Shown: positions 1-64,000 of the stretch, in pieces
Layout: the number at the start of each line of letters is the position of its first letter
Numbering within the stretch: the stretch's first letter is position 1
Virus record (IMG/VR): IMGVR_UViG_3300022888_000583
DNA from: a virus
Length of the DNA stretch: 64,000 nucleotides
Strand: one strand, 5' to 3'
Made by a program: the position numbers and the translations under genes
The notes under the pieces: generated by a model
What the model saw: the letters and a program-made list of their open reading frames with translations, nothing else
The model's database searches: none
Told to the model about the DNA's origin: nothing

Positions 1-119
1 TTAATTGTTTTCGGACCGCCATATTGACTTGTTTTTTCACATTTGTTTTAATTTCTTTTCGTACCACTTCTCTGATAATTGAAACTAATTCTGATTTTTT
101 CATAATATACTCCTTTGTT

Positions 120-365
120 CTATGATCATGGAAGCGGGACTGGTGTCACCGGAGTTCCTGATAAATAAATTCCTGTTCTAAATCAAACATCAATGATTGT
201 CGCCATACTGTTGGCAACTACTGATGCGGGTGCTCCACTCATTCCAATTGGAATTATTGGTGCAAATAATAATGGTGTAACTGGAGGAACATTTGGACCT
301 CCCGTTCCTGGGATTGACGACGCTACTACAGCGAATTGTAAAAATGCCGCTTGTAATAATGGCAA
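120..365 (-). CDS. Gly/Pro-rich low-complexity protein; reads through an in-frame TGA at 183-185 and ends at TAG 120-122; may extend upstream; possibly fibre-like
   Basis: Minus ORF 183..365 is closed by TGA; the same frame stays open down to TAG at 120. Gly/Pro-rich composition. Confidence 0.25.
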
Positions 366-574
366 TGCTCCAGCTGGTGGAAACTTGGGACCTATCGTTG
401 CAACAAATGCAGATTTGGCCCCAGCTAGATTACCCCCCGCGATTGGAAATAATGCCTGTTGAAAATATCCACCTAGGGCATCGGCTCAAGCTTGGGGCGT
501 AACGTCTTTCCCCGCTTCCATTGTCATCAAATCTGTTAAATTCTGTGCTAATATTGGTTGTAATAATGGCATTA

Positions 575-1687
575 TTAAAGTGTCTTATTCTGTGGACTCA
601 ACATTTGAGCCAATCTAGTTTTTATACCCGCAAACTGTGCCGCATTAACTGGAGGACCACTTGGGCCAACACCAGTTGGAACGGTTGTTTGTGTAATAGC
701 ATCTATTAATTCTTCTAGCAATCCCAACAACGCGTCTCCCAATACAATAGGTTCTGTGGCGTCATCTGATCCCAATTTTATTTCTGGTGATTCAACTACC
801 ATCTTAGTAGTGGCACCAATGACAACATTATTATTGGACAATATTCCAATATCTCCACCGTTCTTAGTATTAAATATCAACTTATCAGAATTTAGTATAA
901 TTTGTTTACCTTCATTTAGAGCTGGGATTAACGCACTTGGATACCCCTGAATAATCGTACTTTCTTCATCGGATAACATTCATATTGAAGATGCATCGGC
1001 GTCTAAATTTTCATCTATTGGTTTATGCAATACAGACTCGGTATCACTTTTTACGGAGGCCAGTCCAGCATGGTCGGCATCTAATAAATGACCAACTGAA
1101 ATTTTAATATTCGGTGATAGATTCGTTTCTAAACCATTTTTCCCAAAACGGATTCCCTGACCAAATCTGCCATTGAATAGTATGTCACCCTCATACGGTC
1201 ACAATTGTCTAATATCCGTATTTACGGTAAAAGTTTCACCAATTGAAAAATCTTCAATATCTTTGAAATTCGAGCTTATTCCGGGGATGGAATTGGCATT
1301 AACCGATGCGTTTATATTTAATTTTTGAGTATAAAATCTAGAATAGAGATAATCTGCAACAATGACATATTCACCCTTTAATGGATATTCCTTGATGTTG
1401 GTGTCGAGTGGATATATTCATTGTAATTCTTCAATATCCTTGCCACGTTCATCGTGAATAAGCCGTGCCTTTATAGAACCCATTAATGAATAATTTTTAG
1501 AACCATCTGGAAAATCGGGAATATCTGCCTCATCTAACAAAACCTCTAATACTTCAGCGACTTCCAATTCATAGAATTCACTGGAAAATTCCCTAGCTTT
1601 TTGTAATTTATAAACATCATTCAATGTAGTCATGCCCCCGCCGAATGCTGGGAGTGTGAATACTTTATTTGTTTTTCTATGTGCCAT
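575..1687 (-). CDS. Large structural-like protein (~370 aa) once TGA is read as a sense codon
   Basis: ORFs 1418..1687 and 575..979 share a frame. They are joined by in-frame TGA at 1418-1420 and 1199-1201, with no TAA or TAG between. Bounded by TAG upstream and TAA at 575. Confidence 0.5.
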
Positions 1688-2087
1688 CTACAAAATCCTT
1701 TGGTATTATCTGTTCAACGTCCTTCATTGTACTGTCGGCCTTTTTCTTCAATTTATCCAATTCATTTGACGCGTCTTCGATTAATCGTTTCTTTTCATCA
1801 TCGGATATTCCAAATTCCATTTCTGATCCGGATTTACCTTCAGCGGATATTAATTTTTGTATGATGCCAGCCAGCTTGATGAGATTTTCATCATTCTTAA
1901 CTTTGATATCAAAATATTCCTTAATGATAGGCACGATTGTAGCCGCGGACGATTTGTCCTTTATTAATTCGGCCACCTTGGCAATTAATAATTCCAGCTG
2001 CTGTTTATTCTCAGTACTATTTGTATAGATGTCCTCAAATAAACTTGACAAAGTTTTGTCTTTAAAAATTTCATATTCATTGTTCAT
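1677..2087 (-). CDS. hypothetical protein (136 aa, coiled-coil-like)
   Basis: Intact ORF with TAG stop; lies in the minus-strand gene train. Confidence 0.45.
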   Translation of the reverse strand: MNNEYEIFKDKTLSSLFEDIYTNSTENKQQLELLIAKVAELIKDKSSAATIVPIIKEYFDIKVKNDENLIKLAGIIQKLISAEGKSGSEMEFGISDDEKKRLIEDASNELDKLKKKADSTMKDVEQIIPKDFVDGT

Positions 2088-2195
2088 TTTCTGTCCTCTT
2101 AAGATGCGTATTATAACTCAGTAATAAATATAGACAAAGCAAAAAAAGGGCCTTAAATAAATAAGGCCCTCAATAATTCCAATTGTTATCAAATT

Positions 2196-3083
2196 TTACA
2201 AAAATGACCCCGTTGTAGCGGTGTCAACATATCCAGTATTATTGAATTGCTTCAATAATTTTTCATTATGTTTCTTCATTATATTGATAATGCGGGTGAT
2301 ATGCTGAGTCTTGGAACCTGTCAATTCCCTAATCAGTACATACAAATATTTCTTATTGAAATTCTCAATTTCATCACAGGTTTTCAATAAATATATTACC
2401 GAATCCGCCACTCCAATATCCTTTTTCCGCTTAAATACTACTGTTAAATTGTTTTCCCAATACTCTATAAGGTAGTTGATAAATTCGGCTTTATCTTCCT
2501 TTAGATGAACCTGCTTCTGCTCGGTAGTAACATTCCTAACAAAATCAATAACTTCAATACTGTCATGGATTTTCTTTTTAGCATAATTTCTGTTGTTGTG
2601 TAATATCAAATAGTTCTTAACCACTATACTGAAATACGAGAACGCTTTCCCTTTATGTGGTTTGTATTTGTGGATATTCATGATCAAAAATGATACCACT
2701 TCAGCCATAACATCTTCTACTGGGATGTCAAAATAATAAAATTTGAAAGTGTGAATGATATTCTCTGCCAACTTATCAAATGCTGCAGCAATTTCATTTC
2801 TATAAATAACATTCCGCTCTGAATGGGTGCGTACGTGATCATACTCGGCTTCCTTCAAGCATACATTACATACGTCGTCGATATTTACACTTTTAATTTC
2901 CTTAACCTTGGAATTAATTTGATCTTCTGTATAACCCATTTTGATTAAAATTTCGGACTTGGTATTGTACCAATCCGCTGGGTGAGAATTACAACATCTA
3001 CTTAATCTCTCATTGTACCGGACAACCGCATCTTGGGTGTCCAATGTAAAATACATGTTACTCTTTTTCTTTTTTCTTGCCAT
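2196..3083 (-). CDS. hypothetical protein (295 aa); weak resemblance to T4 gp55-type late sigma factors (the ...GKAFSYFSIVVKNYL... segment)
   Basis: Intact ORF with TAA stop and a basic N-terminus. The sigma-like call rests only on remembered motif similarity. Confidence 0.5.
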   Translation of the reverse strand: MARKKKKSNMYFTLDTQDAVVRYNERLSRCCNSHPADWYNTKSEILIKMGYTEDQINSKVKEIKSVNIDDVCNVCLKEAEYDHVRTHSERNVIYRNEIAAAFDKLAENIIHTFKFYYFDIPVEDVMAEVVSFLIMNIHKYKPHKGKAFSYFSIVVKNYLILHNNRNYAKKKIHDSIEVIDFVRNVTTEQKQVHLKEDKAEFINYLIEYWENNLTVVFKRKKDIGVADSVIYLLKTCDEIENFNKKYLYVLIRELTGSKTQHITRIINIMKKHNEKLLKQFNNTGYVDTATTGSFL

Positions 3084-3084
3084 T

Positions 3085-3426
3085 CTATTCCTCTACTAAA
3101 TCTGATAACATTTCCACCACTTCTTTAATCTCATTAAAAACAAAACCTACTTCATCATCTGCTTCAAAAACTCCGGTGGAATCAATTCGTTCCAACTCCT
3201 GTTGGACATTAATAATTTTTCCAGTAAATCCCTCGACCCACTGCTCTAAAAATAAATTCTTCTGAAATTGATTATATATGACATACCCCATTGCCATTAT
3301 TATTAATAGGACACCAAATATCGCGATGCTCCACCAACCAATTCCTAAATATACGTTTATGACTAATAAATTAACCGCTAAAAATCACACGCCCCCAACA
3401 CCAATTAATATTTCTTTTAAATTCAT
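3085..3426 (-). CDS. small membrane protein (113 aa): N-terminal TM helices, acidic C-terminus, one in-frame TGA
   Basis: ATG at 3426-3424 is in frame with ORF 3085..3297 through a TGA. Hydrophobic N-terminal half. Confidence 0.45.
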
Positions 3427-3427
3427 C

Positions 3428-4213
3428 TTATTTCTCCATTCCTTCAAAAATTTCCGTAAATGTGGCCATTGGATCAACCTTAGTCTTCGGTTTTTTCGAT
3501 TCGACCTTTGGTTTGGTCAGTGATTCTTTAATGCTATTAATAGCTTTTTTCTCTTGTTTCGTTTCCAAATTTACTACATTCATACGGGTGTCATATTCCA
3601 TGCGAGTAGCCATCCAATCTGCCCAATGGATAATAAATGGTAGATGATTTTTCATCTGCATTGCATCTGTATATGTATTGAAATATGATTTGTTCAATTC
3701 CTTAAACATTCCATCTGCCAGTCTGATGCCGTACATTTCATTATCCGTAATTTTGATATCGAATTGTTGTAATAAGAATAGTGACCTATCGGTGACATCC
3801 ATAAAATTTAGATCGGGGTTGTACTCATATCTGATACCCCGTTTGATTTGCCAATCCTGACTAACTGGTATATAATAATCGTGATTATAATCACCCAATT
3901 TTCCTAGATCGTGATGCATAGCCGCGAAGATTCTTTCTTCTTCTGTAAAGTCCGTTGTTCCACCAACATGCCGATACATCTTAGCCATTTTATCTGATAT
4001 ATCAATAATATTCAGACAATGCTTTAAATAACCACCCGGTACGGCTAAATGAAAATGATCCTTACCACTAGCAGGTGCTAGTAATAATCTATCTCCAAAA
4101 TGCTCATACATTTTAATTAAATTGTTTTTCCGTTCACCCTCAAATGTATCATCGATAACTTCCATGAATTTATCATAACATTCACCTATTTCTTCTGCTG
4201 TTAATTTAAACAT
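3428..4213 (-). CDS. HD-domain phosphohydrolase
   Basis: The H...HHDLGK motif is typical of the HD superfamily; 261 aa. Confidence 0.6.
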   Translation of the reverse strand: MFKLTAEEIGECYDKFMEVIDDTFEGERKNNLIKMYEHFGDRLLLAPASGKDHFHLAVPGGYLKHCLNIIDISDKMAKMYRHVGGTTDFTEEERIFAAMHHDLGKLGDYNHDYYIPVSQDWQIKRGIRYEYNPDLNFMDVTDRSLFLLQQFDIKITDNEMYGIRLADGMFKELNKSYFNTYTDAMQMKNHLPFIIHWADWMATRMEYDTRMNVVNLETKQEKKAINSIKESLTKPKVESKKPKTKVDPMATFTEIFEGMEK

Positions 4214-4236
4214 AACCTATTCCTTCTTTTTGTTTT

Positions 4237-4594
4237 AGTGGAGTTGGGCGGATTCGAACCGCCGTCCGCAACGTAATCTAAATAAGTCATTCACAAGCTT
4301 AGTATCCTTTTTATATTTGATGTCGGATTTGCTAAAAGGTTACAAAATAATTCCGGGGTTTATACCAACACCCGTGGTGATCCAGTTTGAATTCACTCAT
4401 ACTGTAAAAGTTATCTAATGACGACGTTGATTGCTACTATTAGAATCGTAGGTCAACGCTATAGCGCAATTAAGCTGCTACAGGGTATGCGTAATTTGTG
4501 CCAGTTATTTTCTGTTTGTTTAGTTTTTAGGACTCACTCTGTCCGCTTGCACTTATTGTCAAAAATCATCCCGTCGAATACCAATTACAACCCC
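4237..4594 (-). ncRNA. ssrA: tmRNA (SsrA), ~358 nt; tag ORF reads ...G-T-N-Y-A-Y-P-V-A-A-stop
   Basis: 5' end GGGGTTGTAATTGGTATTCGACGGGAT matches the tmRNA consensus GGGGnnGnnnnnGGnATTCGACGGG. 3' tRNA-like domain has T-arm GGCGGTTCGAATCCGCC and an acceptor stem with a G3-U70 pair. Internal reading frame ends ...TAC GCA TAC CCT GTA GCA GCT TAA. Confidence 0.75.
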
Positions 4595-4597
4595 GGG

Positions 4598-5069
4598 TTA
4601 ATCTATAAGTTTATAGCCCTTATGGCTTCGTTTCCGTTCAACGACTTGTTTATGGAAACTTTTTATATTCATGTCATGTTCACGGCATCATTTACTTAAA
4701 CCGTGAACTTCAAATATCAATCCATTTTCATCAATTAACGTATATGTTTTAGCAGTTAATTGATTTCCTTCATTGAAAGGTGTATTTCCATGTTTCCCCA
4801 AATTTCAATATCCCCTCGTCCCGACTGGAAATTTTGCATTTGTAACAGAAGAGCCTTTTCTACCACCTTCGATCATTGCTATTTCTTGACATTTATCTCC
4901 GTCAATTAGTCCCGCGAGACCTTTTCATGCTACTTCATCTTGTCACCTACCATGCTCTTCAAATAATTTCTTATGTGCTTCTGCATGATCTTCAGGCGTC
5001 AAAGTCTCTATATTTTCTGGGTCGTTTGTACCACCCGCATGTGTCGGTATCTTATGATGTTTATGCTTC
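4598..5069 (-). pseudogene. HNH homing endonuclease, apparently frameshifted (+1) and with several in-frame TGA; lies immediately 5' of the tmRNA
   Basis: Frame A gives MKHKHHKIPT. The adjacent frame gives HAGGTNDPENIETLTPEDHAEAHKKLFEEHG, a classic HNH motif. No ATG leads the HNH frame, and at least 5 in-frame TGA follow. Stop TAA at 4598-4600. Confidence 0.4.
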
Positions 5070-5113
5070 ATATATATAACTATCGTCTGATATTCTCAAA
5101 CGTCTGTATTATT

Positions 5114-5302
5114 TTAATCTTCTCTGTAATTGTCATCGGTGTCAAATCCAGCACCACCATTCGGAATATCATCCATATTGTAATCACTATACGGGTCCTC
5201 ATACTGAGCAATCAGAATATTGTGTGCTTCTTCAACTTTACCTCAATTAGAATCTTCTATTGCTTCTTCTAGCAAACTGAGAATAATATCTAATTTATCC
5301 AT
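5114..5302 (-). CDS. small acidic protein (62 aa) with one in-frame TGA
   Basis: AGGAGG Shine-Dalgarno then ATG at 5302; TAA at 5114; not in the standard-code track because of the TGA. Confidence 0.3.
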
Positions 5303-5560
5303 GTCATTTCCTCCTATAATTTGGTGACTCCTGTCATTAATTAAATAGGAAGAACTTAAATTTTTATCGCATTTATTTGTAAATACTTAAATATTTTAAG
5401 CGGTATCTTTAAATGTTTTATTGATACCCAATGCTAACAGTATCAGTTGGACTCCAATGAGCCAAAATTTTAAAGTTAGATACGCCATTGGGATGGGTAT
5501 AATTATAAGTGGCATTAGCATACATGCTATCATCCATTTGTTGTACATTTATTTTTTCCT

Positions 5561-6655
5561 TTATTTCATTAAATGGGGCTTGGCTTCAATCTGGCCCGCA
5601 CTTGTTACTCGGACAAAATCACAATTGGCCTGAAATGTTTCAATATCAATTGCCCCACAATAACTCATGGCCGATTTTAATCCCTCTACTTGTTCCTTTA
5701 AAATTCTCTTAGCGGAACCTTTAAATTGAACTCGTACACTATTTCCTTCGATGTGGCTATCCTCACCCCTGTCCAATTTAGATGACAACGATGCGGAACC
5801 TCTATATTCCTTATACAGTTGTTCATTTGGATATTTACCCTCACGTTTGAACGTGCCGGGAGTTTCTTTTGTGCCCGCCAATAATGAACCAAGTACAACC
5901 GTACTTGCCCCAGCTCCAATGGCCTTCGCCATATCACCCGGAGTAGTAATTCCACCATTTGATGAAATTGGAACGTGTCCTCCGGCCCACATGGGTTCTC
6001 CACCACCTTGAGTATATACTCTGGTCATGGATTCCACGCATTCCTGTATGGATGAAATCATAGGAATTCCAACACCCGCTCTAATACGTGTTTCACATAA
6101 TGATCCCCCACCAATTCCAACATGAATCCCGTCAGCTCCCCACGCAATCAAGTCCCTAACCGCATCGGCGGTCGCGACCGTTCCCACAAATAATTCAGTT
6201 TGAATGCTGGTTGATTTAAGAAATTTAATCATATTTTTAACACCGATGTGATGCGCGTGTGCAACATCAATCATGAGAATATCAACTCCAGCATTTATCA
6301 ATCTTAAGGCCCGCTCTTTGTCGGCATCCTTGGCACCGATTGCGGCACCAATTGGATACTTGTGAATTTCCAATTCTTCATCGGTATAATCGGCAATCAA
6401 TTGGATGGTCTTTTCGACTTCCTCAACTTGATCATCAATTGACATAAATCTATGTATGAATCCAACCCCACCCTTTTGATACATTAGAGCGGCCATTCTA
6501 GATTCACATATGGAATCCATAGCGGTCGCGATTATTGGAATATCCAATATCCAATTAGTAGTGATGTGGGTCGAAATATCACAATTAGATCGGGAATCAA
6601 CTTCCGAAAATTTCGGTATAATTGAAACATCGTCAAATGTTAAAAATTCTTTCAT
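5561..6655 (-). CDS. guaC: GMP reductase / IMP dehydrogenase-family enzyme (GuaC-like, no CBS pair)
   Basis: GIGGGSLCETR and GIPMISSIQEC resemble GuaC GIGPGSVCTTR; 364 aa. Trp is encoded only by TGG. Confidence 0.7.
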   Translation of the reverse strand: MKEFLTFDDVSIIPKFSEVDSRSNCDISTHITTNWILDIPIIATAMDSICESRMAALMYQKGGVGFIHRFMSIDDQVEEVEKTIQLIADYTDEELEIHKYPIGAAIGAKDADKERALRLINAGVDILMIDVAHAHHIGVKNMIKFLKSTSIQTELFVGTVATADAVRDLIAWGADGIHVGIGGGSLCETRIRAGVGIPMISSIQECVESMTRVYTQGGGEPMWAGGHVPISSNGGITTPGDMAKAIGAGASTVVLGSLLAGTKETPGTFKREGKYPNEQLYKEYRGSASLSSKLDRGEDSHIEGNSVRVQFKGSAKRILKEQVEGLKSAMSYCGAIDIETFQANCDFVRVTSAGQIEAKPHLMK

Positions 6656-6656
6656 T

Positions 6657-7283
6657 CTAAACGCCGTATTTCAGAATTACTTTACTTAGGATAACGTCTC
6701 CACCCTTTTCGGAAACTTCATTAACCGCGGCTTCTGAACCTTCTTGGGTTACGCCGGCCATTGCATCTAAAACCATTACTACTTTGAATCCCTCATCAAT
6801 TGCGTGTAAGGCGGTGAATTTGACACAATAATCTGTTGCCAAACCAACCACATAAACCATATCAATCAAATTGGTTCTAAGTGTATCGGCCACTTCCGTA
6901 ATACCACTTCCATCATTTTCTCTAAATGCACTGAAAGGATGTAGGTTTTTATCTTCACCTTTTGAAAGTAAAATATGAACATCACCAACATTGAAATCCT
7001 TATGAAATTCAGCACCTTTAGTACCATTAACACAATGGACAGGCCATAGCATTTCTGGAATGCTATTCATAACACCCATTGCATAATCATCTAAACCTTG
7101 ATTCTTTGCAAAACTCAATGAATCTTTTGGATGGTAATCCCCAGACGCTAAAATCAAATCAAAATCGCCTTTTTCCATTAATTCATTAATGGTAGGAACG
7201 ATTGCATTTGCACCGTTAACACCCATAGCACCACCTTCACAAAAATCATTTTGTAAATCTACAACAAATAATGCTTTTCTCAT
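6657..7283 (-). CDS. pncA: nicotinamidase (isochorismatase family, PncA-like)
   Basis: N-terminus ALFVVDLQNDFCEGGAMGV is typical of PncA; 208 aa. Confidence 0.75.
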   Translation of the reverse strand: MRKALFVVDLQNDFCEGGAMGVNGANAIVPTINELMEKGDFDLILASGDYHPKDSLSFAKNQGLDDYAMGVMNSIPEMLWPVHCVNGTKGAEFHKDFNVGDVHILLSKGEDKNLHPFSAFRENDGSGITEVADTLRTNLIDMVYVVGLATDYCVKFTALHAIDEGFKVVMVLDAMAGVTQEGSEAAVNEVSEKGGDVILSKVILKYGV

Positions 7284-7284
7284 A

Positions 7285-7797
7285 TTATTCTCCTTTACCT
7301 ATCATGTAGGCTATTACTCTTGAACTTATCTTAAATCCAATTCTTTTATAGTGATCAATTGTCGCTTCAAGTCGATCTTGTGCAACAATTAAAACTTGTA
7401 TCTGTTCACCGTCATCCAGCTTCTGAGCACTTACTTTTTCACATCCAGCCATTCTAGCGGCCCAAACTTCTTCATCTGAACCTCCCGAATTACTCATTCC
7501 CAGAGGATACATTTTGGTGACTGAAGCTTCATATCCAGTTTCTTCAAGCAATTCCCTATCGGCCGTCTCGTATGGGGTTTCCCCTTCATCTACAAGCCCA
7601 GCTGGAAATTCCAATACTTTACAATCAACTGAATGTCTGAAATTTAAAATCATTATTAGATTATCATCCATGTCCGTTGGTATCATATATACCGCTTTAC
7701 GACCTCCAACACGAGATGTGAATTCATAATCATCGTGCCCTTCAACTTCTCGGGCTCGCATTTCCATCCACTTACCACTATATAAAACTTTAGTCAT
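7285..7797 (-). CDS. NUDIX hydrolase (ADP-ribose pyrophosphatase-like)
   Basis: Nudix box GLVDEGETPYETADRELLEETGYE; overlaps the nadE stop by 8 nt. Confidence 0.75.
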   Translation of the reverse strand: MTKVLYSGKWMEMRAREVEGHDDYEFTSRVGGRKAVYMIPTDMDDNLIMILNFRHSVDCKVLEFPAGLVDEGETPYETADRELLEETGYEASVTKMYPLGMSNSGGSDEEVWAARMAGCEKVSAQKLDDGEQIQVLIVAQDRLEATIDHYKRIGFKISSRVIAYMIGKGE

Positions 7798-8608
7798 TCT
7801 GATATTCCCTTATGTATGTTGGGGGTAATGTCTTTTTGTGATTGGATGAAATTATCCGAGACATTATTAGGTTTTGCTTTTCATATGAAATGGGACAATC
7901 GGCTTTCCATTCACTAGATGGAACATCCAAAGATTTTTTATACCACCGTAAAAATGCGTCAAGTTCAACATATGTTAAACCAATCTCATCTTCATCAGTC
8001 TGACCTTCCCATAATCCGGCAGAAGGTGGTTTATTGATAATTGACTTGGGAACTCCTAATTCTCGAGCCAATTCGTATACTTCATCTTTGTAATAGTCAC
8101 CGAGTGGTTCAAAATCAACCGCTCCGTCACCCCATTTTGTGAAGTAACCAATAGCGTGTTCTGTTTTGTTGCCAGTTCCAATGACTAGATAATCCAATTC
8201 GGATGCTACACCGTAAAGAACTGTCATTCTGATTCTAGCTTGAATATTAGCTAGTGTCATCTGGTTCATTTTACCATTACCATTACTATGCATGGCCGAT
8301 GGTCTTATAGCAGATTGAAAATCCATATACATGCCTGATGCATGAATAGTTTGATGATCAACTCCCCTACTTTCATATGCGTAATGCCACATATCAGTCG
8401 AATTTCCATATTCTTCTTCAGTATTGGCCAAAATTGGGATACTTATCGCGTGGACATTTTCTTTTCCGAGTGCTCTAATGGCTAGCTCGAAAGAAACGGC
8501 GGAATCAATCCCGCCGCTCAGTCCAATAACAACCCCAGTTTTGCCAGCACCATGAACATAATCCTTAATCCATTTTTCTAAATGTCTTACTTCTTTTTTA
8601 GTATCCAT
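7790..8608 (-). CDS. nadE: NH3-dependent NAD+ synthetase
   Basis: PP-loop GLSGGIDSAV; 272 aa; preceded by an AAGAGGGG Shine-Dalgarno. Confidence 0.85.
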   Translation of the reverse strand: MDTKKEVRHLEKWIKDYVHGAGKTGVVIGLSGGIDSAVSFELAIRALGKENVHAISIPILANTEEEYGNSTDMWHYAYESRGVDHQTIHASGMYMDFQSAIRPSAMHSNGNGKMNQMTLANIQARIRMTVLYGVASELDYLVIGTGNKTEHAIGYFTKWGDGAVDFEPLGDYYKDEVYELARELGVPKSIINKPPSAGLWEGQTDEDEIGLTYVELDAFLRWYKKSLDVPSSEWKADCPISYEKQNLIMSRIISSNHKKTLPPTYIREYQND

Positions 8609-8620
8609 GTTACCCCTCTT

Positions 8621-8667
8621 TCATACCTGAAGATACAAGATTTAATTGTAAAAGTCAAGCGTTATTT

Positions 8668-8668
<1 letters not shown>
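8621..8668 (-). promoter_or_regulatory. copy 1 of the conserved promoter/leader motif (minus orientation), upstream of nadE
   Basis: Reads CATACCTGAAGATACAAGATTTAATTGTAAAAGTCAAGCGTTATTTTT. Confidence 0.55.
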
Positions 8669-10302
<1,634 letters not shown>

Positions 10303-10308
10303 TTATTT

Positions 10309-11466
10309 TTATTGTAATCCTAACGTGAATTTGCAATTTTCTATTGCTTCTTGTGAATCACTTGTGTTTTTTCCTACATTGTCTGACAATTTAACCGCGT
10401 GAATTTTTCTTGAATTCCTATCGTAAATGCCACTTAATTTTATAACCATGTTCAATGGTATTACTCCAGTATCGTTGGTAAGGTTAGTACCAATTCCAAA
10501 TGAAGTTTTGATTTTATTTCTAAAATGTTCCGTTATTTCTACGGCTTTTGGTACATTCAATCCATCTGAAAATACTATCGTTTTTGACATTGGATCGATT
10601 CCCAATGATTTGTAATGCTCGATAATCTTCTCACCAAACTCAATTGGGTCTCCACTATCGTGCCGAACTCCATCGAATAATTTAGCGAAATACATATCAA
10701 AATCCTGTAAAAATACGTCTGTTGTATATGTATCTGTTAATGCGATACCCAAGCTTCCTCGGTATGTATCACTCCATTTTTCTAAAGATTTGTATGTAGC
10801 TGACTGATATCCGTATTTTGCTCCGTGAAACATAAACCATTCGTGGGCGTGTGTTCCAATTGGAGTAATATCGAATTGTTCAGCTAAATGTACATTACTT
10901 GTACCAACCAAAACGTCATGTAAATTCTCAATAACCAATCGATGAATTTCATAAGAACGCCGGCGCCGTGTACCAAAATCAGCCACCTTGATTTCCGAAC
11001 CTTGAATCATATTCCGTTTTGTGAGAATGCTATTCATTGTTTCGGGCATGTTTGGTAGTGATGATCTTAGATATACTTCAGAAATAATAGCCATTAAAGG
11101 TACTTCCCAAAGGATAGTTCTATACCAAGGTCCCATTATTGACAGTTCCAATTCGTTATTTTCATTGGAAGTCATCGTAACTTCACTTGGATCAAATCTA
11201 TATCCACTTAAAAAATCAAGATACATTCCATCCAAGTATGGAGCCTTATCTTCTAAGAATTTCCGTTCCTTTTCAGTTAATGACAATGTTGCCATAGCAT
11301 TAATTTCACGCTGAATCTCTTCAACGTGTTCGTGGGTGAATATGTTATTCTCTGGATTTCGATTTTTAAATCGGTATTCTACTATTGTATTTGGATAGTG
11401 CTTAACAACCGCGTTCTGCATCGTGAATTTGTACATATCATCATCTAAAATAGATTTTATAATCAT
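10309..11466 (-). CDS. pncB: nicotinate phosphoribosyltransferase
   Basis: 385 aa; N-terminus ILDDDMYKFTMQNAV matches PncB LDTDAYKLHMQQAV. Confidence 0.8.
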   Translation of the reverse strand: MIIKSILDDDMYKFTMQNAVVKHYPNTIVEYRFKNRNPENNIFTHEHVEEIQREINAMATLSLTEKERKFLEDKAPYLDGMYLDFLSGYRFDPSEVTMTSNENNELELSIMGPWYRTILWEVPLMAIISEVYLRSSLPNMPETMNSILTKRNMIQGSEIKVADFGTRRRRSYEIHRLVIENLHDVLVGTSNVHLAEQFDITPIGTHAHEWFMFHGAKYGYQSATYKSLEKWSDTYRGSLGIALTDTYTTDVFLQDFDMYFAKLFDGVRHDSGDPIEFGEKIIEHYKSLGIDPMSKTIVFSDGLNVPKAVEITEHFRNKIKTSFGIGTNLTNDTGVIPLNMVIKLSGIYDRNSRKIHAVKLSDNVGKNTSDSQEAIENCKFTLGLQ

Positions 11467-11479
11467 AACCTTGTCCTTT

Positions 11480-12061
11480 TTAATCTTCTATAAATAGTTT
11501 CCAATTTCCTGAAAGTATCAAACTTTCTGCCTTTTTCCATTTTAATTCTCGTTTTTCTTCATCCCTTGTTATTGTCACCTTTTCATTTCTGCCAAACTTT
11601 CGCTCGGACTTAATTGGTTCCAACTTGACTTCCCGATCAAACATAGTAATTCCATTCAAATGGTCCAATTCGTGTTGAGCGGCGACACATTCTAACATAT
11701 CAATTTCATTTCTACTCAACGATGTAAAACATACACCTGCAGGATAATTATCAGCTGATACTTCTATTGTACTAAATCTTTTTGTTTTTGCTGATTTTCC
11801 GGGGAATGATAGGCATCCCTCATCGTAATAGATTTCCCCAGACTGATTCGTAATTTTTGGATTGATGAGATAAATAGGTTCTTTTACATTGATAACCACG
11901 ACATTCTTTTCAATTCCAATTTGGTTGGCGGCGATTGCCACCCCAGCTTCAGACGTGGATAAAACATCAAATAACTGTGCGGCAATCAGTTCACCTTCTT
12001 CAAGTGAGACATCCACACATTTATTTCTTAGAAGTTTTTCGTCTGTAATAATTTTATTCAT
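11480..12061 (-). CDS. def: peptide deformylase (the track ORF over-extends the N-terminus; likely start MNKIITDEKLL)
   Basis: Motifs GVAIAANQIG, EGCLSFPG and HELDHLNG. Confidence 0.85.
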   Translation of the reverse strand: MNKIITDEKLLRNKCVDVSLEEGELIAAQLFDVLSTSEAGVAIAANQIGIEKNVVVINVKEPIYLINPKITNQSGEIYYDEGCLSFPGKSAKTKRFSTIEVSADNYPAGVCFTSLSRNEIDMLECVAAQHELDHLNGITMFDREVKLEPIKSERKFGRNEKVTITRDEEKRELKWKKAESLILSGNWKLFIED

Positions 12062-12329
12062 CAATGAATCCCATAATTTTCTGATATTCCAGTACTTTAC
12101 CATAATAATAAATAACCATTTCTCCCAAAACATTTTCCTTGGTTGTAATGATTTTCATATAATCAGCGTGAATATCGTCGGGCACAAAGTCCAAATTGTC
12201 CATTACTCCTGGCAATGTACGGTATGCGGAAAGTACATTGGAATGCATTTTCACATACCATTCATACTTTTCAAAATCCGTTAAATCGGTTTGATCCCAA
12301 TCAGTCATTTTATTTCCAAGTCCTTCCAT
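12054..12329 (-). CDS. hypothetical protein (91 aa)
   Basis: ORF overlaps the def start by 8 nt. Confidence 0.4.
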   Translation of the reverse strand: MEGLGNKMTDWDQTDLTDFEKYEWYVKMHSNVLSAYRTLPGVMDNLDFVPDDIHADYMKIITTKENVLGEMVIYYYGKVLEYQKIMGFIDE

Positions 12330-13011
12330 TGGGTCCCACTAATACGATGCCCTTAATATTGTCCTTACCAACTTCTTTTCGGAATTTGGTTTGAGCCTTT
12401 TTGGCTTCGGCAACGGTATCGAATTTTCCCCATGCTCGGTTGTTGTCACTCGCGACAAAGTATTTTTTATTTTTTAATTTATACGGAATTTTAAGTTCAC
12501 CAGATTTGGTTTGAACTTTTACCGTTTTCTTGACGGGCTTTTTCTCAGTCTTAGGACGACCCGGTTTTGCTGTACCGGCGGCCTTTTTCAAAGCAGCTTT
12601 TTTATTTTCATGCCTCTTAATCAATTTGAGACGACGACGTTCGGCCTTTTCCTTAGCGGCCAATTTCTGATCCGCTTTAATTTTCTTAACATCTGATACT
12701 GGTAATGTACCCTTTAATTTGGTCTGTTCCTCGCCCCTATGAAATACGTTTTTGTCCTTATCAACAAATACTTTCATAAACTGCCATCCCCGCGGGCGAC
12801 CACTGGCTTTCTTAGTTTTTACTTCAGTAAATGGAACCCTGCCCATTGTATGTTTATAACAAATTGCACCAACGCTATGTACATCAATTTTTACTTCTTC
12901 TGTACATCCTTCTTCTTTACAAACTACCCATTTGAATGCTACTGATCTTGAATCAAAATCCTTACCAGATGCTTTAGCTTTAGTTCTTTTTGCCAATTTC
13001 TTACGTGCCAT
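12310..13011 (-). CDS. lysine-rich basic protein (233 aa), probably nucleic-acid binding
   Basis: Composition is very K/R rich with a histone-H1-like tail. Confidence 0.5.
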   Translation of the reverse strand: MARKKLAKRTKAKASGKDFDSRSVAFKWVVCKEEGCTEEVKIDVHSVGAICYKHTMGRVPFTEVKTKKASGRPRGWQFMKVFVDKDKNVFHRGEEQTKLKGTLPVSDVKKIKADQKLAAKEKAERRRLKLIKRHENKKAALKKAAGTAKPGRPKTEKKPVKKTVKVQTKSGELKIPYKLKNKKYFVASDNNRAWGKFDTVAEAKKAQTKFRKEVGKDNIKGIVLVGPNGRTWK

Positions 13012-13017
13012 TAAATA

Positions 13018-13383
13018 TTACCCTTCATCGCAGATTGCGATTAATTCATCGGGAGTTCTAACCGACCCATTGTCGGCTTCCCATTTTTTCTCTTCATTTT
13101 TATTAGCGGCTTCCGCCAGTTGACGGGTGTATTTTAGAATAATACGCCTCGCGATATTTATCTGTTTTCTACTCAAGAAATTATTCTTAAGATAGAACTT
13201 CGAAAAAGAAGTCATAATCTCAGCGTGTGCTCCAGAGTATCCAACCCCATTCGCTTCGATTGTGTATTCGGAACTTTGTTCATCGGCGGTCTGTAAATCA
13301 TAAATGACTAACATTCCACGAACAACTGCGTCATCTCTAACGATTAATAAGTTCCTGATATCTTCTTTTTTCCATATTTTCAT
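13018..13383 (-). CDS. hypothetical protein (start taken at the second ATG, MKIWKK, after an AAGGAA Shine-Dalgarno)
   Basis: The first ATG of the track ORF belongs to the promoter-motif ATGA. Confidence 0.45.
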   Translation of the reverse strand: MKIWKKEDIRNLLIVRDDAVVRGMLVIYDLQTADEQSSEYTIEANGVGYSGAHAEIMTSFSKFYLKNNFLSRKQINIARRIILKYTRQLAEAANKNEEKKWEADNGSVRTPDELIAICDEG

Positions 13384-13400
13384 TGTGTTTTCCTTTTCTC

Positions 13401-13448
13401 TCATACCTGAAGATACAAGAAAAAAATGACAAAGTCAAGCGTTATTTT
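13401..13448 (-). promoter_or_regulatory. copy 2 of the promoter/leader motif
   Basis: Reads TCATACCTGAAGATACAAGAAAAAAATGACAAAGTCAAGCGTTATTTT. Confidence 0.55.
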
Positions 13449-13478
13449 GCAATATAGCAAGAAAAATGCCTAATAAAA

Positions 13479-14357
13479 TTAGGCATCTCTCAGTTTGTTT
13501 ACTAATTGTTTGTAGAAAACCAATGGATTAGCACTTGAGGCCAACCCAGATACTTCACCAGCACCAGTTTCTACAATGTGGAAATTAAAATCATTGTCAA
13601 TTCCAATATCAATAGTTAGAAATGGAACATTCAATTCCTTTGCAATTCTGTCCAAATGGATATACATGGAACCATCACCAATATACTTAGGATTTTCACA
13701 TCCATTGGCGTTAAACGATGCCATTTTTCCATTGACAAAAAATGCTCGGAATTCCAATGAGTTTCCATTTTCATCTTTTTTGAAATCGATAAATTCCTTA
13801 GCGACAATTCCCTCATTAAATCCATACATTTTACGACCCCTGATCATATTATGAACAGTCATATTTGCGGCCTGATAGTTTGTAGGATCGGTTACAACCA
13901 ATGCGTTGTCAATACCCTTAGCTGACTTTACATAATCTTTAACGATATATGGTTTGCCGTCCAATTGAGTTTCAACATATTCTGGATTGAAATATTTAGC
14001 TGGAAGTGTCACCGTTTTTGGTGAGTATTTCCGCAATGTTTTTGATGCCATATATGCATATGGAAAGTAATGTACTTTGGTATAGTCATTGTGATTTTGG
14101 AAAAAGGCATAACCTTTATCTTCCAATTCGCCCTGAAACCATTTCATTGTAGCGTCATCCATCATCCAGCCACGATAAAGTAATGTACCTTCACCTTCTG
14201 GAATTTTTTGTAACCACCCGTATCCACCAGCGTCCATATCTGCAAAATCGAACAACATGATATTTTGACCCAATAATTTTAGAGCCTCATATTCTTCTTC
14301 AAATCCGAAATCTGGTTTGTTTTTTTCAAGTGGGTTTTGTGGTAATAAAAAAATCAT
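13479..14357 (-). CDS. hypothetical protein (~292 aa; possibly ATP-grasp-like)
   Basis: ORF follows motif copy 3; the fold guess is weak. Confidence 0.45.
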   Translation of the reverse strand: MIFLLPQNPLEKNKPDFGFEEEYEALKLLGQNIMLFDFADMDAGGYGWLQKIPEGEGTLLYRGWMMDDATMKWFQGELEDKGYAFFQNHNDYTKVHYFPYAYMASKTLRKYSPKTVTLPAKYFNPEYVETQLDGKPYIVKDYVKSAKGIDNALVVTDPTNYQAANMTVHNMIRGRKMYGFNEGIVAKEFIDFKKDENGNSLEFRAFFVNGKMASFNANGCENPKYIGDGSMYIHLDRIAKELNVPFLTIDIGIDNDFNFHIVETGAGEVSGLASSANPLVFYKQLVNKLRDA

Positions 14358-14368
14358 ATCTTTTCCTT

Positions 14369-14417
14369 TCATACCTGAAGATACAAGAAAAAGCCGATAA
14401 AGTCAAGCGGTATTATG
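14369..14417 (-). promoter_or_regulatory. copy 3 of the promoter/leader motif
   Basis: Shares CATACCTGAAGATACAAG...AAAGTCAAGCGG. Confidence 0.55.
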
Positions 14418-14791
14418 CTTTTTCTAAAAATAATTTCCGATAACATTTTTCTCAATCCGCTTCGGCAACGGCGTCCGCTTCGATTTCATATGGGCAATTT
14501 GGAGCGTTATTATACATATTGATATACCGAGACAATCAAACTGGCGATTGATGGTAATGTTTGAATTCGTGTATCATAACAAATATAGTTCTCTGTATAT
14601 CCATTCCTTCCGTTTTTGGATAGATAAATACCTCGTTATCCTCAAATACGAATTCTCCATTGCTGGGGTGATCTTTAGTGTTGTCTATAATCAATTCGGG
14701 TTCAAATCCCTGATATTTACTGACACCATATTCTGTGAGGCATCAGTTGAATATGTTCTTAATAACCTTATTTGTAACTTTTGTAGCCATA

Positions 14792-15274
14792 TTAACCTCT
14801 AAAGCTCTTTCCTAATTCTTCAATATAATCTAAAGCATCTTCCTTATTTGGAAATACAATATCAGATTCCATAAGTACAAACGCGTGTCTATGGATATTG
14901 CCTTCTTCCATCGCTACCACAACGTGTTTGTTGTGCAAATAGGCGGCAGTGATTTCACACACCGACCCAATTGATACTATTTTAGAACCTGTCAAATCCA
15001 CAAATACAATATCCGATTGTTCCACCATCCAATGATCACGACCTACAATTGCCCTATCCGTGGTGATTGGTGATAAATATTTCATCTTCTGACCTTCGGA
15101 AGCTTCACATTTCATTTCCGGTCTAGTGTATTTGGCTTTGCCAAATAATGGGGACAATATGGTATAGTGTTTTTTTAACCGTTTGATAGTGCCGGCCCAC
15201 TTTTTTTCTACATCTTCAAATGTCCCACCTGTAATGGGACCAGCGATGTATAATTTCATTTTATTTTTAAACAT
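14792..15274 (-). CDS. nucleoside 2-deoxyribosyltransferase / DNPH1-like protein
   Basis: MKLYIAGPITGG resembles the NDT/Rcl motif; 160 aa. Confidence 0.4.
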   Translation of the reverse strand: MFKNKMKLYIAGPITGGTFEDVEKKWAGTIKRLKKHYTILSPLFGKAKYTRPEMKCEASEGQKMKYLSPITTDRAIVGRDHWMVEQSDIVFVDLTGSKIVSIGSVCEITAAYLHNKHVVVAMEEGNIHRHAFVLMESDIVFPNKEDALDYIEELGKSFRG

Positions 15275-15352
15275 TTATTTTCTTCTACTTTCTCACATCT
15301 TTTTATCTGCACATGGCTTTGAACAAGTCTTTTTGTATCTGCCATTTTTGTA

Positions 15353-15970
15353 TCATCGTGGGTATGTATAAATTTCATATTCCTGTCCACATACAGGGCA
15401 TTTCAACTGGAAATATTCTTGGATGGTTTTACCTTTGTTCCAAGTATTAGTCAATTCCCCACTTGCAAATTTTTTCTTTTTTGTAATTTTTTGTTTCTCT
15501 GATCCTGCTTTGATACGGGGATCGTCGGATGTTAATCCTTTGTTCCACGGTTCCTGACCCATGTGGGAATCACTATTCTTTTTCCTAGTTTCGGCCGTTT
15601 GTTTATGACCAGTTAAAGCGATAGAAACATTCCGATTGCGTTCAGCTGAATGCCATGGTTGTCCGTTGTTATGCCTCGCCTTAATTATTTTCTTGGAAGC
15701 TTCTGGTGTGCATCCACCTTCACCACCAGGATACAAATTATATCCAATATTGACAGCATCGGTCATTTTAATTCAATATATTTCTCTGATATTCAATTGT
15801 GTTTCATCCTCACAATGCTCTATAACTTCTTTAACAAAATTTTCCTTGCCGTATTTTTTTATTGCTTTTTTCAATATGGACCCCGAACCAATATAGTCGG
15901 GGTCATCATATTTAGATTTCCCTATGTAGAATTTGCCGTTTAAGGTGTTTGTAGTTTTGTATATAATCAT
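15353..15970 (-). CDS. GIY-YIG homing endonuclease (I-TevI-like) with NUMOD-like C-terminus; one in-frame TGA at 15773-15775
   Basis: IYKTTNTLNGKFYIGKS...YIGSGSILKKAIKKYG, then the joint REIY-[TGA]-IKMTDAVNIGYNLYPGGEGG matches I-TevI ERENFWIKELNSKINGYNI, putting TGA at the Trp position. Confidence 0.7.
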
Positions 15971-16033
15971 TGTCTTTCTCCTTCAATAATAAGTATCATC
16001 AAAAAAAGAAAAACACGCTATTACTTTAGCAGT

Positions 16034-16510
16034 CTATTTACTGAAACGATCAGCAATCTCCATTGCAGCCCAGGAGTCTGGTTTTCCAACCGCTGTGAAA
16101 CCAGCACCTGTAATGTAACCAAGACACTCGTTCATAACCGCGTTACTAGCGTGAATTGGATTGCTACTTACATCAGCGTGAATAGCTTCAACGCAATATC
16201 CAGCGTCTTCCAGAATTGGATTCAACCACATTGCTGTTTCTACGGACATGTGAGTTTCTTGAAACAATTTCTGCCTGATAGAAATCTTGTAGCCCAATTT
16301 TTCAACGGTCTCTTTGTAATAACCACGACCACCCTGTCCATCGAACAACACGATAACTGCAGTAATGTACTTAATGCTACCGTTCTTAACTTGACTGTCA
16401 CTTCCGATATACCAAGTCAATTTATCAGTTGGAGCACTTGCAATGTCCTTTAGAATTGTCTGTTCCAAGTCATCGACTTTTTTGCGTGTGAATCTTTGCC
16501 ATTTTGTCAT
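16034..16510 (-). CDS. hypothetical protein (158 aa)
   Basis: Intact ORF. Confidence 0.5.
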   Translation of the reverse strand: MTKWQRFTRKKVDDLEQTILKDIASAPTDKLTWYIGSDSQVKNGSIKYITAVIVLFDGQGGRGYYKETVEKLGYKISIRQKLFQETHMSVETAMWLNPILEDAGYCVEAIHADVSSNPIHASNAVMNECLGYITGAGFTAVGKPDSWAAMEIADRFSK

Positions 16511-16530
16511 TTTATAACCCTTTCTTTAGT

Positions 16531-16585
16531 TTATAGTTGGGTATAATAATTTTTACCCAACCATTATAGTTGGGTATAATAATTG
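16531..16585 (+). repeat. tandem direct repeat 2 x ~22 nt (TATAGTTGGGTATAATAATT), resembling an extended -10 TGnTATAAT element
   Basis: Two identical copies at 16531-16552 and 16564-16585. A third copy lies on the minus strand at ~33282-33299 upstream of tRNA-Pro. Confidence 0.5.
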
Positions 16586-16670
16586 AGGAAGATACTGGAA
16601 TCGAACCAGTGTACCCTTACGGACAGCCTTAGGTTAGCAACCTAGCACATTACCACTCTGTCAATCTTCC
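16586..16670 (-). tRNA. tRNA-Ser(GCT), type II
   Basis: Acceptor GGAAGAT/ATCTTCC; anticodon loop TTGCTAA; long variable arm; T-arm ACTGGTTCGATTCCAGT. Confidence 0.65.
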
Positions 16671-16710
16671 TTGTTAATAAGTATCTGTTAATATGCGTAA
16701 ATACAATTAT

Positions 16711-17373
16711 TTATGCATCAATTGCATGTAATTCTGGTATAAACACCTTTGTAATTTGAACATTTTCAGCGTATGCTAAATCCGTTCCATCTGTTGTCAA
16801 AATATCAATTGCCATTCGGTGACGGAAATTCATAGTATCTTCAATCTGATAAATGCCATCCCAAATGCCCGCACCTGTTACTTCCACATAATCACCCATT
16901 TCGAATATTCCCTTACCATATGCGGGGTCATCCTCTGGCAATCGGTGACTTAATTTTGTATGCATGTCCCAACTAATTGCAATCCATCTATGTTGTGACG
17001 CATTTGGTATATCAATTTTTGCACCACTTGCGGTAATATCTGGGTCGGCATCACATTGGGCTTCGACTGGGTAATAATTTGTTACCCTTACCGCCAATGA
17101 TGTTGGTTTTTCCAATTCGGTTACTCTCGCTTCCAAATCCACAATGTGCTTTAAAGCATCCGTTAAATCTATATATTGTTCATACGCTACCATTTGTAGT
17201 GTATCTATTTCTCCTTGCAAATGTACTTCCATTGGAAATACTGATATTGCATTGTATGATAATACAACCATTAGGCTGAATATTAATGTTACCGACATTA
17301 CTATTAAAAGTAATTTCTTAACGCTCATAATGAGCATTGTCGGTATCTTAATTTCTGGGTCTTCGGTTTTCAT
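16711..17373 (-). CDS. membrane-anchored protein with a 3D/RlpA-like domain (possible peptidoglycan hydrolase)
   Basis: N-terminal TM helix; the C-terminus ...VEVTGAGIWDGIYQIEDT...AIDIL resembles 3D-domain cell-wall hydrolases. Confidence 0.4.
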   Translation of the reverse strand: MKTEDPEIKIPTMLIMSVKKLLLIVMSVTLIFSLMVVLSYNAISVFPMEVHLQGEIDTLQMVAYEQYIDLTDALKHIVDLEARVTELEKPTSLAVRVTNYYPVEAQCDADPDITASGAKIDIPNASQHRWIAISWDMHTKLSHRLPEDDPAYGKGIFEMGDYVEVTGAGIWDGIYQIEDTMNFRHRMAIDILTTDGTDLAYAENVQITKVFIPELHAIDA

Positions 17374-17428
17374 TTTAACTCCTTGTTTTTATTGTAGAAA
17401 TAAGTATCAAATCAAATTATTTCCAGTG

Positions 17429-17500
17429 TAATCTCGGAAGGAATCGAACCTTCATTTCGGGTTTAGGAAACCCACGCACTTTCCGTTGTACTACGAGATC
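17429..17500 (-). tRNA. tRNA-Arg(CCT)
   Basis: Anticodon loop TTCCTAA; T-arm GAAGGTTCGATTCCTTC. Confidence 0.65.
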
Positions 17501-17503
17501 ATG

Positions 17504-17521
17504 TGCCCCCACTTAAGGGGG
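17504..17521 (-). terminator. perfect 6-bp GC hairpin GCCCCC-ACTTAA-GGGGGC between the gene stop and the tRNA 5' end
   Basis: Seen directly; no clear U-tract; could be a terminator or a processing site. Confidence 0.3.
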
Positions 17522-17529
17522 CTAGTTGT

Positions 17530-18369
17530 TTATCGACCTATGGATTTCATTGGTTGTACGGAATCATTCCCGATATTAATAAGAAGGTCAACATTCTCAT
17601 TATCTTTAGCCAACTCTACGATTTCCTTTTGAATTTCAAGTTCACGTAGTCTAAGGTATTCAGAATTTGTCATATTAAATTCTTTCTTATACGCCTTATC
17701 TGCGGTAGCTTTATTCAATTCAGCAGCGGCCCGATTTAATTCTGCAGCAGCTCGAGCATCTTCTGTTTTCTGACGCTGTTTCTGTGCTGCGGTTTTTATC
17801 GTTTCATCCAAAACCAATTGTGGTGGTGTCACCTTACCAATATTAACACGAACGACTTCTAATGGAAGACCCTGTTCTAAAATATATGCTTCGATATTTG
17901 CCCACGCTGATAGAGCCATTGAGTCTGTTACTGCCCCATCGGTTGTCAATGCAAACATGGTTTGTCCACGACCGAAATTTCGAATAAACCCTCTAAATTT
18001 CTTCGCGATTTTATTCTTATACCAATTAACTCCAGCAATTTCATGCAATAGTGGGGTTTTGTTATCCACAATTTTTAATTCGAGAAATGCATCAAAATCG
18101 ACTGGGTTGTTGTCCGCCGTAATAAGATCATTAAAATTCTCTTTATATTCTGTGGGATAGATAATATAAGTTTCATCCGATGTCGTAAACAAAGTCCACC
18201 GGGTTTCCCCAGCAATCAATGGTTCCGGAATGATACCACTCATAAACCCAAAAATAATAGGCTTCCTCACAAAAACCACTTCTTCACCAGCATCCGCTGA
18301 CGATACACTACAATCCATTACTGAAAACGCCATAATGAATATTAACAATACCAACATAAATTTTCTCAT
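17530..18369 (-). CDS. secreted SPFH/band-7 (prohibitin/HflK-like) domain protein
   Basis: Signal peptide MRKFMLVLLIFIMAFSV; C-terminal Ala/Glu-rich coiled region typical of SPFH proteins. Confidence 0.5.
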   Translation of the reverse strand: MRKFMLVLLIFIMAFSVMDCSVSSADAGEEVVFVRKPIIFGFMSGIIPEPLIAGETRWTLFTTSDETYIIYPTEYKENFNDLITADNNPVDFDAFLELKIVDNKTPLLHEIAGVNWYKNKIAKKFRGFIRNFGRGQTMFALTTDGAVTDSMALSAWANIEAYILEQGLPLEVVRVNIGKVTPPQLVLDETIKTAAQKQRQKTEDARAAAELNRAAAELNKATADKAYKKEFNMTNSEYLRLRELEIQKEIVELAKDNENVDLLINIGNDSVQPMKSIGR

Positions 18370-18394
18370 TTTTTCTCCTTTGAGCTTTATGTGT

Positions 18395-18787
18395 TTATAA
18401 CTTATCTACCCCATCTACCAACCAGGTAAATGGAGCTCTTATTGATTTGTCAAACTTAGCCATCATATTAATAGCACCTGCGGGATTTAATGAATGGACA
18501 TAAATAGTTTCATTATTACCTTTCACTCCCTGTTTAACTAACCACTTTGCAAATTCAGAGCCAGTATTTGACTCCTGAATACTTACCATTTGATCTCCAC
18601 CCAAATCATGATCTAAGAAATAGATATCAAAAATGGTATCATATTTATTCCACTTGATTTTGGCATCTTCAATTTCATCAGACCATACGATTTTATAATC
18701 ATCAGTATCTAACAATTCCGGCATGTGTTTATAAAACCATTCCATCCTGTCCATGTCATCTTCAAGTATAAAGACGCTTATGGTCAT
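18395..18787 (-). CDS. hypothetical protein (130 aa; receiver-like acidic pocket)
   Basis: ILEDD...DLGG pattern; weak. Confidence 0.4.
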   Translation of the reverse strand: MTISVFILEDDMDRMEWFYKHMPELLDTDDYKIVWSDEIEDAKIKWNKYDTIFDIYFLDHDLGGDQMVSIQESNTGSEFAKWLVKQGVKGNNETIYVHSLNPAGAINMMAKFDKSIRAPFTWLVDGVDKL

Positions 18788-19374
18788 TATTTAACACCGA
18801 TAATACTGTCTATCAAACCATATTCTACGGCTTCTTCTGCCGACATGAAAAAATTGCGGTCGGCATCTTTTTCAATTCGATTGAGTCTTTTGCCACAAAA
18901 TTTGGCTAACATTTGATTCATTTTCTTTTTGGTTTTTTGAATCTCTTCTGCCGCAATTATGATATCTGAAGCCTGTCCTTGGGCTCCTCCCATCGGTTGA
19001 TGAATCATAATTTTGGAATTTGGTAAAGCAAATCGTTTACCCTTTTCTCCAGCCGCTAACAATAATGCTCCCATACTAGAAGCCTGTCCAACGGCAATCG
19101 TTGAAACATCAGCTTTAATAAAATTCATTGTGTCCATAATGGCCAAGCCAGAAGTAATAATTCCACCGGGGCTATTGATATACAGATTAATATCTTTTTC
19201 ATTATCTTCAGATTCAAGAAAAAGTAATTGTGCAATTACTGCAGTAGATACATTATCGTCAATCGGAGTACTCAAGAAAATAATCCGTTCCTTTAATAGA
19301 CGACTGAAAATGTCATAAGCACGTTCTCCTCGCCCAGTTTGTTCTACAACCATTGGTATTAATTGATTAATCAT
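18787..19374 (-). CDS. clpP: ATP-dependent Clp protease proteolytic subunit
   Basis: [11 protein letters not shown] and MIHQPMGG catalytic motifs; 195 aa. Confidence 0.85.
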
Positions 19375-19377
19375 ATT

Positions 19378-19986
19378 TTAGTCTTCCATTTCTATTTCGA
19401 AAATGGCCGCTAAATTCTCACCATTTTCAATGGCCGTTTGGGCCTTATCGTAATCTTCCATTGTCACACTTTCAATTGGAAATTCACCGATTAGATGAAC
19501 TCCACCATAACCTTGACTATCCTTTTCAGCGTCGGAATACCTACCATTAATTTTATCCTTTTCAAACCCAGTATAAAATTCCAACCGCTCCGTGTCCAAA
19601 TTGATGATATATGCATATTCACAAAAAAGTGAATTGGATAAAAATTCTTCAGAATCTATCATAAATCCAACTTTAACATTTGATTCAAGTAAACCCTGTC
19701 CCTCCCTTAAAAGACAATACCAGTCGTCATCAGATTGGGTTGCAACCCCATCATCAAATAATCCATTGTCCTTGCACAACTGTTTTTGCACAGTAGTTGG
19801 GGTGTCATCTTCATTAACCATAGTAATCGCGTCAAAATCTTCATTCAGATTTTTCAAATCACGACCCCTATTTTCTAAATATAAAATTACATTCTTGCCC
19901 AATTCACTTGGATAAGAATCATAATGATTATATGTTACTTTATGTTCTCCGTTTCTAATAAATCCGAGTGCTCCTCGAGTTCCCAT
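19378..19986 (-). CDS. hypothetical protein (202 aa)
   Basis: Intact ORF. Confidence 0.45.
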   Translation of the reverse strand: MGTRGALGFIRNGEHKVTYNHYDSYPSELGKNVILYLENRGRDLKNLNEDFDAITMVNEDDTPTTVQKQLCKDNGLFDDGVATQSDDDWYCLLREGQGLLESNVKVGFMIDSEEFLSNSLFCEYAYIINLDTERLEFYTGFEKDKINGRYSDAEKDSQGYGGVHLIGEFPIESVTMEDYDKAQTAIENGENLAAIFEIEMED

Positions 19987-20282
19987 GTATCCTCCTTTGG
20001 ATAATAATAATCCGGCAAATCGTCATATTTCAGACTATTTACAGAATCTTCGTTTTTGTCCATTGTTTTTTTCAATTCTTCTGAGCTGATTTCTTTTACA
20101 TCAAGTGCAAATGCGGCACCACCAATTTCGGAAGAATCACGGCCCGCGTGGTGCATGGTCAATGAATGTTCCATAAACCATTCTTCAGCGATACGTTTAA
20201 GATATTCTTCTGAATGTTCTCCCTCAATAATATAATGATGTACGGCACGCACTTGTAAAAACGTGTACTTCTTTTCAGACAA
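19935..20282 (-). CDS. hypothetical protein (TTG start after an AAGGAG Shine-Dalgarno)
   Basis: Sits just downstream of motif copy 4. Confidence 0.4.
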   Translation of the reverse strand: MSEKKYTFLQVRAVHHYIIEGEHSEEYLKRIAEEWFMEHSLTMHHAGRDSSEIGGAAFALDVKEISSEELKKTMDKNEDSVNSLKYDDLPDYYYPKEDTWELEEHSDLLETENIK

Positions 20283-20300
20283 TTTCTGTCTCCTTTTGTG

Positions 20301-20347
20301 TTACCTGAAGATACAAGATTATATTGACAATGTCAAGCTTTATTTTA
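20301..20347 (-). promoter_or_regulatory. copy 4 of the promoter/leader motif
   Basis: Reads TACCTGAAGATACAAGATTATATTGACAATGTCAAGCTTTATTTTA. Confidence 0.55.
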
Positions 20348-20942
20348 TAAATTGTTGATTAAATTCTGTGATTTTGATACGGTTTTGACCGGGAACCCAA
20401 GGACTTTCAGCTTCACGCTGAGCCTTAATTTCGTCTCTAACTGCCATTTTGTGTTGCATTTTATTGACTACTGTGTCCCAATGAACCGGTGTGTAATTCC
20501 ACAAGTCGGTCCCAATGTCAAAGGATAGTTTATCATCCCATTCCGTTGCATTTCCGTGTGAGTGTCCGTATAGGTGCCATGATCCATGAAACGATTTGTT
20601 CCATTCACTCATTTGATAGTGGCACATTGTGATTGATTGTCCATCAATTTTTGTTTCGTACATCGGTTTGATAAATTGAAACTTTTTCTTAGCGTCGCTG
20701 TTGAGCGTATCGTGATTCCCAATGATGAGAATCTTCTGACCGTTCAATCTATCCATCCAATAATCGGGTCGCATCCATGCGAAGTCTCCCAATATATAAA
20801 CCAATGATTTTTCAGTTACAACCGAGTTCCAATTTTCAACCAATGCTTCATTCATTTCATGCACATTGTCATACGGTCTATCACAGTGCCGTATAATACT
20901 TTGATGTGCGAAATGAAGATCAGCGGTAAAAAATCGTTCCAT
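20340..20942 (-). CDS. calcineurin-like metallophosphoesterase
   Basis: Motifs DLHFAH, GDF and GNHD. Confidence 0.7.
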   Translation of the reverse strand: MERFFTADLHFAHQSIIRHCDRPYDNVHEMNEALVENWNSVVTEKSLVYILGDFAWMRPDYWMDRLNGQKILIIGNHDTLNSDAKKKFQFIKPMYETKIDGQSITMCHYQMSEWNKSFHGSWHLYGHSHGNATEWDDKLSFDIGTDLWNYTPVHWDTVVNKMQHKMAVRDEIKAQREAESPWVPGQNRIKITEFNQQFIK

Positions 20943-21092
20943 TTTTATTTTCCTTTATTTGTATAGTGAATGTATTTTCTAGGGATGATGGCCGGTTCAT
21001 CATTGTAATATACAATGCAGTCATCATTTTGTGGTACAAGTTTGTCCCCGGTAATGGGGTTTAAGTCATTTTCAATTCTACTCAAAATCAGT

Positions 21093-21398
21093 TCATTCAG
21101 ATTCGTCTTCATGTTGTTCCTTTTCTTTAAAATGTTCTATTAATTTTATTAATACTTCACCATGGCATGCTTTGGGTTTGCACCAGCATCCTAGTGTTTT
21201 TCCTTCTAATTCGTGTAATGTTTTCATTAATTCAGGTTGTCGAACTACCCACCATTTATACATTTCGATTGCTTCTTCTCTGGTATCTACTTTGTATTTG
21301 GCTAGAGCTTCACCCTTATGTGTAAATGGATTGCCCCACTTTGTAGGGCGGCCGATGTAAATATCAAACGGCTCTTTTTTCACGTGCACGCATTTCAT
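21093..21398 (-). CDS. DUF4326-like small protein (GNPF motif)
   Basis: PFDIYIGRPTKWGNPF. Confidence 0.35.
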   Translation of the reverse strand: MKCVHVKKEPFDIYIGRPTKWGNPFTHKGEALAKYKVDTREEAIEMYKWWVVRQPELMKTLHELEGKTLGCWCKPKACHGEVLIKLIEHFKEKEQHEDESE

Positions 21399-21494
21399 TA
21401 TAACCTCTTATTTTTTTGAGCGGAATGTCGGTAACGATCCGACGTCTTCACGTTGGCAACGTGATATAATGCCATTATACTAATCCCGCAATTT

Positions 21495-21845
21495 CTAGCC
21501 TATACCAAATCCCTGAACACGTTCGTAAAATTTTGGTTTATCTGTTGGTGCCCATTCCTTAGTCTCGGAATCATAAGAAAACCACTGTTCTCCATCTTCC
21601 CTTGGATATGGGTATATCCCAGGTTTAATGTGTTCAATAACAGCCAAATTATAATATCCATCTTCAGACAAGAATGTACCACCACCCATGATACAAGCGA
21701 TGGCATCGGATTCTTCTGGATACCACGCCACACATCTTGTTTTTGTTTCTGGGACAAGATCATATGATAAATCTTCTGACCACATATCCATATCCCAAGC
21801 TTCCTTTGGCACATAAATCGTTGTAACTACATAAATTGATTTCAT
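21495..21845 (-). CDS. hypothetical protein (116 aa)
   Basis: ORF. Confidence 0.4.
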   Translation of the reverse strand: MKSIYVVTTIYVPKEAWDMDMWSEDLSYDLVPETKTRCVAWYPEESDAIACIMGGGTFLSEDGYYNLAVIEHIKPGIYPYPREDGEQWFSYDSETKEWAPTDKPKFYERVQGFGIG

Positions 21846-21846
21846 T

Positions 21847-22068
21847 TTAAATATCCGTTATTGTTCTGTGATTTTTATAGTTGTTCTGGAATTCCAGTAA
21901 ATATTCTTCATTTACCGAATTCTCTCCAACCTTTTCAACTATCCAACCCTCTTCCCAATTACCATTGAGTTTCAATTTGATTGGTTTATTCTTTTTTGCA
22001 AATTTCCAAGGTATCCATGATACTTCTTTAATATTGCCTTTTGCTAGTGTACATTGTTTAAATAACAT
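21847..22068 (-). CDS. hypothetical protein (73 aa)
   Basis: ORF. Confidence 0.35.
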   Translation of the reverse strand: MLFKQCTLAKGNIKEVSWIPWKFAKKNKPIKLKLNGNWEEGWIVEKVGENSVNEEYLLEFQNNYKNHRTITDI

Positions 22069-22071
22069 AAT

Positions 22072-22638
22072 TTAGTCCCATAATGCATAAAAATTGTCTT
22101 TGAATAAATCAAAGGCCTTATCATGCTTTTCTTTACTAATAATTTCACAAGTATTTTTATCGCTATAATGTTTTTTCATGTGATCTGGCAATTTTGCATA
22201 ATCCGTATCGAATATTGCAAATCCATTTACCATTTTTTCCGCCTCTTCAAAACCAGCAATCATTTCATCCAATGTATCTAACCAAGCTTGAAATCCATCA
22301 TCCCGTTCTTTTTTTGTAGCGTCCGCTCCAACAAATGTTGAAGGTGCCCCATGTGTATCTTTTCTTAATTCTTTAAGGGGAGGAAGTATCACTTTAATAA
22401 AATGATAATCCAAGCTCCAAGATGCCGTATCGTCATAACCTCTAATTGCTCTCTGCAATGGACGTTTGATATACGTTCTGTATGGTGCATTATTGAAAAA
22501 TCTATATACTGGCCAATATGTGTGATCAGTAATAGCATCCCAAATTTTGACAATCACTTTCCTGTCCGCCTTTTCTTGTTTCCAGCGAGCTTCCATTTCT
22601 TCAAATGTTTCAGCTTTATTTAATTTTCTTTTGGTCAT
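22072..22638 (-). CDS. hypothetical protein (188 aa)
   Basis: ORF. Confidence 0.45.
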   Translation of the reverse strand: MTKRKLNKAETFEEMEARWKQEKADRKVIVKIWDAITDHTYWPVYRFFNNAPYRTYIKRPLQRAIRGYDDTASWSLDYHFIKVILPPLKELRKDTHGAPSTFVGADATKKERDDGFQAWLDTLDEMIAGFEEAEKMVNGFAIFDTDYAKLPDHMKKHYSDKNTCEIISKEKHDKAFDLFKDNFYALWD

Positions 22639-22655
22639 AATTTTATCCTTTTTAG

Positions 22656-22727
22656 AGCTCTTAAACGGTTACGATCCGATGCTTTCAGATTACGAAACTG
22701 ATGTACTACCGATTATACTATAAGAGC
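22656..22727 (-). tRNA. tRNA-Thr(CGT)
   Basis: Acceptor GCTCTTA/TAAGAGC; anticodon loop TTCGTAA; T-loop ATCGTAA. Confidence 0.55.
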
Positions 22728-22734
22728 ATTTGTG

Positions 22735-22807
22735 TCCTGCCGTGTGGAATCGAACCACAGTCACACCCATACCAAAGGTGTATTCTAACCTTCTAAACTA
22801 CAGCAGG
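22735..22807 (-). tRNA. tRNA-Thr(GGT)
   Basis: Acceptor CCTGCTG/CGGCAGG; anticodon loop TTGGTAT; T-arm TGTGGTTCGATTCCACA. Confidence 0.65.
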
Positions 22808-22810
22808 TTT

Positions 22811-23074
22811 TTACTTACCAACTTTCATATCAAAATTGGCGATTAAATTTTTCACTTTTAGAGGTTCCTCATGCATACCATCTAGAATATAAAATTTATT
22901 CAAAGTAGCTTTCTCGCCCATCATTTTTTGAAGCTTCACAGCTATTTCAAATAGTGTCTCATCATCGACTTCAAAATCAGCATTTATATCTACACAATAT
23001 GTAAACAGAAGTGCTTCAATTATTGCATTCATTTCAACCTTATTTAACTTGTCCACAGTAACCTCCATTACCAA
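22811..23074 (-). CDS. hypothetical protein (87 aa)
   Basis: ORF. Confidence 0.4.
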   Translation of the reverse strand: MVMEVTVDKLNKVEMNAIIEALLFTYCVDINADFEVDDETLFEIAVKLQKMMGEKATLNKFYILDGMHEEPLKVKNLIANFDMKVGK

Positions 23075-23607
23075 ATAATTCGTTTAACATATAAAGCATC
23101 CAAATTGTCTGTAAGCCATACCCCATTTTCAGCTAAATAAAACGGGTGACCATCATTGTGCAATTTTAATGCGTCGATAACCAATATGGCCGGATCAGAA
23201 CCTCTTCGTTTCCCAACCACTTCAGCGGTATTTTCATCCGCTGATAAATGTACATATTGTCTATTACCTTTATTCAATCCATTTTTCATAATCGAATCGA
23301 TATTTTTAGGCGGTGTCCCATGATACAATATTTCCGGTGGAGCAATTGCTTGCAGTTTCAAATCTACTTCGATTGAATGACCTTGCATCGCTCTAACCTT
23401 TTCCCCAGTGATATCAAATGCGTATCTGATTTTTGGACCAGTACTCACTATTTCTTCTAACATTTCCATAGTAAATTTGCCAGTATCTAACAAATCTGAT
23501 ACATTGGCATATCCTTCAGCATCCAATGTAATATCGAATTGTTCTGGCTTGTGTCTCAATATGAGAGCTAGCAATTTACTTTTTTTAGTTAGATTAATTC
23601 CACTCAC
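23068..23607 (-). CDS. kptA: RNA 2'-phosphotransferase (Tpt1/KptA family)
   Basis: LRHKPEQFDITLDAEGYANVSDLL...MQGHS...LYHGT...YVHLS are KptA hallmarks; 179 aa. Confidence 0.65.
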   Translation of the reverse strand: MSGINLTKKSKLLALILRHKPEQFDITLDAEGYANVSDLLDTGKFTMEMLEEIVSTGPKIRYAFDITGEKVRAMQGHSIEVDLKLQAIAPPEILYHGTPPKNIDSIMKNGLNKGNRQYVHLSADENTAEVVGKRRGSDPAILVIDALKLHNDGHPFYLAENGVWLTDNLDALYVKRIIW

Positions 23608-23791
23608 GTAATTTTACTCCACATCTTGGGCAGTTTTTATTCCACACCGCTCTGGTTTCCATAAAGCTAGGTGATACCATTGTATATTCCTTGTGTCCAA
23701 ATATACGGCACCATAATTTTTTAAGCATTATTCTCTTTGTGCTCCTGCCTTTGGACTTCTTTTTTCTCATCATCTTCACGCTCTTTGGCAA
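23594..23791 (-). CDS. small zinc-ribbon protein (65 aa)
   Basis: CxxC pairs. Confidence 0.3.
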   Translation of the reverse strand: MPKSVKMMRKKKSKGRSTKRIMLKKLWCRIFGHKEYTMVSPSFMETRAVWNKNCPRCGVKLREWN

Positions 23792-23954
23792 TCCGAGTGT
23801 ATTCCTTCATTGTGAATCTGGCAACCCAATTGCCATCTTGATTCTTTTCTTGATGAACGGTAACATCATCTCTAATAATTTCCCTATACCGTTGACCTTC
23901 ACTTATAACTTTAACTTCGCCCATAACTTTTCCTTATAATTTAATTTTGATTTG

Positions 23955-24029
23955 TACGAGTGGCAGGATTTGAACCGACGCTTGCCCAGGATGTCGACCT
24001 GGAGCTCTACCAGACTGAGCTACACCCGC
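23955..24029 (-). tRNA. tRNA-Val(GAC) as read (C33 in the loop is unusual)
   Basis: Acceptor GCGGGTG/CACTCGT; D-arm GCTCAGTCTGGTAGAGC; anticodon loop TCGACAT. Confidence 0.5.
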
Positions 24030-24034
24030 ATTTT

Positions 24035-24262
24035 TTACTCTTGTCCTATTGGACCTTCATATAAAATTTTACTGTCACCAGACCCACGCCAAGTAGTCTT
24101 TTCAACTCTGACCATATCGGTGTCAGTTTCCTTGTCATAGTAAGCGTAACATCTGATTGCTCCGCTCCATGATGCTGTATATGTTTCTATACCTGAATTC
24201 TTAGAACCACCACGACTGGTTTGTCCTCTATTACCTTGTACTGTGCCATAAAATTGTGACAT
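24035..24262 (-). CDS. hypothetical protein (75 aa; GGAGG Shine-Dalgarno; the track ORF over-extends across tRNAs)
   Basis: Internal ATG with a strong Shine-Dalgarno; the upstream part of ORF 24035..24400 overlaps two tRNAs. Confidence 0.4.
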   Translation of the reverse strand: MSQFYGTVQGNRGQTSRGGSKNSGIETYTASWSGAIRCYAYYDKETDTDMVRVEKTTWRGSGDSKILYEGPIGQE

Positions 24263-24282
24263 ATAACCTCCATTTTGTTTAG

Positions 24283-24354
24283 CTGATTCATAGGGATTCG
24301 AACCCCAACCTGACAGGCTCAGAACCTGCGATGCTACCGTTACACCATGAATCA
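24283..24354 (-). tRNA. tRNA-Gln(CTG)
   Basis: Anticodon loop TTCTGAG; T-arm TGGGGTTCGAATCCCTA. Confidence 0.6.
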
Positions 24355-24361
24355 ATTTTTG

Positions 24362-24433
24362 CAGCGGCACCCAGAATCGAACTGGAATCACCGGGTTCAA
24401 AGCCCAGTATAATCAACCGTTATACTATACCGC
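24362..24433 (-). tRNA. tRNA-Gln(TTG)
   Basis: Anticodon loop CTTTGAA; T-loop TTCGATT. Confidence 0.55.
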
Positions 24434-24455
24434 TATTCTTATAATAAGTATCGGG

Positions 24456-24800
24456 TTATTCACCCAAAAGTTGTTCTTTTTTTTCAATGTACTCAAACAG
24501 TTCGGTATAATTGTCATCATAATTATATGGACACGCTTCAATAAATTCCAATGGTTTTGCAGTACCATATCGATCATTTTCATCCCAGTGAATTTCACCG
24601 TCTAAAAATCTATCACCAAATTTATATCGTATTCCATAGAACTGTGTTTTAAATCTACCGTCACCTTTGATACAAACACCGTAACCAAAGTTACGACCGT
24701 GAATCTTATAAAATCCACCGTGGACACATTCTTCTATTGTTATCCACTCGTTAATATGTTCTGCTCTCATTTTTCTTATCCTTTTAATTTGTAGGCCCAC
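24456..24800 (-). CDS. hypothetical protein (114 aa)
   Basis: ORF. Confidence 0.45.
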   Translation of the reverse strand: MGLQIKRIRKMRAEHINEWITIEECVHGGFYKIHGRNFGYGVCIKGDGRFKTQFYGIRYKFGDRFLDGEIHWDENDRYGTAKPLEFIEACPYNYDDNYTELFEYIEKKEQLLGE

Positions 24801-24931
24801 AGGGTAATGATCCCAGTTCTACGGTTTAAAAGACCGTTGCTTCACCATTAAAGCTTTAGGCCCAAATTGATTGGTAGAGCTACCCAATCGGCTTTGATAC
24901 AATCTGGGGCTCTATCTCCCATGATCTCCAC

Positions 24932-25135
24932 CTAATTTCTATCTTTACATTGATACTTGCGGTATTCCTTCCAGCTTCTTTTCCGGTGGAATTTATTATA
25001 TGCATTACAGCCCCGATGTGGGTGACATAATGTACAATATCCTTCATCCATTGCTACTTTAAGTCGGTGGATTTTATTGAATAGTGGACTGTTATCAGTC
25101 CAATCATATTCATAATACGTTATTGATTTCATCAT
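24932..25135 (-). CDS. Cys/His-rich small protein (67 aa)
   Basis: C-x2-C and H-x-x-x-C pattern. Confidence 0.4.
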   Translation of the reverse strand: MMKSITYYEYDWTDNSPLFNKIHRLKVAMDEGYCTLCHPHRGCNAYNKFHRKRSWKEYRKYQCKDRN

Positions 25136-25196
25136 AGTTCTCCTTGTTAGGTTACTATGATGCTGTTCCTTTTTTCATATCAATTCCCTTTTGTCA

Positions 25197-25246
25197 ATAC
25201 CTGAAGATACAAGATTATTCTCACAAAGTCAAGCGTTATTTTAATT
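25197..25246 (-). promoter_or_regulatory. copy 5 of the promoter/leader motif
   Basis: ATACCTGAAGATACAAGATTATTCTCACAAAGTCAAGCGTTATTTTAA. Confidence 0.55.
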
Positions 25247-25512
25247 TAATTTCCTGTAAGCGGGGTTCTGTCCTTTAAACTTGCCATTGACCTATTTGCA
25301 TCAACCTTGCTATTATAGAATTGCTCACCTTCTAAGCTATTTTGAATTACATCCTCACCAGTACGAACGACTATTTCGTGTCTTTCAGGGTTTCTGGTTT
25401 GGCATGATTACTACAAACCCTTTTTCTTTACTCATGCCCTAACAGCTTTAACATACAGTCTCCTGAGTTAAGCAACGATGACCCGACTTTCCTCTCCGTA
25501 GAGCGACAAGTC
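25245..25512 (-). ncRNA. rnpB: candidate minimal RNase P RNA (~270 nt)
   Basis: Minus strand carries GGAGAGGAAAGTCGGGTC (P4 5' strand, compare GAGGAAAGTCCGGGCTCC) and GGACAGAACCCCGCTTACAGG (compare ACAGAACCCGGCTTATCGG) with a compensating single-nt deletion on both P4 strands. The 5' TTTTAATTTCTG and 3' CAGGAAATTAAA can form P1. The region is ORF-free. Confidence 0.45.
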
Positions 25513-25527
25513 AGAAATTAAAATGTG

Positions 25528-25610
25528 AGGAAGGTAGAAGAATCGAACTCCTGCCCGTAAGGACACCCAAGGGTTCAAACCTTGTTGCCGGCCATTCAGC
25601 GGTACCTTCC
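25528..25610 (-). tRNA. tRNA-Ser(TGA), type II
   Basis: Acceptor GGAAGGT/ACCTTCC; anticodon loop TTTGAAC (anticodon UGA reads UCA); long variable arm. Confidence 0.6.
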
Positions 25611-25615
25611 ATTTG

Positions 25616-26041
25616 TTAAATTATATTTATATCATATATCCGTTTTTCTATAATTAATGAATCGAGTTGAATAGAAACATCAATAGAATCGATGTCAAAA
25701 TGAATAGAATCATACCACAGATCAACCCGCCATTGATAATCCAATTCCAAACTATCACATTGTGCTTCTTGGCGGCCATACAATAACCAATAATAATTAA
25801 TATTATCATCGGAATATTCTTTAACATGTGCCGTTGTTGCATGAATTGATTTATTTACATTTATAATTTCAAATGAAATTCTATACATAAGTGTTTGTTC
25901 ACCGTACCATTCTGAACTTACAATGAAATATTCAGTAGTATCGGTAATTATCGGATAAATAATGTCTTCAGTAATACATGGTTCTCCACATGACATTATT
26001 AACATTATAATTATTAATATTAGACTTAATTTTTGCAACAT
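25616..26041 (-). CDS. putative lipoprotein (141 aa)
   Basis: Signal peptide with MSCGEPC lipobox-like site. Confidence 0.5.
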   Translation of the reverse strand: MLQKLSLILIIIMLIMSCGEPCITEDIIYPIITDTTEYFIVSSEWYGEQTLMYRISFEIINVNKSIHATTAHVKEYSDDNINYYWLLYGRQEAQCDSLELDYQWRVDLWYDSIHFDIDSIDVSIQLDSLIIEKRIYDINII

Positions 26042-26164
26042 AATTTTATCCCCTTCTTTCCAATTGTCATGTCGTCTGTTGCAACATGTACTTAGAACAT
26101 GTCTTAATTTTGACGATATTTAGACACGTTATTCGCTCATGTCTATATCTTAGACATGTTATTG

Positions 26165-26253
26165 TACTCCCAGCTGGACTTGAACCAACATCTCGACTTT
26201 ATCAGAATCTGACCTGTTTATAAGACAGGGGCTTTACATTAAGCTATGGGAGC
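26165..26253 (-). tRNA. type II tRNA (23-nt variable region); anticodon loop CTTATAA reads UAU; identity unclear
   Basis: Acceptor GCTCCCA/TGGGAGT; T-arm GTTGGTTCAAGTCCAGC; 89 nt. Confidence 0.4.
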
Positions 26254-26258
26254 ATGTG

Positions 26259-26333
26259 TACTCTCGGCAGGACTCGAACCTGCAACCTTTTGGGTCGAAA
26301 CCAAGAACTCTATTCCAGTTGAGCTACGAGAGC
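26259..26333 (-). tRNA. tRNA-Arg(TCG)
   Basis: Anticodon loop TTTCGAC; T-arm GCAGGTTCGAGTCCTGC. Confidence 0.6.
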
Positions 26334-26338
26334 ATGTG

Positions 26339-26409
26339 TACTGGATGGGGGAATTGAACCCGCGCCTTCTCCATGTAAAAGAGAAATTCTACCATTAAAC
26401 TAATCCAGC
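26339..26409 (-). tRNA. tRNA-Val(TAC)
   Basis: Anticodon loop TTTACAT; T-loop TTCAATT. Confidence 0.5.
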
Positions 26410-26415
26410 GTGTTG

Positions 26416-26487
26416 TGCTCCAGAGCAGACTTGAACTGCCATTCTTGGTATATCAGACCAAAGTTCTACCGTTGAACTACTGGAGAA
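26416..26487 (-). tRNA. tRNA-Ile(GAT)
   Basis: Anticodon loop CTGATAT; T-arm GGCAGTTCAAGTCTGCT. Confidence 0.55.
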
Positions 26488-26493
26488 TGTATG

Positions 26494-26567
26494 TACCTCG
26501 AGTTGGAATTGAACCAACGACCTTTGGTTTATCAGACCAACGCTCTAACCAACTGAGCTACCGAGAT
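26494..26567 (-). tRNA. tRNA-Ile(GAT), second copy with a different body
   Basis: D-arm GCTCAGTTGGTTAGAGC; anticodon loop CTGATAA. Confidence 0.55.
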
Positions 26568-26657
26568 AGGTGCGGACTCATGCGGTGTTTTGGGGGAAAC
26601 TTTGCACAAGCCCTAAAAATTGATGTAAGTTGTGTAGTGATAACGAGATACATCTAA

Positions 26658-26739
26658 TGTCGCAGTGGGGAGACTTGAACTCCCGAGTTGCCGAATATGA
26701 GCCGACACTTACACGCCTGTCTCACTGCGAAAATTGTGA
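26658..26739 (-). ncRNA. tRNA-like element (good T-arm and acceptor, no canonical anticodon or D arms)
   Basis: T-arm GGGAGTTCAAGTCTCCC and acceptor CGCAGTG/CACTGCG; ~70 nt. Confidence 0.25.
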
Positions 26740-26876
26740 CTGGAATTTCGTTTGTAACCGAAGTGCACTTCATCATTACAATTGGCCGTTTCTCCCGATT
26801 CATTGTACGGCATTGATTCTAGGGTTATTCCGATTAAATGATAATTGTACCTATACCATTTAAAGTTGTCACATAG

Positions 26877-26949
26877 CGGCCTAAGCCAGATTCGAACTAG
26901 CAACGCGAGGTACTTCACACCTCCGCTCTACCATTGGAGCTATTAGGCC
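26877..26949 (-). tRNA. tRNA-Phe(GAA)
   Basis: Acceptor GGCCTAA/TTAGGCC; anticodon loop GTGAAGT. Confidence 0.7.
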
Positions 26950-26963
26950 ATATTTAATTTTTG

Positions 26964-27045
26964 TCCCGTTAGATGGAGTCGAACCAACATTGTCCATAGA
27001 CGACGGCTTTACAGGCCGCGGGGCATCCACTTGCCCAATAACGGG
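26964..27045 (-). tRNA. tRNA-Tyr(GTA), type II
   Basis: Acceptor CCCGTTA/TAACGGG; anticodon loop CTGTAAA; long variable arm. Confidence 0.65.
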
Positions 27046-27050
27046 TTGTG

Positions 27051-27124
27051 TACTCCCACAGGGATTCGAACCCCGACTAAAAGCTTAGAAGGCTCTTGTG
27101 CTAATCCTGTTACACTATGGGAGC
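27051..27124 (-). tRNA. tRNA-Arg(TCT)
   Basis: Anticodon loop CTTCTAA; T-arm CGGGGTTCGAATCCCTG. Confidence 0.65.
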
Positions 27125-27129
27125 AGTGC

Positions 27130-27315
27130 TTAATCTTTAAACTTGAACCATATTCTTCGGCCCACTTCGATGGTTGCACCGATTGAAATCATTGCCCCAG
27201 CCATAACAAGACCGTGAGACATTAAAGACAATCCAGCGATAAAGTACAATACAAATCTCAATGCTCCGAAATATGTAAATTCCCTATCTATTGCGTATCG
27301 TTCATCTACTGTCAT
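27130..27315 (-). CDS. small hydrophobic membrane protein (61 aa)
   Basis: Track ORF; two predicted TM segments. Confidence 0.3.
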   Translation of the reverse strand: MTVDERYAIDREFTYFGALRFVLYFIAGLSLMSHGLVMAGAMISIGATIEVGRRIWFKFKD

Positions 27316-27342
27316 TTTAATAACCCTTTCTTTTTAAATTTT

Positions 27343-27415
27343 GTACACCCGGTAGGTTACGATCCTACGACCTTGAGTTTAAGAGACTCCTGCTCTGCCA
27401 ACTGAGCTACGGGTG
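27343..27415 (-). tRNA. tRNA-Lys(CTT)
   Basis: Anticodon loop CTCTTAA; unusual T-loop ATCGTAA. Confidence 0.55.
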
Positions 27416-27423
27416 CGTTTGTG

Positions 27424-27497
27424 CAGGGGTATCAGGATTCGAACCCGATCTTCATGGTTTTGGAGACCATCGTGCTACCGTTAAACACTATACCCCT
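27424..27497 (-). tRNA. tRNA-Trp(CCA)
   Basis: Acceptor AGGGGTA/TACCCCT; anticodon loop CTCCAAA. Confidence 0.65.
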
Positions 27498-27504
27498 ATG
27501 TATG

Positions 27505-27579
27505 TAGTCCCCCAGGGAGTCGAACCCTGACATTGAACGGGTCTAAGCCGCACGCCTCTACCAGTTGGGCCAGAGGACC
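27505..27579 (-). tRNA. tRNA with anticodon UAG (Leu-type) but a short variable arm (type I), A73
   Basis: Anticodon loop CTTAGAC; T-arm CAGGGTTCGACTCCCTG; 6-nt variable region. Confidence 0.45.
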
Positions 27580-27593
27580 ATTATTTGTTTTTG

Positions 27594-27666
27594 TAGCATT
27601 GGTGAGATTCGAACTCACACTGGACGATTTTTGAAACCGCTTTCTCTGCCGTTGGAATACAATGCC
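27594..27666 (-). tRNA. tRNA with anticodon CAA (Leu-type) but a short variable arm (type I), A73
   Basis: Anticodon loop TTCAAAA; T-arm GTGAGTTCGAATCTCAC. Confidence 0.45.
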
Positions 27667-27689
27667 ATTTACCTAATTTTAATTTTTGA

Positions 27690-27778
27690 TTGTGGACACA
27701 ATGGGAATCGAACCCATTACGATGTTATTCTAATTTTAAATAAGTGGAAATTGAATTTTGATCGTATCCGATATGTCC
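27690..27778 (-). ncRNA. tRNA-like with a ~40-nt AT-rich insertion (intron-bearing tRNA or degenerate)
   Basis: T-arm ATGGGTTCGATTCCCAT and acceptor GGACATA/TGTGTCC; body not canonical. Confidence 0.2.
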
Positions 27779-27779
27779 T

Positions 27780-28690
27780 TGGTAGGGTTGAGATTATACC
27801 CTTTATAGTATCCCTTTGGGAAGATTATTTATTCCTTCCTGTGTCCACGACAACCCGCTAGGGTCTATACTCTTGCGAGTAGTAAGATACCAGTCCCAGT
27901 AGGTTTAGCCTACCACTCTTATCGTTCAGGTTATCTCCACAGTTACTTATTGCTATTCAATCTTGCAGGACTGACTAAGGTTTTAACACCACTAGAACTT
28001 TCGCCATAAAACATCCGCACCTTGTGAGTTTGGTTGCCCCCGATTCATCCGAAGATGTCAGGGATTAGGGAATTTTGCTCCTAAACGCTGTCGGTCTTTT
28101 TACTTTTCAGTGAAGTGGGAATTGAACCCACACCAGTTCGCTTAGAATGCGAATTGCCTAACCAATGAGGCGATTCATGATGTATTGTGGATATTAGAAT
28201 CTGCGCCGACCAGCGATGGCGTCCTCCCTTTTGAGGAACACATACCATTCAGATTCATACCATTTCCTGGATAAGGAATTTTAGCGGTTCTTAATTATTT
28301 CCAGTTTCACCCTGCGATGAAATGTTTAGTTATACATTACAATCCAGCGTTTTACCACTCATGCAATGCTTTCCCTAGAAAATACACATAATTACTAGAA
28401 TCAAGCCCTCAGTATCCCTACCTTGAACAAGACGCTCTGGCAATCCCTATTGGATTTCTCCTCACCGGCTGTTCCACGACAACCAGATACAATCCTCTCG
28501 TTCCTGGTGGAATCTGAGGTTCATATGTTAAACCATTGTATAGATGTCTCCTATTACTAAGAGCGGCTGTTCTACGAGCCCTTTAGTCCCACTTTCGTAG
28601 GGTTATCTTCATCACCCGAAGGTGAAGCGAATCCATACATCCGAATTCTATAATTTCAAAAAACTTTGACACTCTTTCGTGTCGATGATC
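27780..28690 (-). ncRNA. ~900-nt ORF-free structured region downstream of a degenerate promoter copy; candidate large ncRNA, intron or split tRNA
   Basis: No ORF of 60 aa or more, even allowing TGA as sense. Contains a UUCG tetraloop hairpin (CACCTTCGGGTG), GNRA hairpins (CCTACGAAAGTGGG; GACACGAAAGAGTGTC) and a tRNA-like T-arm (GTGGGTTCAATTCCCAC) at 28112-28135. Confidence 0.3.
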
Positions 28691-28728
28691 AATATACAAG
28701 ATTTAAATGTAAAAGTCAAGCGTTTTTT
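28691..28728 (-). promoter_or_regulatory. copy 6 (degenerate) of the promoter motif
   Basis: AATATACAAGATTTAAATGTAAAAGTCAAGCGTTTTTTT. Confidence 0.4.
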
Positions 28729-28829
28729 TCAATTTTCTTAACTTTTTTTCTCATTCCGTATTTGTATATATATATTAGGTTATAAGCCCAAACACCATTT
28801 TTATTTCAAAAAAGTGATTTTATTTTAAG

Positions 28830-28904
28830 TACTCCCAGAAGGATTTGAACCTCCGACCCCTTGGTTCGTAGCCAAGTGCTCTATTCCAGCTGAGCTATGG
28901 GAGC
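28830..28904 (-). tRNA. tRNA-Arg(ACG)
   Basis: Anticodon loop CTACGAA; T-arm GGAGGTTCAAATCCTTC. Confidence 0.65.
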
Positions 28905-29066
28905 GTGATTTTTACTTTTTGTACTGTATATTTCCACATGGAATTTTTATCATTTTGTTCCTTAACGTACGCTTTAGCGTCCGGTTTGGATTCGTATGCC
29001 GAGTCAATTTCTGAATCTCGGTTTCCATATTTTAATTTACTTAGTACCACATATACAATTTTCATT

Positions 29067-29198
29067 TTACCAGCCTTTTTTGTGTTTAGATTTACGATTA
29101 TATTTAGTCTTATCCTTAAACACTTTCCGAGTTGGAATTGTGGTACGCATCTCAGGTCGGATGCGATTTTTGTCTTTTCTTATTAGTTTCTTTTTCAT
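29067..29198 (-). CDS. very basic small protein (43 aa, or 27 aa from an internal Met)
   Basis: MKKKLIRKDKNRIRPEMRTTIPTRKVFKDKTKYNRKSKHKKGW immediately after motif copy 7. Confidence 0.3.
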   Translation of the reverse strand: MKKKLIRKDKNRIRPEMRTTIPTRKVFKDKTKYNRKSKHKKGW

Positions 29199-29244
29199 AC
29201 CTGAAGATACAAGATTATATTGACAAAGTCAAGCGTTATTTTCG
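29195..29244 (-). promoter_or_regulatory. copy 7 of the promoter/leader motif
   Basis: Full consensus copy. Confidence 0.55.
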
Positions 29245-29264
29245 CTTATTTGAAAATAATTTTG

Positions 29265-29336
29265 ATCCCCCGACCGGCCACGATCCGATACCAAAGCTTT
29301 ACAAGAGCCTTATTCTGCCAATTAAACTACAGGGGA
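29265..29336 (-). tRNA. tRNA-Thr(TGT) (unusual T-loop ATCGTGG)
   Basis: Anticodon loop CTTGTAA. Confidence 0.5.
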
Positions 29337-29348
29337 ATTTGTATTGCT

Positions 29349-29432
29349 CATGCGGTAGGATTCGAACCTACGACGTCGCTCTCGCGAAACAGATTAACAG
29401 TCTGCCACCATCGGCCTCTCGGTCACACATGA
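29349..29432 (-). tRNA. type II tRNA; anticodon loop CTGTTAA reads GUU; identity unclear
   Basis: Acceptor TCATGTG/CGCATGA; variable-arm hairpin TCGCGAGAGCGA; T-arm GTAGGTTCGAATCCTAC. Confidence 0.4.
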
Positions 29433-29434
29433 AT

Positions 29435-30010
29435 TTATATTTTTCTATAAGATTCTATTAATCCCATTTTAAACAATTCTTTTCCAGTAAGAATTTCCAA
29501 TTCAAGTGGGAATCATTCCCACTTAGCTTCATCTTTTGGAGTCTTATAACCCTTTACTTCAACATATTGTTTTTGTTTAATCAAATAAAAATCTGGAGTA
29601 TATCTATGCCCTTTATTTTCATATTCATAATAAAAATTTTCTTTTGGTCTTCTTCATAGGATATCATTATCATCTAATCATTTGGCATAATTTAATTCTC
29701 ATTTGCCATATAATTTAACCATACCATTGCATTTACTATCATATAAATGTGTTCTACTTTTGGAAAATGAATTATGTCATGTTCCATCTTTAATTTTTTC
29801 ATTTATAGTTTTTCGTATTTTTGATTTGGTTTCATCAGATACATTTTGTCTAGGATGACCATCGGTTACTTTTTTTATCCAATTATTTCTATTTGGATTT
29901 GATTTGCAACTAACACTATGCCCTCCTAATTTTCTACCATCATCAAATTTCATTCCACAATGTTTACAAATGCTATTACCAGACCCCTTAAATCTTTTTG
30001 CATTATCCAT
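29435..30010 (-). CDS. zinc-finger / HNH-like endonuclease-type protein (~191 aa) with 4 in-frame TGA, embedded in the tRNA array
   Basis: N-terminus CKHCGMKF...GGHSVSCKSNPNRNNWIKK; the frame runs through TGA at 29777, 29699, 29678, 29654 and 29513 to TAA at 29435. Confidence 0.45.
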
Positions 30011-30089
30011 ATAAATTTCCTCTTTATTATAAGTATTAAAGAATACAAAAATATACAGACTAACGCTCTAAATAGTTTTAAAATTTTTG

Positions 30090-30161
30090 CTCCGACGACA
30101 AGATTTGAACTTGCATTACCCTGTTTAACAAACAGACGCTTTACCCATTAGCTACGTCGGA
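30090..30161 (-). tRNA. tRNA-Asn(GTT)
   Basis: Acceptor TCCGACG/CGTCGGA; anticodon loop TTGTTAA. Confidence 0.65.
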
Positions 30162-30204
30162 AATTGGATTGGGTTTTTGAATAGAACCCTTCTGTAAACT
30201 ATTA

Positions 30205-30281
30205 TGGGGTGACTAGCGGGATTCGAACCCGCACTATCTGGGTCACAGCCGGACGTGCTAACCATTATCACTATAGCCACC
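30205..30281 (-). tRNA. tRNA-His(GTG) with G-1 and an encoded CCA
   Basis: Extra 5' G pairs with C73; anticodon loop CTGTGAC; 3' CCA present. Confidence 0.65.
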
Positions 30282-30300
30282 ATGTATGTTTTTTTGTTTG

Positions 30301-30373
30301 AGTACACGGTCAGAATCGAACTGACGTCCTCCGGGTTTGCAATCCAGTGCCTATGCCTCTCAGCCACGTGTAC
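30301..30373 (-). tRNA. tRNA-Cys(GCA)
   Basis: Acceptor GTACACG/CGTGTAC; anticodon loop TTGCAAA. Confidence 0.5.
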
Positions 30374-30601
30374 ATTAATGGAAACCAATCTCTTTACTGA
30401 GCTACATTGCTTCTAGCTCCCCCGCCGAAACGGATCATCACTATAATGCAAAGACTGGAGTTGAACCAGTGACCACAAGTTTATCAGTCTGGTGCTCTTT
30501 TTAGGTTTCTCAATTGGATTCGAGGTAAGGAATTACACCTTTGTTTTTCTAATACAATGGTTCGTCAACCAAAGCATATACGCCTTTAACGCTCTCAAGT
30601 G

Positions 30602-30674
30602 TAGTTCCATAGGGGATCGAACCCTAATCTCGGGCTTGAGAAGCCCGTATCCTATCCGGTTAGACGATGGAACC
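30602..30674 (-). tRNA. tRNA-Glu(CTC)
   Basis: Anticodon stem CGGGC/GCCCG; loop TTCTCAA. Confidence 0.6.
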
Positions 30675-30680
30675 ATAATG

Positions 30681-30753
30681 TCGTCTATCGGGGAATCGAA
30701 CCCCGCTCTCAGCCTTGAAAGGGCTGTGACATAAACCGATAGTCCAATAGACG
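30681..30753 (-). tRNA. tRNA-Glu(TTC)
   Basis: Anticodon stem CAGCC/GGCTG; loop CTTTCAA. Confidence 0.6.
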
Positions 30754-30758
30754 CTGTG

Positions 30759-30833
30759 TAGCTCCAGAGGGGAACAATCCCTCTTCTCTGCCTTGAAAGG
30801 GCAGTATCCTGTATCATCCTAGACGATGGAGCC
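30759..30833 (-). tRNA. tRNA-Glu(TTC), second copy (T-loop ATTGTTC)
   Basis: Anticodon stem CTGCC/GGCAG; loop CTTTCAA. Confidence 0.5.
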
Positions 30834-30897
30834 AATTATAGAATTTTGTATCAAGTACGAGAATCTGCTTGTGGACAAATATCTATTAAAACCGCCG

Positions 30898-30968
30898 TGG
30901 GTCGTGAAGGAATCGAACCTCCATCCGTGGGGTTACAGTCCAGTATACTACCGTTGTACGAACGACCC
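30898..30968 (-). tRNA. tRNA, anticodon loop CTGTAAC (GUA?) with a weak anticodon stem; possible pseudo-tRNA
   Basis: Good acceptor GGGTCGT/ACGACCC and T-arm. Confidence 0.3.
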
Positions 30969-31027
30969 AAATTGTGAGAATTTTTAATTATATACCGCTC
31001 CCAGATTTTCTCTAACTGGCGGATTGT

Positions 31028-31100
31028 GGATACATGACGGCTTCGAACCCTCATCCTTCTGTTTGCAAAACAGATGCTTTCCCAATTAAGCTAATGACCC
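31028..31100 (-). tRNA. tRNA-Ala(TGC)-like with acceptor mismatches (no G3-U70); likely pseudo-tRNA
   Basis: Anticodon arm TCTGT-TTTGCAA-ACAGA. Confidence 0.3.
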
Positions 31101-31183
31101 GACTGCAAATTCTTTACAGGATAGTGCTAGACTGAAGGAACACCTTTGACCTATGATCACTTGATCTCCGGCTGTGTTACTTG

Positions 31184-31255
31184 TGGAGTTACTCGGTTAC
31201 GATCCGAGGACTTCTGGTTGCAAACCAGAGATTTTCCCGATTAAACTATAACCCC
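31184..31255 (-). tRNA. tRNA-Ala(TGC)
   Basis: Acceptor GGGGTTA/TAACTCC with G3-U70; anticodon loop TTTGCAA. Confidence 0.65.
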
Positions 31256-31261
31256 ATTGTG

Positions 31262-31333
31262 CGGAACTGATGGGTAACGATCCCACTTCCACGGCTTGAC
31301 AAGCCGTTGTCCATGCCTACTGACTCCAGTTCC
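31262..31333 (-). tRNA. tRNA-Asp(GTC)
   Basis: Anticodon stem ACGGC/GCCGT; loop TTGTCAA. Confidence 0.65.
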
Positions 31334-31557
31334 AGATATCCATTGTACTTCTGAATGTACCTTAAATTACCATTGTAATTATGATGCAGGATTGGCATCA
31401 GCGGTTTCGGTAAGTGAACCTGCTGAATATCGTATCACTTCTGTCGCAGTGACCAGACCTTGGTTAATTTCGACTCATATACCAAGAATGAACCGGAACG
31501 CTATGACCCCATATCGTCCCATAGGGAGTACGCTAGTACTATTTCAGATTTAGTGGC

Positions 31558-31625
31558 GGGGCCAGAAATCGCATCTGGAAACGTGAGCTTATGAGGCTCC
31601 GTGGCACTTAGCTCCCCGCAATGTA
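31558..31625 (-). ncRNA. small structured RNA / tRNA-like (possible CAU anticodon loop CTCATAA, reduced D-arm)
   Basis: Acceptor-like GCGGGGA...CCCCGC; T-arm-like CCAGATGCGATTTCTGG. Confidence 0.2.
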
Positions 31626-31629
31626 TATT

Positions 31630-31863
31630 TTAATATAATTGGTTTTTGTATAGTGCTCTATAACGAGTGGTGTCCCCGTCATTGATAATTGTGTATGTTC
31701 CATCGCTATCCGCTACAAGTTCCAATATCGGATCAACTTGTTCCAAGCTTTCCAATGCCGAATTATGAACTTGTTCTTCAGTATAACTTAGGAATAGGAA
31801 TGCGAAAATTACGGTAATCCATATTACCCGTGTCCAATGATTTTTTGTAATCTTAAACATCAA
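31630..31863 (-). CDS. small secreted/membrane protein (77 aa)
   Basis: Track ORF; hydrophobic N-terminus. Confidence 0.35.
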   Translation of the reverse strand: MMFKITKNHWTRVIWITVIFAFLFLSYTEEQVHNSALESLEQVDPILELVADSDGTYTIINDGDTTRYRALYKNQLY

Positions 31864-31869
31864 AAACCT

Positions 31870-32214
31870 CTAGTCGCAAAAGCATGACACTACATGGTCA
31901 ATGGTAACTGGCAGATGTAATTCTGCATCTGAATTATGGATAGCATTACTTGTGCGATATCCTTCTTCATAATATTCTTTTCTAGGAGAATACAATTCCC
32001 GTTCGATGTCAGCCTTAACTGTGGCCGAAACTTTATCCGTAGGAAACCACGCGTCCAAATCAATAATATTATATGAAGATGGATCGCTATGGCTCTGTGA
32101 AATTACCATTACTATCATTTTGTTACCTTTATTTTTTAGGAGTAAATTTATCACTAAAGATGTAATTGAAAGCCCAATCGCTTTCATATCTCCCAAGTGA
32201 TAATACAAGTACAA
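31870..32214 (-). CDS. hypothetical protein (114 aa)
   Basis: Track ORF. Confidence 0.35.
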   Translation of the reverse strand: MYLYYHLGDMKAIGLSITSLVINLLLKNKGNKMIVMVISQSHSDPSSYNIIDLDAWFPTDKVSATVKADIERELYSPRKEYYEEGYRTSNAIHNSDAELHLPVTIDHVVSCFCD

Positions 32215-32418
32215 GACCTTCGCCTATCAATAATATTCCATAAATGAAATATTTCCAATTTGTTGAAGCTTTTACATGTCGTCTAATTTTGTTACTCATT
32301 TTTTCCTTTTTAATTTTAATAGGAGCTATGAGGAAAGCATTTCACTTCCATCTGATTATTTCCGCAGTACCGAACTGTTTGATAACCCGCATTCTGTTAT
32401 ACTATCATAGCGTGTTTG

Positions 32419-32491
32419 GCGAGTACACCGGGATCGAACCGGCAACCTCCGGCGTGACAGGCCGGTGTGCTTCCACTTGCACCTCTACTCG
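32419..32491 (-). tRNA. tRNA-Asp(GTC), second copy, CCA encoded
   Basis: Anticodon stem CCGGC/GCCGG; loop CTGTCAC. Confidence 0.55.
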
Positions 32492-32708
32492 AGATAAGCT
32501 CATGTGGTTTACAAATCCACTTCTAAAACCAATGCATCAGTCTCCAAGTATAGAGCGATACTTAAAATCATTTTTTAAAAGAAGTGATTTTCAAACTTTG
32601 GTTACCTTCAGTTTCCTTGAAAACACCTTTCTTAGACCCAAGATGAATGGAAGGCCCCTAATTAACCCCTAGGAAGGCGGTGTTTACTGTCACCGCAGTG
32701 TAATTTGG

Positions 32709-32783
32709 AACGGGATATCAGATTCGAACTGATACTTTAAGATTGGAAGTCTCGCGTGCTAAGCCGTTAAACACTAATCCCGC
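32709..32783 (-). tRNA. tRNA-Gly(TCC)
   Basis: Anticodon loop CTTCCAA; T-arm ATCAGTTCGAATCTGAT. Confidence 0.6.
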
Positions 32784-32834
32784 ATTGGTCGGATTGGGAA
32801 CTTCTCCATAGTGGATAATTCCCGCTCCTGTTTG

Positions 32835-32908
32835 TACACCCGGTAGGCAACGATCCTACAACCTTGGGCTTAAAAGGCCCCTGCTCTGCCAAATTGAGCT
32901 ACGAGTGC
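32835..32908 (-). tRNA. tRNA-Lys(TTT)
   Basis: Anticodon loop CTTTTAA; T-loop ATCGTTG. Confidence 0.6.
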
Positions 32909-33136
32909 ATAAAATTTTTGGAGTAGATTTCCATTATCACCCTGCAGGAATGAAATGGTACTCCACGGTCACAAAAAGTTTGAGTGAGATTCGAACCCAC
33001 CAGCTTACTGTATATTAGTCAAATTGAAACCCTTCGAATTGTTTCAACCTGAGAATATTCAGTAGCATCTGCCCTACTGCATCCATTCCCGTTAACCACG
33101 CTTTTGTATAAATTTTTTGTCTGGGGTGCAGGAGTC

Positions 33137-33209
33137 GAACCTGCCAAAACCATGTTTCCAAAACACAGCCGCCACCCCGACTGTTACCCCAGTTATGTAG
33201 CCCCCAATT
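33137..33209 (-). tRNA. tRNA-Pro(TGG)
   Basis: Acceptor CTGGGGT/ACCCCAG; anticodon loop TTTGGAA. Confidence 0.55.
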
Positions 33210-33531
33210 AAGGGGACTACTATATGTCAAATAATCACACGAGATACCTCGTAGTAACTATTTTGTTTTTTTACTATTATACCCAACTGTCAAAAAACCG
33301 ATGTGGCTGTACAATCACTAACAGCTGTGTAACTTCCCGTCAATTGGGTGATGAGCCCAAGCTAGACTGACACAACGAAGGTCAGTCGGCGATTTACATT
33401 TTTCTCCAATCGCAAATTATATAAAAGTGCAGTGAGCTTTAGAATTCTCACATTTCCAGCTGAAAGGCCGGCGACTTACCCTTAGTCCATACACATTCTT
33501 TCAAAAATCTTAGAAACTTATTCCGTTTCTA

Positions 33532-33600
33532 TCATACCTGAAGATACAAGATTATATTGACAAAGTCAAGCGTTTTCTTTGATTATCTTCATTTATTTTT
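33532..33600 (-). promoter_or_regulatory. copy 8 of the promoter motif, with the extended upstream AAATAAATGAAGATAATCAAAGAAAACG element
   Basis: Full consensus; drives a ~300-nt non-coding leader into tRNA-Pro. Confidence 0.55.
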
Positions 33601-33630
33601 CAATAAGCCGAGAAACCTTTTCGTTTCTCA

Positions 33631-33690
33631 CATACCTGAAGATACAAGATAAAAATGACAAAGTCAAGCGTTTTCTTTGATTATCTTCAA
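33631..33690 (-). promoter_or_regulatory. copy 9 of the promoter motif (tandem with copy 8, ~100 nt apart)
   Basis: CATACCTGAAGATACAAGATAAAAATGACAAAGTCAAGCGTTTTCTTTGATTATCTTCA. Confidence 0.55.
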
Positions 33691-33699
33691 TTATTTTTG

Positions 33700-33774
33700 T
33701 ACCCGCCCCGAGGCTCGAACTCGGAACTACTGGATTTTAAGTCCAGTCCCTCTTTCCATTTGGGGTAGACGGGC
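33700..33774 (-). tRNA. tRNA with anticodon UAA (Leu-type), short variable arm (type I), A73
   Basis: Acceptor GCCCGTC/GGCGGGT; anticodon stem CTGGA/TCCAG; loop CTTAAAA; T-arm CCGAGTTCGAGCCTCGG. Confidence 0.55.
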
Positions 33775-33794
33775 ATTTCTCTTTCAAATATCTT

Positions 33795-33838
33795 AATCAA
33801 GATACAAGATTATTTTCACAAAGTCAAGCGTTATTTTC
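33795..33838 (-). promoter_or_regulatory. copy 10 (partial) of the promoter motif
   Basis: AATCAAGATACAAGATTATTTTCACAAAGTCAAGCGTTATTTTC. Confidence 0.4.
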
Positions 33839-34132
33839 AATATTTCTGCAAATAAAAAAAGGTGGAACTCTGTCCACCTTCTTATAATCTTTTTATGTTG
33901 TTACGTTCTACAAGAAGGTGGGGGTTTTCGGTTGGGTTTTAGGTTCATTGGCATAATCAAATGATCCACAAATCCCGTCTGGGCGTAAATTGCCGAGGGA
34001 TGTATGATGCCATGTACTCTCTTGTATTCTGTAATAGTTTTGCATTGAAAATTATATTCCTTATTTGCGTTATTTGTATCAAGTATATATATCATGTTGA
34101 TACGGAAAAACGCGGTTTTTTATTGCTTTTTT

Positions 34133-34648
34133 TTAATTATATTCCAAAGTAATTGTGAAATTGCCTGAGCCGTTTCCTGCAGCTGCTGTATATACTCCAG
34201 TCGCTTGACCCGACAATGTTCCAAGGTTTCCACCAACCCACAATTTATAGCCGGATGCACCCAATGTAACATTGGCACCATTACTGACAACAGCGGACGC
34301 CGCTTGAGTTGTTTCATGACCAAATACCGATGGTGTATATGTAATTGTATTTGTTTCATCACCGAGGGTTACTGAGGCGTCATATGATACGTTTACATCG
34401 ACTCCATTTGAGCCGCCCATTGTGAACTCACCCATTGTATAAGTTTGTCCCAAATCGGTGTGAGACACGTCCTTCGGGTCCATGATTGGGGTTGAGGTTG
34501 CAGACAATGCTCCGAAATTAATCGCGACGTCATTAACTAATGTTAATTCAGCTTGAACGGTAGCGGTCACCGTTGCTTCTGCTGATGTCTGTCCAAATGC
34601 CCCTATGGCCATTATGAACATCATCATAAATATTAAATATTTTTTCAT
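34133..34648 (-). CDS. secreted Thr/Gly/Ser-rich beta-rich protein (171 aa), possible surface or structural protein
   Basis: Signal peptide MKKYLIFMMMFIMAIGAFGQ. Confidence 0.5.
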   Translation of the reverse strand: MKKYLIFMMMFIMAIGAFGQTSAEATVTATVQAELTLVNDVAINFGALSATSTPIMDPKDVSHTDLGQTYTMGEFTMGGSNGVDVNVSYDASVTLGDETNTITYTPSVFGHETTQAASAVVSNGANVTLGASGYKLWVGGNLGTLSGQATGVYTAAAGNGSGNFTITLEYN

Positions 34649-34728
34649 AGTTTTTTTCTCCTTTTATATAAATATCACCATTTTTATCTTAATATCGATC
34701 TATGATTCCGAGCTTGAGATATATCACA

Positions 34729-35451
34729 TTATGGTTTTAATCCAGCCTTATTTATAAATTCATCGCTGGGATTTACCTTATCTTTAATTTCTACCAGGGG
34801 CGGCTCAATGACTGGGTGGCCATAAGTGCCTTTGGAATATTCTATATCGTCATCCCCCAATTTAAGTTTCTCATAGGATTCGTCACCATACATGGATTCT
34901 TTTTTCTTCCATTTGAATTTATCCCAGAAACTCTTTTTAGGTTTTGGGCTAGCTTCATATAGTGCTTGTGCATAATCTAACAATACCATATTTGCCGCAA
35001 CAACCAATGTGATTGCAAGTGGATCAAATACGAATATCAATATGAATATAAAGAATTTAACTACTGTATCAACCGACGTTTCGAATGCTTGAGCAATGAA
35101 TATAACAGGGCCAACATCGACCCCCGATTCAACCAAACCAATTTTCAAGTCTGATATCGTAGTAGTGAGCTCATAGATTCTATCACTTATCGGATTAATT
35201 TTTTCCATAAATCCAGCTCGAGCTTTTCGTTTCGCTGTAGCATAATTATCCGGCATTGCATCTATTTCAGATTTCATTTCATCTTGTAAAAACGCTTTAT
35301 CGATTTTTAACTGTTCTACTTGTTCCTGATATACTTGTAATTGTGTAGACTGAGTTTCAAAATCCAATGTCGCACCTTGATACGCGTTGGATAGATAACC
35401 GAAAATGCCAGCACTGGTAATTAATACCAATACCAATACCGCCACCATCAA
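34729..35451 (-). CDS. membrane protein with coiled-coil (240 aa)
   Basis: N-terminal and central TM segments. Confidence 0.5.
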   Translation of the reverse strand: MMVAVLVLVLITSAGIFGYLSNAYQGATLDFETQSTQLQVYQEQVEQLKIDKAFLQDEMKSEIDAMPDNYATAKRKARAGFMEKINPISDRIYELTTTISDLKIGLVESGVDVGPVIFIAQAFETSVDTVVKFFIFILIFVFDPLAITLVVAANMVLLDYAQALYEASPKPKKSFWDKFKWKKKESMYGDESYEKLKLGDDDIEYSKGTYGHPVIEPPLVEIKDKVNPSDEFINKAGLKP

Positions 35452-35481
35452 ATACGTTTTAAGCCATATATTTAGTTTATC

Positions 35482-35673
35482 TCAATACCTATATAAAAAT
35501 GATGCAGATACCAATTTACCGAATTCCAAACTACTAGCCATTACAATGACTTGGGTAGTTGCACCGGCAAATAATTTTGCCAATCCGAATACGGAAAAGA
35601 ATGCTGCACTAGCGGCTATAGAAAATGCCGCAAGCCCTAAAAGAATAGGGAATAATATGCCCTTTGATTTCAA
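35482..35673 (-). CDS. small membrane protein (63 aa)
   Basis: Hydrophobic. Confidence 0.35.
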   Translation of the reverse strand: MKSKGILFPILLGLAAFSIAASAAFFSVFGLAKLFAGATTQVIVMASSLEFGKLVSASFLYRY

Positions 35674-36127
35674 TTGTTATCTCCTAATTGTTGTCATCAA
35701 TTTCCAATTCGATAAAATTCTGGATGGCTTCGGATGCCGTTTCGGCTTCCTTAATCATTTGTTCCACTACTGGATTTTGATATTGATCTGTTACTTCTTT
35801 TAATTTTGTAAGTATCAATGTAAGTCTATCAATTTTGTTTTGTACCTGTGTTCCATATCTCATTATAAAACTCCTATGCGTTTGCCATTAATTCGCGCTG
35901 GGATCATAATACCATCGCGAGAAATTCATCGTCCGTCATATCATTAATCTGCTGTTTAGCGTCTTCACCACTTAAATGTGAATTCTTATATTGGACATCA
36001 TTGACATAATCAATTTCTTTAGAATTGAAGTCTATATATTCCATTACCTTTTTTAGATCATCATCTTTTTTTGGCATAAAAATTCCCTTCTAATATAAAT
36101 AGTGAATTATCTCAAAAGACGGATGAA

Positions 36128-36147
36128 TTTGGGGGCCCGAAAGCCCC
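36128..36147 (-). terminator. GC-rich hairpin GGGGGC-TTTCGG-GCCCCC downstream of the Hsp20 gene
   Basis: Perfect 6-bp stem followed by AAAUUCAUCCGUCUUUU on the minus transcript. Confidence 0.35.
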
Positions 36148-36155
36148 CAAAATCC

Positions 36156-36614
36156 TTACTCGATTTCAATTTCCTTTTTGATTTTATCATCGGGAACCAA
36201 CTTAGGAATGATGATGGTCAATTCTCCATCTTCAAACTTAGCACTGATTTTATCACTATTAAGTTTATCATCCAATCGAATCTTGCGTTGGAATGATGAT
36301 TTCTTAATCTCACTCCAGATCACTTTACAGCATTGCTCACCATCATCTTCAGATTTCGGACGCCTAGTCCCTGTGATAGTTAGCATGTTTCGTTCAACAT
36401 TAATATCCAAATCCTTCTTGGACAGCCCAGGAATCTCCGCAATCAATTTAACGGAATCTACATATTCATATGCGTCCATTTTAGGATATGCTCCTACAGC
36501 GCATGAAATGTTACTGTTTTTTAGTTCTGGGAATTCTTTTAAAAACCAATCGTCAAATAGGTTATCTAGTGGTGCCAAGTTTGGAAAATTGGCGTGTATA
36601 GCTGCTCTTTTCAT
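36156..36614 (-). CDS. small heat-shock protein (Hsp20/alpha-crystallin family)
   Basis: 152 aa; C-terminal ...FEDGELTIIIPK motif typical of IbpA/Hsp20. Confidence 0.7.
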   Translation of the reverse strand: MKRAAIHANFPNLAPLDNLFDDWFLKEFPELKNSNISCAVGAYPKMDAYEYVDSVKLIAEIPGLSKKDLDINVERNMLTITGTRRPKSEDDGEQCCKVIWSEIKKSSFQRKIRLDDKLNSDKISAKFEDGELTIIIPKLVPDDKIKKEIEIE

Positions 36615-36924
36615 AATTTTTCTCCTTACATTTTGAAAGTCAACATATTAGTCTAACTATGGGAATGCCCTCATATTGAGCGACTATTCCCCTGTACTAA
36701 TATATATCATCGAAATGCCGAAAACCGCTATCTTTTTAAATAAATTTTACCGATCCCTTGGGCACAAACCACAATTTACCCGTTCCATCTGTTACTCTAT
36801 ATGTACCATTTTCTTGGGTCATAACTGTGACCTTTTCTCCTTTGAATAATTTACCAACTGACGTTTGTACATTTTCAATGAGTTCCGCTTTTTTATCAAC
36901 TTTATTTTCCATATTTATATTTCC

Positions 36925-37209
36925 TTAATTTATGAATAATCGTGCCTGTTCCGCAATATCTCCAATCGCGGCGTCGTATGCACCCCTATCAATGTTTGCC
37001 AGAGCTTGTTTAGCTCTTTCATTGGAAAAGGGGCTATCATATGATTTTCCACCATATGAATATTTTTGTTCTGTGCTTGAAGAAAGCCGTTTCAATATAG
37101 ATACCACTTCCTTAAATTCGACAAATGCCGAATATGTTTGTGCCAATTTTCTTGAATGATCGGCCATTATTAAAAATTTTTCGTATTCACTCCAGCTATC
37201 TCGTTCCAT
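36925..37209 (-). CDS. hypothetical protein (94 aa)
   Basis: ORF. Confidence 0.4.
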   Translation of the reverse strand: MERDSWSEYEKFLIMADHSRKLAQTYSAFVEFKEVVSILKRLSSSTEQKYSYGGKSYDSPFSNERAKQALANIDRGAYDAAIGDIAEQARLFIN

Positions 37210-37284
37210 ATATTTTTCCTTTATTATTAGATGCGCGTAAGGGTGTGGGAGAGCATCCGCCCTCCCACTTTTTGATGAGAAATC

Positions 37285-38424
37285 TTATGATTTCATGAAC
37301 TGACCGAAGTCGTCATTTGTAAATAGGTTTTTACGACCCGGTTCATCTCCAGTATCAGCTGGGATGAATTTTTGTACAATCTGTTTTAGATATGTACGTT
37401 CACTGTCCGGACCTCCTTCAGCATCATACTGAGCATATACTGAAGCTTCGAATGCTTCCTCAAAAGTAAACCCGTCGTATAATAGACTTGCCAATTCCAC
37501 AGATGTACGAGTGGAAATGAATGAAGTCAATTTACCGGAGTCACTAAATACCTCGTTCCGAGTTTGGTGAACAACTTCTGCCACATTTTTCAATGTATCA
37601 GTATCCACTTCGTCGAATAGAAGGTGGAGTAAATCAAATTCCTGATTCTTATCCAATAAATCCATTTCGATTACTGTGAATCTGTCCATAAGAGCCCAGT
37701 CCATTGTCCGAGTGGATGTATATTCATTACCGATGTTGGCGGTAGCCACAAAGGTTACACCTTCAGCGACATTGATAACAGCTTGGTCATCACGTTCGTC
37801 TAAACGAATATAACGCTGTTCCATATCCAGAGGTGTCATAAGAATGTTCCATGCCTCGGGGTTTGCCCGAGAAAGTTCATCCAATAGGATAATTGCATCC
37901 TTGGTTTGAATTGCCCGAATAAATTCGGAGTCAGCAAAGTAAGTTCCCTGATCCTGCTTGTAGTGTACATTACCAATCAAAGCTGATCTGGGGTCTTGAG
38001 TAGCACCCAAGTTAAAATTGAAGAATGGTAATTCAAGAGCGGCCGCTAATGACTTAGCCGCTAATGTTTTTCCACAACCAGCTGGGCCGGTCAACATTAA
38101 ATTCTTACCACGTTTTGCGGTACGAACCAGATATTTCCATTTTAAATCCGAAATGAAAAGTCGGGTAGGTTTGATTGAAGGAGCGTTTGCAATAGCTTCC
38201 TTAATCTCAGCATTAAAATCGACCTTTAATTCGACCATGCTCATAGGTACGTGTACCCACATATTTTCATCAGCGTCAAATAGCTGAAGAGCGGTACCGT
38301 CATTGAAAGCGGACTTTCTCAAATCCAATTCAATATCAGATGTCCAATCCTTCCCAGCCGAATCTGTCGCCAAATACTTCTGCCCTGATTTTTCAATTGT
38401 TACGAATATTGTTTCATTACTCAT
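37285..38424 (-). CDS. MoxR-like AAA+ ATPase (AAA_5 family)
   Basis: Walker A LMLTGPAGCGKT; Walker B ILLDEL. Confidence 0.75.
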   Translation of the reverse strand: MSNETIFVTIEKSGQKYLATDSAGKDWTSDIELDLRKSAFNDGTALQLFDADENMWVHVPMSMVELKVDFNAEIKEAIANAPSIKPTRLFISDLKWKYLVRTAKRGKNLMLTGPAGCGKTLAAKSLAAALELPFFNFNLGATQDPRSALIGNVHYKQDQGTYFADSEFIRAIQTKDAIILLDELSRANPEAWNILMTPLDMEQRYIRLDERDDQAVINVAEGVTFVATANIGNEYTSTRTMDWALMDRFTVIEMDLLDKNQEFDLLHLLFDEVDTDTLKNVAEVVHQTRNEVFSDSGKLTSFISTRTSVELASLLYDGFTFEEAFEASVYAQYDAEGGPDSERTYLKQIVQKFIPADTGDEPGRKNLFTNDDFGQFMKS

Positions 38425-38453
38425 TTTTTATCCCTTATTTGTTAATTTTTTTC

Positions 38454-38500
38454 CATACCTGAAGATACAAGATTATTCTGACAAAGTCAAGCGTTATTTT
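38454..38500 (-). promoter_or_regulatory. copy 11 of the promoter motif
   Basis: Full consensus. Confidence 0.55.
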
Positions 38501-38513
38501 AATTATTTTCATT

Positions 38514-40877
38514 TTATTTTGAAGTCATTAAGAATTTTTTATTCATCACTTTCGAGACTTCGATTACAGATGTCACGTCAATAAACTGTGCATCTTTTCC
38601 ATACATTCTGCGGAAATCATTACCGTCACTTCCGTGACCGCTTCCACCGACATAGTATGAAATTATTTCCATACCCATACCACGTAATTTCTTAATGGCT
38701 GTTCTAGTTTGTTCAATTGCGTTTTGTCCGCCGTAATTAGCTCCTGGGAAGTAAGGCATTCCGTCTGAAAAATTCAAGAAGAATTGTTCACGTCCACCGT
38801 CAGCTTTAAATACTTCATTCATTGAAGCTTCATAACATAATCCTTCTGGAGTACAAGAACTAAGTGATACCGCCGACATTACTTTGATATAGCGTTTGAT
38901 TGAATCTTTGCGACTATCATATACGACTGCAACAAATGGTAGTTCACGACCATTAACAGGCTGCTGACCTCTAATTGTAATTACCACATCAATGTTTCCA
39001 CTCATTTTCGATGCTTGTACAATCGCTGATACAGATTTTAAGACCTGATCCCAATAGCTACTCATTGAGCCACTAGCGTCGATTGAAATTTGTAGAAGAG
39101 CGTCTTTATACTGTTCGACCTGAAATTGATCGAATACATTCGCGTTTCCACATCCCAGTTCAGCGATAAGGCGTCTGTTGATTTTGCCAGTATCCTTACG
39201 TGGATAGGTTGTAGTACGAGTCTCATTTCGGACTTTAAGTTTCTTGCCAAGTAATTTACCTAAGACAATACCCTTTTTAATATCTTCTTCAGAGCTTCCA
39301 CTGCTGTAATATGATGGAGTAAAACAGTTAAACAAATTACTGGTCAACATTGAATCGGTTACTTTGTTAACTACCATACATTCAAGCTTTTCATAACTGC
39401 CGTTGAATTCAATCTTAGGCATTTTCACAGCCGCGTCTGAAAGTACTTCTAATTTTTCTTGAGTCTCAGTATCCACGGATTCTTTTTCAATATTTCCATT
39501 GATAAAATCTGCTTGTCTTTTCAAAGCTTCAGCTAATTTTTCAGCTGCCTTTTTACCAAGTTTTCTATTGCCCCTTTTGCCGAGCATTTTCTTAATATTT
39601 TCTTTAATTTCGTCAGTAGTATCCTGTCCGTAATTTCCAGACTGATCTCCACTATCCCCATCTTTTTCATCATCGCCATCTTCGTCGGAATCTTCATCCC
39701 CACCAGAACCATCGGAGTCCTTTTCTTCCTCAGTATCTTCGTCCCCGCCTCCGCCGGAACCATCTTCGGAATCTTTATCTTCCCCGTCTTCTTTTTCTTC
39801 ATCTCCGCCAGAACCACCGCCATCTTCAGATTCTTCATCTTCATTTGAACCGTTGTTGGAACCCTCGCCGCCTTCGCCGCCCTCGTTCTCTTCTTTTTCG
39901 TCCTGATCCTTTTTATCTTTTTTCTCTTCTTCGTCATCTTCAGTTTGGTCATCCCAGTTATTACCGGGTTGTGGAGAACCTTCTCCATCACCATCACCGA
40001 GTTGACATTCACCGTCACCCTTGCTGGGCTTTCCATCTTTGCTGGATTTTCCTTTGTTACCCTTTTTCTCTTTTTGCTTTTTCAAAGGATCGATATATTC
40101 CAAAATGGTATCGAAAATTGAAATGGCCACCTGCAGTACTTCTTCAGTACTGATAAGACGACCGATATTTGGTAAGTCAATAAGATTGTAAATTTCCTGT
40201 AAGCCAGCCAAGTCGGTTGGTTGTACATATGGATTTACAATGTTGGTAATATAAAACATATACGATTCGAAATTTTCCTTACCACGAGCCTGACCACTTC
40301 TAATCATATCAGAAATTTCTTCAGAGTTCCAGTAACGGTCATATAGTGAATCGTAGTATCCAGTGTATCCCGGAGAAGTACGATAGATGAAACTATCAAT
40401 TCTACGGTCTTCAACGATATTGGTTAATATCATTAATGCTTGGATGATTTGTTCATCCACAAATTTTAATTTACGAGCCTTAATAACCACATCCCGCATT
40501 TTACTATTTAGGTGTGTAGTAACCATACTAGGAAGTCTTTTGAGTAAATCAAAATCACTTAATAAAATATGTGAACCCTCATGGAGAGCCAAACCTACAA
40601 CCGAGTCAAATGTTTCGGGGTTAATTTTAGATGTAATAAAAACGTCTTCACCAGTGGTGGCAGACATTCCTTGATTGTTGTTGAAAAACTTCACGGGAAT
40701 ATTTTTCCCAGATACAATCCTTACAAAGTTTCCAATAGAGCGTTGGTATTTTGACAATTCGAAAATGTCAATTTCATCACCTTCACCGAGTTTTCGTTCC
40801 CAGTAATCGCCCAGCCAGAAGTTAGAAGTTTTAGTATCTTTTTTTCCGTCTTTTAATTTTGGTGCAAATAATCCCAT
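38514..40877 (-). CDS. VWA-domain protein (MIDAS DASGSMSS) with an N-terminal HExxH motif (LALHEGSHIL) and a ~170-aa acidic Asp/Glu/Gly low-complexity linker; partner of the MoxR ATPase
   Basis: 787 aa; DxSGS at the C-terminal VWA; HEGSH near the N-terminus; purine-rich repeats at 39600-40060. Confidence 0.65.
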   Translation of the reverse strand: MGLFAPKLKDGKKDTKTSNFWLGDYWERKLGEGDEIDIFELSKYQRSIGNFVRIVSGKNIPVKFFNNNQGMSATTGEDVFITSKINPETFDSVVGLALHEGSHILLSDFDLLKRLPSMVTTHLNSKMRDVVIKARKLKFVDEQIIQALMILTNIVEDRRIDSFIYRTSPGYTGYYDSLYDRYWNSEEISDMIRSGQARGKENFESYMFYITNIVNPYVQPTDLAGLQEIYNLIDLPNIGRLISTEEVLQVAISIFDTILEYIDPLKKQKEKKGNKGKSSKDGKPSKGDGECQLGDGDGEGSPQPGNNWDDQTEDDEEEKKDKKDQDEKEENEGGEGGEGSNNGSNEDEESEDGGGSGGDEEKEDGEDKDSEDGSGGGGDEDTEEEKDSDGSGGDEDSDEDGDDEKDGDSGDQSGNYGQDTTDEIKENIKKMLGKRGNRKLGKKAAEKLAEALKRQADFINGNIEKESVDTETQEKLEVLSDAAVKMPKIEFNGSYEKLECMVVNKVTDSMLTSNLFNCFTPSYYSSGSSEEDIKKGIVLGKLLGKKLKVRNETRTTTYPRKDTGKINRRLIAELGCGNANVFDQFQVEQYKDALLQISIDASGSMSSYWDQVLKSVSAIVQASKMSGNIDVVITIRGQQPVNGRELPFVAVVYDSRKDSIKRYIKVMSAVSLSSCTPEGLCYEASMNEVFKADGGREQFFLNFSDGMPYFPGANYGGQNAIEQTRTAIKKLRGMGMEIISYYVGGSGHGSDGNDFRRMYGKDAQFIDVTSVIEVSKVMNKKFLMTSK

Positions 40878-40894
40878 TTTTTATCCTTTTTCTT

Positions 40895-40944
40895 TCATAC
40901 CTGAAGATACAAGATATTTATGACAAAGTCAAGCGTTATTTTAC
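40895..40944 (-). promoter_or_regulatory. copy 12 of the promoter motif
   Basis: Full consensus. Confidence 0.55.
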
Positions 40945-41915
40945 GCTTTTGCTTTCTTTTTTTCATATCTGATTTTAATTTTTCCGTATGTTGTGTTAAT
41001 CTTATTTACCTGACGAGGTGTAATAAAATTACGACTATTCAGTTGTCTCTTGATGGAAACAATTGTGTCGTATGATGTGTACTGACCAGCTATAGGCCTG
41101 CCAATTAGATTGGCGTCCACGTATTCAATCATTCCAATAAGTTCATCGACCTTTGAATTGATTTTGAGGAGAGCAGATTCTCTAGCCAAGATATTCTCAG
41201 GACTGTTCTGTTCTACTATACGATTGATAATAACTTCCATTTTGGGAGAAATGTTACGACCCTGTATCAGAGCGTTAAACATATCCCTATCAAAAGGTTT
41301 GGCTGTACCATTATCCACAATACCCTTAAGTACTGAAATCTGTTCCCTGTAAGTAACAAAATTGTACTTAACTTTTTCAATGGATTCACGAAGATATGAA
41401 GCGAAGCTATCAGAGATAACCTTGCCATGTACGATGTAATCGTATCCACTTCTAATGACGCCTCCGCCATAACCAGCTTCCATAATATCTTTAATGATGG
41501 GAAGCTCCTCAGCGAATTCGACTAAATTCTTCTCACGGGTCTTACGAGCCTTAGCGGCCTTAGCAAGTTCCCTGACATTCCTACTGATGTTCATAACCAG
41601 TGGATCGTTTTGTCCAAGAATCAAAGCCAGACAATCAATGCCCACTTTGTAATTGGTAATCCCGTTCATATTCGATGCTTCAATAACTGAAACATACCTG
41701 AGATGTGATCCACAAAAATCACATTTGGGTGTTAAATCCAAATCATTGTCACCCTTACGTTCTACGATTTTTCCATTGGCTTCCATAACAGAATCCCTGA
41801 ATTGTGAATCAAATACAAAAACGCCAGTCATATCATTTTCTTCAACGATATGCCTGACGTCCAATTTCCATCTTTTGCTTATTTCTTTTTTCAATTTATT
41901 CTCTTTTCTTATCAT
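40941..41915 (-). CDS. hypothetical protein (324 aa) with a CxxC zinc-ribbon segment
   Basis: ORF directly after motif copy 13. Confidence 0.5.
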   Translation of the reverse strand: MIRKENKLKKEISKRWKLDVRHIVEENDMTGVFVFDSQFRDSVMEANGKIVERKGDNDLDLTPKCDFCGSHLRYVSVIEASNMNGITNYKVGIDCLALILGQNDPLVMNISRNVRELAKAAKARKTREKNLVEFAEELPIIKDIMEAGYGGGVIRSGYDYIVHGKVISDSFASYLRESIEKVKYNFVTYREQISVLKGIVDNGTAKPFDRDMFNALIQGRNISPKMEVIINRIVEQNSPENILARESALLKINSKVDELIGMIEYVDANLIGRPIAGQYTSYDTIVSIKRQLNSRNFITPRQVNKINTTYGKIKIRYEKKKAKA

Positions 41916-41960
41916 ACCTGAAGATACAAGATTATATTGACAAAGTCAAGCGTTTTCTTT
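41912..41960 (-). promoter_or_regulatory. copy 13 of the promoter motif
   Basis: Full consensus. Confidence 0.55.
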
Positions 41961-42168
41961 AAAAAACTTCGATTATTTTGCTCTCTTTAATTGATTTAAC
42001 ATCGAAATCCATCGCTGTGCCTTCCAGAAATTTGTAGACTGCGGCCTCCACAATGGTTGGGGTGTCGCCTTTGACCAAATATTTTTCGGTCTTTTTCTTT
42101 TCTTTTGTTCCATTTCTAGTTTCAATAATCTCTACAAATACAACATCTGCTTCAAAGTACTTTTCCAT
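41959..42168 (-). CDS. hypothetical protein (69 aa)
   Basis: ORF. Confidence 0.4.
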   Translation of the reverse strand: MEKYFEADVVFVEIIETRNGTKEKKKTEKYLVKGDTPTIVEAAVYKFLEGTAMDFDVKSIKESKIIEVF

Positions 42169-42320
42169 ATAACCTTATTCTCCTTTTGTGATATATTTGT
42201 ATATCGTTTTGGCATTTTCTATTAAACTTGAAGTGTCACCACAACATCCCGATCCACTTGCTAGTTCTAAAGCCATTAATCTGTAATCTCTTTTTTGTTC
42301 ATCTGTAATCATAGTATAAC

Positions 42321-42554
42321 CTATTCCTCTCCATATAATGAGAATTGTTTTGGTGGCTCCGGTTGTTTTTCAGGGTCAGGTCGAACCACAAATACCTTAC
42401 CTTCTTTTGCATCAATATGAAATTCCGTTAGACCGGTTGTTTCAAATGCATATTGTAATCCTTCTGTTAAACTGATGAATATTTCTTCAGTACTATCGTG
42501 TACATCTACCCATCTATCACCAGGAGGATATCTTTTTAGAATCGCTTCACGCAT
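42321..42554 (-). CDS. hypothetical protein (77 aa)
   Basis: ORF; ATG one codon after the TAA of the upstream gene. Confidence 0.4.
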   Translation of the reverse strand: MREAILKRYPPGDRWVDVHDSTEEIFISLTEGLQYAFETTGLTEFHIDAKEGKVFVVRPDPEKQPEPPKQFSLYGEE

Positions 42555-42800
42555 TTACGACAACGATTCAGTTATCACATTTTTCGGTTGTGCACCGACA
42601 AATCGTTTTATTTCATTTCCATCTTCTTCAATAACCACGGTGGGTACTGATCGGATGCTATATTTTTGAGCGGACATCCTGTCCAAATCGATGTCCATTA
42701 TCTGAACTGAATAACCCTCAGCGGCTATTTGTTCCATTATTGGTTTAAAATGCTGACAGGGCGTGCATCATTGGGCCGAGAAATATTTTGCTACTTTCAT
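42555..42800 (-). CDS. glutaredoxin/NrdH-like thioredoxin-fold protein (81 aa); active site read as W-C-T-P-C with the W encoded by TGA
   Basis: MKVAKYFSAQ-[TGA]-CTPCQHFKP...RSVPTVVIEEDG; the TGA sits exactly at the conserved Trp of WCxPC; stop TAA. Confidence 0.65.
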
Positions 42801-42802
42801 AT

Positions 42803-43798
42803 CTATTTTCCTTTTTCCATTTTCATATAATTTTGTTCTACTAATTTTTCCGTCCAGCTTTGAGTAATATATTCAAAGGTAAATGTTGCCCCATGTATCT
42901 TAGAATACGCCTGTGCGATTTTCTGGGGATGGAATTTTCCAATATCCATCGTTTTGCCATCACCAAATACCAGTACTGTTTTGTTTCTAACTTCAGGACC
43001 ACTATATACAATGGCGTCCTGACTATATTTTTTACCCAATTTCTTTATCAAATCATATGATATTCCGGGTACGAATAGACTAGGCTCTTTTGTATTTACC
43101 AATTTGTCCTTTGATACATTTGCATAATCTGCACCATCTGGAGCCTCTTGCCAATGACCTTCCATTTTGAAAAATCCCAATCCTCTACTTTTCAGTATCG
43201 CTTCAAGTTGGTGCAATCCGGCCATATTTTGTTTCCGAGTATTACCTGCTCTCCATGATGTCAATATTCCATACGATTCGGCTTTTTGCTTTTGGGTGTG
43301 TTGCCATACTCTACCCAATGACATTTCATTCAATTTTTCTGAATTGCCCCGAGCTTTAAAAATATCCAATATGGAAATCCCATCTTTGAATTTAAATGCC
43401 TCATTCCATTGTAAAACTTCACGACTACTACTCACTTCCAATTTATTATTTTTTACCGCCAATAATCTAAATGTAAAAAAAATGGAACCTTTTTTGCTCA
43501 CTTTGTACGTTCAATCCCACAAAGCATTTTTGTGCCGTTTTGCCCAAAGCCAAGTTTCAGCAGTTCAAGAACCCCTAACATTTCTAGTTCTAATCCAGCC
43601 CCTTTTCATGGCCGCTATCATTATTTCTTCTCGAGCTTTACCTTCATGCCCCAATGGTTCACCATGCTTCTTAAATAATTCTCTGATTTTCTCAATAGTA
43701 GTACCAAATGTTTTTGGCTCTTTAATCATATAATCAATATGAGTAGTTGGTACTTCGTGTATAACTCCTCATTTTGATATCCAATATGCTTCCGTCAT
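42803..43798 (-). CDS. hypothetical protein (~332 aa) with at least 4 in-frame TGA and also TGG Trp codons
   Basis: ATG at 43798 is in frame with ORF 42803..43501 through TGA codons (...ISKWGV..., ...RGSWTAETWLW..., ...ALWDWTYK...). Confidence 0.5.
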
Positions 43799-43938
43799 AA
43801 TAATTAGTTCCTTTCGTCTATTAATATATATAAGCCCACATTAGAAAGCACACTTTTATTTAGCATTAATCAGGGCATATTAAAAAATATGCCCCGATTC
43901 AAATGAAAAAAGATTCTGTTTTTTGGGAATTACATTAT

Positions 43939-44841
43939 CTTAGTACCGCACGATGCACAATACTTCCAACCTTTTCTTGTTTTCACACCACATCCGGTGC
44001 AATATACAACCAAGTCCTTCTTTTCATTCGGCTTCTGGCTCACTGGCAACAAATGATATTCTACAAAATGAGAACGTCACGCATTGAATGTGCCAAATTC
44101 GGTAACAAATTCCTGTTTAGATTCGGAACCTTTGTCCACTCTACCAGTTTCAACGGATTTTTTTTGCTTTGAAACCCTAAGCTGATCACGGGGGTTAGCC
44201 GCTCCCAAGCCCACATTGCCATTGCTGGTAAGTGTAACATTTGAATTGGTGAACGCGGTGGTGGAATCTGTTAATAGCATTCTAGCATCACCTCCCGTTG
44301 AACTTCCCGACCCTACAAAATAATTACCGGCACTGATGCCATCATAAACAAATGGATTCGAATACAAGTATGGATTCGTTGTGGTTCAGGTTGTCGTCGT
44401 TGTTAACCAATTTGGAAAATACTCAATTTCATCGTAAAACTCTACGGTCACAACTCCATTATTTCTAATGGCATGTTTAACCGCATCGGTGTCTTCAACA
44501 TCATATGTACTAAATAAAAACCTTTTTGAGTTATTTAGAAACCTTTCTAAGTACTGATGTTCACCCGGTTTTAAGATGAAGCCGGCATCGCTTATGTAAC
44601 TGCCATTGACCAATATCTTGGCCAATCACTTTTTTGTACTGTGATTCGTTAATTCTATCTCGAATTCAGTACCATCTTTTAAATAGATATTACTACCGTA
44701 TTTCTTAATTCTGTTTTTTTTGATTGAAATGTCTGCGTCTGGATATCGCACATTTTCACGAATTGCTACGTTATTACTCATAACTTCTTCTCCCTTGCTT
44801 TTAGCTACACTCACCTTATAGATTGTTGCCGGAATTGACAA
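43939..44841 (-). CDS. hypothetical protein (~300 aa) formed by three track ORFs joined through 3 in-frame TGA; C-terminal CxxC...CxxC zinc ribbon
   Basis: TGA at 44626, 44386 and 44077; the frame runs to TAA at 43939-43941. Confidence 0.5.
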
Positions 44842-45234
44842 CTCCAGAGATTATCATAATCTCCTACAAAATGAATTGAGACCTTTATATAATTAAATAT
44901 AAGGAAACTAAAAAATGTCAGGAGAATAATGACCAAAAATTTAATATTTCGTCAATGAAATTTTCTTTATAATATATCCGAGCCATAGCCCTTTTATGTT
45001 TATTCTTCATTTCCTGATCTTTCATCCGATTATGCATGGCTGTAATATCATACGATTTTTTTCTTTTCATCTGAAATATCAGATAGCAATGTTCCACCAA
45101 CCGCGTGCCATCCATCCTCATCAAATGCCACCGCTGTCAATGGTTCGGGTGTCCATGTAAATCCCGTTTGAGTTAATAATTCATCCATCGTTCTTTCCTA
45201 ACATTATAAGGTGATTCATACATCTCACCTAATT

Positions 45235-45912
45235 TTATTTTGTATCTTCTTCTTCTAAGTTAATATCTTTAACCTCGGTATCACTCTCACCTAAAGTTTT
45301 TAAGTATTTCCTCTTTACCCTTTTATCTAAATAATAGATATAAATATTTTTTGATACTCTGGTCTCCCAAAAGATATTAGGATCACCAGCATCGTATCGA
45401 GCTTTGATAGCTCTACCATACGGCCGTTTGTCCTGATTCAATGTCCTAGAATGATATTGCCTACCATCTACCATCAGTACCTTGCCCGCCGCGGTAACAC
45501 CCGCTCGGTGGAAATTGGTAGCTTGATATATAATACCTTCATGACCATAATGCCTGTCCGCAAATGATACAATCACTTCACAGTCGGTATTCTTTTTTAG
45601 CCATTTAAAGGTTTGACCAATGAAATAGCTTTCAGTATTTTTTGGGGTGTCATCTATACAGACTAACCTCCTCAGTTCCCAACATCTCAATGGGTTGTCT
45701 GGATTATATTTGCTAGCGATTGCTGGCATTCCTGGGTTGCCATATATCATGGCACCTATCATATCATACAATCCAAATTTATTTTCCTTTAACAACGCAA
45801 AACAATGCAACGAGTGGACACCATTAATATTATGTGAATAATGATGCTTCTCTATAAACGCCGATATCTGTTTGCGTGGAACTTCTCTAACTATAAATTC
45901 AGTTACGCTCAT
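45235..45912 (-). CDS. hypothetical protein (225 aa; IEKHHYSH motif; possibly a Mom-like modification enzyme)
   Basis: ORF; ATG directly after the TAA of the RNA ligase gene. Confidence 0.45.
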   Translation of the reverse strand: MSVTEFIVREVPRKQISAFIEKHHYSHNINGVHSLHCFALLKENKFGLYDMIGAMIYGNPGMPAIASKYNPDNPLRCWELRRLVCIDDTPKNTESYFIGQTFKWLKKNTDCEVIVSFADRHYGHEGIIYQATNFHRAGVTAAGKVLMVDGRQYHSRTLNQDKRPYGRAIKARYDAGDPNIFWETRVSKNIYIYYLDKRVKRKYLKTLGESDTEVKDINLEEEDTK

Positions 45913-46998
45913 TTATTTATCTTCACTCCTCATACCCATTCCTACAAATCCAGTAGTCAATACTGGTTTGATTGATTTCCAGATCAAGTCTGAATAATCC
46001 CAGTCCTTTTTCATTTTGAATAATATAGACCTGTGAGTTTCTTCCTTTACTCGATCCGCAAAGTCACGCTGAACTTCAGATTCTTCTGGTGCCTCTGGAT
46101 AGTGTGAGTAAAACATTTTCATATTTTCCATGACCCTATTATAATCACTAAGTGCTTCACGCTCTACTTTATTATATTCCATAGTCAGTTGACTACATAT
46201 TGAGTTAGCCCATCTGTGTAATTCGTCTGGTATGCCAATTATGACATCCTGAACATTACCACCACTTGACAATGTTTCCCAAATCGTTTTTTCATTTATT
46301 CTAGTTACAACCCTATGCTTTTCAACATAGTTGGCAAATTTAACCTTAACCCTATATCCATCGAATAAGCATACAAAACCTTCTTCATTTTCCAAATCAA
46401 GTTCCTGTAATTGTGCCAATGTCATTTCATCGAAATCGAATTTCTTAACAACTTCAAATCCCAATTCATAATCGAGCGTCTCGTTAGCCGTATCATTATC
46501 CATAATAGTAAGCAATACCAAATCGTCTTTGGTTCCATAGTCAACTACGATTCTACCAGTTGGTGAAATCAATTCGAATATATAGGTTTTGCCTTCTTCT
46601 ATCTTATCGATAAAATCATCGTGTTTGGATTCCAATATTTCCTTACCGTAAATCGCGGTGTCTGATGTAAATGATCCTCTGGACACAACCAATGTCTGAC
46701 CTTGATATTTGAATATCTCAATAAGTGAACCATCCAATTTTTCGAAGACTACCATTTCTGTATCTTCTGGAATGTTTGCTTCAGGTTCTTCGTAGTTGAA
46801 AAACTTAGGTAATGGGCGAGCAACAATGTTGCCCTCACCATCAAGAACCAAACCACGACACATCATAGTCCATTCATTCCAATGTCTTTCGAATTGGGCA
46901 GACTGGGTATAATTGTATATGTACAAATCTAGATCAGGATGCTTGTTGACCCTAATATATTTTTTATCGATCTCTTCCTGGGGTATTTTTATTTTCAT
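45913..46998 (-). CDS. RNA ligase, T4 Rnl1-like
   Basis: Nucleotidyl-transferase motif I VFEKLDGSLIEIF (compare Rnl1 KEDGSL); motif V RVKVKF; 361 aa. Confidence 0.65.
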   Translation of the reverse strand: MKIKIPQEEIDKKYIRVNKHPDLDLYIYNYTQSAQFERHWNEWTMMCRGLVLDGEGNIVARPLPKFFNYEEPEANIPEDTEMVVFEKLDGSLIEIFKYQGQTLVVSRGSFTSDTAIYGKEILESKHDDFIDKIEEGKTYIFELISPTGRIVVDYGTKDDLVLLTIMDNDTANETLDYELGFEVVKKFDFDEMTLAQLQELDLENEEGFVCLFDGYRVKVKFANYVEKHRVVTRINEKTIWETLSSGGNVQDVIIGIPDELHRWANSICSQLTMEYNKVEREALSDYNRVMENMKMFYSHYPEAPEESEVQRDFADRVKEETHRSILFKMKKDWDYSDLIWKSIKPVLTTGFVGMGMRSEDK

Positions 46999-47243
46999 TT
47001 CTTTTTCTTCCTTCGATCTTCTTCAGACCATTTGTCCCAATTCAACACATAATCTAATATGCATTCATGTCCCCATCTTTTTTTGTGTCTAACCCACCAT
47101 TTGTAAATAACAACATCGCTATCATCATAAGCAGATGGGCAAGTTCCTAGTACATGAATAAGAATTGGTTTTCTTGACCAACCGGGATATATGTGAAATT
47201 TATCACCAGCTTTAAAATTCTTAGTTACTATGTCAAAATTCAT
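46995..47243 (-). CDS. hypothetical protein (82 aa)
   Basis: ORF. Confidence 0.4.
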   Translation of the reverse strand: MNFDIVTKNFKAGDKFHIYPGWSRKPILIHVLGTCPSAYDDSDVVIYKWWVRHKKRWGHECILDYVLNWDKWSEEDRRKKKK

Positions 47244-47244
47244 T

Positions 47245-48027
47245 CTATTTGTCCTCGGTTATAATTAAGTCGTGGTAATATTCTTCATAGAAATCTACCA
47301 TCTGTTCACTAAAGAAATTCTTATCAGCATTCTCTGGTAGTCGTTTGTTTAACGCCACCTGAACCATTTCCTTCTGCAGGATGTCATCCAACGCCTTAGC
47401 GTGGGACTCGAATTCAGTTCCATTTTTGAATTCCTTACCGGCTCTGATATTTATCAACAAGTCCAAGTCTCGGCCTGAAAACTTAGTAGTCAGAGTTCCT
47501 TTGGTCATCATCTCAATTCCATTGATTAACATTCTGATAGTATGCATAGCATATTTAGAATCATACGCGTCATCCTTAGGACCATATTTATATTGTGGTC
47601 TGATTTGACCATGGCCAGCTCTATTGGAATTCCTAATCATTTGAGACCTAGCGAATCCGGCATAAGCCTTTCCCGACCTTTGGGTAATTAATTTATCCCT
47701 ATGGACAAGAAAATATTCATTGAATAGTGGATGTATCACTTTAATCATGTCATCCATAAATAGCAATTCAAAAATATTTGGGTTGGAATTCAATGCAAGT
47801 GAAATAAACTTATGCAGTGAATGCAACGCAATATCTTCTAACTTGTAACTTACCGATTCTCGTTTATTAAATCCATAAATCACATCTCTGGTATTTGCAA
47901 ATACTCCCCTGTAATCATAATCTGATTCTGGGGTGAAAGTACCATGCGCACGAGAACCATCCAATACTAAATATAGCAGATTCGGTTCGTCCTCTTGGAT
48001 CATGTTTACAATTTTTCGTTGTGCCAT
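47245..48027 (-). CDS. Pol-beta-like nucleotidyltransferase (GS...D.D motif)
   Basis: LYLVLDGSRAHGTFTPESDYDYRGVF. Confidence 0.5.
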   Translation of the reverse strand: MAQRKIVNMIQEDEPNLLYLVLDGSRAHGTFTPESDYDYRGVFANTRDVIYGFNKRESVSYKLEDIALHSLHKFISLALNSNPNIFELLFMDDMIKVIHPLFNEYFLVHRDKLITQRSGKAYAGFARSQMIRNSNRAGHGQIRPQYKYGPKDDAYDSKYAMHTIRMLINGIEMMTKGTLTTKFSGRDLDLLINIRAGKEFKNGTEFESHAKALDDILQKEMVQVALNKRLPENADKNFFSEQMVDFYEEYYHDLIITEDK

Positions 48028-48045
48028 TTTTTATCTCTTTTCTTC

Positions 48046-48093
48046 TACCCTGAAGATACAAGATAATATCCACAAAGTCAAGCGTTTTCTTTA
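48046..48093 (-). promoter_or_regulatory. copy 14 of the promoter motif
   Basis: ACCCTGAAGATACAAGATAATATCCACAAAGTCAAGCGTTTTCTT. Confidence 0.5.
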
Positions 48094-48294
48094 ATCTTTT
48101 CCCGTAAAATCTACTACGTCGACCATCTCATGTTCCACGTGAATATCGGGCAAATCGTCGGGTTGTCCCCATTCTTTTAATGCTACTGTGATTAGAGTTG
48201 CTAGGGTATTCCTAGCTGTTTCTGATGCTAAATTCAGTTGGCTTTCAGCTACATCCTCTAACACGTCTTTAATTATTTGTTTCGTTTTAGGCAT
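48091..48294 (-). CDS. hypothetical protein (67 aa)
   Basis: ORF. Confidence 0.35.
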   Translation of the reverse strand: MPKTKQIIKDVLEDVAESQLNLASETARNTLATLITVALKEWGQPDDLPDIHVEHEMVDVVDFTGKD

Positions 48295-48631
48295 AATCTT
48301 CCTCCTCGTCGGGGTAATTGACCCCGCAGTCTTTTACCATATCCCATAATAGAGATGATGGATATGTATCAAATACAACATCTTCGTTGCCGTATTTTTC
48401 CACTAAAATTTTAAATTCGGCATCGGTCATATCATTCATAAGACCACCAGATGCACAGAGTTCACAATGTACAACATCGATTCCCTCATCTTGAACCACT
48501 TTCCAATATGGACATGCGTTGATTTTATATACCCAACCGTTTTCTTCACATGGAAATTCCTTCGGTGTATAACAATATACTCCCTTTGGTACTACACTTT
48601 CATCTAGATTATTCACGCCCATGAAAATCAC
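48287..48631 (-). CDS. hypothetical Cys-rich protein (114 aa)
   Basis: ORF. Confidence 0.4.
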   Translation of the reverse strand: MIFMGVNNLDESVVPKGVYCYTPKEFPCEENGWVYKINACPYWKVVQDEGIDVVHCELCASGGLMNDMTDAEFKILVEKYGNEDVVFDTYPSSLLWDMVKDCGVNYPDEEEDYA

Positions 48632-48959
48632 TCCCTCTTAATAATTGACCATTGATAGATTCTTTAATACCATTCATTAAATCTTCAGTATTATTCATGG
48701 CATATCGTTCGACATCACCATCTTTAAATGGGTATATTTCCCAATATGGTTCTCCAAAATATCCCAGGTTTTCATAACAATCCAAATACACACTAACATG
48801 TGCATTTTCAAATGTAACAGCAAATCTCACTATAGCACCAGTTGATGGTGGAATAATCTTAACATTGAATTCTTCTGGAAAATTTAATGTCGGGATTTCA
48901 CTGGCCCATTTTAACCATTCCTCTTCTTGTTCAACTTTTATTCTATTTTCATTTATCAT
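48609..48959 (-). CDS. hypothetical protein (116 aa)
   Basis: ORF. Confidence 0.4.
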   Translation of the reverse strand: MINENRIKVEQEEEWLKWASEIPTLNFPEEFNVKIIPPSTGAIVRFAVTFENAHVSVYLDCYENLGYFGEPYWEIYPFKDGDVERYAMNNTEDLMNGIKESINGQLLRGSDFHGRE

Positions 48960-48963
48960 GTTA

Positions 48964-49317
48964 TTACCTATCCCGAAATTTTCTATAAATTTTCCTGATT
49001 GTTATGAAAGCAACCGGCCTCATAAAGGGGCAGTCATTTTCGGTATTGGTTGAAGGAAATCCATATTCATAATTTTTATGATAGTTATTTAGTTCCTCAT
49101 ATTTAACCCAATGAGCCCATTTATCAAATGAATCCGATCTCGCCGTATGCCAACAATCATGATCCATCGCCCACAGTCGTTCTTTTTCGGTTTTCTGGGA
49201 AGGCAAATCACATTGATCTGCCCCAGTACCCCTATACCTTCTGGTACAATCTTTACATTGTCCAGTAAAATATCCATTGTCTATTTTAGGCCGGCCCATT
49301 TCTGCAGATAGTACCAT
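48964..49317 (-). CDS. Cys/His/Trp-rich protein (117 aa)
   Basis: ORF. Confidence 0.4.
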   Translation of the reverse strand: MVLSAEMGRPKIDNGYFTGQCKDCTRRYRGTGADQCDLPSQKTEKERLWAMDHDCWHTARSDSFDKWAHWVKYEELNNYHKNYEYGFPSTNTENDCPFMRPVAFITIRKIYRKFRDR

Positions 49318-49472
49318 CCACCAGAACCAGTGAATGCCCAGTAATTGTACCCAGTAAATACCGCATACAATATAAAGGATAAATTAAATATCCCTACTGC
49401 TAAAAATGCCTGTATTGCAAAAATTCCAAATAAAATCATTAATGCAAATTGAAACCATAAATGTCCGTTCAT
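49281..49472 (-). CDS. small membrane protein (63 aa)
   Basis: Hydrophobic. Confidence 0.3.
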   Translation of the reverse strand: MNGHLWFQFALMILFGIFAIQAFLAVGIFNLSFILYAVFTGYNYWAFTGSGGWYYLQKWAGLK

Positions 49473-49637
49473 AACCTGTTATTCCTTTTTTATATATGTT
49501 TATAATTAAACCACGCGATGAGTAACCCTACCCCCGCGTATATCCAATCGCCCAAAACGATTGACAGTATAAATACTATTATTCCACATCCTGTCCCAAC
49601 ATAGGCCAGAAAATTTTTCTTAGTTTGATCCATTTTA

Positions 49638-49952
49638 TTATCCTTCCAAGATGTCAATATCTTCCGATATTCCTTCTTCGTGTAACATTTCTATGACATC
49701 ACCCTCAACTTCCATTTCATCCGCCCAGCCCCATTCGTCTGATTCAACGGCCTGTTCCGCAATTTCAATTGCGTCCTGTTCATCGTCGGCACGGACAAAT
49801 ACAGTTTCTTCACCATGCTCATAAGTAGTCTTTGTGAATCTAACCTCAACCTTATAGATAATCATATCATCATCTTCCAGTTCTTTTACTATCCGGCTTT
49901 CTCCACCAAATAAATCTGGATGCTGGACTCCAGTACTAATAACCCTTGTCAT
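49638..49952 (-). CDS. acidic hypothetical protein (104 aa)
   Basis: ORF. Confidence 0.4.
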   Translation of the reverse strand: MTRVISTGVQHPDLFGGESRIVKELEDDDMIIYKVEVRFTKTTYEHGEETVFVRADDEQDAIEIAEQAVESDEWGWADEMEVEGDVIEMLHEEGISEDIDILEG

Positions 49953-50332
49953 TATTGATCCTCTGTTTTTTCGTTTACTATTTTTTCAATTTTTTGAGAC
50001 GCATACTCTTCACCATTTTTGATTATAGCATGTGTCGTTTTACTAATAAAACTTACCATTTCCAATATCTGTGCTTCAGAATAAATTTCTTTAGCTTTAT
50101 ATGTGGCGTTTATATTCAACAAAGTTTCGGCCATATCACCCATCAGATGGGCAAGTGACAATAATTTTTTCTCAGTACCATACAGTGCCATATTTAGTGT
50201 CGCTTGATTTTTCTTCAACAGTCCGATAGTTTGTGCCATTTCAATTTTATCAGCTTTAAGGATTTCATTCATATCCTTGTAATCGTCTGCCAAATTTTTA
50301 TATTCAGTTTCTTTAGATTCAAACCAGCTCAT
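49952..50332 (-). CDS. coiled-coil hypothetical protein (126 aa)
   Basis: ORF. Confidence 0.4.
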   Translation of the reverse strand: MSWFESKETEYKNLADDYKDMNEILKADKIEMAQTIGLLKKNQATLNMALYGTEKKLLSLAHLMGDMAETLLNINATYKAKEIYSEAQILEMVSFISKTTHAIIKNGEEYASQKIEKIVNEKTEDQ

Positions 50333-50572
50333 ATACAGTCTCCATTTTATTAATAAGTATCAAGTTCCAAGTCGAAACGATACTATTATTTAGGGCTTTT
50401 TTCATACACCGGTTTGATTGATCCCCGCATACCGTGGGTAGCTTGGACAAAGTTGTTGAATTTTGTCTGAGCTTCCTTATCATTATTAGCGGATAATTGA
50501 ACTTGAGAGCCCTGACCATTAACCAAATTGTACGAAATTTTGTACAAATACTTTTTCATTTTATATTCCTTT

Positions 50573-51244
50573 TTAGTCGTCATATGATAAAATGTCATCT
50601 GAGCTATTATCTTCTTCAGTGACCATTTCTACTTTTGGTGTGTCATCGACCGATTCAATTTTTATGGAAGTAATCGTTTTCCATACCTTTCCAAACCGAA
50701 ATTGCCCATTCATTTTTTTATATGTATGGTAGCAATACCAACCGGCTAGTATGTTAATAGGTGGTGTAATCCAATTCCCAATTAATACATTCAGAACAAC
50801 ACAAAATATATTAAACCACATTAAACCAAATATCCATTTGGCCCCTTTATTTTCCAGCTTCTTCAAATCCGTATCAATTTTTTGTGTCAATGAGCCGAGT
50901 GGACTTGGTGGAGCACAAGGTACTTGTGGCCAAATACAATCCGCGTATGGTATTGGTTTCATGTGTACTGGCAATGAACTTCTATAATCGTCAAATGTCT
51001 TAAACCATGTCCAAGCGTTTGACCCTTGAATTTTAATTCTAGATTCTGCTAGAGCCTTATCATGGGTTATAATGGTAACATCAGTTGCGGTGCCTATATT
51101 TATGGCATCCTTTGCAACGAAGCAATCTATCAATAGAATAGTTGTTACTCCTTGAAGATTTAATTTTTCTATATGTTTATCCCTGAGCCTAACTGTAGTT
51201 AATCTGCTTTGGGGCATGTCTATATTTATTACATATGGTATCAT
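50573..51244 (-). CDS. hypothetical protein with C-terminal TM region (start taken at internal MIPYV, abutting the upstream gene)
   Basis: The N-terminus of track ORF 50573..51430 overlaps ORF 51246..51659 in another frame. Confidence 0.4.
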   Translation of the reverse strand: MIPYVINIDMPQSRLTTVRLRDKHIEKLNLQGVTTILLIDCFVAKDAINIGTATDVTIITHDKALAESRIKIQGSNAWTWFKTFDDYRSSLPVHMKPIPYADCIWPQVPCAPPSPLGSLTQKIDTDLKKLENKGAKWIFGLMWFNIFCVVLNVLIGNWITPPINILAGWYCYHTYKKMNGQFRFGKVWKTITSIKIESVDDTPKVEMVTEEDNSSDDILSYDD

Positions 51245-51245
51245 T

Positions 51246-51659
51246 TTAGAAATTGTTATCGTAAAATTTGATTGCAGTATCACCCATGCTAAATCTACGC
51301 CCGTGCTTATCAAACCAATGTTTCTTAGCCTTCGACCATCTGATTGTTTCCAATCGATTGTTTTCATTGGATGTGATTTTCCATTCCTGAGAATAGTTAT
51401 CAAAGTGTCCAACAAATCCACCGAGTGCAACCAACTTAGCTGGTTTAATCATTTCAGAATCCATCGCTCGAATTATTACTTTACCAGGAGTTCGTACTTC
51501 TACAACTTCCCAAGGTTCCACATCTGTATATCCACAGAAGTTAGCAAATTCTTTTATTTCGTGGCGCTTTTCATTTTCGATGTCACGTTCAATTTTCTGT
51601 TCGATTCTCATCGCTTCCATTTTTGCAGTGTGTTCTTCACGTGTCATTTTTATAGTCAT
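51246..51659 (-). CDS. hypothetical protein (137 aa)
   Basis: Track ORF. Confidence 0.45.
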   Translation of the reverse strand: MTIKMTREEHTAKMEAMRIEQKIERDIENEKRHEIKEFANFCGYTDVEPWEVVEVRTPGKVIIRAMDSEMIKPAKLVALGGFVGHFDNYSQEWKITSNENNRLETIRWSKAKKHWFDKHGRRFSMGDTAIKFYDNNF

Positions 51660-51660
51660 T

Positions 51661-51882
51661 TTAATTTTCCCTTGCTTCTACAATTAATTCGTATGGCATA
51701 ATTCCACCATCCAATAAATTTAAATTGGTTGGTCTAACTGCGTATATACAATCCCGATCAGTTAAATACATTTCTCGTAAAAATGTTATTTCCTCTGGTC
51801 TATCCATGCTGGTCAAATGGTAATAAGTACCACGTGACGTTGCTATTAAAAATAAATTCATTTCTTTTCCTTTTCTTATCAT
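51661..51882 (-). CDS. hypothetical protein (73 aa)
   Basis: ORF directly after motif copy 15. Confidence 0.4.
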   Translation of the reverse strand: MIRKGKEMNLFLIATSRGTYYHLTSMDRPEEITFLREMYLTDRDCIYAVRPTNLNLLDGGIMPYELIVEAREN

Positions 51883-51927
51883 ACCTGAAGATACAAGAAA
51901 AAAATGACAAAGTCAAGCGTTATTTTC
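51879..51927 (-). promoter_or_regulatory. copy 15 of the promoter motif
   Basis: Full consensus. Confidence 0.55.
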
Positions 51928-52243
51928 GCGAAATGGAAACTTTTATATACAAATAATTGTACTGACATTCACTATTATGTACTGGATAACACGATATTCT
52001 ATGACCGTCAACTTTTACTGGACCGTCACGCCAATGGTCATAATTATTTACCAATAACCATGCAATTCTAAACGAGTCAAATGTCCAATGTGAATTCGCT
52101 TGTGGTAATGGAATCTTTATATGGAAATCGCCGTCTAACAATTCTTCCAATTCGGCCAATCTATGATGCACGTCATTGGGCAATTGGTCATTCGCGTATT
52201 CAACCATCTGTTCTACTATTTTTTGTTTATCATTTTCTATCAT
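51920..52243 (-). CDS. hypothetical protein (107 aa)
   Basis: ORF after motif copy 16. Confidence 0.4.
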   Translation of the reverse strand: MIENDKQKIVEQMVEYANDQLPNDVHHRLAELEELLDGDFHIKIPLPQANSHWTFDSFRIAWLLVNNYDHWRDGPVKVDGHRISCYPVHNSECQYNYLYIKVSISRK

Positions 52244-52288
52244 ACCCCAAGATACAAGAAAAAAAGCACAATGTCAAGCGTTTTTTTA
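52241..52288 (-). promoter_or_regulatory. copy 16 (variant) of the promoter motif; the leftward arm of the divergent promoter region
   Basis: CATACCCCAAGATACAAGAAAAAAAGCACAATGTCAAGCGTTTTTTT. Confidence 0.5.
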
Positions 52289-52344
52289 GCCTTTTTCGCT
52301 TGACTTCTTCCTATTTATCTTGTATCTTGATACATGGAAAAGGT

Positions 52345-52413
52345 AAAATAAATGAAAATAAGCGAAGAAATCGCTTGACTTTGTCAATATAATCTTGTAT
52401 CTTCAGGTATGAG
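52345..52413 (+). promoter_or_regulatory. copy 17 of the promoter motif, plus orientation, with the extended upstream element; the rightward arm of the divergent region
   Basis: AAATAAATGAAAATAAGCGAAGAAATCGCTTGACTTTGTCAATATAATCTTGTATCTTCAGGTATGA. Confidence 0.55.
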
Positions 52414-52428
52414 AGAAAAGGAATAATA

Positions 52429-52704
52429 ATGAAAAAATTAACAATATACAATACAGAGAATTTCAACCCAGTCGGTCCTGGTACGGAATTAATAGTAGAT
52501 GAGGATACCTATCAATACGAGGTTATCGATGTGTTACGCAGTTATTTTGCAACATCCGATAGACTAAATGAATCGTATAAAGCGGTAGGAGTCCCAGTTC
52601 AATCCCACGTGGTGGCCATTGTATGGCAAGACGATGGGGTATTTCAAAAAGAATTAGACAATTGGATTAAGGTTCAATTGAGAGAATACAACCAAGGAAA
52701 ATAA
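52429..52704 (+). CDS. hypothetical protein (91 aa)
   Basis: ORF. Confidence 0.45.
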   Translation: MKKLTIYNTENFNPVGPGTELIVDEDTYQYEVIDVLRSYFATSDRLNESYKAVGVPVQSHVVAIVWQDDGVFQKELDNWIKVQLREYNQGK

Positions 52705-52705
52705 A

Positions 52706-53398
52706 ATGTCAATTTATGTATGTGGTGATGTCCACGGAACAAACGATATCAGGAAACTAAATTCCCGCAATTGGCCGGAGAAAAAAGTACTTACCAAAAG
52801 TGATACTCTTATTCAGCTTGGTGATTTTGGTCATCTGTGGACTAACGTCCCCGATAGACGAGAAAAATGGTGGATTAAATGGTTTGATGAACAACCATAT
52901 ACTACAGCCATTGTACCTGGTAATCATGAGAATTACCATAGAATTAATGCACTTCCCGAAGAGGAAAAATGGGGCGGCACTGTAAAGCGTGTTTCCAAAT
53001 CCATATTCATTCTGAATCGTGGAGAGATTTATACCATTGAGGGCAAGACATTCTTCGCTTTTGGTGGAGCACAATCTACTGATAAAGAATGGCGTGTAAT
53101 CGACGTGTCTTGGTGGGAAGATGAACTTCCTTCAAAGGCGGAAGAAGATCATGGACTGGATAGTCTGAATGCGGTTGGTAATGAGGTTGACTTCATAGTA
53201 ACCCATACAGCTCCTGCAGATGTTGTCGGGCGTTGTCTCGGCCGCTGGGATAGGTACAACGATCCAGTTTCAAATTATCTGTCATTCATTGAGGAAACTA
53301 CTGAATATGGAGACTGGCATTTTGGTCACCTCCACGAAGATAAATCATTTGGAAAATTCCATTGTCACTATAACGCTAAACCTAAGAAGATTGTATAA
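52706..53398 (+). CDS. Ser/Thr protein phosphatase-like metallophosphoesterase
   Basis: Motifs GDVHG, GDFGH and GNHEN. Confidence 0.7.
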   Translation: MSIYVCGDVHGTNDIRKLNSRNWPEKKVLTKSDTLIQLGDFGHLWTNVPDRREKWWIKWFDEQPYTTAIVPGNHENYHRINALPEEEKWGGTVKRVSKSIFILNRGEIYTIEGKTFFAFGGAQSTDKEWRVIDVSWWEDELPSKAEEDHGLDSLNAVGNEVDFIVTHTAPADVVGRCLGRWDRYNDPVSNYLSFIEETTEYGDWHFGHLHEDKSFGKFHCHYNAKPKKIV

Positions 53399-53703
53399 TG
53401 GGATTATTTGTTGAATATGTAAAATGGGGCATATCCTTTGGAATGGGCCCCGATGATGAAGATGAAATGGTTGATAAAATACAAGCCGTTGTCGATGTTA
53501 AGGGGTTGGAAGATATAGGTTGGGAATTGGACAATGTAATGGATTATTGTGAAGATGTAAAAATTGATGGTTCATACAATTATGGATTCAGTATTTATTT
53601 TCACATCAGGGGTGGAGAAGGTGGAGCTGTACAACTTATGGATGAATTTGAAGAGCACGCCAAAAATGCAGAAAAAGAAATCAGAAAGTATTTCGGTATC
53701 TAA
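53398..53703 (+). CDS. hypothetical protein (101 aa)
   Basis: ORF. Confidence 0.4.
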   Translation: MGLFVEYVKWGISFGMGPDDEDEMVDKIQAVVDVKGLEDIGWELDNVMDYCEDVKIDGSYNYGFSIYFHIRGGEGGAVQLMDEFEEHAKNAEKEIRKYFGI

Positions 53704-53719
53704 CATGGGAGATTTGAGA

Positions 53720-54064
53720 ATGAAAGCCAAATTCTTTACTGGCAAATATAAACATAAAGTAATGGTCGTGGATTACGCTTCCAGTAGAAATGTATTTATT
53801 ATACAATCTACTGGTGAAGAAATACCAACGGATCAGGGAACGATATTGCTATATGGTGAGGATACTAGAATTGTATATGACAAGACTGGTCAGACTTATT
53901 TACAAGAATTAGATCATGGAATGTGGGTAACTCCGATTCCAGTTGATTTTCCAGATACATGGGAACCAGAATCAAAGCATGGTAGGATTGTATTGGAACA
54001 TACTGCCGAAGAAGGCTTTATGAGTTTATTAAAAGATTGTGGATTTGCAGGATTTACCGGATGA
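53720..54064 (+). CDS. hypothetical protein (~114 aa; start at MKAKFF after a GGGAG Shine-Dalgarno)
   Basis: The track ORF over-extends upstream. Confidence 0.4.
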   Translation: MKAKFFTGKYKHKVMVVDYASSRNVFIIQSTGEEIPTDQGTILLYGEDTRIVYDKTGQTYLQELDHGMWVTPIPVDFPDTWEPESKHGRIVLEHTAEEGFMSLLKDCGFAGFTG

Positions 54065-54219
54065 TAGGGACTGTGTTATTAATGGCACCACCGGTCGGAA
54101 CCAAATTGCTAATAGGACAAATTATTGGAATTTCATTTTTGATAATAGTACCACTTGGAATGTGCTGGATGTTATGGACTGTCATAAACAGTAAACACAA
54201 ATCACCACTTGAAAAATAA
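54061..54219 (+). CDS. small membrane protein (52 aa)
   Basis: ATGA overlap with the upstream stop. Confidence 0.3.
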   Translation: MIGTVLLMAPPVGTKLLIGQIIGISFLIIVPLGMCWMLWTVINSKHKSPLEK

Positions 54220-54280
54220 ATGAAAATAAGCGAAAATAACGCTTGACTTTGTCAATATAATCTTGTATATTGACCTATGA
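54214..54280 (+). promoter_or_regulatory. copy 18 of the promoter motif (plus orientation)
   Basis: AAATAAATGAAAATAAGCGAAAATAACGCTTGACTTTGTCAATATAATCTTGTATATTGA. Confidence 0.55.
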
Positions 54281-54320
54281 TAAAAAAGATAGAATTTACA
54301 AATAAAATAGAGGAAAAATT

Positions 54321-55049
54321 ATGTTAAATAAACGTAAAATTGAACTTCAAATTGCAGCTCCTAAAATTAAGCGGAAGGAAATTGCCGACGCTATGGAAGA
54401 TACTTCCAATGTGATTAATCGGAATGGTTACTTCAAGCTTAATTCCAAGCGCCACGATGTCAAAGTTGGCATCCGCCGTAAGGATGGGAAATTCAAGTGG
54501 AAATTTGAAGACGGTGTAAAAGAAGCCGTAACTGAATTTCTTGGGGACATGGATATCACATATGAAGATGTGAAGTTTACAATGCCGGCGACGACATTGA
54601 GTTCCATTAAATATGGTACTGATTTTATTCTTGAAAAAATCTCTGAAGATCAGGAACAGGAATATCGTGACTTTGTAAAGAACAATGCTTTATTCGCAAT
54701 CGTTCAGGACATTCAAAAGTATTCACGAATTGTATTGGGCAAACGATACAATCTTGATATGGACTTGGTTCTAATGGGTGAAAAAATTGACAGTATTAAT
54801 GACATTCTCACAGATCGATTTATCAAAATGTGGAAACAAAATATGGGAGACAATGAGCGTAAGGCTTTGGAACTCACCATGTCATTATTTAACACTGCTA
54901 CTGAAAATGTAGAACATACATTTGAGATTTCAGTTAATAACTCAAGTCCTTCTACTTACATTTATGGGGTAGATGATAATAAAAAATCAAGTGATAAAAA
55001 AGCCGTTGTATTTGGTGACGTATCACAATGGATTACGAGGTCAATTTAA
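54321..55049 (+). CDS. hypothetical protein (242 aa)
   Basis: ORF. Confidence 0.5.
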   Translation: MLNKRKIELQIAAPKIKRKEIADAMEDTSNVINRNGYFKLNSKRHDVKVGIRRKDGKFKWKFEDGVKEAVTEFLGDMDITYEDVKFTMPATTLSSIKYGTDFILEKISEDQEQEYRDFVKNNALFAIVQDIQKYSRIVLGKRYNLDMDLVLMGEKIDSINDILTDRFIKMWKQNMGDNERKALELTMSLFNTATENVEHTFEISVNNSSPSTYIYGVDDNKKSSDKKAVVFGDVSQWITRSI

Positions 55050-55304
55050 GTGTCGCAATTTAAATTTAAGGTATTCAATGAGAGAAAACCTGAACAACAA
55101 AAGCCCCTATGGGCACCTCACCAACTAATTTCAGCCGCTATTGCTACAATAGTGGCTGGTATTATGATCATCATATCATTATTTACCATGATATCCACTT
55201 CAGCTTTATTTCCAGGATTGTATGGAATAGCTATGGGGTGGGTAATCAGTAAGTTGCCATTTTGGTTATATGGCAATTTCATAGTGCCTACACCTAATGA
55301 CTAA
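55050..55304 (+). CDS. small membrane protein (84 aa; GTG start)
   Basis: Two TM helices. Confidence 0.35.
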   Translation: MSQFKFKVFNERKPEQQKPLWAPHQLISAAIATIVAGIMIIISLFTMISTSALFPGLYGIAMGWVISKLPFWLYGNFIVPTPND

Positions 55305-55707
55305 AAATGATTGGGTCGATATTATACGGAAATCACCAGATGATGATTTAGATGATCTTATCGACAACATGGTTAAGTCCAATGAACTAACAAGAGATTT
55401 GGGATCACGGTTGGCCGACACCTTGAAGGTAGTTCGGTTAGCTCTCAAGAAATACTTCCCAAAACAATTTGATTTTTCTGTGATAAAACGATCTGTCAAT
55501 GCACAGGAAATTCTCATAGAAATAGAAATGGTAGAAGTTCCCAAAGGATTTGATACCAATTCAGAGATAGGCAGATTCAATGTAATGAATATGTCCAAAG
55601 TATTTAATGAAGTATATAAATACATCGGTTGGAATGAGCAGTATCGAGTTGAATATACCATCAAGGAAAAGAAACCTATAATTATGGTAAAAATGATATT
55701 AAGATAG
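55297..55707 (+). CDS. hypothetical protein (136 aa)
   Basis: ORF. Confidence 0.45.
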   Translation: MTKNDWVDIIRKSPDDDLDDLIDNMVKSNELTRDLGSRLADTLKVVRLALKKYFPKQFDFSVIKRSVNAQEILIEIEMVEVPKGFDTNSEIGRFNVMNMSKVFNEVYKYIGWNEQYRVEYTIKEKKPIIMVKMILR

Positions 55708-55723
55708 TATAAGGAATTAAAAT

Positions 55724-56011
55724 ATGACCCCAGGATTATGGGTATTCATTATTGCAGTTACAATAATGACCGGAAATAGAGCAATTGAAAAATCGGTGGA
55801 TTATCGAAAACGCCGAAAGCATAGTGGTGGAATTGATAGGTACGATTTAATAGCTACCGAGAAAATGATATTGGAACGTGTGGCGTTAATAACTGATAAA
55901 GTAAATGAAATGGATGTGCAGTTTGCTGACAGATTAAATGAAATAGAAAAATCTATCCCAAATACCATAAAGGATTATCACATGGAAAACATCATGGAAC
56001 AGGACGACTAA
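55724..56011 (+). CDS. hypothetical protein (95 aa) ending ...NIMEQDD
   Basis: Its C-terminal tail is shared with 60364..60675. Confidence 0.4.
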   Translation: MTPGLWVFIIAVTIMTGNRAIEKSVDYRKRRKHSGGIDRYDLIATEKMILERVALITDKVNEMDVQFADRLNEIEKSIPNTIKDYHMENIMEQDD

Positions 56012-56012
56012 A

Positions 56013-56330
56013 ATGGGTGTGTATTGTGGAAAGTGTAAGTACTACAAGCACAAATCCGGTGCATATATAGATACCGAATATAGGTGCAAAAAATTTACCG
56101 AAGAGAAAATTCACGAATCTCCAACCCAGAGAAGAGTGGAAATTATGTATGGTGACGCACAAGAAATAAATAAGGGCAATGACTGTGCAGATTTTGAATA
56201 CTCCAATTGGAGATTTATTCAGAAGCGCCGGCATCAAGCTATGAAAAAGCAGGAACAACTCAAAGCCGCTTGGGAAAGTGTTGAAGTAATTGATACTAAT
56301 GAAGAAGAATTATTGGAGGACGACAACTAA
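56013..56330 (+). CDS. Cys-rich small protein (105 aa), paralog of 60364..60675
   Basis: CGKCKY...KGNDCADFEY...IQKRRHQAMK parallels CGDCKY...KDNDCNAFRY...IKQKRRDKAIK. Confidence 0.45.
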   Translation: MGVYCGKCKYYKHKSGAYIDTEYRCKKFTEEKIHESPTQRRVEIMYGDAQEINKGNDCADFEYSNWRFIQKRRHQAMKKQEQLKAAWESVEVIDTNEEELLEDDN

Positions 56331-56656
56331 TGATGAGAAAAATAGTTATAAAAGAATACGAAATCCCAATTCAAGATGAAGTAACATTGGAACTTCCAGC
56401 CGGCTCTGATATTATCAAAGTTGGTCAGCATTTTGAACACACCGATAAATTACGGATGTGGGCGAGAGTTCCTAAAAAAATAAACGGGGTTAGGGATCAA
56501 TACACGATATATATAATAGGAACCAATGTTCTAGCTGATATGCATCCATTTGGAAAACATCTAGAAACGGTTATAACAAAGGACAACGTATGGCATATAT
56601 ATTATGTCGACGTCATAAGAAACGATTACGATGAAAGTAATATACAAGGAGAATAA
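56330..56656 (+). CDS. hypothetical protein (108 aa)
   Basis: ORF. Confidence 0.4.
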   Translation: MMRKIVIKEYEIPIQDEVTLELPAGSDIIKVGQHFEHTDKLRMWARVPKKINGVRDQYTIYIIGTNVLADMHPFGKHLETVITKDNVWHIYYVDVIRNDYDESNIQGE

Positions 56657-56657
56657 A

Positions 56658-56852
56658 ATGAAATTTTATTTAATTACATCAGCTCAGAATCCTGAGCTAG
56701 AAAACGGTCACATGAGATTTAAAACTGAAGTATACCATGGCAATCTCGCTGGGTGGCATTTAAGCCAGAACCAAGAAACAGCTACATACTTAATCAACGC
56801 TGAAGAAATTTCAGTTGATGAATATGGTCATCTGAAGAAATCTTTGGGTTAA
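56658..56852 (+). CDS. hypothetical protein (~64 aa; GGAG Shine-Dalgarno)
   Basis: ORF. Confidence 0.35.
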   Translation: MKFYLITSAQNPELENGHMRFKTEVYHGNLAGWHLSQNQETATYLINAEEISVDEYGHLKKSLG

Positions 56853-56855
56853 ATT

Positions 56856-57083
56856 ATGTACGTTGAAACAGTACAAACAACCGAGTCAATCAAATTCGAG
56901 ATTGACAATTGGATGGGTGGCCTGATTATCTCAGGTGAACAGCCTACCAAAATAGTAGTAACTCAAAATGAATGGAAGCTATTAACGGAAGGTGATTACA
57001 TCACAGTCGGACCTGACGATAGCTATAAATATGAATTCGATGAAATGTTTTACAACATTATAGTTGATACCGACGGTGACTAA
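56856..57083 (+). CDS. hypothetical protein (75 aa)
   Basis: ORF. Confidence 0.4.
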   Translation: MYVETVQTTESIKFEIDNWMGGLIISGEQPTKIVVTQNEWKLLTEGDYITVGPDDSYKYEFDEMFYNIIVDTDGD

Positions 57084-57297
57084 AATATTCGAATCCCCAG
57101 CTGGGGGCAAAACAGTCTATAGCCGAGAAGCAGGAGAATCAGAACGTACTCTTGAATCGGCTCCAGACGAATTTTGCGTAACGTGTGATACCGAGACTCC
57201 GTATAAAATAACCGACCATATTGATATGCGTCAACACTATGTAGAGGGTGCCGGTCAATTGTGTAAGGATTGTTGGGACAAAATATATGGAGCATAA
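57064..57297 (+). CDS. hypothetical Cys-containing protein (77 aa)
   Basis: ORF. Confidence 0.35.
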   Translation: MIPTVTKIFESPAGGKTVYSREAGESERTLESAPDEFCVTCDTETPYKITDHIDMRQHYVEGAGQLCKDCWDKIYGA

Positions 57298-57484
57298 ATT
57301 GAACAAAACCGATTTGGGTGGCCTTATGGATTTTATCCAAGAGCGGATGGATGAATGTGAAGTGTCTAAAAAAGAACATGACGATCTAGTATTGACCTAT
57401 GACGAATTGTTAAGAATTGGAATCGCTATCAATCAACACGTATTGGCCCACCACCTAGAGGAGGTACCAGATGTTCCACGGTAG
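57248..57484 (+). CDS. hypothetical protein (78 aa; true start may be the internal MEHKLNK)
   Basis: ORF. Confidence 0.35.
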   Translation: MPVNCVRIVGTKYMEHKLNKTDLGGLMDFIQERMDECEVSKKEHDDLVLTYDELLRIGIAINQHVLAHHLEEVPDVPR

Positions 57485-57797
57485 AGCAGTAGTAATAAAA
57501 GACGTATTAATCAATGATAAGGTTGTCCATGAAGTAGGAAAGCGTGGAAATATTACCGCTTTCTTGCCTGAACAGGAGAAGTATGCGGTTATGTTTCCCA
57601 ATTGGGGCAAGGATAATCCAGAAGCATGGGTTAATTATAGTAGTAAAAAAGATTTTGATGAATATTTTGACTATCTATATGTATGTGAGAACCATTGTGA
57701 ACTAAAATCATTGGGTAAATTAGTAACTGGAACAGAAGAAAACCCCATTAATGAGGAATATTCTAAGGAATTGGATCACGTTATCGGCACTGATTAA
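57471..57797 (+). CDS. hypothetical protein (108 aa)
   Basis: ORF. Confidence 0.4.
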   Translation: MFHGRAVVIKDVLINDKVVHEVGKRGNITAFLPEQEKYAVMFPNWGKDNPEAWVNYSSKKDFDEYFDYLYVCENHCELKSLGKLVTGTEENPINEEYSKELDHVIGTD

Positions 57798-57855
57798 TAT
57801 ATTATAACATTTTTCACTTTATAGATAGTTATATATATAGAATCAGGAGATAATT

Positions 57856-58128
57856 ATGAACATGAAATTGACAACACTGCTTAACCAAAATGGTAAGCTT
57901 GTTAATAATGATAGGTTAAAGCGCCTTACCAAAAAAGTTAAACAAGATAAGAAAAAAATCATGGGTTTGGCCGAGACATACAATTCCAAGTACAAGACTG
58001 AAATTATAGAAGGTACTAAAAAAAGGCAGTTGTTAATAGCAGCGGGTGAGAAAGAAGGACTAACCGAAGCACAAGTTATAGGATCGTCCGGCTTTTTACC
58101 CACATTGAGTACACCCATATTGAACTGA
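57856..58128 (+). CDS. hypothetical protein (90 aa)
   Basis: ORF. Confidence 0.4.
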   Translation: MNMKLTTLLNQNGKLVNNDRLKRLTKKVKQDKKKIMGLAETYNSKYKTEIIEGTKKRQLLIAAGEKEGLTEAQVIGSSGFLPTLSTPILN

Positions 58129-58140
58129 TTATTCTTCTTT

Positions 58141-58419
58141 ATGAATGAACATAAGGATTCTATGCAGGACGACGAACGTAAACAATTAAACGAACAGGTA
58201 GGGCACATGACCCATAAAGAAGTTGATGTTATGGAGAACACCCCTGAACTGTTTGAATATTTGTACGGGAATATCACAATGGGGACATTCAGTAAATTGA
58301 AGAAATTAAAAAGGTTATCAAAAAGTCCAAACGAAAACGAAGCATTCAGAGCATACAGAAAATGTCTGAAATTGTGTGAGCAATACAACGTGGAGTTTGA
58401 CAAAATACCAACAGGATAA
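58141..58419 (+). CDS. hypothetical protein (92 aa)
   Basis: ORF. Confidence 0.4.
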   Translation: MNEHKDSMQDDERKQLNEQVGHMTHKEVDVMENTPELFEYLYGNITMGTFSKLKKLKRLSKSPNENEAFRAYRKCLKLCEQYNVEFDKIPTG

Positions 58420-58423
58420 AATA

Positions 58424-58813
58424 ATGAGAACACCAATATTATCATTGACTAAAAAAGATTTCCATATCAGATGGTTTTCAGGTTCTGGTGCCGGTGGCCA
58501 GCATCGTAACAAGTCGGATAACTTGTGTGAAATTACTCACATTGAAAGTGGGATCAAACAAAAATGCACCGCCCACAAATCAAGAGAACAGAATAAGAAG
58601 GAAGCATTCAAGAATCTATGTGCCAAGCCAGAGTTCAAATTATGGTTGGCAAAAAAGACTGGAACGTATGTTGAAGTCAAACGAGATATGGATGTTGTTA
58701 GAAATTACAACTATGGCCGCAATGAAGTGAAAGACCATAGGACAGGCAAGAAATACAAACTAGACAAAATCCTAAAAGGTGAACTAGACCAAATTAGGAA
58801 AGACTACAGATAA
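58424..58813 (+). CDS. arfB: GGQ-motif peptidyl-tRNA hydrolase domain protein (ArfB/YaeJ-like ribosome rescue factor)
   Basis: FSGSGAGGQHRNK is the GGQ motif of class-I release factors and ArfB; ~129 aa; basic C-terminal tail. Confidence 0.6.
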   Translation: MRTPILSLTKKDFHIRWFSGSGAGGQHRNKSDNLCEITHIESGIKQKCTAHKSREQNKKEAFKNLCAKPEFKLWLAKKTGTYVEVKRDMDVVRNYNYGRNEVKDHRTGKKYKLDKILKGELDQIRKDYR

Positions 58814-58822
58814 GGAAATGTT

Positions 58823-59101
58823 ATGAAATTATTACCAAACAATGATCGGGTATTGGTGCGAGTAGAGCTACCAGAGGAAGTTACAGAATCGGGATTAATC
58901 ATTCCACAAAGTGCACAGGAAAATGTTTCCCGTGGCATCATTGAGGAACTAGGCAAAGATGTACATAGTAGCGATGGTGAAGACGTATTACAAAAAGGCG
59001 TCACCGTGGTATATGAAAAATTCAAAGGAACAGAAGTCGAACACGAAGGTACAAAATATATTGTATTGCGTGAAGAAGACATTGCAGCAGTACTAAGGTA
59101 A
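58823..59101 (+). CDS. groS: co-chaperonin GroES (Cpn10)
   Basis: 92 aa; LPNNDRVLVRVELPEEVTESGLIIP...GTKYIVLREEDIAAVL fits the GroES pattern. Confidence 0.7.
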   Translation: MKLLPNNDRVLVRVELPEEVTESGLIIPQSAQENVSRGIIEELGKDVHSSDGEDVLQKGVTVVYEKFKGTEVEHEGTKYIVLREEDIAAVLR

Positions 59102-59104
59102 GCC

Positions 59105-59671
59105 ATGACTTGCATAGTAGGGATGGTAGATAAGAAGAACAGGAAGATGTATATGGGCGGTGATTCCGCTGGAGTCTCTGGTCTGGATATTACTGTTAGA
59201 TCGGATGTCAAGGTTTTTAAAAATGGACCCATGCTATTTGGATATACCTCATCATTTAGAATGGGCCAGCTATTAAGATTTAAATTAAAGATTCCCAAGA
59301 ATACTTGTAAAGATGATTATGAATATATGTGTACCACTTTCGTAGATGCGGTTAGGGAAGTATTCAAAGATAATGGATATTCACATGTAAATAATAATGA
59401 GGAAACCGGCGGAACATTCTTGGTGGCATACAAGGGAAAAATATATTCTGTACAAAATGATTTCCAAGTTGGAATGAGCATGGAGGAATATGACAGTTGT
59501 GGATGTGGTAAGTATTATGCATTGGGTTCATTGGATAGTACACGCTTCAATGATTTTGGAAAAGTGCATACTATAAAAATACCACATCAAGTGAACACCG
59601 CTCTCATGGTAGCGGCATACAGAAGTGGTGGAGTAAGAGCTCCATTTATTGTTATAGATAAAGGTTATTAA
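59105..59671 (+). CDS. HslV / proteasome-beta-like Ntn peptidase
   Basis: N-terminus MTCIVGMVDKKNRKMYMGGDSAG parallels HslV [21 protein letters not shown]; 188 aa. Confidence 0.5.
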   Translation: MTCIVGMVDKKNRKMYMGGDSAGVSGLDITVRSDVKVFKNGPMLFGYTSSFRMGQLLRFKLKIPKNTCKDDYEYMCTTFVDAVREVFKDNGYSHVNNNEETGGTFLVAYKGKIYSVQNDFQVGMSMEEYDSCGCGKYYALGSLDSTRFNDFGKVHTIKIPHQVNTALMVAAYRSGGVRAPFIVIDKGY

Positions 59672-59672
59672 G

Positions 59673-60056
59673 ATGGGAATGTACACCGAATTCAAATTCG
59701 ATGCAAAATTAAAAAAAGATACACCAATCGGCGTTATAGGCATATTGGAATATATGATGAACTGGGATAGGGATATTACTAACATATTGCCAGCACATGA
59801 ATTTTTTCAATGTGATAGATGGAGCATGTTATTCAGATGCAACAGTGCATATTTCGATACTCCAGAAGTTCCAGAGATACAAGAAATTAATGGGCAGTAT
59901 CAATTGTCCGTACACTCCAGCTTAAAGAATTACGGCAGTGAAATAAGTAATTTCTTAGATTGGATTGATCCGTATCTGGACGAGCCAACTGGTAAAGTGA
60001 TTGGTCATCATCAATACGAAGAAGACGAATATTTAACTTGGTCAATTAAAAAATAA
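59673..60056 (+). CDS. hypothetical protein (127 aa)
   Basis: ORF. Confidence 0.4.
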   Translation: MGMYTEFKFDAKLKKDTPIGVIGILEYMMNWDRDITNILPAHEFFQCDRWSMLFRCNSAYFDTPEVPEIQEINGQYQLSVHSSLKNYGSEISNFLDWIDPYLDEPTGKVIGHHQYEEDEYLTWSIKK

Positions 60057-60090
60057 AGCTTGACTTTGTCAATATAATCTTGTAGATTAA
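60050..60090 (+). promoter_or_regulatory. copy 19 (partial) of the promoter motif, plus orientation
   Basis: AAAGCTTGACTTTGTCAATATAATCTTGTAGATTAAAAGG. Confidence 0.5.
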
Positions 60091-60102
60091 AAGGTACAGA
60101 AA

Positions 60103-60354
60103 ATGAACGATAAATGGGATTACACCAAAATTAAATATTACATTGATTGCGAGGGTCGTATATGGTCTGGCCCATTTCCAGCAGTTAATAATTACCATTA
60201 TAAAACTGGAGACGTATTTGCCAGTTCAGATGTACCAGCTTATTGTGCAGAAATTACACCATTACAAGCCGCAGAATTAATGCGAGACTTGGATGTTATA
60301 TTAGAAGAGGATAATGAAGATGAATATCAAAGTGACGATAACATGCCATTCTAG
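60103..60354 (+). CDS. hypothetical protein (83 aa)
   Basis: ORF. Confidence 0.4.
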   Translation: MNDKWDYTKIKYYIDCEGRIWSGPFPAVNNYHYKTGDVFASSDVPAYCAEITPLQAAELMRDLDVILEEDNEDEYQSDDNMPF

Positions 60355-60363
60355 GATATCACA

Positions 60364-60675
60364 ATGAAATCATATTGTGGAGATTGTAAATATTTAACCT
60401 ATGTAATGGACTATGGATCATTATCCATACACAATACAAAACCGGCTTGCAAGGCCGTTCTTAACTGCAGGGTCACAGACAACTGGAAACAAACCGGAAA
60501 TGTAACTCAATATGGTGATCCAAAAATAGACAACAAAGACAACGATTGCAACGCGTTTCGATATCCACGGAAACATTGGATTAAACAGAAAAGGCGTGAC
60601 AAAGCTATTAAGCTGGAAATGCAGAATGCCGCATTGCAAAAAGAAAATGATAATATTATGGAGCAGGACGATTGA
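60364..60675 (+). CDS. Cys-rich small protein (103 aa), paralog of 56013..56330, ending NIMEQDD
   Basis: See 56013..56330. Confidence 0.45.
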   Translation: MKSYCGDCKYLTYVMDYGSLSIHNTKPACKAVLNCRVTDNWKQTGNVTQYGDPKIDNKDNDCNAFRYPRKHWIKQKRRDKAIKLEMQNAALQKENDNIMEQDD

Positions 60676-61589
60676 AAAAATATTTTATTACATTTGGAAA
60701 TGGTCAATTTACCAAACAGCGGGATCGGGTTGCCTTAGAAGCAATGGAAACGAAATGGTTCGATGAAATCATTGTGGAGTCTCCAGAAACTATTAAAGAT
60801 TTTATTAATTTACATGATCAATTTTTTAAGAATAATAACAGAGGTTTTGGGTATTGGTTATGGAAGCCATATATTATTTTTAGACAACTCAATAAAATGT
60901 CAGCTGGCGATTGTTTATTTTATACCGACGCTGGGGCGAGCATATTACCACATAGGGAAAACCGATTTAATGAATATGTTGAAATGTTAAAACAATCAAA
61001 CACCCCAATACTCGCATTTTCTGGCAATGTTTACTATGAACGGCAGTTTCAAAAAATGCAAACCCTGAAACGATTTGATCTTCACAATGACGATTCTTTT
61101 CTCAAAAGTCCACAGATTGAAAGTGGTGTAATCGCATTTAAAAAATCAGAATATACTATGGACGTTGTTAAGAAATGGTTGGACGTGGTGGTGGAAAATA
61201 ATTATATATATGTCAATGATACCATTTCAGATGAACACGAAGAATTTATTGACAACAGGCATGACCAATCAATATTGAGTATATTATGCAAACTCAATTC
61301 GGCACATATGCTTGTAGAAGATGCATATGGTGAGGGTCCATTTTTCTCAAGTAGACAGACCGATAATGGATTAAGGGATTATGCACCGGATTGGTGGAGA
61401 ATGGAACTCGATTATTTGGGCCTTAAAAAGCACCCATGGATTTATGATTGGTTGGGAAATAAAAAGGCCAGCTGGTGGAAATCCGAATCCGATTACGATG
61501 AAGATAAACATATAACAGAACATGATTATTGTGAATATCGTAGAATAGAATGGTCACTTGGTCATTCACGAAAAAAGTTTAGGATATAG
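60672..61589 (+). CDS. hypothetical protein (305 aa, Trp-rich, every Trp encoded by TGG)
   Basis: Long intact ORF. Confidence 0.5.
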   Translation: MKKYFITFGNGQFTKQRDRVALEAMETKWFDEIIVESPETIKDFINLHDQFFKNNNRGFGYWLWKPYIIFRQLNKMSAGDCLFYTDAGASILPHRENRFNEYVEMLKQSNTPILAFSGNVYYERQFQKMQTLKRFDLHNDDSFLKSPQIESGVIAFKKSEYTMDVVKKWLDVVVENNYIYVNDTISDEHEEFIDNRHDQSILSILCKLNSAHMLVEDAYGEGPFFSSRQTDNGLRDYAPDWWRMELDYLGLKKHPWIYDWLGNKKASWWKSESDYDEDKHITEHDYCEYRRIEWSLGHSRKKFRI

Positions 61590-61592
61590 AAA

Positions 61593-61823
61593 ATGGAAAC
61601 GATTAAAGAAATAGTACAGGACAACTACGCCATACTGGATTACATTTGTGAAGGTAAATTATATTACACAATAGAAACCAAAGAGCATAAATACCAACTT
61701 GAAATCGATAGTTGTGATGACGAATGGAAAGCTGTATATATCAAGCCTGAAATGAAAGCCATATCTCTAATGCGTTGGATACGCAAAGGTATGGATAATG
61801 ACAAATTTATGGAGATTAGATAA
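61593..61823 (+). CDS. hypothetical protein (76 aa)
   Basis: ORF. Confidence 0.4.
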   Translation: METIKEIVQDNYAILDYICEGKLYYTIETKEHKYQLEIDSCDDEWKAVYIKPEMKAISLMRWIRKGMDNDKFMEIR

Positions 61824-62164
61824 TGAAGCAATTAAGTGATTACAACCAATCAATACGAGATATAGAAGAATACTTTAACCTAGACAAAAACACTTTAGGC
61901 AATTATTTAATCGATGACATGAGAGACGAGTACTGGTATTCAGATGGGGATTCAATCAATTGGACCGATGACGAAGAAATGAAACAGCATCAAATCAACG
62001 ATCCGCATTATAGTGAAGAATTAATGCGTAACGGTTTATGTAAAGGTCCTGAATTTACCTTAGTATTTGCTAATTTGCAAATGGGACATAACAGCGAAAT
62101 CGCAATGATATTTAACAACGAAAATGAGATATTTGAAAATGACACAAAACAAGACTCCAATTAA
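61823..62164 (+). CDS. hypothetical protein (113 aa)
   Basis: ORF. Confidence 0.4.
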   Translation: MKQLSDYNQSIRDIEEYFNLDKNTLGNYLIDDMRDEYWYSDGDSINWTDDEEMKQHQINDPHYSEELMRNGLCKGPEFTLVFANLQMGHNSEIAMIFNNENEIFENDTKQDSN

Positions 62165-62468
62165 AGATTTAAAAAGAGATGCATTAAAGCATTATAATAA
62201 CCTGTCAGATATGGCACTGGAATATGATAGCTTTGTGGCAGACGCGATTAAAGCATACAATCCGGAAGGTGGGTGCTCTAACTGTGACGACCTTATAGAA
62301 GCAATGGAACAAGTAATTGCATACCCAGAGGAAGGAAGTCCTCGGCGTACTGATGATGGATACCCATCTGAATTCGCATACGATAGATTCGCATACGAAC
62401 GGGTAGTAGATTCTCTGCGGAATGCCTTGCGGGAAATCATTAAAGAATATGGCACAGATAGAAAGTAA
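62124..62468 (+). CDS. hypothetical protein (114 aa)
   Basis: ORF. Confidence 0.4.
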   Translation: MRYLKMTQNKTPIKDLKRDALKHYNNLSDMALEYDSFVADAIKAYNPEGGCSNCDDLIEAMEQVIAYPEEGSPRRTDDGYPSEFAYDRFAYERVVDSLRNALREIIKEYGTDRK

Positions 62469-62649
62469 AATAATATTCCTAACTGTTACTTGTAGAATAT
62501 GTAATAGTCGTGTACCACCAGGTACTGCAGTTGTAGTACTCAAGGATTTACAATTCAAGGGATATGATACAAATCTATATTTCCACAAAACATGTTGGAA
62601 AAAAGAACTTGAAATAAACGGAGAATGGAAAAGCAATGTCAATGTATAA
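62449..62649 (+). CDS. small zinc-ribbon protein (~66 aa)
   Basis: CRICNS...HKTC. Confidence 0.3.
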   Translation: MAQIESKIIFLTVTCRICNSRVPPGTAVVVLKDLQFKGYDTNLYFHKTCWKKELEINGEWKSNVNV

Positions 62650-62923
62650 ATTTAAGGTCAGCGTTAGTGATTCAATAAGTGGCACTGATTATGAATACAT
62701 TACCGATGGTCATGTATCAATTGCACAGATTAACGAAATCATTAAAAAGGGTTTGGCCGATGCTGGACAACCATATTATTCTGAACAACCTTGTAATGAA
62801 CAACCACTATATACTCCAGATACTCCAATGGGTATGAATAATAGAATTGGGACACTGGAAGAACGAGTAATAGAACTATTAAAATTTAAAGACGAAATGG
62901 AAATGGAGCACGAAGATGGATAA
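62636..62923 (+). CDS. hypothetical protein (95 aa)
   Basis: ORF. Confidence 0.4.
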   Translation: MSMYKFKVSVSDSISGTDYEYITDGHVSIAQINEIIKKGLADAGQPYYSEQPCNEQPLYTPDTPMGMNNRIGTLEERVIELLKFKDEMEMEHEDG

Positions 62924-63107
62924 TCGATATGTACACATTAAAACAACAAAACGACCCAAACGGACAAAGGTTACATGGGTAGAAACAAAAAGCTACTACA
63001 GCAATTATCATTGTCCATCATGTCACACCCAATATCAGGGTGGACTAAACAGAAGCACGACACGCTTCAAATGTGATTGTGGACAGGAACTTATAGTAGA
63101 TGAATAA
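62916..63107 (+). CDS. zinc-ribbon protein (63 aa)
   Basis: CPSCHT...CDCGQ. Confidence 0.4.
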   Translation: MDNRYVHIKTTKRPKRTKVTWVETKSYYSNYHCPSCHTQYQGGLNRSTTRFKCDCGQELIVDE

Positions 63108-63339
63108 AAAGGACGTATTAGTACCACTTGGAAATCACAAGATTCATTGTGCAACCTATACATATAGTCATGCTATCGTGGCTCAGGTTGATCCTTTTAT
63201 CTTATGCTCGGACACAGGCGACATGATATGGTATAATGAGAAACCAAAAGATTTTAAAAAGGTCGGGGTAGCAGACGACATCTCTTGGGAAGCGGTAGTC
63301 GACAGATTTGAATGGGAGGATTTAGAAGATGAAAATTAA
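63100..63339 (+). CDS. hypothetical protein (79 aa)
   Basis: ORF. Confidence 0.4.
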   Translation: MNKKDVLVPLGNHKIHCATYTYSHAIVAQVDPFILCSDTGDMIWYNEKPKDFKKVGVADDISWEAVVDRFEWEDLEDEN

Positions 63340-63580
63340 TACCGCGAATATGGATTATGGTACAAAAATATTAGAGCTTGGTATAAGCATTGACAGCAGA
63401 GATTATCTAGTAACAATATTGAATAATAAACTACATGGATATAGATTGGTCGGAGAATCTTGGAGCATGTGCTTTGAACAAGACATTATACAATTCCGAG
63501 ATAATATAGATAAAATTATAGAAATAAGCAACAACATGATTAAATTGCTAGGTGAAATAGAATCAATGGGAGAACTATAA
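63329..63580 (+). CDS. hypothetical protein (83 aa)
   Basis: ORF. Confidence 0.4.
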   Translation: MKINTANMDYGTKILELGISIDSRDYLVTILNNKLHGYRLVGESWSMCFEQDIIQFRDNIDKIIEISNNMIKLLGEIESMGEL

Positions 63581-63581
63581 A

Positions 63582-63929
63582 ATGAACCACTACAAAGTAG
63601 TATGTAAAGAATGTGAAACAACCATGAGCCAGTGCCGATGTCCATCGGAATCCAAATCCATCAGGTACGACACCTGCCCCAATTGTACTCCGGCTCCATC
63701 TAAATTGCTTCTCGAAAAAGAATACTCGGTCAACCCCAACGACACCGACAAAACTCCACAATCTTGGGAAAGTGAATCGGACGTATGGCACGCCATAAAC
63801 AATCACTTCGGCAATGAATGGGGCGAGGTCGAATTCTACTCCGGGAAAATTAAAGTAACCGTGGAAATTGTCGAGGATAAGGGGTATCCCCAACAGCCAC
63901 ATATAGAAAAAGGAATATTCGATGAGTAA
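63582..63929 (+). CDS. Cys-rich zinc-binding protein (115 aa)
   Basis: CKECETTMSQCRCP...CPNCTP. Confidence 0.4.
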   Translation: MNHYKVVCKECETTMSQCRCPSESKSIRYDTCPNCTPAPSKLLLEKEYSVNPNDTDKTPQSWESESDVWHAINNHFGNEWGEVEFYSGKIKVTVEIVEDKGYPQQPHIEKGIFDE

Positions 63930-64000
63930 AATAATTTTTGAACAACTAGTCGAAGTCAACCCCAAAGACGCTGCAGCGGATTGGCATCCACGTCAACACG
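63922..64000 (+). CDS. hypothetical protein, 5' partial at the window edge
   Basis: ATG at 63922; the ORF is open to the window end. Confidence 0.3.
   Translation, partial: MSKIIFEQLVEVNPKDAAADWHPRQH

What the first reader, a model, noticed from the sequence alone, without database searches (positions are those of the whole stretch)
4237..5069. tmRNA with an unusual tag, abutted by a frameshifted HNH endonuclease
The tmRNA has a textbook 5' end and tRNA-Ala-like 3' domain (G3-U70). Its tag ORF ends ...NYAYPVAA rather than the common ...ALAA. A degraded HNH homing endonuclease gene ends with its TAA exactly at the tmRNA 5' end, suggesting endonuclease-mediated mobility or acquisition of the ssrA gene. 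An ArfB-like GGQ protein (58424..58813) and peptide deformylase add to a translation-rescue toolkit.
Basis: partly seen in the sequence, partly recalled or inferred. Interest (0 to 1): 0.7.

Follow-up and report, generated by a model that had tools for sequence, protein, structure and literature searches.

The report
Phage tmRNA with adjacent mobile HNH endonuclease
A large uncultured phage carries its own ribosome-rescue RNA (tmRNA), and the "broken" nuclease gene beside it is an intact mobile endonuclease written with TGA as tryptophan, from a family that repeatedly sits at the 5' end of phage tmRNA genes.

Summary
The tmRNA is real: ARAGORN and Rfam RF00023 (96.9 bits, E 1.5e-36) place it at 4236-4594 (-). 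It has G3-U70 and the tag (A)GTNYAYPVAA. Related phages keep it with compensatory stem changes.

The tag is not exceptional. It has the modal length of 10 aa, and VAA endings are known ClpX degrons.

The HNH gene (4598-5071, -) is not frameshifted or degraded. It is one frame with four in-frame TGA codons. Three fall on invariant or near-invariant Trp columns of 30 homologs. Elsewhere in the window, TGA hits the Trp of a thioredoxin WCxxC motif and alternates only with TGG in orthologs. So this is a partly TGA=Trp recoded phage with 41 tRNAs and a GOLLD RNA.

The HNH is an ORF-precise insertion that the closest relatives, which still have the tmRNA, lack.

The unexpected result is that this HNH clade is strongly linked to phage tmRNA genes. 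All 7 assessable top homologs and 22 of 80 IMG/VR loci lie at a tmRNA. The stop codon is usually within a few nt of the tmRNA 5' G. In 10 loci the ORF sits between the two pieces of a permuted tmRNA gene.

It is most likely a tmRNA-gene-targeting homing endonuclease. Cleavage was not tested.

The parts
4236..4594 (-). One-piece tmRNA (ssrA) gene. The 3' end encodes ...CUCCA-CUA, so CCA is not fully encoded.
   Evidence: ARAGORN. Rfam RF00023 96.9 bits, E 1.5e-36, full-length model match. Conserved with compensatory changes in relatives.
4588..4594 (-). 5' acceptor strand GGGGUUG. G3 is at 4592 and pairs with U at 4242 (G3-U70, the AlaRS identity pair).
   Evidence: Read from the sequence and the Rfam alignment. 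G3-U is kept in all relatives while positions 5-7 covary.
4470..4502 (-). Tag reading frame: resume codon GGC, then ACA AAU UAC GCA UAC CCU GUA GCA GCU, then UAA, giving (A)GTNYAYPVAA.
   Evidence: ARAGORN coding part 93-125; checked against the sequence.
4239..4263 (-). T-arm (GGCGG UUCGAAU CCGCC), 3' acceptor strand CAACUCC (4240-4246) and discriminator A (4239).
   Evidence: Rfam alignment. Four of the five T-stem pairs show compensatory changes in relatives.
4598..5071 (-). Intact free-standing HNH endonuclease gene, 157 aa under TGA=Trp, TAA stop 3 nt before the tmRNA 5' end. No obvious Shine-Dalgarno sequence upstream.
   Evidence: Single frame. Pfam HNH. 261 homologs, with full-length members of about 155 aa. 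Catalytic H5/H6, N20, H29 and H33 invariant. AF2 model pLDDT 86, two domains. ORF-precise indel against L004.
4943..4945 (-). In-frame TGA, codon 43 of the HNH, read as Trp.
   Evidence: W43 is invariant in the alignment of 30 homologs.
4925..4927 (-). In-frame TGA, codon 49 of the HNH, read as Trp.
   Evidence: W49 is invariant.
4808..4810 (-). In-frame TGA, codon 88 of the HNH, in the variable linker.
   Evidence: The closest homologs P0001-P0003 have W here; the column is variable otherwise.
4688..4690 (-). In-frame TGA, codon 128 of the HNH, read as Trp.
   Evidence: W128 is conserved in >=90% of homologs.
5114..5302 (-). Small 62-aa ORF upstream of the HNH, with an in-frame TGA at 5243-5245.
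   Evidence: The ortholog in L004 (4630-4797) has TGG at the same position.
3428..4213 (-). HD-type metal-dependent phosphohydrolase-like gene immediately downstream of the tmRNA. It is the conserved flank used to find relatives.
   Evidence: PHROG 28876, 1e-14. 83-99% identical orthologs in L001-L004.
27423..27497 (-). The only Trp tRNA in the window, anticodon CCA. No UCA-anticodon tRNA is found among the 41 tRNAs.
   Evidence: ARAGORN.
58376..58813 (+). It is 54 kb from the tmRNA.
   Evidence: Pfam RF-1, 1.3e-17. NCBIfam: RF1 75 bits, ArfB 19.8 bits against a cutoff of 100. GGQ motif in the translation.
11480..12061 (-). Peptide deformylase.
   Evidence: NCBIfam TIGR00079, 3.7e-25. Relatives L023 and L025 have PDF about 1 kb upstream of their HNH-tmRNA pair.

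Best explanation
The locus is a functional phage-encoded one-piece tmRNA gene with a mobile free-standing HNH homing-endonuclease gene inserted immediately 5' of it. The genome is a large, tRNA-rich uncultured phage that reads TGA as tryptophan in a subset of its genes.

Shown: the tmRNA has every sequence and structure hallmark and evolves under structural constraint. The HNH ORF is intact under TGA=Trp. The HNH is an ORF-precise insertion absent from the closest tmRNA-bearing relatives. Members of the same HNH clade lie at the 5' end of tmRNA genes in many unrelated phage contigs, or between the two pieces of permuted tmRNA genes, usually with the stop codon within a few nt of the tmRNA G1.

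Inferred: the tmRNA is co-transcribed with the HNH and released by RNase P at G1 (4594). It is then 3'-trimmed and CCA-tailed, charged with Ala by host AlaRS, and used with host SmpB for trans-translation. Stalled products receive (A)GTNYAYPVAA and are sent to ClpXP-type proteases, keeping ribosomes free during infection.

Also inferred: the HNH nicks or cuts HNH-less ssrA alleles of co-infecting relatives, and repair copies the HNH together with adjacent tmRNA sequence. Sitting just upstream of an RNase P site, or in the discarded spacer of a two-piece tmRNA gene, makes the insertion harmless to the RNA. Four UGA codons and a weak ribosome-binding site would keep endonuclease synthesis low and dependent on the phage's UGA-decoding state.
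For: tmRNA: (two independent detectors); 25 of 82 predicted pairs keep pairing through changes on both sides across three lineages, and G3-U is kept.

Relatives with tags GTQVQYAVAA, GTNYAIAA and GAPLQLAA, all terminated by TAA.

TGA=Trp: HNH W43, W49 and W128. Thioredoxin 'AQ-TGA-CTPC'. All 8 window TGAs in shared genes align to TGA or TGG in orthologs. TGA is rarely a terminator (57 TAA, 9 TAG, 9 TGA, most of the TGA cases read through).

Insertion: the relatives have about 136 nt where the window has the 470-nt ORF. Homology stops at the HNH ATG and resumes at ATTAAC(C/T)C|GGGG.

Association: 7 of 7 assessable top homologs are next to a tmRNA. 22 of 80 IMG/VR loci have one within 1.5 kb, 10 of them nested. 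From a published 2.3% of phage genomes with a tmRNA (PMC9004378), I estimate a chance expectation below 0.1% per locus.

Geometry: the gap from stop codon to G1 is +3, +1 (several loci), -8 and -13 nt.

Architecture: HNH core, disordered linker and a small C-terminal module. The best PDB match is I-HmuI.

Mosaic tmRNA: the 5' part is 83% identical to the L005-type allele against 68% to the syntenic relative L004, and the 3' part reverses this.
Against: No cleavage, expression or processing data exist. Homing is inferred from distribution and architecture only.

The I-HmuI fold match is statistically weak (E 0.08).

58 of the 80 clade members in IMG/VR are not near a tmRNA, so the link is a property of sub-lineages, not the whole clade. 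Some loci are the same phage seen in different samples, so counts are not fully independent.

No UCA-anticodon tRNA, TrpRS or RF1 was found in the 64-kb window, so how UGA is decoded is unknown.

The mosaic pattern rests on three lineages and could reflect replacement in L004 rather than in the window.
Confidence: 0.75

Rival explanations
1. One reading: the HNH is a decaying, frameshifted pseudogene left over from an event in which the endonuclease brought ssrA into the genome.
For: Under the standard code the ORF is broken into pieces of 42, 37 and similar numbers of aa. It abuts the tmRNA.
Against: There is one frame, not several. All interruptions are TGA, and three fall on conserved Trp. 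The same TGA usage occurs in a thioredoxin active site and alternates with TGG in orthologous genes shared with relatives. A 99%-identical copy exists in another sample. The tmRNA is present without the HNH in the closest relatives.
Confidence: 0.03
2. The HNH-tmRNA adjacency is inherited synteny of a domesticated HNH with some cellular role, for example in tmRNA or tRNA biology or DNA metabolism, and not active homing.
For: Adjacency persists across HNH proteins only 36-55% identical and across one-piece and two-piece tmRNAs. Stop-codon-to-G1 junctions are very precise, which could mean co-expression is selected.
Against: The HNH is absent from the closest syntenic relatives and from another tmRNA lineage. 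The indel is ORF-precise. Several different configurations exist: upstream co-oriented, divergent, convergent and nested. Many clade members sit elsewhere, some beside tRNAs. The two-domain architecture is typical of phage homing endonucleases.
Confidence: 0.15
3. The phage tmRNA, with the GGQ protein and PDF, exists specifically to cope with TGA recoding. Suppression of UGA stops would make ribosomes run to mRNA 3' ends, raising the demand for rescue.
For: A tmRNA, a stand-alone GGQ protein and a PDF co-occur in a TGA-recoded genome. TGA is avoided as a terminator in phage genes. The HNH in this recoded phage ends in TAA, whereas several standard-code relatives end in TGA.
Against: Phages L023 and L025 carry the HNH-tmRNA pair plus a nearby PDF, yet have 0 in-frame TGA and use TGA as a stop. 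tmRNAs occur in about 2% of phages generally. The GGQ gene is 54 kb away.
Confidence: 0.15
4. The tmRNA is a decoy or inhibitor of host trans-translation rather than a working rescue RNA.
For: A truncated phage tmRNA-like RNA (mycobacteriophage DS6A) is reported to inhibit host tmRNA (cited in PMC11915505).
Against: Here the gene is full length with an intact tag frame, a conserved resume codon, a TAA stop and a hydrophobic-Ala-Ala end. All of these are maintained across diverged relatives.
Confidence: 0.07

Closest known systems
Phage-encoded tmRNAs (e.g. OM43 phage Melnitz, pelagimyophages, huge phages)
   Same: A complete ssrA gene carried by a lytic-type large phage next to other translation-related genes. 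Reported in 402 of 18,146 phage genomes (PMC9004378) and in huge phages (PMC7162821).
   Different: This one is a one-piece tmRNA with no near relative in the INPHARED collection. Its tag family is GT..(V/I)AA, it sits in a TGA-recoded genome, and it has an HNH gene fused to its 5' flank.
Free-standing phage homing endonucleases next to their target genes (T4 seg/mob genes; SegB in the T4 tRNA cluster - recalled from memory, not checked here)
   Same: A small nuclease ORF inserted between conserved genes, patchy among close relatives, with a catalytic domain plus a flexible DNA-binding tail. It is associated with structured-RNA genes.
   Different: The catalytic family is HNH, whereas SegB is GIY-YIG. 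The partner is a tmRNA gene. The junction is fixed within a few nt of the RNA's mature 5' end. Cleavage is untested.
I-HmuI (phage SPO1 intron-encoded HNH nicking endonuclease, PDB 1u3e)
   Same: It is the best full-length structural match to the predicted model. It has an HNH core followed by an extended linker and a C-terminal DNA-binding module.
   Different: 14% identity, E 0.08. I-HmuI is intron-encoded in a DNA polymerase gene. Here there is no intron.
Group I introns, some with LAGLIDADG homing endonuclease genes, in the T-loop of bacterial tmRNA genes (PMC11915505)
   Same: Shows that tmRNA genes are recurrent targets of selfish elements whose removal restores the RNA.
   Different: Those are self-splicing introns in bacteria at T-loop subsites. 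Here the elements are HNH ORFs without introns in phages, placed upstream of G1 or in the spacer of permuted genes. Removal would rely on tRNA-processing enzymes.
Stop-codon-recoded phages (code 4, TGA=Trp; Borges et al. preprint 10.1101/2021.08.26.457843)
   Same: In-frame TGA is concentrated in a subset of genes while others remain standard-code compatible. TGA is depleted as a stop. Only 35% of such genomes have a detectable suppressor tRNA.
   Different: Those phages came from gut microbiomes; the environment here is unknown. In this window the recoded genes include three nuclease-type mobile genes and a thioredoxin.
ArfB (alternative ribosome-rescue factor B)
   Same: The 145-aa protein at 58376-58813 is short and carries a GGQ peptidyl-tRNA hydrolase domain.
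   Different: It scores 19.8 bits against a cutoff of 100 for ArfB and aligns better to domain 3 of RF1/RF2. Its C-terminus resembles the RF domain-3 end rather than an ArfB tail (by eye).

Membership tests
tmRNA (Rfam RF00023, one-piece) | Covariance-model score above the curated gathering threshold over the full model | tested here: met
   96.9 bits against 47, model 1-374 of 374, E 1.5e-36. ARAGORN agrees.
tmRNA (Rfam RF00023, one-piece) | tRNA-Ala-like domain: 7-bp acceptor stem with G3-U70, T-arm, discriminator A | tested here: met
   GGGGUUG/CAACUCC with G3(4592)-U(4242); GGCGG-UUCGAAU-CCGCC; A at 4239.
tmRNA (Rfam RF00023, one-piece) | Internal tag reading frame with resume codon, in-frame stop and a hydrophobic-Ala-Ala C-terminus | tested here: met
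   GGC...GCU UAA at 4502-4470 encodes GTNYAYPVAA. Relatives have GTQVQYAVAA and GTNYAIAA.
tmRNA (Rfam RF00023, one-piece) | Structure maintained by covariation in homologs | tested here: met
   25 of 82 predicted pairs have compensatory changes in three lineages. Acceptor positions 5-7 and four of the five T-stem pairs covary. Only three lineages were compared, so support is modest.
tmRNA (Rfam RF00023, one-piece) | Alanylation, SmpB binding, trans-translation activity | not testable with these tools
   Needs biochemistry. No SmpB gene was detected in the window (weak test).
Free-standing HNH homing endonuclease | HNH catalytic motif with conserved His/Asn/His | tested here: met
   PF01844 24.8 bits against a cutoff of 21.4. 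H5, H6, N20, H29 and H33 are invariant in 30 homologs.
Free-standing HNH homing endonuclease | Separate DNA-binding module joined by a flexible linker | tested here: inconclusive
   The AF2 model has two confident domains and a disordered linker at 81-108. The best PDB hit is I-HmuI, but at E 0.08.
Free-standing HNH homing endonuclease | Presence/absence polymorphism among close relatives, with ORF-precise boundaries | tested here: met
   Absent in syntenic L001, L002 and L004. Boundaries lie at the ATG and at the 8 nt before tmRNA G1.
Free-standing HNH homing endonuclease | Recurrent occupation of the same genomic site (target-linked) | tested here: met
   7 of 7 top homologs and 22 of 80 IMG/VR loci lie at tmRNA genes. 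The stop-to-G1 gap is -13 to +3 nt in 12 of the 20 loci measured.
Free-standing HNH homing endonuclease | Site-specific cleavage of the endonuclease-less allele and biased inheritance | not testable with these tools
   Requires enzyme assays or mixed infections.
TGA=Trp (code 4) recoded phage | In-frame TGA at conserved Trp positions of homologous proteins | tested here: met
   HNH W43, W49 and W128. The W of the thioredoxin WCxxC motif.
TGA=Trp (code 4) recoded phage | TGA and TGG interchange between orthologs; TGA depleted as a terminator | tested here: met
   8 of 8 TGAs align to TGA or TGG. Stops: 57 TAA, 9 TAG, 9 TGA, of which at most 4 could be genuine terminators.
TGA=Trp (code 4) recoded phage | Phage-encoded UGA suppressor tRNA (anticodon UCA) or other code-change machinery | tested here: not met
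   None among the 41 tRNAs; only Trp-CCA. The rest of the genome was not available. Only 35% of such phages have a detectable suppressor.
ArfB | Score above the curated cutoff of the ArfB equivalog model | tested here: not met
   NF006718 19.8 bits against a cutoff of 100. RF1 and RF2 models score 64-75 bits over domain 3 only.
ArfB | GGQ motif in a short stand-alone protein | tested here: met
   SGAGGQHRNK in a 145-aa ORF. Pfam RF-1, 1.3e-17.

The most novel reading that the evidence does not exclude
A clade of HNH homing endonucleases is specialised on phage tmRNA genes. It inserts at the RNase P site just 5' of G1, or into the discarded spacer of two-piece tmRNA genes. It thereby uses the host's tRNA-processing enzymes as a free substitute for intron splicing, and it drives exchange of ssrA alleles between co-infecting phages. 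In this recoded phage its synthesis is additionally gated by four UGA codons.
Probability: 0.5. Interest if true: 0.65.

Novelty: new member of a known kind. Interest (0 to 1): 0.5.

Why it matters
In this window each component belongs to a known kind: a phage tmRNA, a free-standing HNH endonuclease, and partial TGA=Trp recoding. The correction still has practical weight. Standard-code annotation would wrongly label this HNH and other genes as pseudogenes.

The broader result is the recurrent, nucleotide-precise pairing of one HNH clade with phage tmRNA genes, including ORFs nested inside permuted tmRNA genes. I did not find this described in the searched literature. If cleavage is confirmed, tmRNA genes join rRNA, tRNA and polymerase genes as homing targets. 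It would also show a way for a selfish ORF to sit inside an RNA gene without an intron, and it would give a mechanism for the mosaic ssrA alleles seen among related phages.

Tried and rejected
1. Crude stop-to-stop ORF statistics under alternative codes were not decisive in this AT-rich sequence. I replaced them with per-gene TGA/TGG counts, homolog alignments and ortholog codon comparison.

2. I searched GTDB genomes with a 19-nt tmRNA 5' segment to find a bacterial donor or host. It gave 10 hits, none in a tmRNA. That used the only genome scan, so the host remains unknown.

3. INPHARED phages have no close relative of the locus. The HNH finds only motif-level or 26-42% identity matches there. 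Those HNH genes (S-SKS1, S-H34, RB11-B) sit between protein genes with no tmRNA, so they served as negative controls.

4. ARAGORN alone badly under-detected tmRNAs next to HNH genes, finding 8 of 80 loci. Covariance models raised this to 22 of 80. My early '7 of 7' impression had to be tempered, because the link holds for sub-lineages and not the whole clade.

5. The idea that the tmRNA is tied to recoding was weakened by the standard-code relatives L023 and L025.

6. The promoter/terminator scan around the locus gave no more hits than shuffled sequence.

8. I rejected a packaging-type HNH (terminase-associated), because no terminase is nearby. I rejected an attP remnant of a host tmRNA, because the gene is full length.
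Full report
OBSERVATION

Two independent detectors find a complete one-piece tmRNA on the minus strand. ARAGORN places it at 4238-4594 with tag GTNYAYPVAA*. Rfam RF00023 places it at 4236-4594 with 96.9 bits against a gathering score of 47, E 1.5e-36, covering model positions 1-374 of 374.

Reading the sequence gives these features:
- The acceptor stem is GGGGUUG (4594-4588) paired with CAACUCC (4246-4240), with G3(4592)-U(4242).
- The T-arm is GGCGG-UUCGAAU-CCGCC.
- The discriminator is A (4239).
- The 3' end reads A-CUA, so CCA must be completed after transcription.
- The tag frame is GGC ACA AAU UAC GCA UAC CCU GUA GCA GCU UAA (4502-4470).

The window is clearly phage-like. It has 41 tRNA genes on one strand and a GOLLD RNA with an embedded tRNA. 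It also encodes GroEL, NAMPT and an IMPDH/GMP-reductase-like enzyme. Its best protein match among deposited phages is a 484-kb uncultured phage.

THE 'FRAMESHIFTED' HNH IS INTACT

The region 5071-4598 (-) is one reading frame interrupted only by four TGA codons, and it contains no TGG. With TGA read as Trp it gives a 157-aa protein that matches Pfam HNH. A search of the 5.8-billion-protein database returns 261 homologs, many of them full length at about 155 aa.

In an alignment of 30 of these homologs, residues 43 and 49 are invariant Trp and residue 128 is at least 90% Trp. The catalytic H5, H6, N20, H29 and H33 are also invariant. The fourth TGA lies in a variable linker.

The same code appears elsewhere in the window:
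- A thioredoxin (Pfam 6.6e-16) reads AQ-TGA-CTPC, which places TGA on the Trp of the WCxxC motif.
- The small ORF 5114-5302 has TGA where its ortholog in relatives has TGG.
- Across about 10 kb of synteny, all 8 window TGAs in shared genes align to TGA or TGG and never to another codon. TGG-only genes stay TGG.
- TGA is rarely a terminator. The counts are 57 TAA, 9 TAG and 9 TGA, and most of the TGA cases continue as coding sequence.

TGA use is concentrated in a minority of genes. These include the HNH, a GIY-YIG endonuclease, a PD-(D/E)XK-like endonuclease, the thioredoxin, a weakly spanin-like protein and several unannotated ORFs. This fits the published picture of partly recoded phages, in which only 35% have a detectable suppressor tRNA. 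No UCA-anticodon tRNA is present in the window, and the only Trp tRNA has anticodon CCA.

THE tmRNA IS THE CONSTANT FEATURE AND THE HNH IS THE VARIABLE ONE

Viral contigs whose neighbouring HD-phosphohydrolase gene is 83% identical (L001, L002, L004) are syntenic over about 10 kb. They carry a tmRNA with tag GTQVQYAVAA. Another lineage (L005, L006, L010, L011) has tag GTNYAIAA. A 99%-identical strain (L022) repeats the window's arrangement.

Across these lineages G3-U is kept, while acceptor positions 5-7 and the T-stem change in a compensatory way. In total 25 of 82 predicted pairs show double changes. The gene is therefore under structural selection.

The relatives lack the HNH. Homology with L004 runs up to the TTATATATA just before the HNH ATG. 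It resumes at ATTAAC(C/T)C|GGGG, the 8 nt before tmRNA G1, which contain the HNH TAA. The 470-nt ORF thus replaces about 136 nt of spacer.

The tmRNA itself is mosaic. Its first 100 alignment columns are 83% identical to the L005-type allele but 68% to syntenic L004. The last 94 columns are 74% identical to L004 and 64% to L005. This indicates exchange of ssrA sequence next to the insertion, although only three lineages were compared.

THE HNH CLADE IS LINKED TO PHAGE tmRNA GENES

I looked up the contigs of the best homologs. Every one with enough flank has a tmRNA gene at the HNH:
- P0003 (55% identity) lies 61 nt upstream of a one-piece tmRNA with tag GAPLQLAA.
- P0007 (47%) overlaps the 5' end of a tmRNA by 8 nt. 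ARAGORN missed this tmRNA, but Rfam scores it at 85.9 bits.
- P0009, P0021 and P0028 (40-46%) lie 18-24 nt from two-piece tmRNA genes, in divergent orientation.
- P0040 (36%) overlaps a two-piece tmRNA gene.

A systematic sample gave a more sober figure. Of 80 IMG/VR loci encoding the clade, 22 have a tmRNA within 1.5 kb. That is 6 of 36 full-length matches and 16 of 44 that share mainly the N-terminal catalytic part. From the published figure that 2.3% of phage genomes carry a tmRNA, I estimate a chance expectation below 0.1% per locus.

In 10 loci the permuted-tmRNA model spans the HNH ORF. For L076 and L054 the alignments show that the ORF begins after the acceptor piece's ...CUCCACCA and ends just before the coding piece's GGGG. 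The ORF therefore lies in the spacer that is discarded during maturation.

The junction is very precise:
- The stop codon ends 3 nt before G1 in the window.
- It ends 1 nt before G1 in L076, L054, L056, L093 and L097, and by eye also in L048 (TTATGA-T-GGGG). The motif search did not score L048.
- In L025 and L037 it is supplied by the tmRNA's own UGA at positions 6-8.

The recoded window uses TAA at this junction, whereas the standard-code relatives often use TGA.

More distant HNH genes in cultured cyanophages sit between protein genes with no tmRNA.

An AlphaFold model (pLDDT 86) shows an HNH core, a disordered linker (81-108) and a small C-terminal module. The best PDB match is the phage homing endonuclease I-HmuI, but only at E 0.08.

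MECHANISM

Shown: a structurally constrained, full-length tmRNA; an intact HNH; an ORF-precise and patchy insertion; and a recurrent, site-precise association with tmRNA 5' ends.

Inferred for the tmRNA:
- It is co-transcribed with the HNH. There are only 3 nt between them, and the promoter and terminator scan found nothing above background.
- It is released by RNase P at G1 and charged by host AlaRS.
- It works with host SmpB. None was detected in the window, though that test was weak.
- It tags stalled products with a hydrophobic-Ala-Ala degron. VAA-type tags are ClpX substrates.

Inferred for the HNH: it cuts HNH-less ssrA alleles in mixed infections and is copied in by repair, dragging adjacent tmRNA sequence with it. 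A site just upstream of an RNase P cleavage site, or inside a spacer that is removed anyway, makes the insertion neutral for the RNA. Four UGA codons and the absence of an obvious Shine-Dalgarno sequence would limit endonuclease synthesis.

RIVAL READINGS
- A pseudogene is excluded by the code evidence.
- Inherited synteny of a domesticated HNH is possible, but it fits poorly with the presence/absence pattern and the several configurations.
- A specific link between the tmRNA and recoding is weakened because L023 and L025 have the HNH-tmRNA pair, and a nearby PDF, in standard code with TGA stops.
- A decoy role is unlikely given the conserved tag frame.

COMPARISON WITH WHAT IS KNOWN
- Phage tmRNAs are known.
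- Partial TGA recoding is known.
- Free-standing homing endonucleases beside conserved genes are known.
- Selfish elements in bacterial tmRNA genes are known in the form of group I introns, some carrying LAGLIDADG genes. A tRNA in a permuted tmRNA spacer has been reported as unique.

I found no description of HNH genes at or inside phage tmRNA genes in three literature searches. The coverage of that library is limited.

The tag is not remarkable. The 'ArfB-like' protein is a GGQ-domain protein that fails the ArfB model cutoff.

VERDICT

In the window itself this is a new member of known kinds. The wider HNH-tmRNA association is the interesting lead and needs an enzyme test.

Noticed in passing
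window 27785-28257 (-): A GOLLD RNA (Rfam RF02032, 190 bits, full model) lies inside the tRNA array, with a tRNA-Arg(tct) (28107-28180) embedded in it.
   Followed up: no
window 16585-33774 (-): An array of 41 tRNA genes, all on one strand, with no Met/fMet (CAT) tRNA. Two have odd class-II-like long variable arms: 'Ile(tat)' 26164-26253 (90 nt) and 'Asn(gtt)' 29346-29432 (87 nt).
   Followed up: partly
window 27423-27497 (-): The only Trp tRNA has anticodon CCA and a U11-A24 D-stem pair. From memory, this is the pair created in the Hirsh UGA-suppressor tRNATrp. No UCA tRNA was found, although TGA codes for Trp in a subset of genes.
   Followed up: partly
window 15275-15970 (-) and 29435-30010 (-): Two further nuclease-type mobile-looking genes carry in-frame TGAs. 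One is a GIY-YIG/NUMOD3 endonuclease (3 TGA). The other is a PD-(D/E)XK-like endonuclease (PHROG 15137, 5 TGA), wedged between two tRNA-Asn genes.
   Followed up: partly
window 42555-42800 (-): A thioredoxin has TGA encoding the Trp of its WCxxC active-site motif. This is a clean marker of the TGA=Trp code.
   Followed up: yes
window 120-2192 (-): Three adjacent ORFs with no family match use TGA for every Trp and have no TGG. In relatives these positions are TGA or TGG. They may be structural or late genes.
   Followed up: partly
window 5561-12061 (-): A block of auxiliary genes lies upstream of the tmRNA: IMPDH/GMP-reductase-like, an NAD-synthase-like ORF (identified by eye only), GroEL (PHROG 5725, 8e-180), a NAMPT-like gene and a peptide deformylase. 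None has an in-frame TGA inside its likely coding region.
   Followed up: partly
L004 5437-5997 (also L001, L002): The relatives carry a 186-aa ORF between the tmRNA 3' end and the HD gene that the window lacks. By eye it looks macro-domain-like; this was not tested.
   Followed up: no
L023 3035-3673; L025 2094-2732: In two standard-code phages a peptide deformylase gene lies about 1 kb upstream of the HNH-tmRNA pair. This suggests a conserved PDF...tmRNA neighbourhood in this phage group.
   Followed up: no
L094 2734-2808: A tRNA that ARAGORN labels 'Pyl', which would imply a CUA anticodon and a potential amber suppressor, sits about 330 nt downstream of a two-piece tmRNA that itself follows an HNH gene. 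I did not inspect the anticodon.
   Followed up: no
L104 and L113, 282-456: A manA RNA motif (RF01745, 61 bits) lies upstream of HNH genes in two viral contigs.
   Followed up: no
window 53564-54067, 46989-47243, 21078-21398: Several genes end in TGA followed within 0-4 codons by TAA or TAG. These look like back-up stops, consistent with TGA being read through.
   Followed up: partly

What the first reader, a model, noticed from the sequence alone, without database searches (positions are those of the whole stretch)
25245..25512. Candidate minimal RNase P RNA encoded next to the tRNA genes
An ORF-free 270-nt stretch carries both strands of the universally conserved P4 pseudoknot (AGGAAAGTCGGG ... 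CCCGCTTA) with a compensatory single-nucleotide deletion on each strand relative to the bacterial consensus. It also carries the ACAGAACCCCGCTTA motif and complementary termini able to form P1. A virus-encoded RNase P RNA would be unusual and would fit with processing the very large tRNA array under host shut-off.
Basis: partly seen in the sequence, partly recalled or inferred. Interest (0 to 1): 0.8.

Follow-up and report, generated by a model that had tools for sequence, protein, structure and literature searches.

The report
Phage-encoded minimal RNase P RNA
A marine huge-phage-like genome carries, at the end of one of its tRNA operons, its own stripped-down copy of the RNase P ribozyme (the RNA that trims tRNA 5' ends), one of a sizeable and apparently undescribed family of such genes in uncultivated phages.

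Summary
Window 25523..25245 (minus strand, about 279 nt) is a real, much reduced homologue of bacterial type-A RNase P RNA.

- **Rfam:** RF00010 aligns end to end at 41.9 bits (E 1e-11), which is below the curated cut-off of 100.
- **Independent model:** a covariance model built only from 22 other viral-contig sequences finds this one locus in the window at 129.7 bits (E 6e-38).
- **Structure:** across 43 distinct relatives, P1, P2, P3, P5, a P7-like stem, P15, P16 and P17 are 94% paired with heavy covariation. The P4 pseudoknot, which was left out of the model, is 98.5% paired. The type-A P6 pseudoknot also covaries.
- **Sequence motifs:** the catalytic-core motifs CR-I, CR-IV and CR-V, the bulged U and the L15 GGU are all present. 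P8-P14 and P18 are missing, so almost the whole specificity domain is gone.
- **Context:** 23 of 25 such genes lie in tRNA arrays, always on the tRNA strand.
an 86-nt double-pseudoknot module sits in the loop of the remnant specificity-domain hairpin. It is absent from a 97%-identical relative. It also occurs on its own beside tRNA genes in T4-like, T5-like and other phages.

Catalysis and the protein partner are untested. I found no description of a phage RNase P RNA in the searchable literature.

The parts
25245..25523 (-). Whole RNase P RNA gene, about 279 nt including an 86-nt insert. It starts 3 nt after tRNA-Ser(UGA) and ends 7 nt before a promoter-like motif.
   Evidence: Rfam RF00010 at 25241-25522, 41.9 bits. 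Model R1 at 25250-25517, 129.7 bits, E 6e-38. Coordinates.
25512..25523 (-). P1 5' strand (UUUUAAUUUCUG). It pairs with 25245-25256.
   Evidence: P1 columns are 77-85% paired and every pair covaries.
25245..25256 (-). P1 3' strand (CAGGAAAUUAAA).
25505..25511 (-). P2 5' strand (ACUUGUC). It pairs with 25279-25285 (GGCAAGU).
   Evidence: P2 is 98-99% paired and all 6 pairs show changes on both sides.
25279..25285 (-). P2 3' strand.
25492..25504 (-). Minimal P3: a 3-4 bp stem closed by a C(UACG)G tetraloop.
   Evidence: Invariant or covarying in all relatives (U-A to A-U in the middle pair).
25481..25494 (-). CR-I and P4 5' strand (GAGGAAAGUCGGGU), with the bulged U.
   Evidence: Aligned to RF00010 with posterior probability '*'. 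P4 is 98.5% paired and 5 of 8 pairs covary, although P4 was not in the model.
25253..25271 (-). CR-V and P4 3' strand (ACAGAACCCCGCUUACAGG).
25477..25480 (-). P5 5' strand (CAUC). It pairs with GAUG at 25350-25353.
   Evidence: P5 is 99-100% paired and 3 of 4 pairs covary.
25469..25475 (-). P6 pseudoknot 5' strand (UUGCUUA, in J5/7). It pairs with UGAGCAA at 25321-25327 in the P17 loop.
   Evidence: Own-sequence helices average 5.24 bp against 3.51 bp for cross-sequence pairings. The helix changes lineage by lineage (GAGAC/GUCUC, UUACGC/GCGUAA, UGACAC/GUGUCA, AGGGAAU/AUUCCCU).
25358..25466 (-). Remnant specificity domain. It consists of a P7-like stem (25466-25463 with 25361-25358), a 3-bp hairpin Y (GAC 25460-25458 with GUC 25371-25369), and the conserved GGAG and CGUUNNUAC joiners.
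   Evidence: Stem X is 90% paired and 3-4 pairs covary. Hairpin Y covaries by eye (GAC/GUC, GAU/AUC, GGU/ACC, GGA/UCC, GAA/UUC).
25372..25457 (-). Inserted 86-nt double-pseudoknot module (type-1 permutation) in the loop of hairpin Y. Helix A is 25438-25432 with 25407-25401. Helix B is 25420-25415 with 25393-25388. Helix C is CUG 25445-25443 with CAG 25396-25394.
   Evidence: Absent from the 97%-identical relative L045, where UAACC stands in its place. Treated as an insertion by R1. Shared with PM2, P100, Va1, XaC1 and immuto phages. The fold was tested on 60 copies.
25298..25346 (-). P15-P16-P17 arm. P15 is 25346-25344 with 25302-25300. P16 is 25337-25335 with 25311-25309. P17 is 25334-25330 with 25320-25316. 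The L15 GGU lies at 25306-25304.
   Evidence: P15, P16 and P17 are 86-97% paired and all pairs covary. GGU is invariant in alignments A3 and A4.
25284..25296 (-). CR-IV / J15-2 (AAUAGGUCAAUGG). P18 is absent.
   Evidence: Aligned to the RF00010 consensus UAGAUGAAUG, with the P18 columns deleted.
25527..25610 (-). tRNA-Ser(UGA) immediately upstream, with no encoded CCA.
   Evidence: ARAGORN. 3' end sequences.
25204..25237 (-). Promoter-like motif (AACGCTTGACTTTGTG ... TATCTT) just 3' of the RNA. It marks the start of the next transcription unit.
   Evidence: 19 copies in the window against 0.59 expected by chance. Sigma-70-like hexamers found.

Best explanation
The locus encodes the catalytic RNA subunit of an RNase P that the phage brings with it.

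**Shown.** It is a type-A bacterial RNase P RNA reduced to its catalytic domain (P1-P6, P15-P17, CR-I/IV/V, L15 GGU) plus a stub of the specificity domain.

**Inferred, expression.** The RNA appears to be the last gene of a unit that starts at a phage promoter-like motif near 28724. That unit reads GOLLD RNA, 13 tRNAs, a small ORF, tRNA-Ser and then RNase P RNA. The 5' end of the RNA would be released by 3' processing of tRNA-Ser, which ends 3 nt upstream.

**Inferred, function.** The RNA folds through the P4 and P6 pseudoknots, probably binds the host RnpA protein (no phage rnpA was found in this 64 kb), and cleaves the 5' leaders of the phage's 41 or more tRNAs and its tmRNA precursor. Many tRNAs are only 4-6 nt apart, so one cut both matures a 5' end and frees the neighbouring tRNA. 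This would add tRNA-processing capacity during infection.

**The insert.** The 86-nt module in the remnant S-domain hairpin is a separate, widespread phage RNA fold that entered this lineage recently. Relatives do without it, so it is not needed for the core function. Its role here is unknown: a substitute substrate-binding or stabilising domain, or a passenger.
For: **Homology**
- RF00010 aligns full length, E 1e-11.
- Reduced relatives L175, L195 and L056 pass Rfam's gathering score at 171, 157 and 147 bits. They form a graded series down to forms of about 195 nt.

**Independent model**
- R1 scores 129.7 bits, E 6e-38, as the single real hit in the window.

**Structure**
- 94.2% of cells are paired, against 33-41% when partners are slid.
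- The covariation score is 0.622, against 0.06-0.10 in the controls.
- 33 of 39 pairs change on both sides.
- The MAFFT-only alignment gives the same picture.
- The unmodelled P4 is 98.5% paired, and P6 covaries by lineage.

**Core motifs**
- CR-I, CR-IV, CR-V, the bulged U, the J5/15 AA and the L15 GGU are all retained.

**Context**
- 23 of 25 minimal genes lie in loci with tRNAs, and every tRNA is on the same strand.
- In 12 loci a tRNA lies within 18 nt of a model end.
- The window has 41 tRNAs, 37 of them without encoded CCA, and 12 spacers of 4-6 nt.

**Real sequence, not an artefact**
- The RNA, module included, is 100% identical in four independent assemblies.

**Phage origin**
-.
Against: - Cleavage was not tested.
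- The score is below Rfam's gathering threshold (41.9 against 100).
- The specificity domain that recognises the tRNA elbow (P8-P14, CR-II/III) and P18 are missing.
- P3 is a 3-4 bp stub, and P15 is only 2-3 pairs in this copy.
- The last P4 pair is a U.C mismatch.
- No RNase P protein gene was found in the window or in the neighbouring loci. The partner is therefore assumed.
- Most tRNAs lack encoded CCA, so the conserved L15 GGU would have no partner on primary transcripts.
- The transcription-unit model rests on motif positions only.
- The model seeds were collected with a P3-P4 pattern that the window also matches, so about 21 nt of the R1 match is not independent.
Confidence: 0.75

Rival explanations
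1. **Decoy or sponge.** The RNA keeps the protein-binding core of RNase P RNA but does not cleave. It would titrate host RnpA, or compete for pre-tRNA, to disturb host tRNA maturation. A regulatory-decoy role of this general kind was discussed for the camelpox RNase P-like RNA, where the cited experiments ruled out sequestration of the host RNase P proteins.
For: - The S-domain and P18 are lost, and P3 and P15 are minimal.
- There is a viral precedent for an inactive RNase P-like RNA (PMC3001073).
- No phage RnpA was found.
Against: - Substrate-contacting and catalytic elements that a protein sponge would not need are invariant or covarying across the family. These are the bulged U in P4, the CR-V ACAGAA, the J5/15 adenines, the L15 GGU and the P6 pseudoknot.
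- The gene sits inside the phage's own tRNA operons, on the same strand. A processing enzyme fits that position better than an inhibitor of processing does.
Confidence: 0.1
2. **Different substrate.** The RNA is an active RNase P-type ribozyme, but its main targets are not tRNAs. Candidates are the co-transcribed GOLLD RNA with its embedded tRNA, the tmRNA precursor, or the pseudoknot modules that occupy tRNA slots.
For: - GOLLD lies in the same inferred unit and is also present in L132 and L188.
- Loss of the S-domain relaxes recognition of the tRNA elbow.
- Type-1 modules are closed by a 7-12 bp terminal helix and sit 0-1 nt after one tRNA and 2-8 nt before the next, like a tRNA.
Against: - Most family members sit among plain tRNAs, with no GOLLD or module in the fetched locus.
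- tRNAs are by far the most common neighbours.
- Nothing excludes both kinds of substrate.
Confidence: 0.08
3. **Decaying relic.** The gene is a captured host rnpB fragment on its way to loss. The module insertion would mark the inactivation of this copy.
For: - L132 carries a truncated copy (model positions 15-137) next to a full one.
- The module interrupts the RNA.
- The window copy has a U.C mismatch at the end of P4 and a weak P15.
Against: - The window copy keeps every helix and motif of the family and scores 129.7 bits full length.
- The insertion lies in a terminal loop that is a natural expansion site. Six other lineages carry 40-60-nt inserts there.
- The family shows compensatory change throughout, which is the mark of purifying selection.
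- The identical sequence recurs in four assemblies.
Confidence: 0.05

Closest known systems
Bacterial RNase P RNA, type A (Rfam RF00010; E. coli M1 RNA, Thermotoga maritima)
   Same: - The order P1-P2-P3-P4-P5, then P15-P16-P17, then P2'-P4'-P1'.
- The P4 pseudoknot with a bulged U.
- The P6 pseudoknot between J5/7 and L17, which is type-A specific.
- CR-I (GAGGAAAGUC), CR-IV (UAGNNNAAUG) and CR-V (ACAGAANCC..GCUUA).
- The L15 GGU.
   Different: - P8, P9, P10-P14 and CR-II/III are missing, that is, nearly the whole specificity domain.
- P18 is missing.
- P3 is reduced to a 3-4 bp UACG hairpin.
- The core is about 195 nt, against 330-400 nt.
- The Rfam score is below the gathering threshold.
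- The gene lies in a phage tRNA operon.
- This copy carries a foreign 86-nt module.
Pyrobaculum/Thermoproteaceae type-T RNase P RNA (Rfam RF02357)
   Same: A natural RNase P RNA of about 200 nt that keeps the catalytic domain and has lost almost all of the specificity domain. This comparison rests on my own knowledge, not on a test here.
   Different: Type T is archaeal, with an archaeal core and archaeal protein partners. The phage RNA is clearly derived from bacterial type A: the best Rfam clan member is RF00010, and P6 and P15-P17 are of bacterial form.
Mycoplasma fermentans RNase P RNA (276 nt) and the engineered Micro P / C-domain-only constructs
   Same: These show that bacterial RNase P RNA tolerates loss of peripheral helices, and that a C-domain with the protein still cleaves pre-tRNA. 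This rests on my own knowledge.
   Different: They keep P10-P12 and CR-II/III, or are laboratory constructs. The phage family is natural, smaller, and shows covariation that indicates selection.
[quoted passage not shown]
   Same: It is the only viral RNase P-like RNA I could find in the searchable literature (PMC3001073).
   Different: It comes from a eukaryotic poxvirus. It was reported inactive in pre-tRNA processing, and no family with covariation is described for it.
Theta (minimal HDV-like) ribozymes next to phage tRNAs
   Same: Both are phage-encoded catalytic RNAs embedded in tRNA arrays and proposed to mature phage tRNAs (PMC10879173).
   Different: Theta ribozymes are self-cleaving, act in cis, and process 3' trailers. 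The RNA here is a trans-acting RNase P homologue for 5' leaders.

Membership tests
Bacterial RNase P RNA type A (RF00010) | P4 long-range pseudoknot formed by CR-I and CR-V, with a bulged U | tested here: met
   The sequence motifs are aligned at high posterior probability. P4 is 98.5% paired and 5 of 8 pairs covary on an alignment whose model did not include P4.
Bacterial RNase P RNA type A (RF00010) | Catalytic-domain helices P1, P2, P3, P5 and P15 in canonical order | tested here: met
   All are present, 85-100% paired and covarying. In the window copy P15 is only 2-3 pairs.
Bacterial RNase P RNA type A (RF00010) | P6 pseudoknot (J5/7 with the P17 loop) and a P16-P17 arm, which separate type A from type B | tested here: met
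   In the window the helix is UUGCUUA/UGAGCAA. It covaries lineage by lineage, with own-sequence helices averaging 5.24 bp against 3.51 bp for cross-sequence pairings. P16 and P17 covary.
Bacterial RNase P RNA type A (RF00010) | Specificity domain P7-P14 with CR-II/CR-III (the tRNA T-loop recognition site) | tested here: not met
   Only a P7-like stem and a 3-bp hairpin remain, about 45 nt without the insert. Rfam's alignment skips these model regions.
Bacterial RNase P RNA type A (RF00010) | P18 with its GNRA loop | tested here: not met
   The P18 columns are deleted in the RF00010 alignment. P18 is known to be dispensable in some bacteria; this statement rests on my own knowledge.
Bacterial RNase P RNA type A (RF00010) | Rfam gathering score (100 bits) | tested here: not met
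   41.9 bits. Less reduced phage relatives pass at 147-171 bits.
Bacterial RNase P RNA type A (RF00010) | Endonucleolytic removal of pre-tRNA 5' leaders, stimulated by RnpA | not testable with these tools
   This needs a cleavage assay or a complementation experiment.
Phage minimal RNase P RNA class (defined here by model R1) | Full-length match to R1 with C(UACG)G P3, the GGAG - hairpin Y - CGUUNNUAC S-remnant, no P18, and a core of 190-245 nt | tested here: met
   129.7 bits, E 6e-38, model positions 1-184 of 184. Class members score 88-174 bits. Larger type-A-like phage forms and bacterial genome hits score 60 bits or less, with one at 68.
Known small self-cleaving ribozymes (HDV-like, twister, hatchet, pistol, hammerhead), considered for the inserted module | Match to the Rfam family models | tested here: not met
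   No such family appears at E of 10 or less over 25100-25650, or at E of 1 or less over five phage loci that carry the module. The helix order resembles the HDV nested double pseudoknot, but there is no P3 hairpin (my reading).

The most novel reading that the evidence does not exclude
Phage minimal RNase P RNAs would be a self-sufficient processing system tuned to CCA-less, tightly packed phage tRNA arrays.

On this reading the 75-90-nt double-pseudoknot module is a portable tRNA- or RNase-P-docking domain. Fused to the S-domain stub, as in this window, it would replace the lost tRNA-elbow recognition. As a stand-alone element in a tRNA slot of T4-like, T5-like, SPO1-like and jumbo phages, it would act in cis on neighbouring pre-tRNAs, or be matured like a tRNA.

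The module would then be a new functional RNA class, either a ribozyme or a substrate-recognition domain.
Probability: 0.12. Interest if true: 0.92.

Novelty: new variant of a known kind. Interest (0 to 1): 0.8.

Why it matters
RNase P RNA is treated as a universal cellular housekeeping ribozyme. A selected, diversified family of phage-encoded versions would matter for four reasons.

- **A new kind of phage gene.** It would add the tRNA 5'-maturation ribozyme to the list of translation-related functions that large phages carry, beside tRNAs, tmRNA and RNA-repair enzymes.
- **A natural deletion series.** The family runs from about 330 nt down to about 195 nt. It shows which parts of bacterial type-A RNase P RNA are dispensable in vivo. 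These would be the smallest bacterial-type RNase P RNAs known, and a parallel to archaeal type T.
- **A practical annotation point.** These genes fall below Rfam's threshold, so they go unannotated in viral genomes.
- **A direct test of modularity.** The module-bearing copy lets one ask whether a foreign RNA domain can substitute for the specificity domain.

Tried and rejected
- **Rfam at gathering thresholds over the whole window:** no RNase P hit. It found only GOLLD, tmRNA and tRNAs.
- **megablast of 20 kb of the window against 50,697 GenBank phages:** no match.
- **blastn of the RNA and of two relatives against the same collection:** nothing except the internal module. No cultured phage shows a detectable homologue at blastn sensitivity.
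- **Search for a phage RnpA:** the RNR-motif regex over six frames of the window found nothing. tblastn with E. coli and B. subtilis RnpA (sequences recalled from memory) against 3 Mb of fetched loci gave only spurious hits with E above 1, which I inspected and rejected.
- **Metagenome scan for other module-in-RNase-P chimeras:** 8 hits, all chance.
- **Module as part of a larger RNase P-like RNA in PM2, P100, Va1, XaC1 or immuto:** rejected. No P4 motifs and no RF00010 hit lie nearby.
- **Module as T4 rnaC/rnaD:** no T4 hit appeared, so this is unresolved.
- **A GUAUG/CGUAC closing stem for the module:** rejected, because CGUAC belongs to the family-wide CGUUNNUAC joiner and is present in the module-less L045.
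- **RNAalifold's extension of P3 and P15 into G-C pairs that conflict with P2 and P5:** rejected in favour of P2 and P5, which covary.
- **First attempt to build the covariance model:** I rebuilt it on a trimmed alignment.
- **Literature:** six searches and two targeted reads found no phage RNase P RNA. Subscription-only papers are not covered.

Full report
**Observation.**

On the minus strand the window reads, from 25523 to 25245:
- UUUUAAUUUCUG (P1 5' strand)
- ACUUGUC (P2 5' strand)
- GCUCUACGGAGAG (P3)
- GAGGAAAGUCGGGU (CR-I and P4 5' strand)
- ... ACAGAACCCCGCUUACAGGAAAUUAAA (CR-V, P4 3' strand and P1 3' strand).

Only trivial ORFs overlap the stretch. All 41 tRNA genes, a tmRNA and a GOLLD RNA lie on the same strand. 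tRNA-Ser(UGA) ends 3 nt upstream of P1.

At Rfam gathering thresholds no RNase P family is reported. With E-value reporting, RF00010 (bacterial type A) aligns over its full length to 25241-25522 at 41.9 bits, E 1e-11. CR-I, J15/16, CR-IV and CR-V are aligned at high posterior probability. P18 is deleted, and the P8/P9/P10-14 regions are skipped.

**Relatives.**

Exact-pattern scans of IMG/VR turned up many RNase P-like genes in viral contigs of up to 675 kb. The patterns were ACAGAACCCCGCTTA, CTACGGNGAGGAAAGTC and TACGGNGAGGAANNTCNGGNC. The hits form a series:
- Forms of about 280 nt pass Rfam's cut-off: L175 at 171 bits, L195 at 157 and L056 at 147.
- Forms of about 200 nt score like the window: L132 at 46 bits and L188 at 38.

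L045 and L132 are syntenic with the window's tRNA/GOLLD region at 75-97% identity.

**Structure.**

On a MAFFT alignment of 22 minimal sequences I wrote out P1, P2, P3, P4, P5, P6, a P7-like stem, hairpin Y, P15, P16 and P17. The counts were:
- 88% of cells pair, against 35-42% when partners are slid.
- The covariation score is 0.617, against 0.09-0.155.
- 41 of 51 pairs change on both sides.

I then built covariance model R1 from 22 IMG/VR sequences. The window and its near-identical relative L045 were excluded, and P4 and P6 were left unpaired in the model. R1 finds one real hit in the 64-kb window: 25250-25517, 129.7 bits, E 6e-38, full length. It treats the stretch of about 86 nt between the hairpin Y strands as an insertion.

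Over 69 loci R1 gives 48 hits. On the resulting alignment of 43 distinct sequences:
- 94.2% of cells pair.
- The unmodelled P4 is 98.5% paired, and 5 of 8 pairs covary. Examples are GGAAACUCAGGAC/AAUCCUGGUUA, GGAAGGUCAGGAC/AAUCCUGCCUA and GGAAAUUCUGGAC/AAUCCAGAUUA.

The type-A P6 pseudoknot (J5/7 with the P17 loop) is UUGCUUA/UGAGCAA in the window. It changes in a compensatory way between lineages.

**What is missing, and what is added.**

P8, P9, P10-P14 and P18 are absent. The S-domain is reduced to a 4-bp stem, a 3-bp hairpin and two conserved joiners.

The loop of that hairpin is an expansion site. It is 4-8 nt in the smallest forms and holds 40-60-nt inserts in L197, L204, L209, L215, L221 and L227.

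In the window it holds an 86-nt module (25457-25372) that L045 lacks...GGAGACU[UAACC]GUCG... stands in its place.

The module is a separate RNA fold:
- It matches unannotated DNA beside tRNA genes in Pectobacterium PM2, Listeria P100-group, Vibrio Va1, Flavobacterium immuto, Xanthomonas XaC1, and T5-like Proteus, Pectobacterium and Klebsiella phages.
- A pattern scan hits 105 IMG/VR contigs.
- It exists in two circular permutations.
- On 60 distinct copies its three helices form a nested double pseudoknot. The strongest signal is a perfect G-C/C-G covariation (47/13) between CU[G/C]UUAGG and CAAAC[C/G]AG.
- Type-1 copies are closed by a 7-12 bp helix. In arrays they occupy a tRNA-sized slot.
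- No Rfam family matches it.

The chimeric gene is not an assembly artefact. The identical 291 nt occur in four independent assemblies, including Saanich Inlet at 200 m. A metagenome scan found no other chimera.

**Context.**

- 23 of 25 minimal genes lie in loci with tRNAs, all on the same strand, often within a few nucleotides.
- In the window, 37 of 41 tRNAs lack encoded CCA, and 12 spacers are 4-6 nt.
- A promoter-like motif, AACGCTTGACTTTGTS, occurs 19 times against 0.59 expected. One copy follows the RNA directly. The next one upstream on this strand precedes GOLLD. This suggests one unit: GOLLD, 13 tRNAs, an ORF, tRNA-Ser, RNase P RNA. That is inference.
- The window also encodes GroEL, NAPRTase, NAD synthetase, an Rnl1-like ligase, RlaP, a Tpt1-like protein, Mom and a SAM-lyase-like protein.
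- A 787-aa protein is 36% identical to one in a 484-kb uncultured huge phage.
- No RnpA was found.

**Phage specificity and novelty.**

Among 80 GTDB genome loci carrying the same P3-P4 pattern, R1's best score is 60 bits, on RNAs of 250-350 nt. None reaches the 88-174 bits of the minimal class.

No GenBank phage record shows a blastn-detectable homologue.

Literature searches found no phage RNase P RNA. The only viral case found is the inactive camelpox RNase P-like RNA.

**Verdict.**

The locus is a genuine phage-encoded, S-domain-less derivative of type-A RNase P RNA (confidence about 0.97 for homology). Most probably it is the catalytic subunit for maturing the phage's own tRNAs with a host protein (about 0.75). 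It carries a recently inserted copy of a widespread, uncharacterised phage pseudoknot RNA.

It does not meet full membership of RF00010, because the S-domain, P18 and the score threshold are not met. It is best filed as a new minimal variant.

Noticed in passing
window 25372-25457 (-); also L001:1490-1580, L003:1500-1600, L005:1490-1615, L229-L333: A widespread phage RNA motif of about 75-140 nt with a nested double pseudoknot (helices A, B and C) and two natural circular permutations. It is found beside or between tRNA genes in T4-like, T5-like, P100-like, jumbo and many uncultivated phages. It is unannotated and has no Rfam match. Conserved strings are GCUGUUAGG, GAAAAAGGGUU, UAGUAA, CAAACCAG and CYGAAAGAC. 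It could be a new ribozyme, a tRNA-like RNA or a protein- or tRNA-binding element.
   Followed up: partly
L132:3409-3532 (-) and L132:3211-3400 (-): A close relative of the window phage carries a truncated copy of the window-type RNase P RNA (model positions 15-137, lacking L15, P15 3' and P4 3'). It is directly followed by a second, divergent but complete minimal RNase P RNA whose P4 has covaried (GGAAGCUCAGGA/UCCUGGCUA).
   Followed up: partly
L227:758-1000 (-): Another minimal phage RNase P RNA carries, at the same hairpin-loop expansion site, an insert with a tRNA T-arm-like hairpin (GUGGGUUCAAGUCCCAC).
   Followed up: no
window 27785-28257 (-), with tRNA-Arg(UCU) at 28107-28180: A GOLLD RNA (190 bits) with a tRNA embedded in it, in the same inferred transcription unit as the RNase P RNA. 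GOLLD also accompanies minimal RNase P RNAs in L132 and L188.
   Followed up: no
window 4236-4594 (-): A phage-encoded tmRNA (96.9 bits) with the predicted tag GTNYAYPVAA.
   Followed up: no
window, 19 sites, for example 25222-25237, 28709-28724, 33817-33832, 48071-48086: A repeated promoter-like motif, AACGCTTGACTTTGTS (19 copies against 0.59 expected). It is also conserved in L132 and probably marks the phage's transcription-unit starts.
   Followed up: partly
window 45913-46998, 47245-48027, 23068-23607 (all -): An RNA-repair gene set: a T4 Rnl1-like RNA ligase, an RlaP nucleotidyltransferase and a Tpt1/KptA-like RNA 2'-phosphotransferase. Together with the tRNAs, tmRNA and RNase P RNA, this points to a broad phage investment in tRNA supply and repair.
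   Followed up: no
window 16585-33774 (-): 37 of 41 phage tRNA genes lack an encoded CCA end, and 12 neighbouring tRNAs are only 4-6 nt apart. Yet the RNase P RNA family keeps the L15 GGU that pairs with CCA in type-A enzymes.
   Followed up: partly

What the first reader, a model, noticed from the sequence alone, without database searches (positions are those of the whole stretch)
26165..33774. Large tRNA array without an obvious UGA-decoding tRNA
At least 34 credible tRNA genes lie in the window, about 27 of them in the 7.6-kb array, and a tRNA-Trp(CCA) is present. By manual reading none has a UCA anticodon. Loops that contain TCA (CTTTCAA, TTGTCAA, TTTGAAC) resolve to Glu-UUC, Asp-GUC and Ser-UGA with good stems. 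If TGA is really decoded as Trp, the decoder is either elsewhere in the genome, is one of the atypical tRNA-like elements (26658..26739, 27690..27778, 31558..31625), relies on near-cognate reading by tRNA-Trp(CCA), or belongs to the host (a code-4 host).
Basis: partly seen in the sequence, partly recalled or inferred. Interest (0 to 1): 0.65.

Follow-up and report, generated by a model that had tools for sequence, protein, structure and literature searches.

The report
Recoded phage tRNA island lacking UGA decoder
A large block of transfer-RNA genes in an uncultured marine giant phage that reads the stop codon TGA as tryptophan in many genes has no tRNA matched to TGA, so how that codon is read stays open, as it does for most such phages.

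Summary
ARAGORN finds 41 tRNAs in the window, 31 of them in 26164..33774 on the minus strand, including tRNA-Trp(CCA). Neither ARAGORN, Rfam covariance models nor my own stem-loop scan finds a UCA anticodon.

The premise also holds. In-frame TGA sits on conserved Trp positions, and reading TGA as sense raises coding density from 0.74 to 0.90 in the adjacent structural module. TGA is concentrated in structural genes and homing endonucleases and is nearly absent from the metabolic gene block.

The third is a tRNA-like tail of a GOLLD RNA.

I walked about 128 kb of the same phage, from about -25 kb to +103 kb in window coordinates. There are no tRNAs outside the island. The islands of two sister phages also lack UCA.

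A code-4 host is unlikely, because metabolic genes use only TGG and the GroEL is closest to Marinimicrobia and other FCB-group bacteria.

Two explanations stay nearly level:
- Near-cognate reading by tRNA-Trp(CCA), which has a 5-bp anticodon stem and A24.
- A suppressor tRNA in the unseen 40-70 kb of the genome.

Missing suppressors are already reported for about 65% of code-4 phages, so this is a new member of a known kind and of moderate interest.

The parts
26164..33774 (-). Main tRNA island. 31 ARAGORN tRNAs: Ile-UAU, Arg-UCG, Val-UAC, Ile-GAU x2, Phe, Tyr x2, Arg-UCU x2, Lys-CUU, Trp-CCA, Leu-UAG/CAA/UAA, Arg-ACG, Thr-UGU, Asn x2, His, Cys, Glu-CUC, Glu-UUC x2, Ala x2, Asp x2, Gly-UCC, Lys-UUU, Pro. 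No UCA anticodon.
16585..25610 (-). Ten further tRNAs scattered between protein genes: Ser-GCU, Arg-CCU, Gly-GCC, Thr-CGU, Thr-GGU, Val-GAC, Gln-CUG, Gln-UUG, Lys-UUU, Ser-UGA.
27423..27497 (-). tRNA-Trp(CCA), the only Trp tRNA. A1-U72 and G73. Anticodon stem of 5 Watson-Crick pairs (A27-U43 at the top). A9 and U11-A24.
   Evidence: Rfam 41.6 bits.
26659..26730 (-). A decayed tRNA(CAU) with a reduced D arm and an 8-bp acceptor stem. Orthologue of canonical tRNA(CAU) genes in the sister phages.
31555..31625 (-). Initiator-like tRNA(CAU): GCGGGG acceptor, CUCAUAA loop, degenerate D and T arms.
27692..27778 (-). tRNA-like element with an acceptor stem and T arm but no proper anticodon arm, directly 3' of the GOLLD RNA.
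27785..28257 (-). GOLLD RNA with an embedded tRNA-like element at 28107..28180, which ARAGORN calls 'Arg-UCU'.
   Evidence: 190 bits, gathering score 150. Conserved in the sister phages.
29435..30010 (-). Endonuclease gene inside the island, with 5 in-frame TGA and 2 TGG.
15275..15970 (-). GIY-YIG homing endonuclease. One of its in-frame TGA codons aligns with the conserved Trp of I-TevI in the motif 'FWIK..GYN'.
575..1687 (-). Gene of the structural module (370 aa) with 3 in-frame TGA and no TGG. Two of the three TGA columns are consensus Trp in homologues.
4598..5071 (-). HNH endonuclease gene with 4 in-frame TGA and no TGG.
25241..25522 (-). Reduced element resembling bacterial RNase P RNA, beside tRNA-Ser(UGA). 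Possibly processes the island transcripts.
4236..4594 (-). tmRNA with tag GTNYAYPVAA.
58424..58813 (+). 129-aa release-factor domain protein carrying only the GGQ motif region, with no codon-reading domain.

Best explanation
The interval is a real tRNA island of an uncultured marine phage whose genome is at least about 165 kb. The phage translates TGA as tryptophan in a subset of genes: baseplate and tail genes, a weak spanin-like candidate, and homing endonucleases. Its metabolic genes stay compatible with the standard code, which points to a standard-code host. The island does lack a UCA tRNA.

The mechanism I think slightly most likely is that UGA is read without a cognate suppressor. On this view tRNA-Trp(CCA) reads it through a C34:A mismatch at the third codon position. 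The tRNA could be the phage's own copy, which all three sister phages keep. This would probably work only once release factor 2 is out-competed or disabled during infection.

Shown: the island, the absence of UCA, the TGA-to-Trp recoding and its uneven distribution across genes. Inferred: who reads UGA, and any action on RF2.
For: Recoding:
- The TGA of the GIY-YIG gene aligns with the conserved Trp of I-TevI.
- In alignment A1, 2 of the 3 TGA columns of the 575..1687 protein are Trp in 12 of 19 homologues.
- Code 4 raises coding density from 0.74 to 0.90 (L001) and from 0.84 to 0.92 (L009). It fuses fragments into ORFs of 661, 694 and 1073 aa.
- Only 4 of 60 ORFs of at least 100 aa end in TGA.

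No UCA tRNA:
- None in the window.
- None in about 128 kb of the same phage, by ARAGORN and by Rfam.
- None in the syntenic islands of two sister phages, with at least 46 tRNAs and 41 tRNAs. Relative B is itself TGA-recoded (L011).

Candidate decoder:
- The window copy has U11-A24, the state created by the G24A Hirsh suppressor mutation (the Hirsh mutation is from my own knowledge and from PMC13092985).
- In the sister phages the top anticodon-stem pair 27:43 is a wobble pair: U.G in relative C and G.U in relative B.

Precedent:
- Ca. Zinderia and bacterium XS4 use code 4 with only a tRNA-Trp(CCA). The 4-bp-stem form reads UGA in E. coli (PMC13092985; PMC13462651).
- Only 35% of code-4 phages have a detectable TGA suppressor tRNA (Borges et al. 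preprint).
Against: - The window's tRNA-Trp has a canonical 5-bp Watson-Crick anticodon stem, so it is not the Blastocrithidia-like form whose UGA reading was demonstrated.
- A24 appears common among bacterial tRNA-Trp genes, so it is not a specific sign. PMC13092985 set aside 2,414 of 3,438 4-bp-stem tRNA-Trp(CCA) genes for carrying A9C and/or G24A.
- tRNA-Trp is not unusually divergent among the island's tRNAs. It is 0.72 and 0.89 identical to its sister-phage copies, within the spread of the others.
- Proteins with 3-5 in-frame TGA need efficient decoding. Near-cognate reading gives that only if RF2 is neutralised, and no anti-RF2 factor, RF1 or TrpRS was seen in the region examined.
- An estimated 40-70 kb of the genome is unseen.
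Confidence: 0.38

Rival explanations
1. A conventional suppressor tRNA(UCA) exists but lies outside the island, in the part of the genome I could not reach. It might sit beside late or lysis genes as a separately timed 'code-change module'. Alternatively it is too atypical for ARAGORN and Rfam to detect.
For: [quoted passage not shown]
- The genome extends at least about 60 kb beyond what I scanned. Contigs of 78 and 72 kb start near +83 and +92 kb. Relatives have contigs of 173-176 kb.
- tRNA genes turn over quickly in this family, and some standard-code relatives carry a UCA tRNA, a tRNA-Sec.
- The capsid, portal and terminase regions have not been seen.
Against: - All 41 tRNAs, plus the two decayed CAU tRNAs, lie within 17 kb.
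- About 128 kb of contiguous DNA, including the tail and baseplate module, has no other tRNA.
- The islands of two sister phages also lack it.
- A permissive custom scan found nothing in the window. Its one hit in a flank does not fold as a tRNA.
Confidence: 0.33
2. The host supplies the decoder. Either the host itself uses code 4, or it has a tRNA-Trp that reads UGA well, such as a 4-bp anticodon-stem CCA form or a UCA form. The phage then only exploits this.
For: - About 6.5% of standard-code bacteria have only a 4-bp-stem tRNA-Trp(CCA), and these genomes tend to use fewer UGA stops.
- The host has not been identified.
Against: - TGA is nearly absent from the metabolic and host-like genes. 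Outside the two homing endonucleases the 2.2-26 kb block has about 6 TGA against about 100 TGG, and GroEL, NadE, IMPDH, NAPRTase and PDF have none.
- Structural genes have about 20 TGA against 35 TGG. A code-4 host would give even usage.
- The GroEL is closest to Marinimicrobia (71%) and other FCB-group bacteria. No code-4 lineage is reported there.
- More distant relatives of the phage use the standard code.
Confidence: 0.12
3. The anticodon is changed after transcription. C34 of tRNA-Trp(CCA) would be edited to U, or modified so that it pairs with A, by a phage or host enzyme. The gene would read CCA while the mature tRNA reads UGA.
For: - C-to-U editing of tRNA-Trp(CCA) to UCA is how trypanosome mitochondria read UGA (PMC8677022, listed).
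- From my own knowledge, lysidine on C34 of tRNA-Ile2 switches pairing from G to A in bacteria.
- The phage keeps its own tRNA-Trp(CCA).
Against: - No deaminase or TilS-like gene was seen in the regions annotated. The only PP-loop enzyme there is a bona fide NAD synthase, scoring 259 bits against a cut-off of 255, within an NAD salvage cluster.
- Most small ORFs have no annotation, so this test is weak.
Confidence: 0.07
4. TGA is not efficiently decoded at all. The TGA-bearing genes would be throttled by rare read-through, or would be decaying. On this view TGA works as an expression brake, not a reassigned codon.
For: - Homing endonucleases, whose expression is usually kept low, carry the densest TGA: 3-5 per gene.
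- Four genes look TGA-terminated with a back-up TAA or TAG 0-20 codons later.
Against: - Essential virion proteins carry 1-5 TGA each: the gp25-like wedge protein and ORFs of 661, 694 and 1073 aa. They remain otherwise intact and are conserved in hundreds of metagenome contigs.
- At a few percent read-through per codon, these proteins would not be made.
Confidence: 0.05

Closest known systems
TGA-recoded (code 4) phages of gut microbiomes, such as the Jade and Agate clades (Borges et al., bioRxiv 10.1101/2021.08.26.457843)
   Same: - In-frame TGA at Trp positions.
- TGA rare as a stop codon, in a low-GC genome.
- Recoding concentrated in structural and lysis-type genes, with other genes standard-code compatible.
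- Standard-code close relatives exist, and a standard-code host is predicted.
- No suppressor tRNA detected, as in about 65% of their code-4 genomes.
   Different: - A marine phage with a GOLLD RNA, a tmRNA and a near-complete tRNA set of 41 genes, two decayed CAU tRNAs aside. The missing UCA therefore stands out.
- No TrpRS/RF1 code-change module in the 128 kb examined.
- Homing endonucleases are the most TGA-dense genes.
[quoted passage not shown] Zinderia insecticola and Fastidiosibacteraceae XS4. Also Blastocrithidia nonstop. (PMC13092985, PMC13462651)
   Same: UGA read as Trp, a tRNA-Trp(CCA) present, and no tRNA(UCA) found.
   Different: - The window's tRNA-Trp has five Watson-Crick pairs in the anticodon stem. 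The sister phages have wobble pairs at 27:43, not an open pair.
- Those organisms have lost RF2 or carry a mutant eRF1. Here the cell presumably still has RF2.
- Those genomes are complete. This one is not.
Hirsh UGA suppressor: E. coli tRNA-Trp(CCA) with the G24A mutation
   Same: The CCA anticodon is kept and A24 pairs with U11.
   Different: A24 appears to be the natural state in many bacterial tRNA-Trp genes, for example in B. subtilis (sequence from my memory). It is therefore not evidence of selection for UGA reading here. C9 is absent.
Phages of Mycoplasma and Spiroplasma, which simply share their host's code 4
   Same: TGA read as Trp, in an AT-rich genome.
   Different: Those phages use TGA throughout their genes. 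Here TGA is missing from the metabolic and host-like genes, and the host signal points to FCB-group bacteria.

Membership tests
Phage tRNA gene island | Many same-strand cloverleaf tRNA genes that pass a covariance model | tested here: met
   41 ARAGORN tRNAs, of which 38 reach the Rfam RF00005 gathering score. The island is syntenic in two sister phages.
Code-4 (TGA=Trp) recoded phage | In-frame TGA aligned to conserved Trp in homologues | tested here: met
   I-TevI alignment. Alignment A1: Trp in 12 of 19 homologues at two of the three TGA columns.
Code-4 (TGA=Trp) recoded phage | Coding density rises when TGA is read as sense, and TGA is rare as a stop | tested here: met
   Density 0.74 to 0.90 (L001), 0.84 to 0.92 (L009) and 0.64 to 0.73 (window). 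Stop codons of ORFs of at least 100 aa: TAA 47, TAG 9, TGA 4.
Code-4 (TGA=Trp) recoded phage | Recoded codons concentrated in late or structural genes, with other genes standard-code compatible | tested here: met
   Structural module: about 20 TGA to 35 TGG. Metabolic block, excluding two homing endonucleases: about 6 to 100. Exceptions exist, for example the SAM-lyase gene 42803..43798 with 3 TGA.
Code-4 (TGA=Trp) recoded phage | Phage-encoded suppressor tRNA(UCA) | tested here: not met
   None in the window or in about 128 kb of the phage. The rest of the genome is unseen. This feature is absent in about 65% of published members.
Code-4 (TGA=Trp) recoded phage | Code-change module (TrpRS, RF1) | tested here: not met
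   No such Pfam hits among the genes called from -8 kb to +93 kb. The only related gene is a GGQ-only RF domain protein.
[quoted passage not shown] | Top anticodon-stem pair 27:43 unpaired, with a 7-nt loop | tested here: not met
   Window: A27-U43 and five Watson-Crick pairs. Relative C: U.G followed by G.U. Relative B: G.U.
[quoted passage not shown] | No tRNA(UCA) in a complete genome | tested here: inconclusive
   About 128 kb of an estimated 165-200 kb was scanned.
Hirsh-type tRNA-Trp(CCA) | A24 (or C9) in the D arm | tested here: met
   U11-A24 is present and position 9 is A. This is not specific, because A24 appears common in bacteria.
Hirsh-type tRNA-Trp(CCA) | Raised UGA reading | not testable with these tools
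   Needs a reporter assay.
Phage of a code-4 host | TGA used as Trp evenly across genes, including host-derived ones | tested here: not met
   GroEL, NadE, IMPDH, NAPRTase and PDF have 0 TGA.
Phage of a code-4 host | Host lineage known to use code 4 | tested here: inconclusive
   The nearest GroELs are from Marinimicrobia and FCB-group bacteria, which are not among the reported code-4 lineages. GroEL similarity is only a hint of the host.
tRNA-Sec | Match to Rfam RF01852 at gathering score, with a UCA anticodon | tested here: not met
   In the window there are only sub-threshold overlaps with Ser-UGA and Pro (28 and 24 bits). The feature is met in standard-code relatives L064, L065 and L070 (65.4 bits).

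The most novel reading that the evidence does not exclude
A phage switches the infected cell to TGA=Trp without any cognate suppressor tRNA. It would rely on a tRNA-Trp(CCA) with an ordinary 5-bp anticodon stem, either its own over-supplied copy or one altered at C34 after transcription. An as yet unrecognised block of RF2 would also be needed. The phage's tmRNA and GGQ-only release-factor domain protein might handle the stalled ribosomes that result.
Probability: 0.3. Interest if true: 0.7.

Novelty: new member of a known kind. Interest (0 to 1): 0.45.

Why it matters
How recoded phages impose a new codon meaning on a standard-code cell is unresolved. Most code-4 phages have no detectable suppressor tRNA.

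This phage family is a clean case for asking that question:
- It carries almost a full tRNA set, so a UCA tRNA would be expected in the island if one were needed.
- It keeps a tRNA-Trp(CCA).
- It is abundant in public marine metagenomes. Its proteins are indexed in more than 100 blocks of the contig collection.

The phage tRNA-Trp genes, namely the 75-nt forms and the 83-nt remodelled form of relative B, could go straight into the E. coli UGA read-through assay already published for 4-bp-stem tRNAs (PMC13092985).

If the complete genome turns out to hold a UCA tRNA, the case becomes an ordinary recoded phage.

Tried and rejected
Searches that found nothing useful:
- Megablast of the island against GenBank phages gave no match. 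A protein search found only distant relatives: a 484-kb uncultured phage and a Microcystis phage.
- ARAGORN with introns allowed, mitochondrial mode and relaxed thresholds added only the two CAU elements, the tRNA-like element and obvious false positives.
- The plus-strand 'SeC(tca)' at 29467..29552 was rejected on structure.
- A custom UCA hit at L163:11633, about +65.2 kb, does not fold as a tRNA (z-score -0.43) and lies inside an ORF.
- An IMG/VR pattern search for this tRNA-Trp body with CCA or UCA found only relative B, with CCA.

Walking the genome:
- Two IMG/VR searches with right-arm proteins found nothing.
- Contig ends cluster near -24 to -26 kb and +71 to +73 kb, which suggested a genome of about 100 kb. 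The two ends do not overlap, and other contigs run on to about +160 kb.

Ideas tested without support:
- The class II UCA tRNA of relatives L064, L065 and L070 might have had an orthologue in the window. It is a tRNA-Sec and has none.
- tRNA-Trp might have evolved unusually fast. It has not.
- The base after TGA might be biased. There is only a mild depletion of G, 0.19 against 0.33 after TGG (n=111), which is not decisive.
- The Leu-CAA loop UUCAAAA could be shifted by one base to give UCA. The shifted stem does not pair, by my own reading of the sequence.

Full report
**What is there**

The window is AT-rich (about 37% GC). Genes lie on the minus strand up to about 52 kb and on the plus strand after that.

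ARAGORN finds a tmRNA (4238..4594) and 41 tRNAs, all on the minus strand. Ten more are scattered over 16585..25610. Rfam confirms 38 of the tRNAs at gathering score. It also finds a GOLLD RNA at 27785..28257 (190 bits), which contains one of the ARAGORN 'tRNAs' at 28107..28180.

The set covers 19 amino acids. Met is missing from the standard calls. The tRNA-Trp(CCA) is real (27423..27497).

**No UCA anticodon**

None of the following finds a UCA anticodon:
- ARAGORN at default settings, with code 4, or with introns allowed.
- Rfam at gathering score, and at E<=0.5 over the whole window.
- My own scan for NU-UCA-RN loops inside a cloverleaf. As a control, the same scan recovers 33 of the 41 ARAGORN tRNAs when given their anticodons, and it recovers a relative's tRNA-Sec.

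ARAGORN at a relaxed threshold gives one plus-strand 'SeC(tca)' at 29467..29552. It has a mismatched acceptor stem, a non-canonical T loop and an unstructured variable region. It is also antisense to an ORF. I treat it as a false positive.

**The three atypical elements**

- Element 1 (26659..26730) folds with an 8-bp acceptor stem, a 3-bp D stem, a 6-bp anticodon stem and a CUCAUAU loop, so its anticodon is CAU. It aligns with canonical tRNA(CAU) genes at the same place in two sister phages. It shares their acceptor stem and anticodon arm and differs by a deletion in the D arm.
- Element 3 (31555..31625) is initiator-like: GCGGGG...CCCCGC with a CUCAUAA loop, and weak D and T arms.
- Element 2 (27692..27778) has a good acceptor stem and T arm but no credible anticodon arm. 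It begins a few bases after the 3' end of GOLLD.

None of the three can be a UGA decoder.

**Is TGA really read as Trp? Yes**

- Several minus-strand ORFs are broken only by TGA.
- The GIY-YIG gene (15275..15970) reads 'REIY-TGA-IKMTDAVNIGYN'. In a PDB search this aligns with I-TevI 'RENFWIKELNSKINGYN', with the TGA on the Trp. The E-value is weak (0.077) but the alignment spans the whole domain.
- The 370-aa protein at 575..1687 has three TGA and no TGG. I searched it with X at those positions. In an alignment of 19 homologues, two of the three columns are Trp in 12 of 19 sequences. The third is Trp only in three sequences, including the two closest relatives.
- In the neighbouring structural module, reached through public contigs that carry window proteins, reading TGA as sense raises coding density from 0.74 to 0.90 (L001) and from 0.84 to 0.92 (L009). 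It joins fragments into ORFs of 661, 694 and 1073 aa.
- A gp25-like baseplate wedge protein with two TGA matches PHROG baseplate wedge families.
- Only 4 of 60 ORFs of at least 100 aa on the coding strand end in TGA. Two of these are followed by TAA or TAG within 0-20 codons. The other two are TGA-truncated fragments of longer code-4 ORFs.

**Where the TGA codons are**

- The window has 88 code-4 genes. Eighteen contain TGA, with 44 TGA against 238 TGG overall.
- The 2.2-26 kb block holds GroEL, IMPDH, nicotinamidase, Nudix, NadE, NAPRTase, PDF, ClpP and Tpt1. It is almost free of TGA apart from an HNH and a GIY-YIG homing endonuclease.
- A third endonuclease, inside the island at 29435..30010, has five TGA.
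- In the tail and baseplate genes, about 36% of Trp codons are TGA.
- The pattern is not purely late genes. A SAM-lyase gene (42803..43798) has three TGA.

**Relatives**

- Two close relatives are also recoded. Relative B shares 66-83% protein identity and spans several IMG/VR contigs. L073 is the other.
- More distant relatives (45-63% identity) use the standard code. Three of them (L064, L065, L070) have no TGA-terminated large ORFs and carry a bona fide tRNA-Sec, at 65.4 bits against a gathering score of 47.
- Relative B's island has GOLLD and at least 46 tRNAs. Relative C (76% Tpt1 identity) has GOLLD and 41 tRNAs in 12.8 kb. Neither has a UCA anticodon and both have tRNA-Trp(CCA).

**Search of the rest of the genome**

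I used window proteins, one homologue search and the collection scans to read the same phage from about -24.9 kb (L083) to about +103 kb (L163, L177, L259, L263, L264) in window coordinates. ARAGORN finds no tRNA outside 16.5-33.8 kb. Rfam finds only the tmRNA.

The genome continues further. Contigs of 78 and 72 kb begin near +83 and +92 kb, and relatives have contigs of 173-176 kb. Roughly 40-70 kb is therefore unseen, and it has not yet shown the capsid, portal or terminase genes.

**Host**

The uneven use of TGA argues against a code-4 host, which would give even use. So do the TGA-free host-like genes.

The phage GroEL is closest to Candidatus Marinimicrobia (71%) and then to Chlorobi, Ignavibacteria and Bacteroidota (64-69%). 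Reported code-4 bacteria are in Bacillota, Pseudomonadota, Verrucomicrobiota, Actinomycetota and one Patescibacteriota family. GroEL similarity is only a hint of the host.

**The candidate decoder**

The phage tRNA-Trp(CCA) has these features:
- A1-U72 and G73.
- A CUCCAAA anticodon loop.
- A9 and U11-A24.
- A five-pair Watson-Crick anticodon stem, A27-U43 to U31-A39.

Published features that let a CCA tRNA-Trp read UGA are an open 27:43 pair (the 4-bp stem), A9C and G24A. The window tRNA has only A24, which appears common in bacteria.

Relative C has U.G and G.U as its top two stem pairs. Relative B has G.U at 27:43, a remodelled D arm and an extra UUCG hairpin in the variable region, and it fails Rfam's tRNA threshold. 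This is suggestive but not specific, because tRNA-Trp is no more divergent than many other tRNAs of the island.

**Weighing the explanations**

A suppressor located elsewhere is the textbook answer. It could be placed apart for timing, as in the Jade phages. Against it, nothing was found in 128 kb or in the islands of three phages.

Reading by tRNA-Trp(CCA) has a visible candidate and recent precedents in Zinderia, XS4, Blastocrithidia and an E. coli assay. It lacks the defining 4-bp stem, and it needs RF2 to be neutralised, for which I found no gene.

My estimates are:
- About 0.38 for reading by tRNA-Trp(CCA).
- About 0.33 for a suppressor tRNA elsewhere.
- About 0.12 for a decoder supplied by the host.
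- About 0.07 for editing or modification of C34.
- About 0.05 for TGA acting as an expression brake.

**Novelty**

TGA-recoded phages without a detectable suppressor tRNA are already described. Only 35% of code-4 phages have one. This is a new, marine, tRNA-rich member of that kind, and a convenient test case, not a new phenomenon.

Noticed in passing
window 25241..25522 (-): A 282-nt element matches bacterial type-A RNase P RNA end to end: 41.9 bits, below the gathering score of 100, local E-value 1e-11. It keeps P1, GAGGAAAGUC and ACAGAACCC-GCUUAC, and it lies directly 3' of tRNA-Ser(UGA). It is conserved in relative B (L172:4016-4359). One literature search found no paper on a phage-encoded RNase P RNA.
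   Followed up: partly
window 27692..28257 (-): A GOLLD RNA (190 bits) carries an embedded tRNA-like element (28107..28180) and is followed at once by a second tRNA-like element (27692..27778) that has no anticodon arm. By analogy with MALAT1 and mascRNA, RNase P cleavage there could define the 3' end of GOLLD. GOLLD sits at a syntenic position within the island in relatives B and C; its tRNA-like elements were not checked there.
   Followed up: partly
window 26164..26253 (-) and 29346..29432 (-): Two tRNAs have a long variable arm (class II) but anticodons outside Leu, Ser and Tyr. One is UAU (90 nt, A73), conserved in both sister phages. The other is GUU (87 nt, G73), 99% identical in relative C. 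By contrast, all three 'Leu' tRNAs (27504..27579, 27593..27666, 33699..33774) are class I at 74-76 nt. Which amino acids these tRNAs accept is unclear.
   Followed up: partly
window 58424..58813 (+): A 129-aa protein consists only of the GGQ peptidyl-tRNA hydrolase domain of a class I release factor (GSGAGGQHRNK). Its best match is the C-terminal half of RF1, and it has no codon-reading domain. It lies next to Cpn10. Together with the tmRNA at 4236..4594, it suggests the phage invests in rescuing stalled ribosomes.
   Followed up: partly
L064:607-700, L065:607-700, L070:695-788: Standard-code relatives of this phage family (46-47% identity) encode a bona fide tRNA-Sec (Rfam RF01852, 65.4 bits) next to tRNA-Thr(UGU). 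No ORF of at least 100 aa in these loci ends in TGA.
   Followed up: partly
L171:8278-8360: The tRNA-Trp(CCA) of relative B is 83 nt long. It has a degenerate D arm and an extra hairpin with a UUCG loop in the variable region, and it fails the Rfam tRNA threshold. It keeps the acceptor stem, G73 and the CUCCAAA loop of the window's copy.
   Followed up: partly
window 21093..21398, 46995..47243, 53564..54064, 60364..60675: Four genes appear to end in TGA with a back-up TAA or TAG 0-20 codons downstream. One is a direct TGA-TAG tandem and one is an ATGA overlap with the next gene. This would fit TGA being used both as a stop and as a sense codon.
   Followed up: no
window 23068..23607, 45913..46998, 47245..48027 (-): A tRNA repair set accompanies the island: Tpt1/KptA RNA 2'-phosphotransferase, a T4 Rnl1-type RNA ligase and RlaP. 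Nearby are a Mom-like gene (45235..45912) and a SAM lyase (42803..43798).
   Followed up: no
window 5561..12133 (-): A block of host-like auxiliary genes: IMPDH/GMP reductase-like, nicotinamidase, Nudix, NAD synthase, GroEL, NAPRTase and peptide deformylase. The GroEL is closest to Marinimicrobia (71%), a possible hint of the host.
   Followed up: partly
L163:19640-19900 (about +73.2 kb in window coordinates): At least three assemblies from different samples (NODE_420 and two JGI contigs) end within a few hundred bases of this GC-rich intergenic stretch. Others end near -24 to -26 kb. No repeat was found that explains the breaks.
   Followed up: partly
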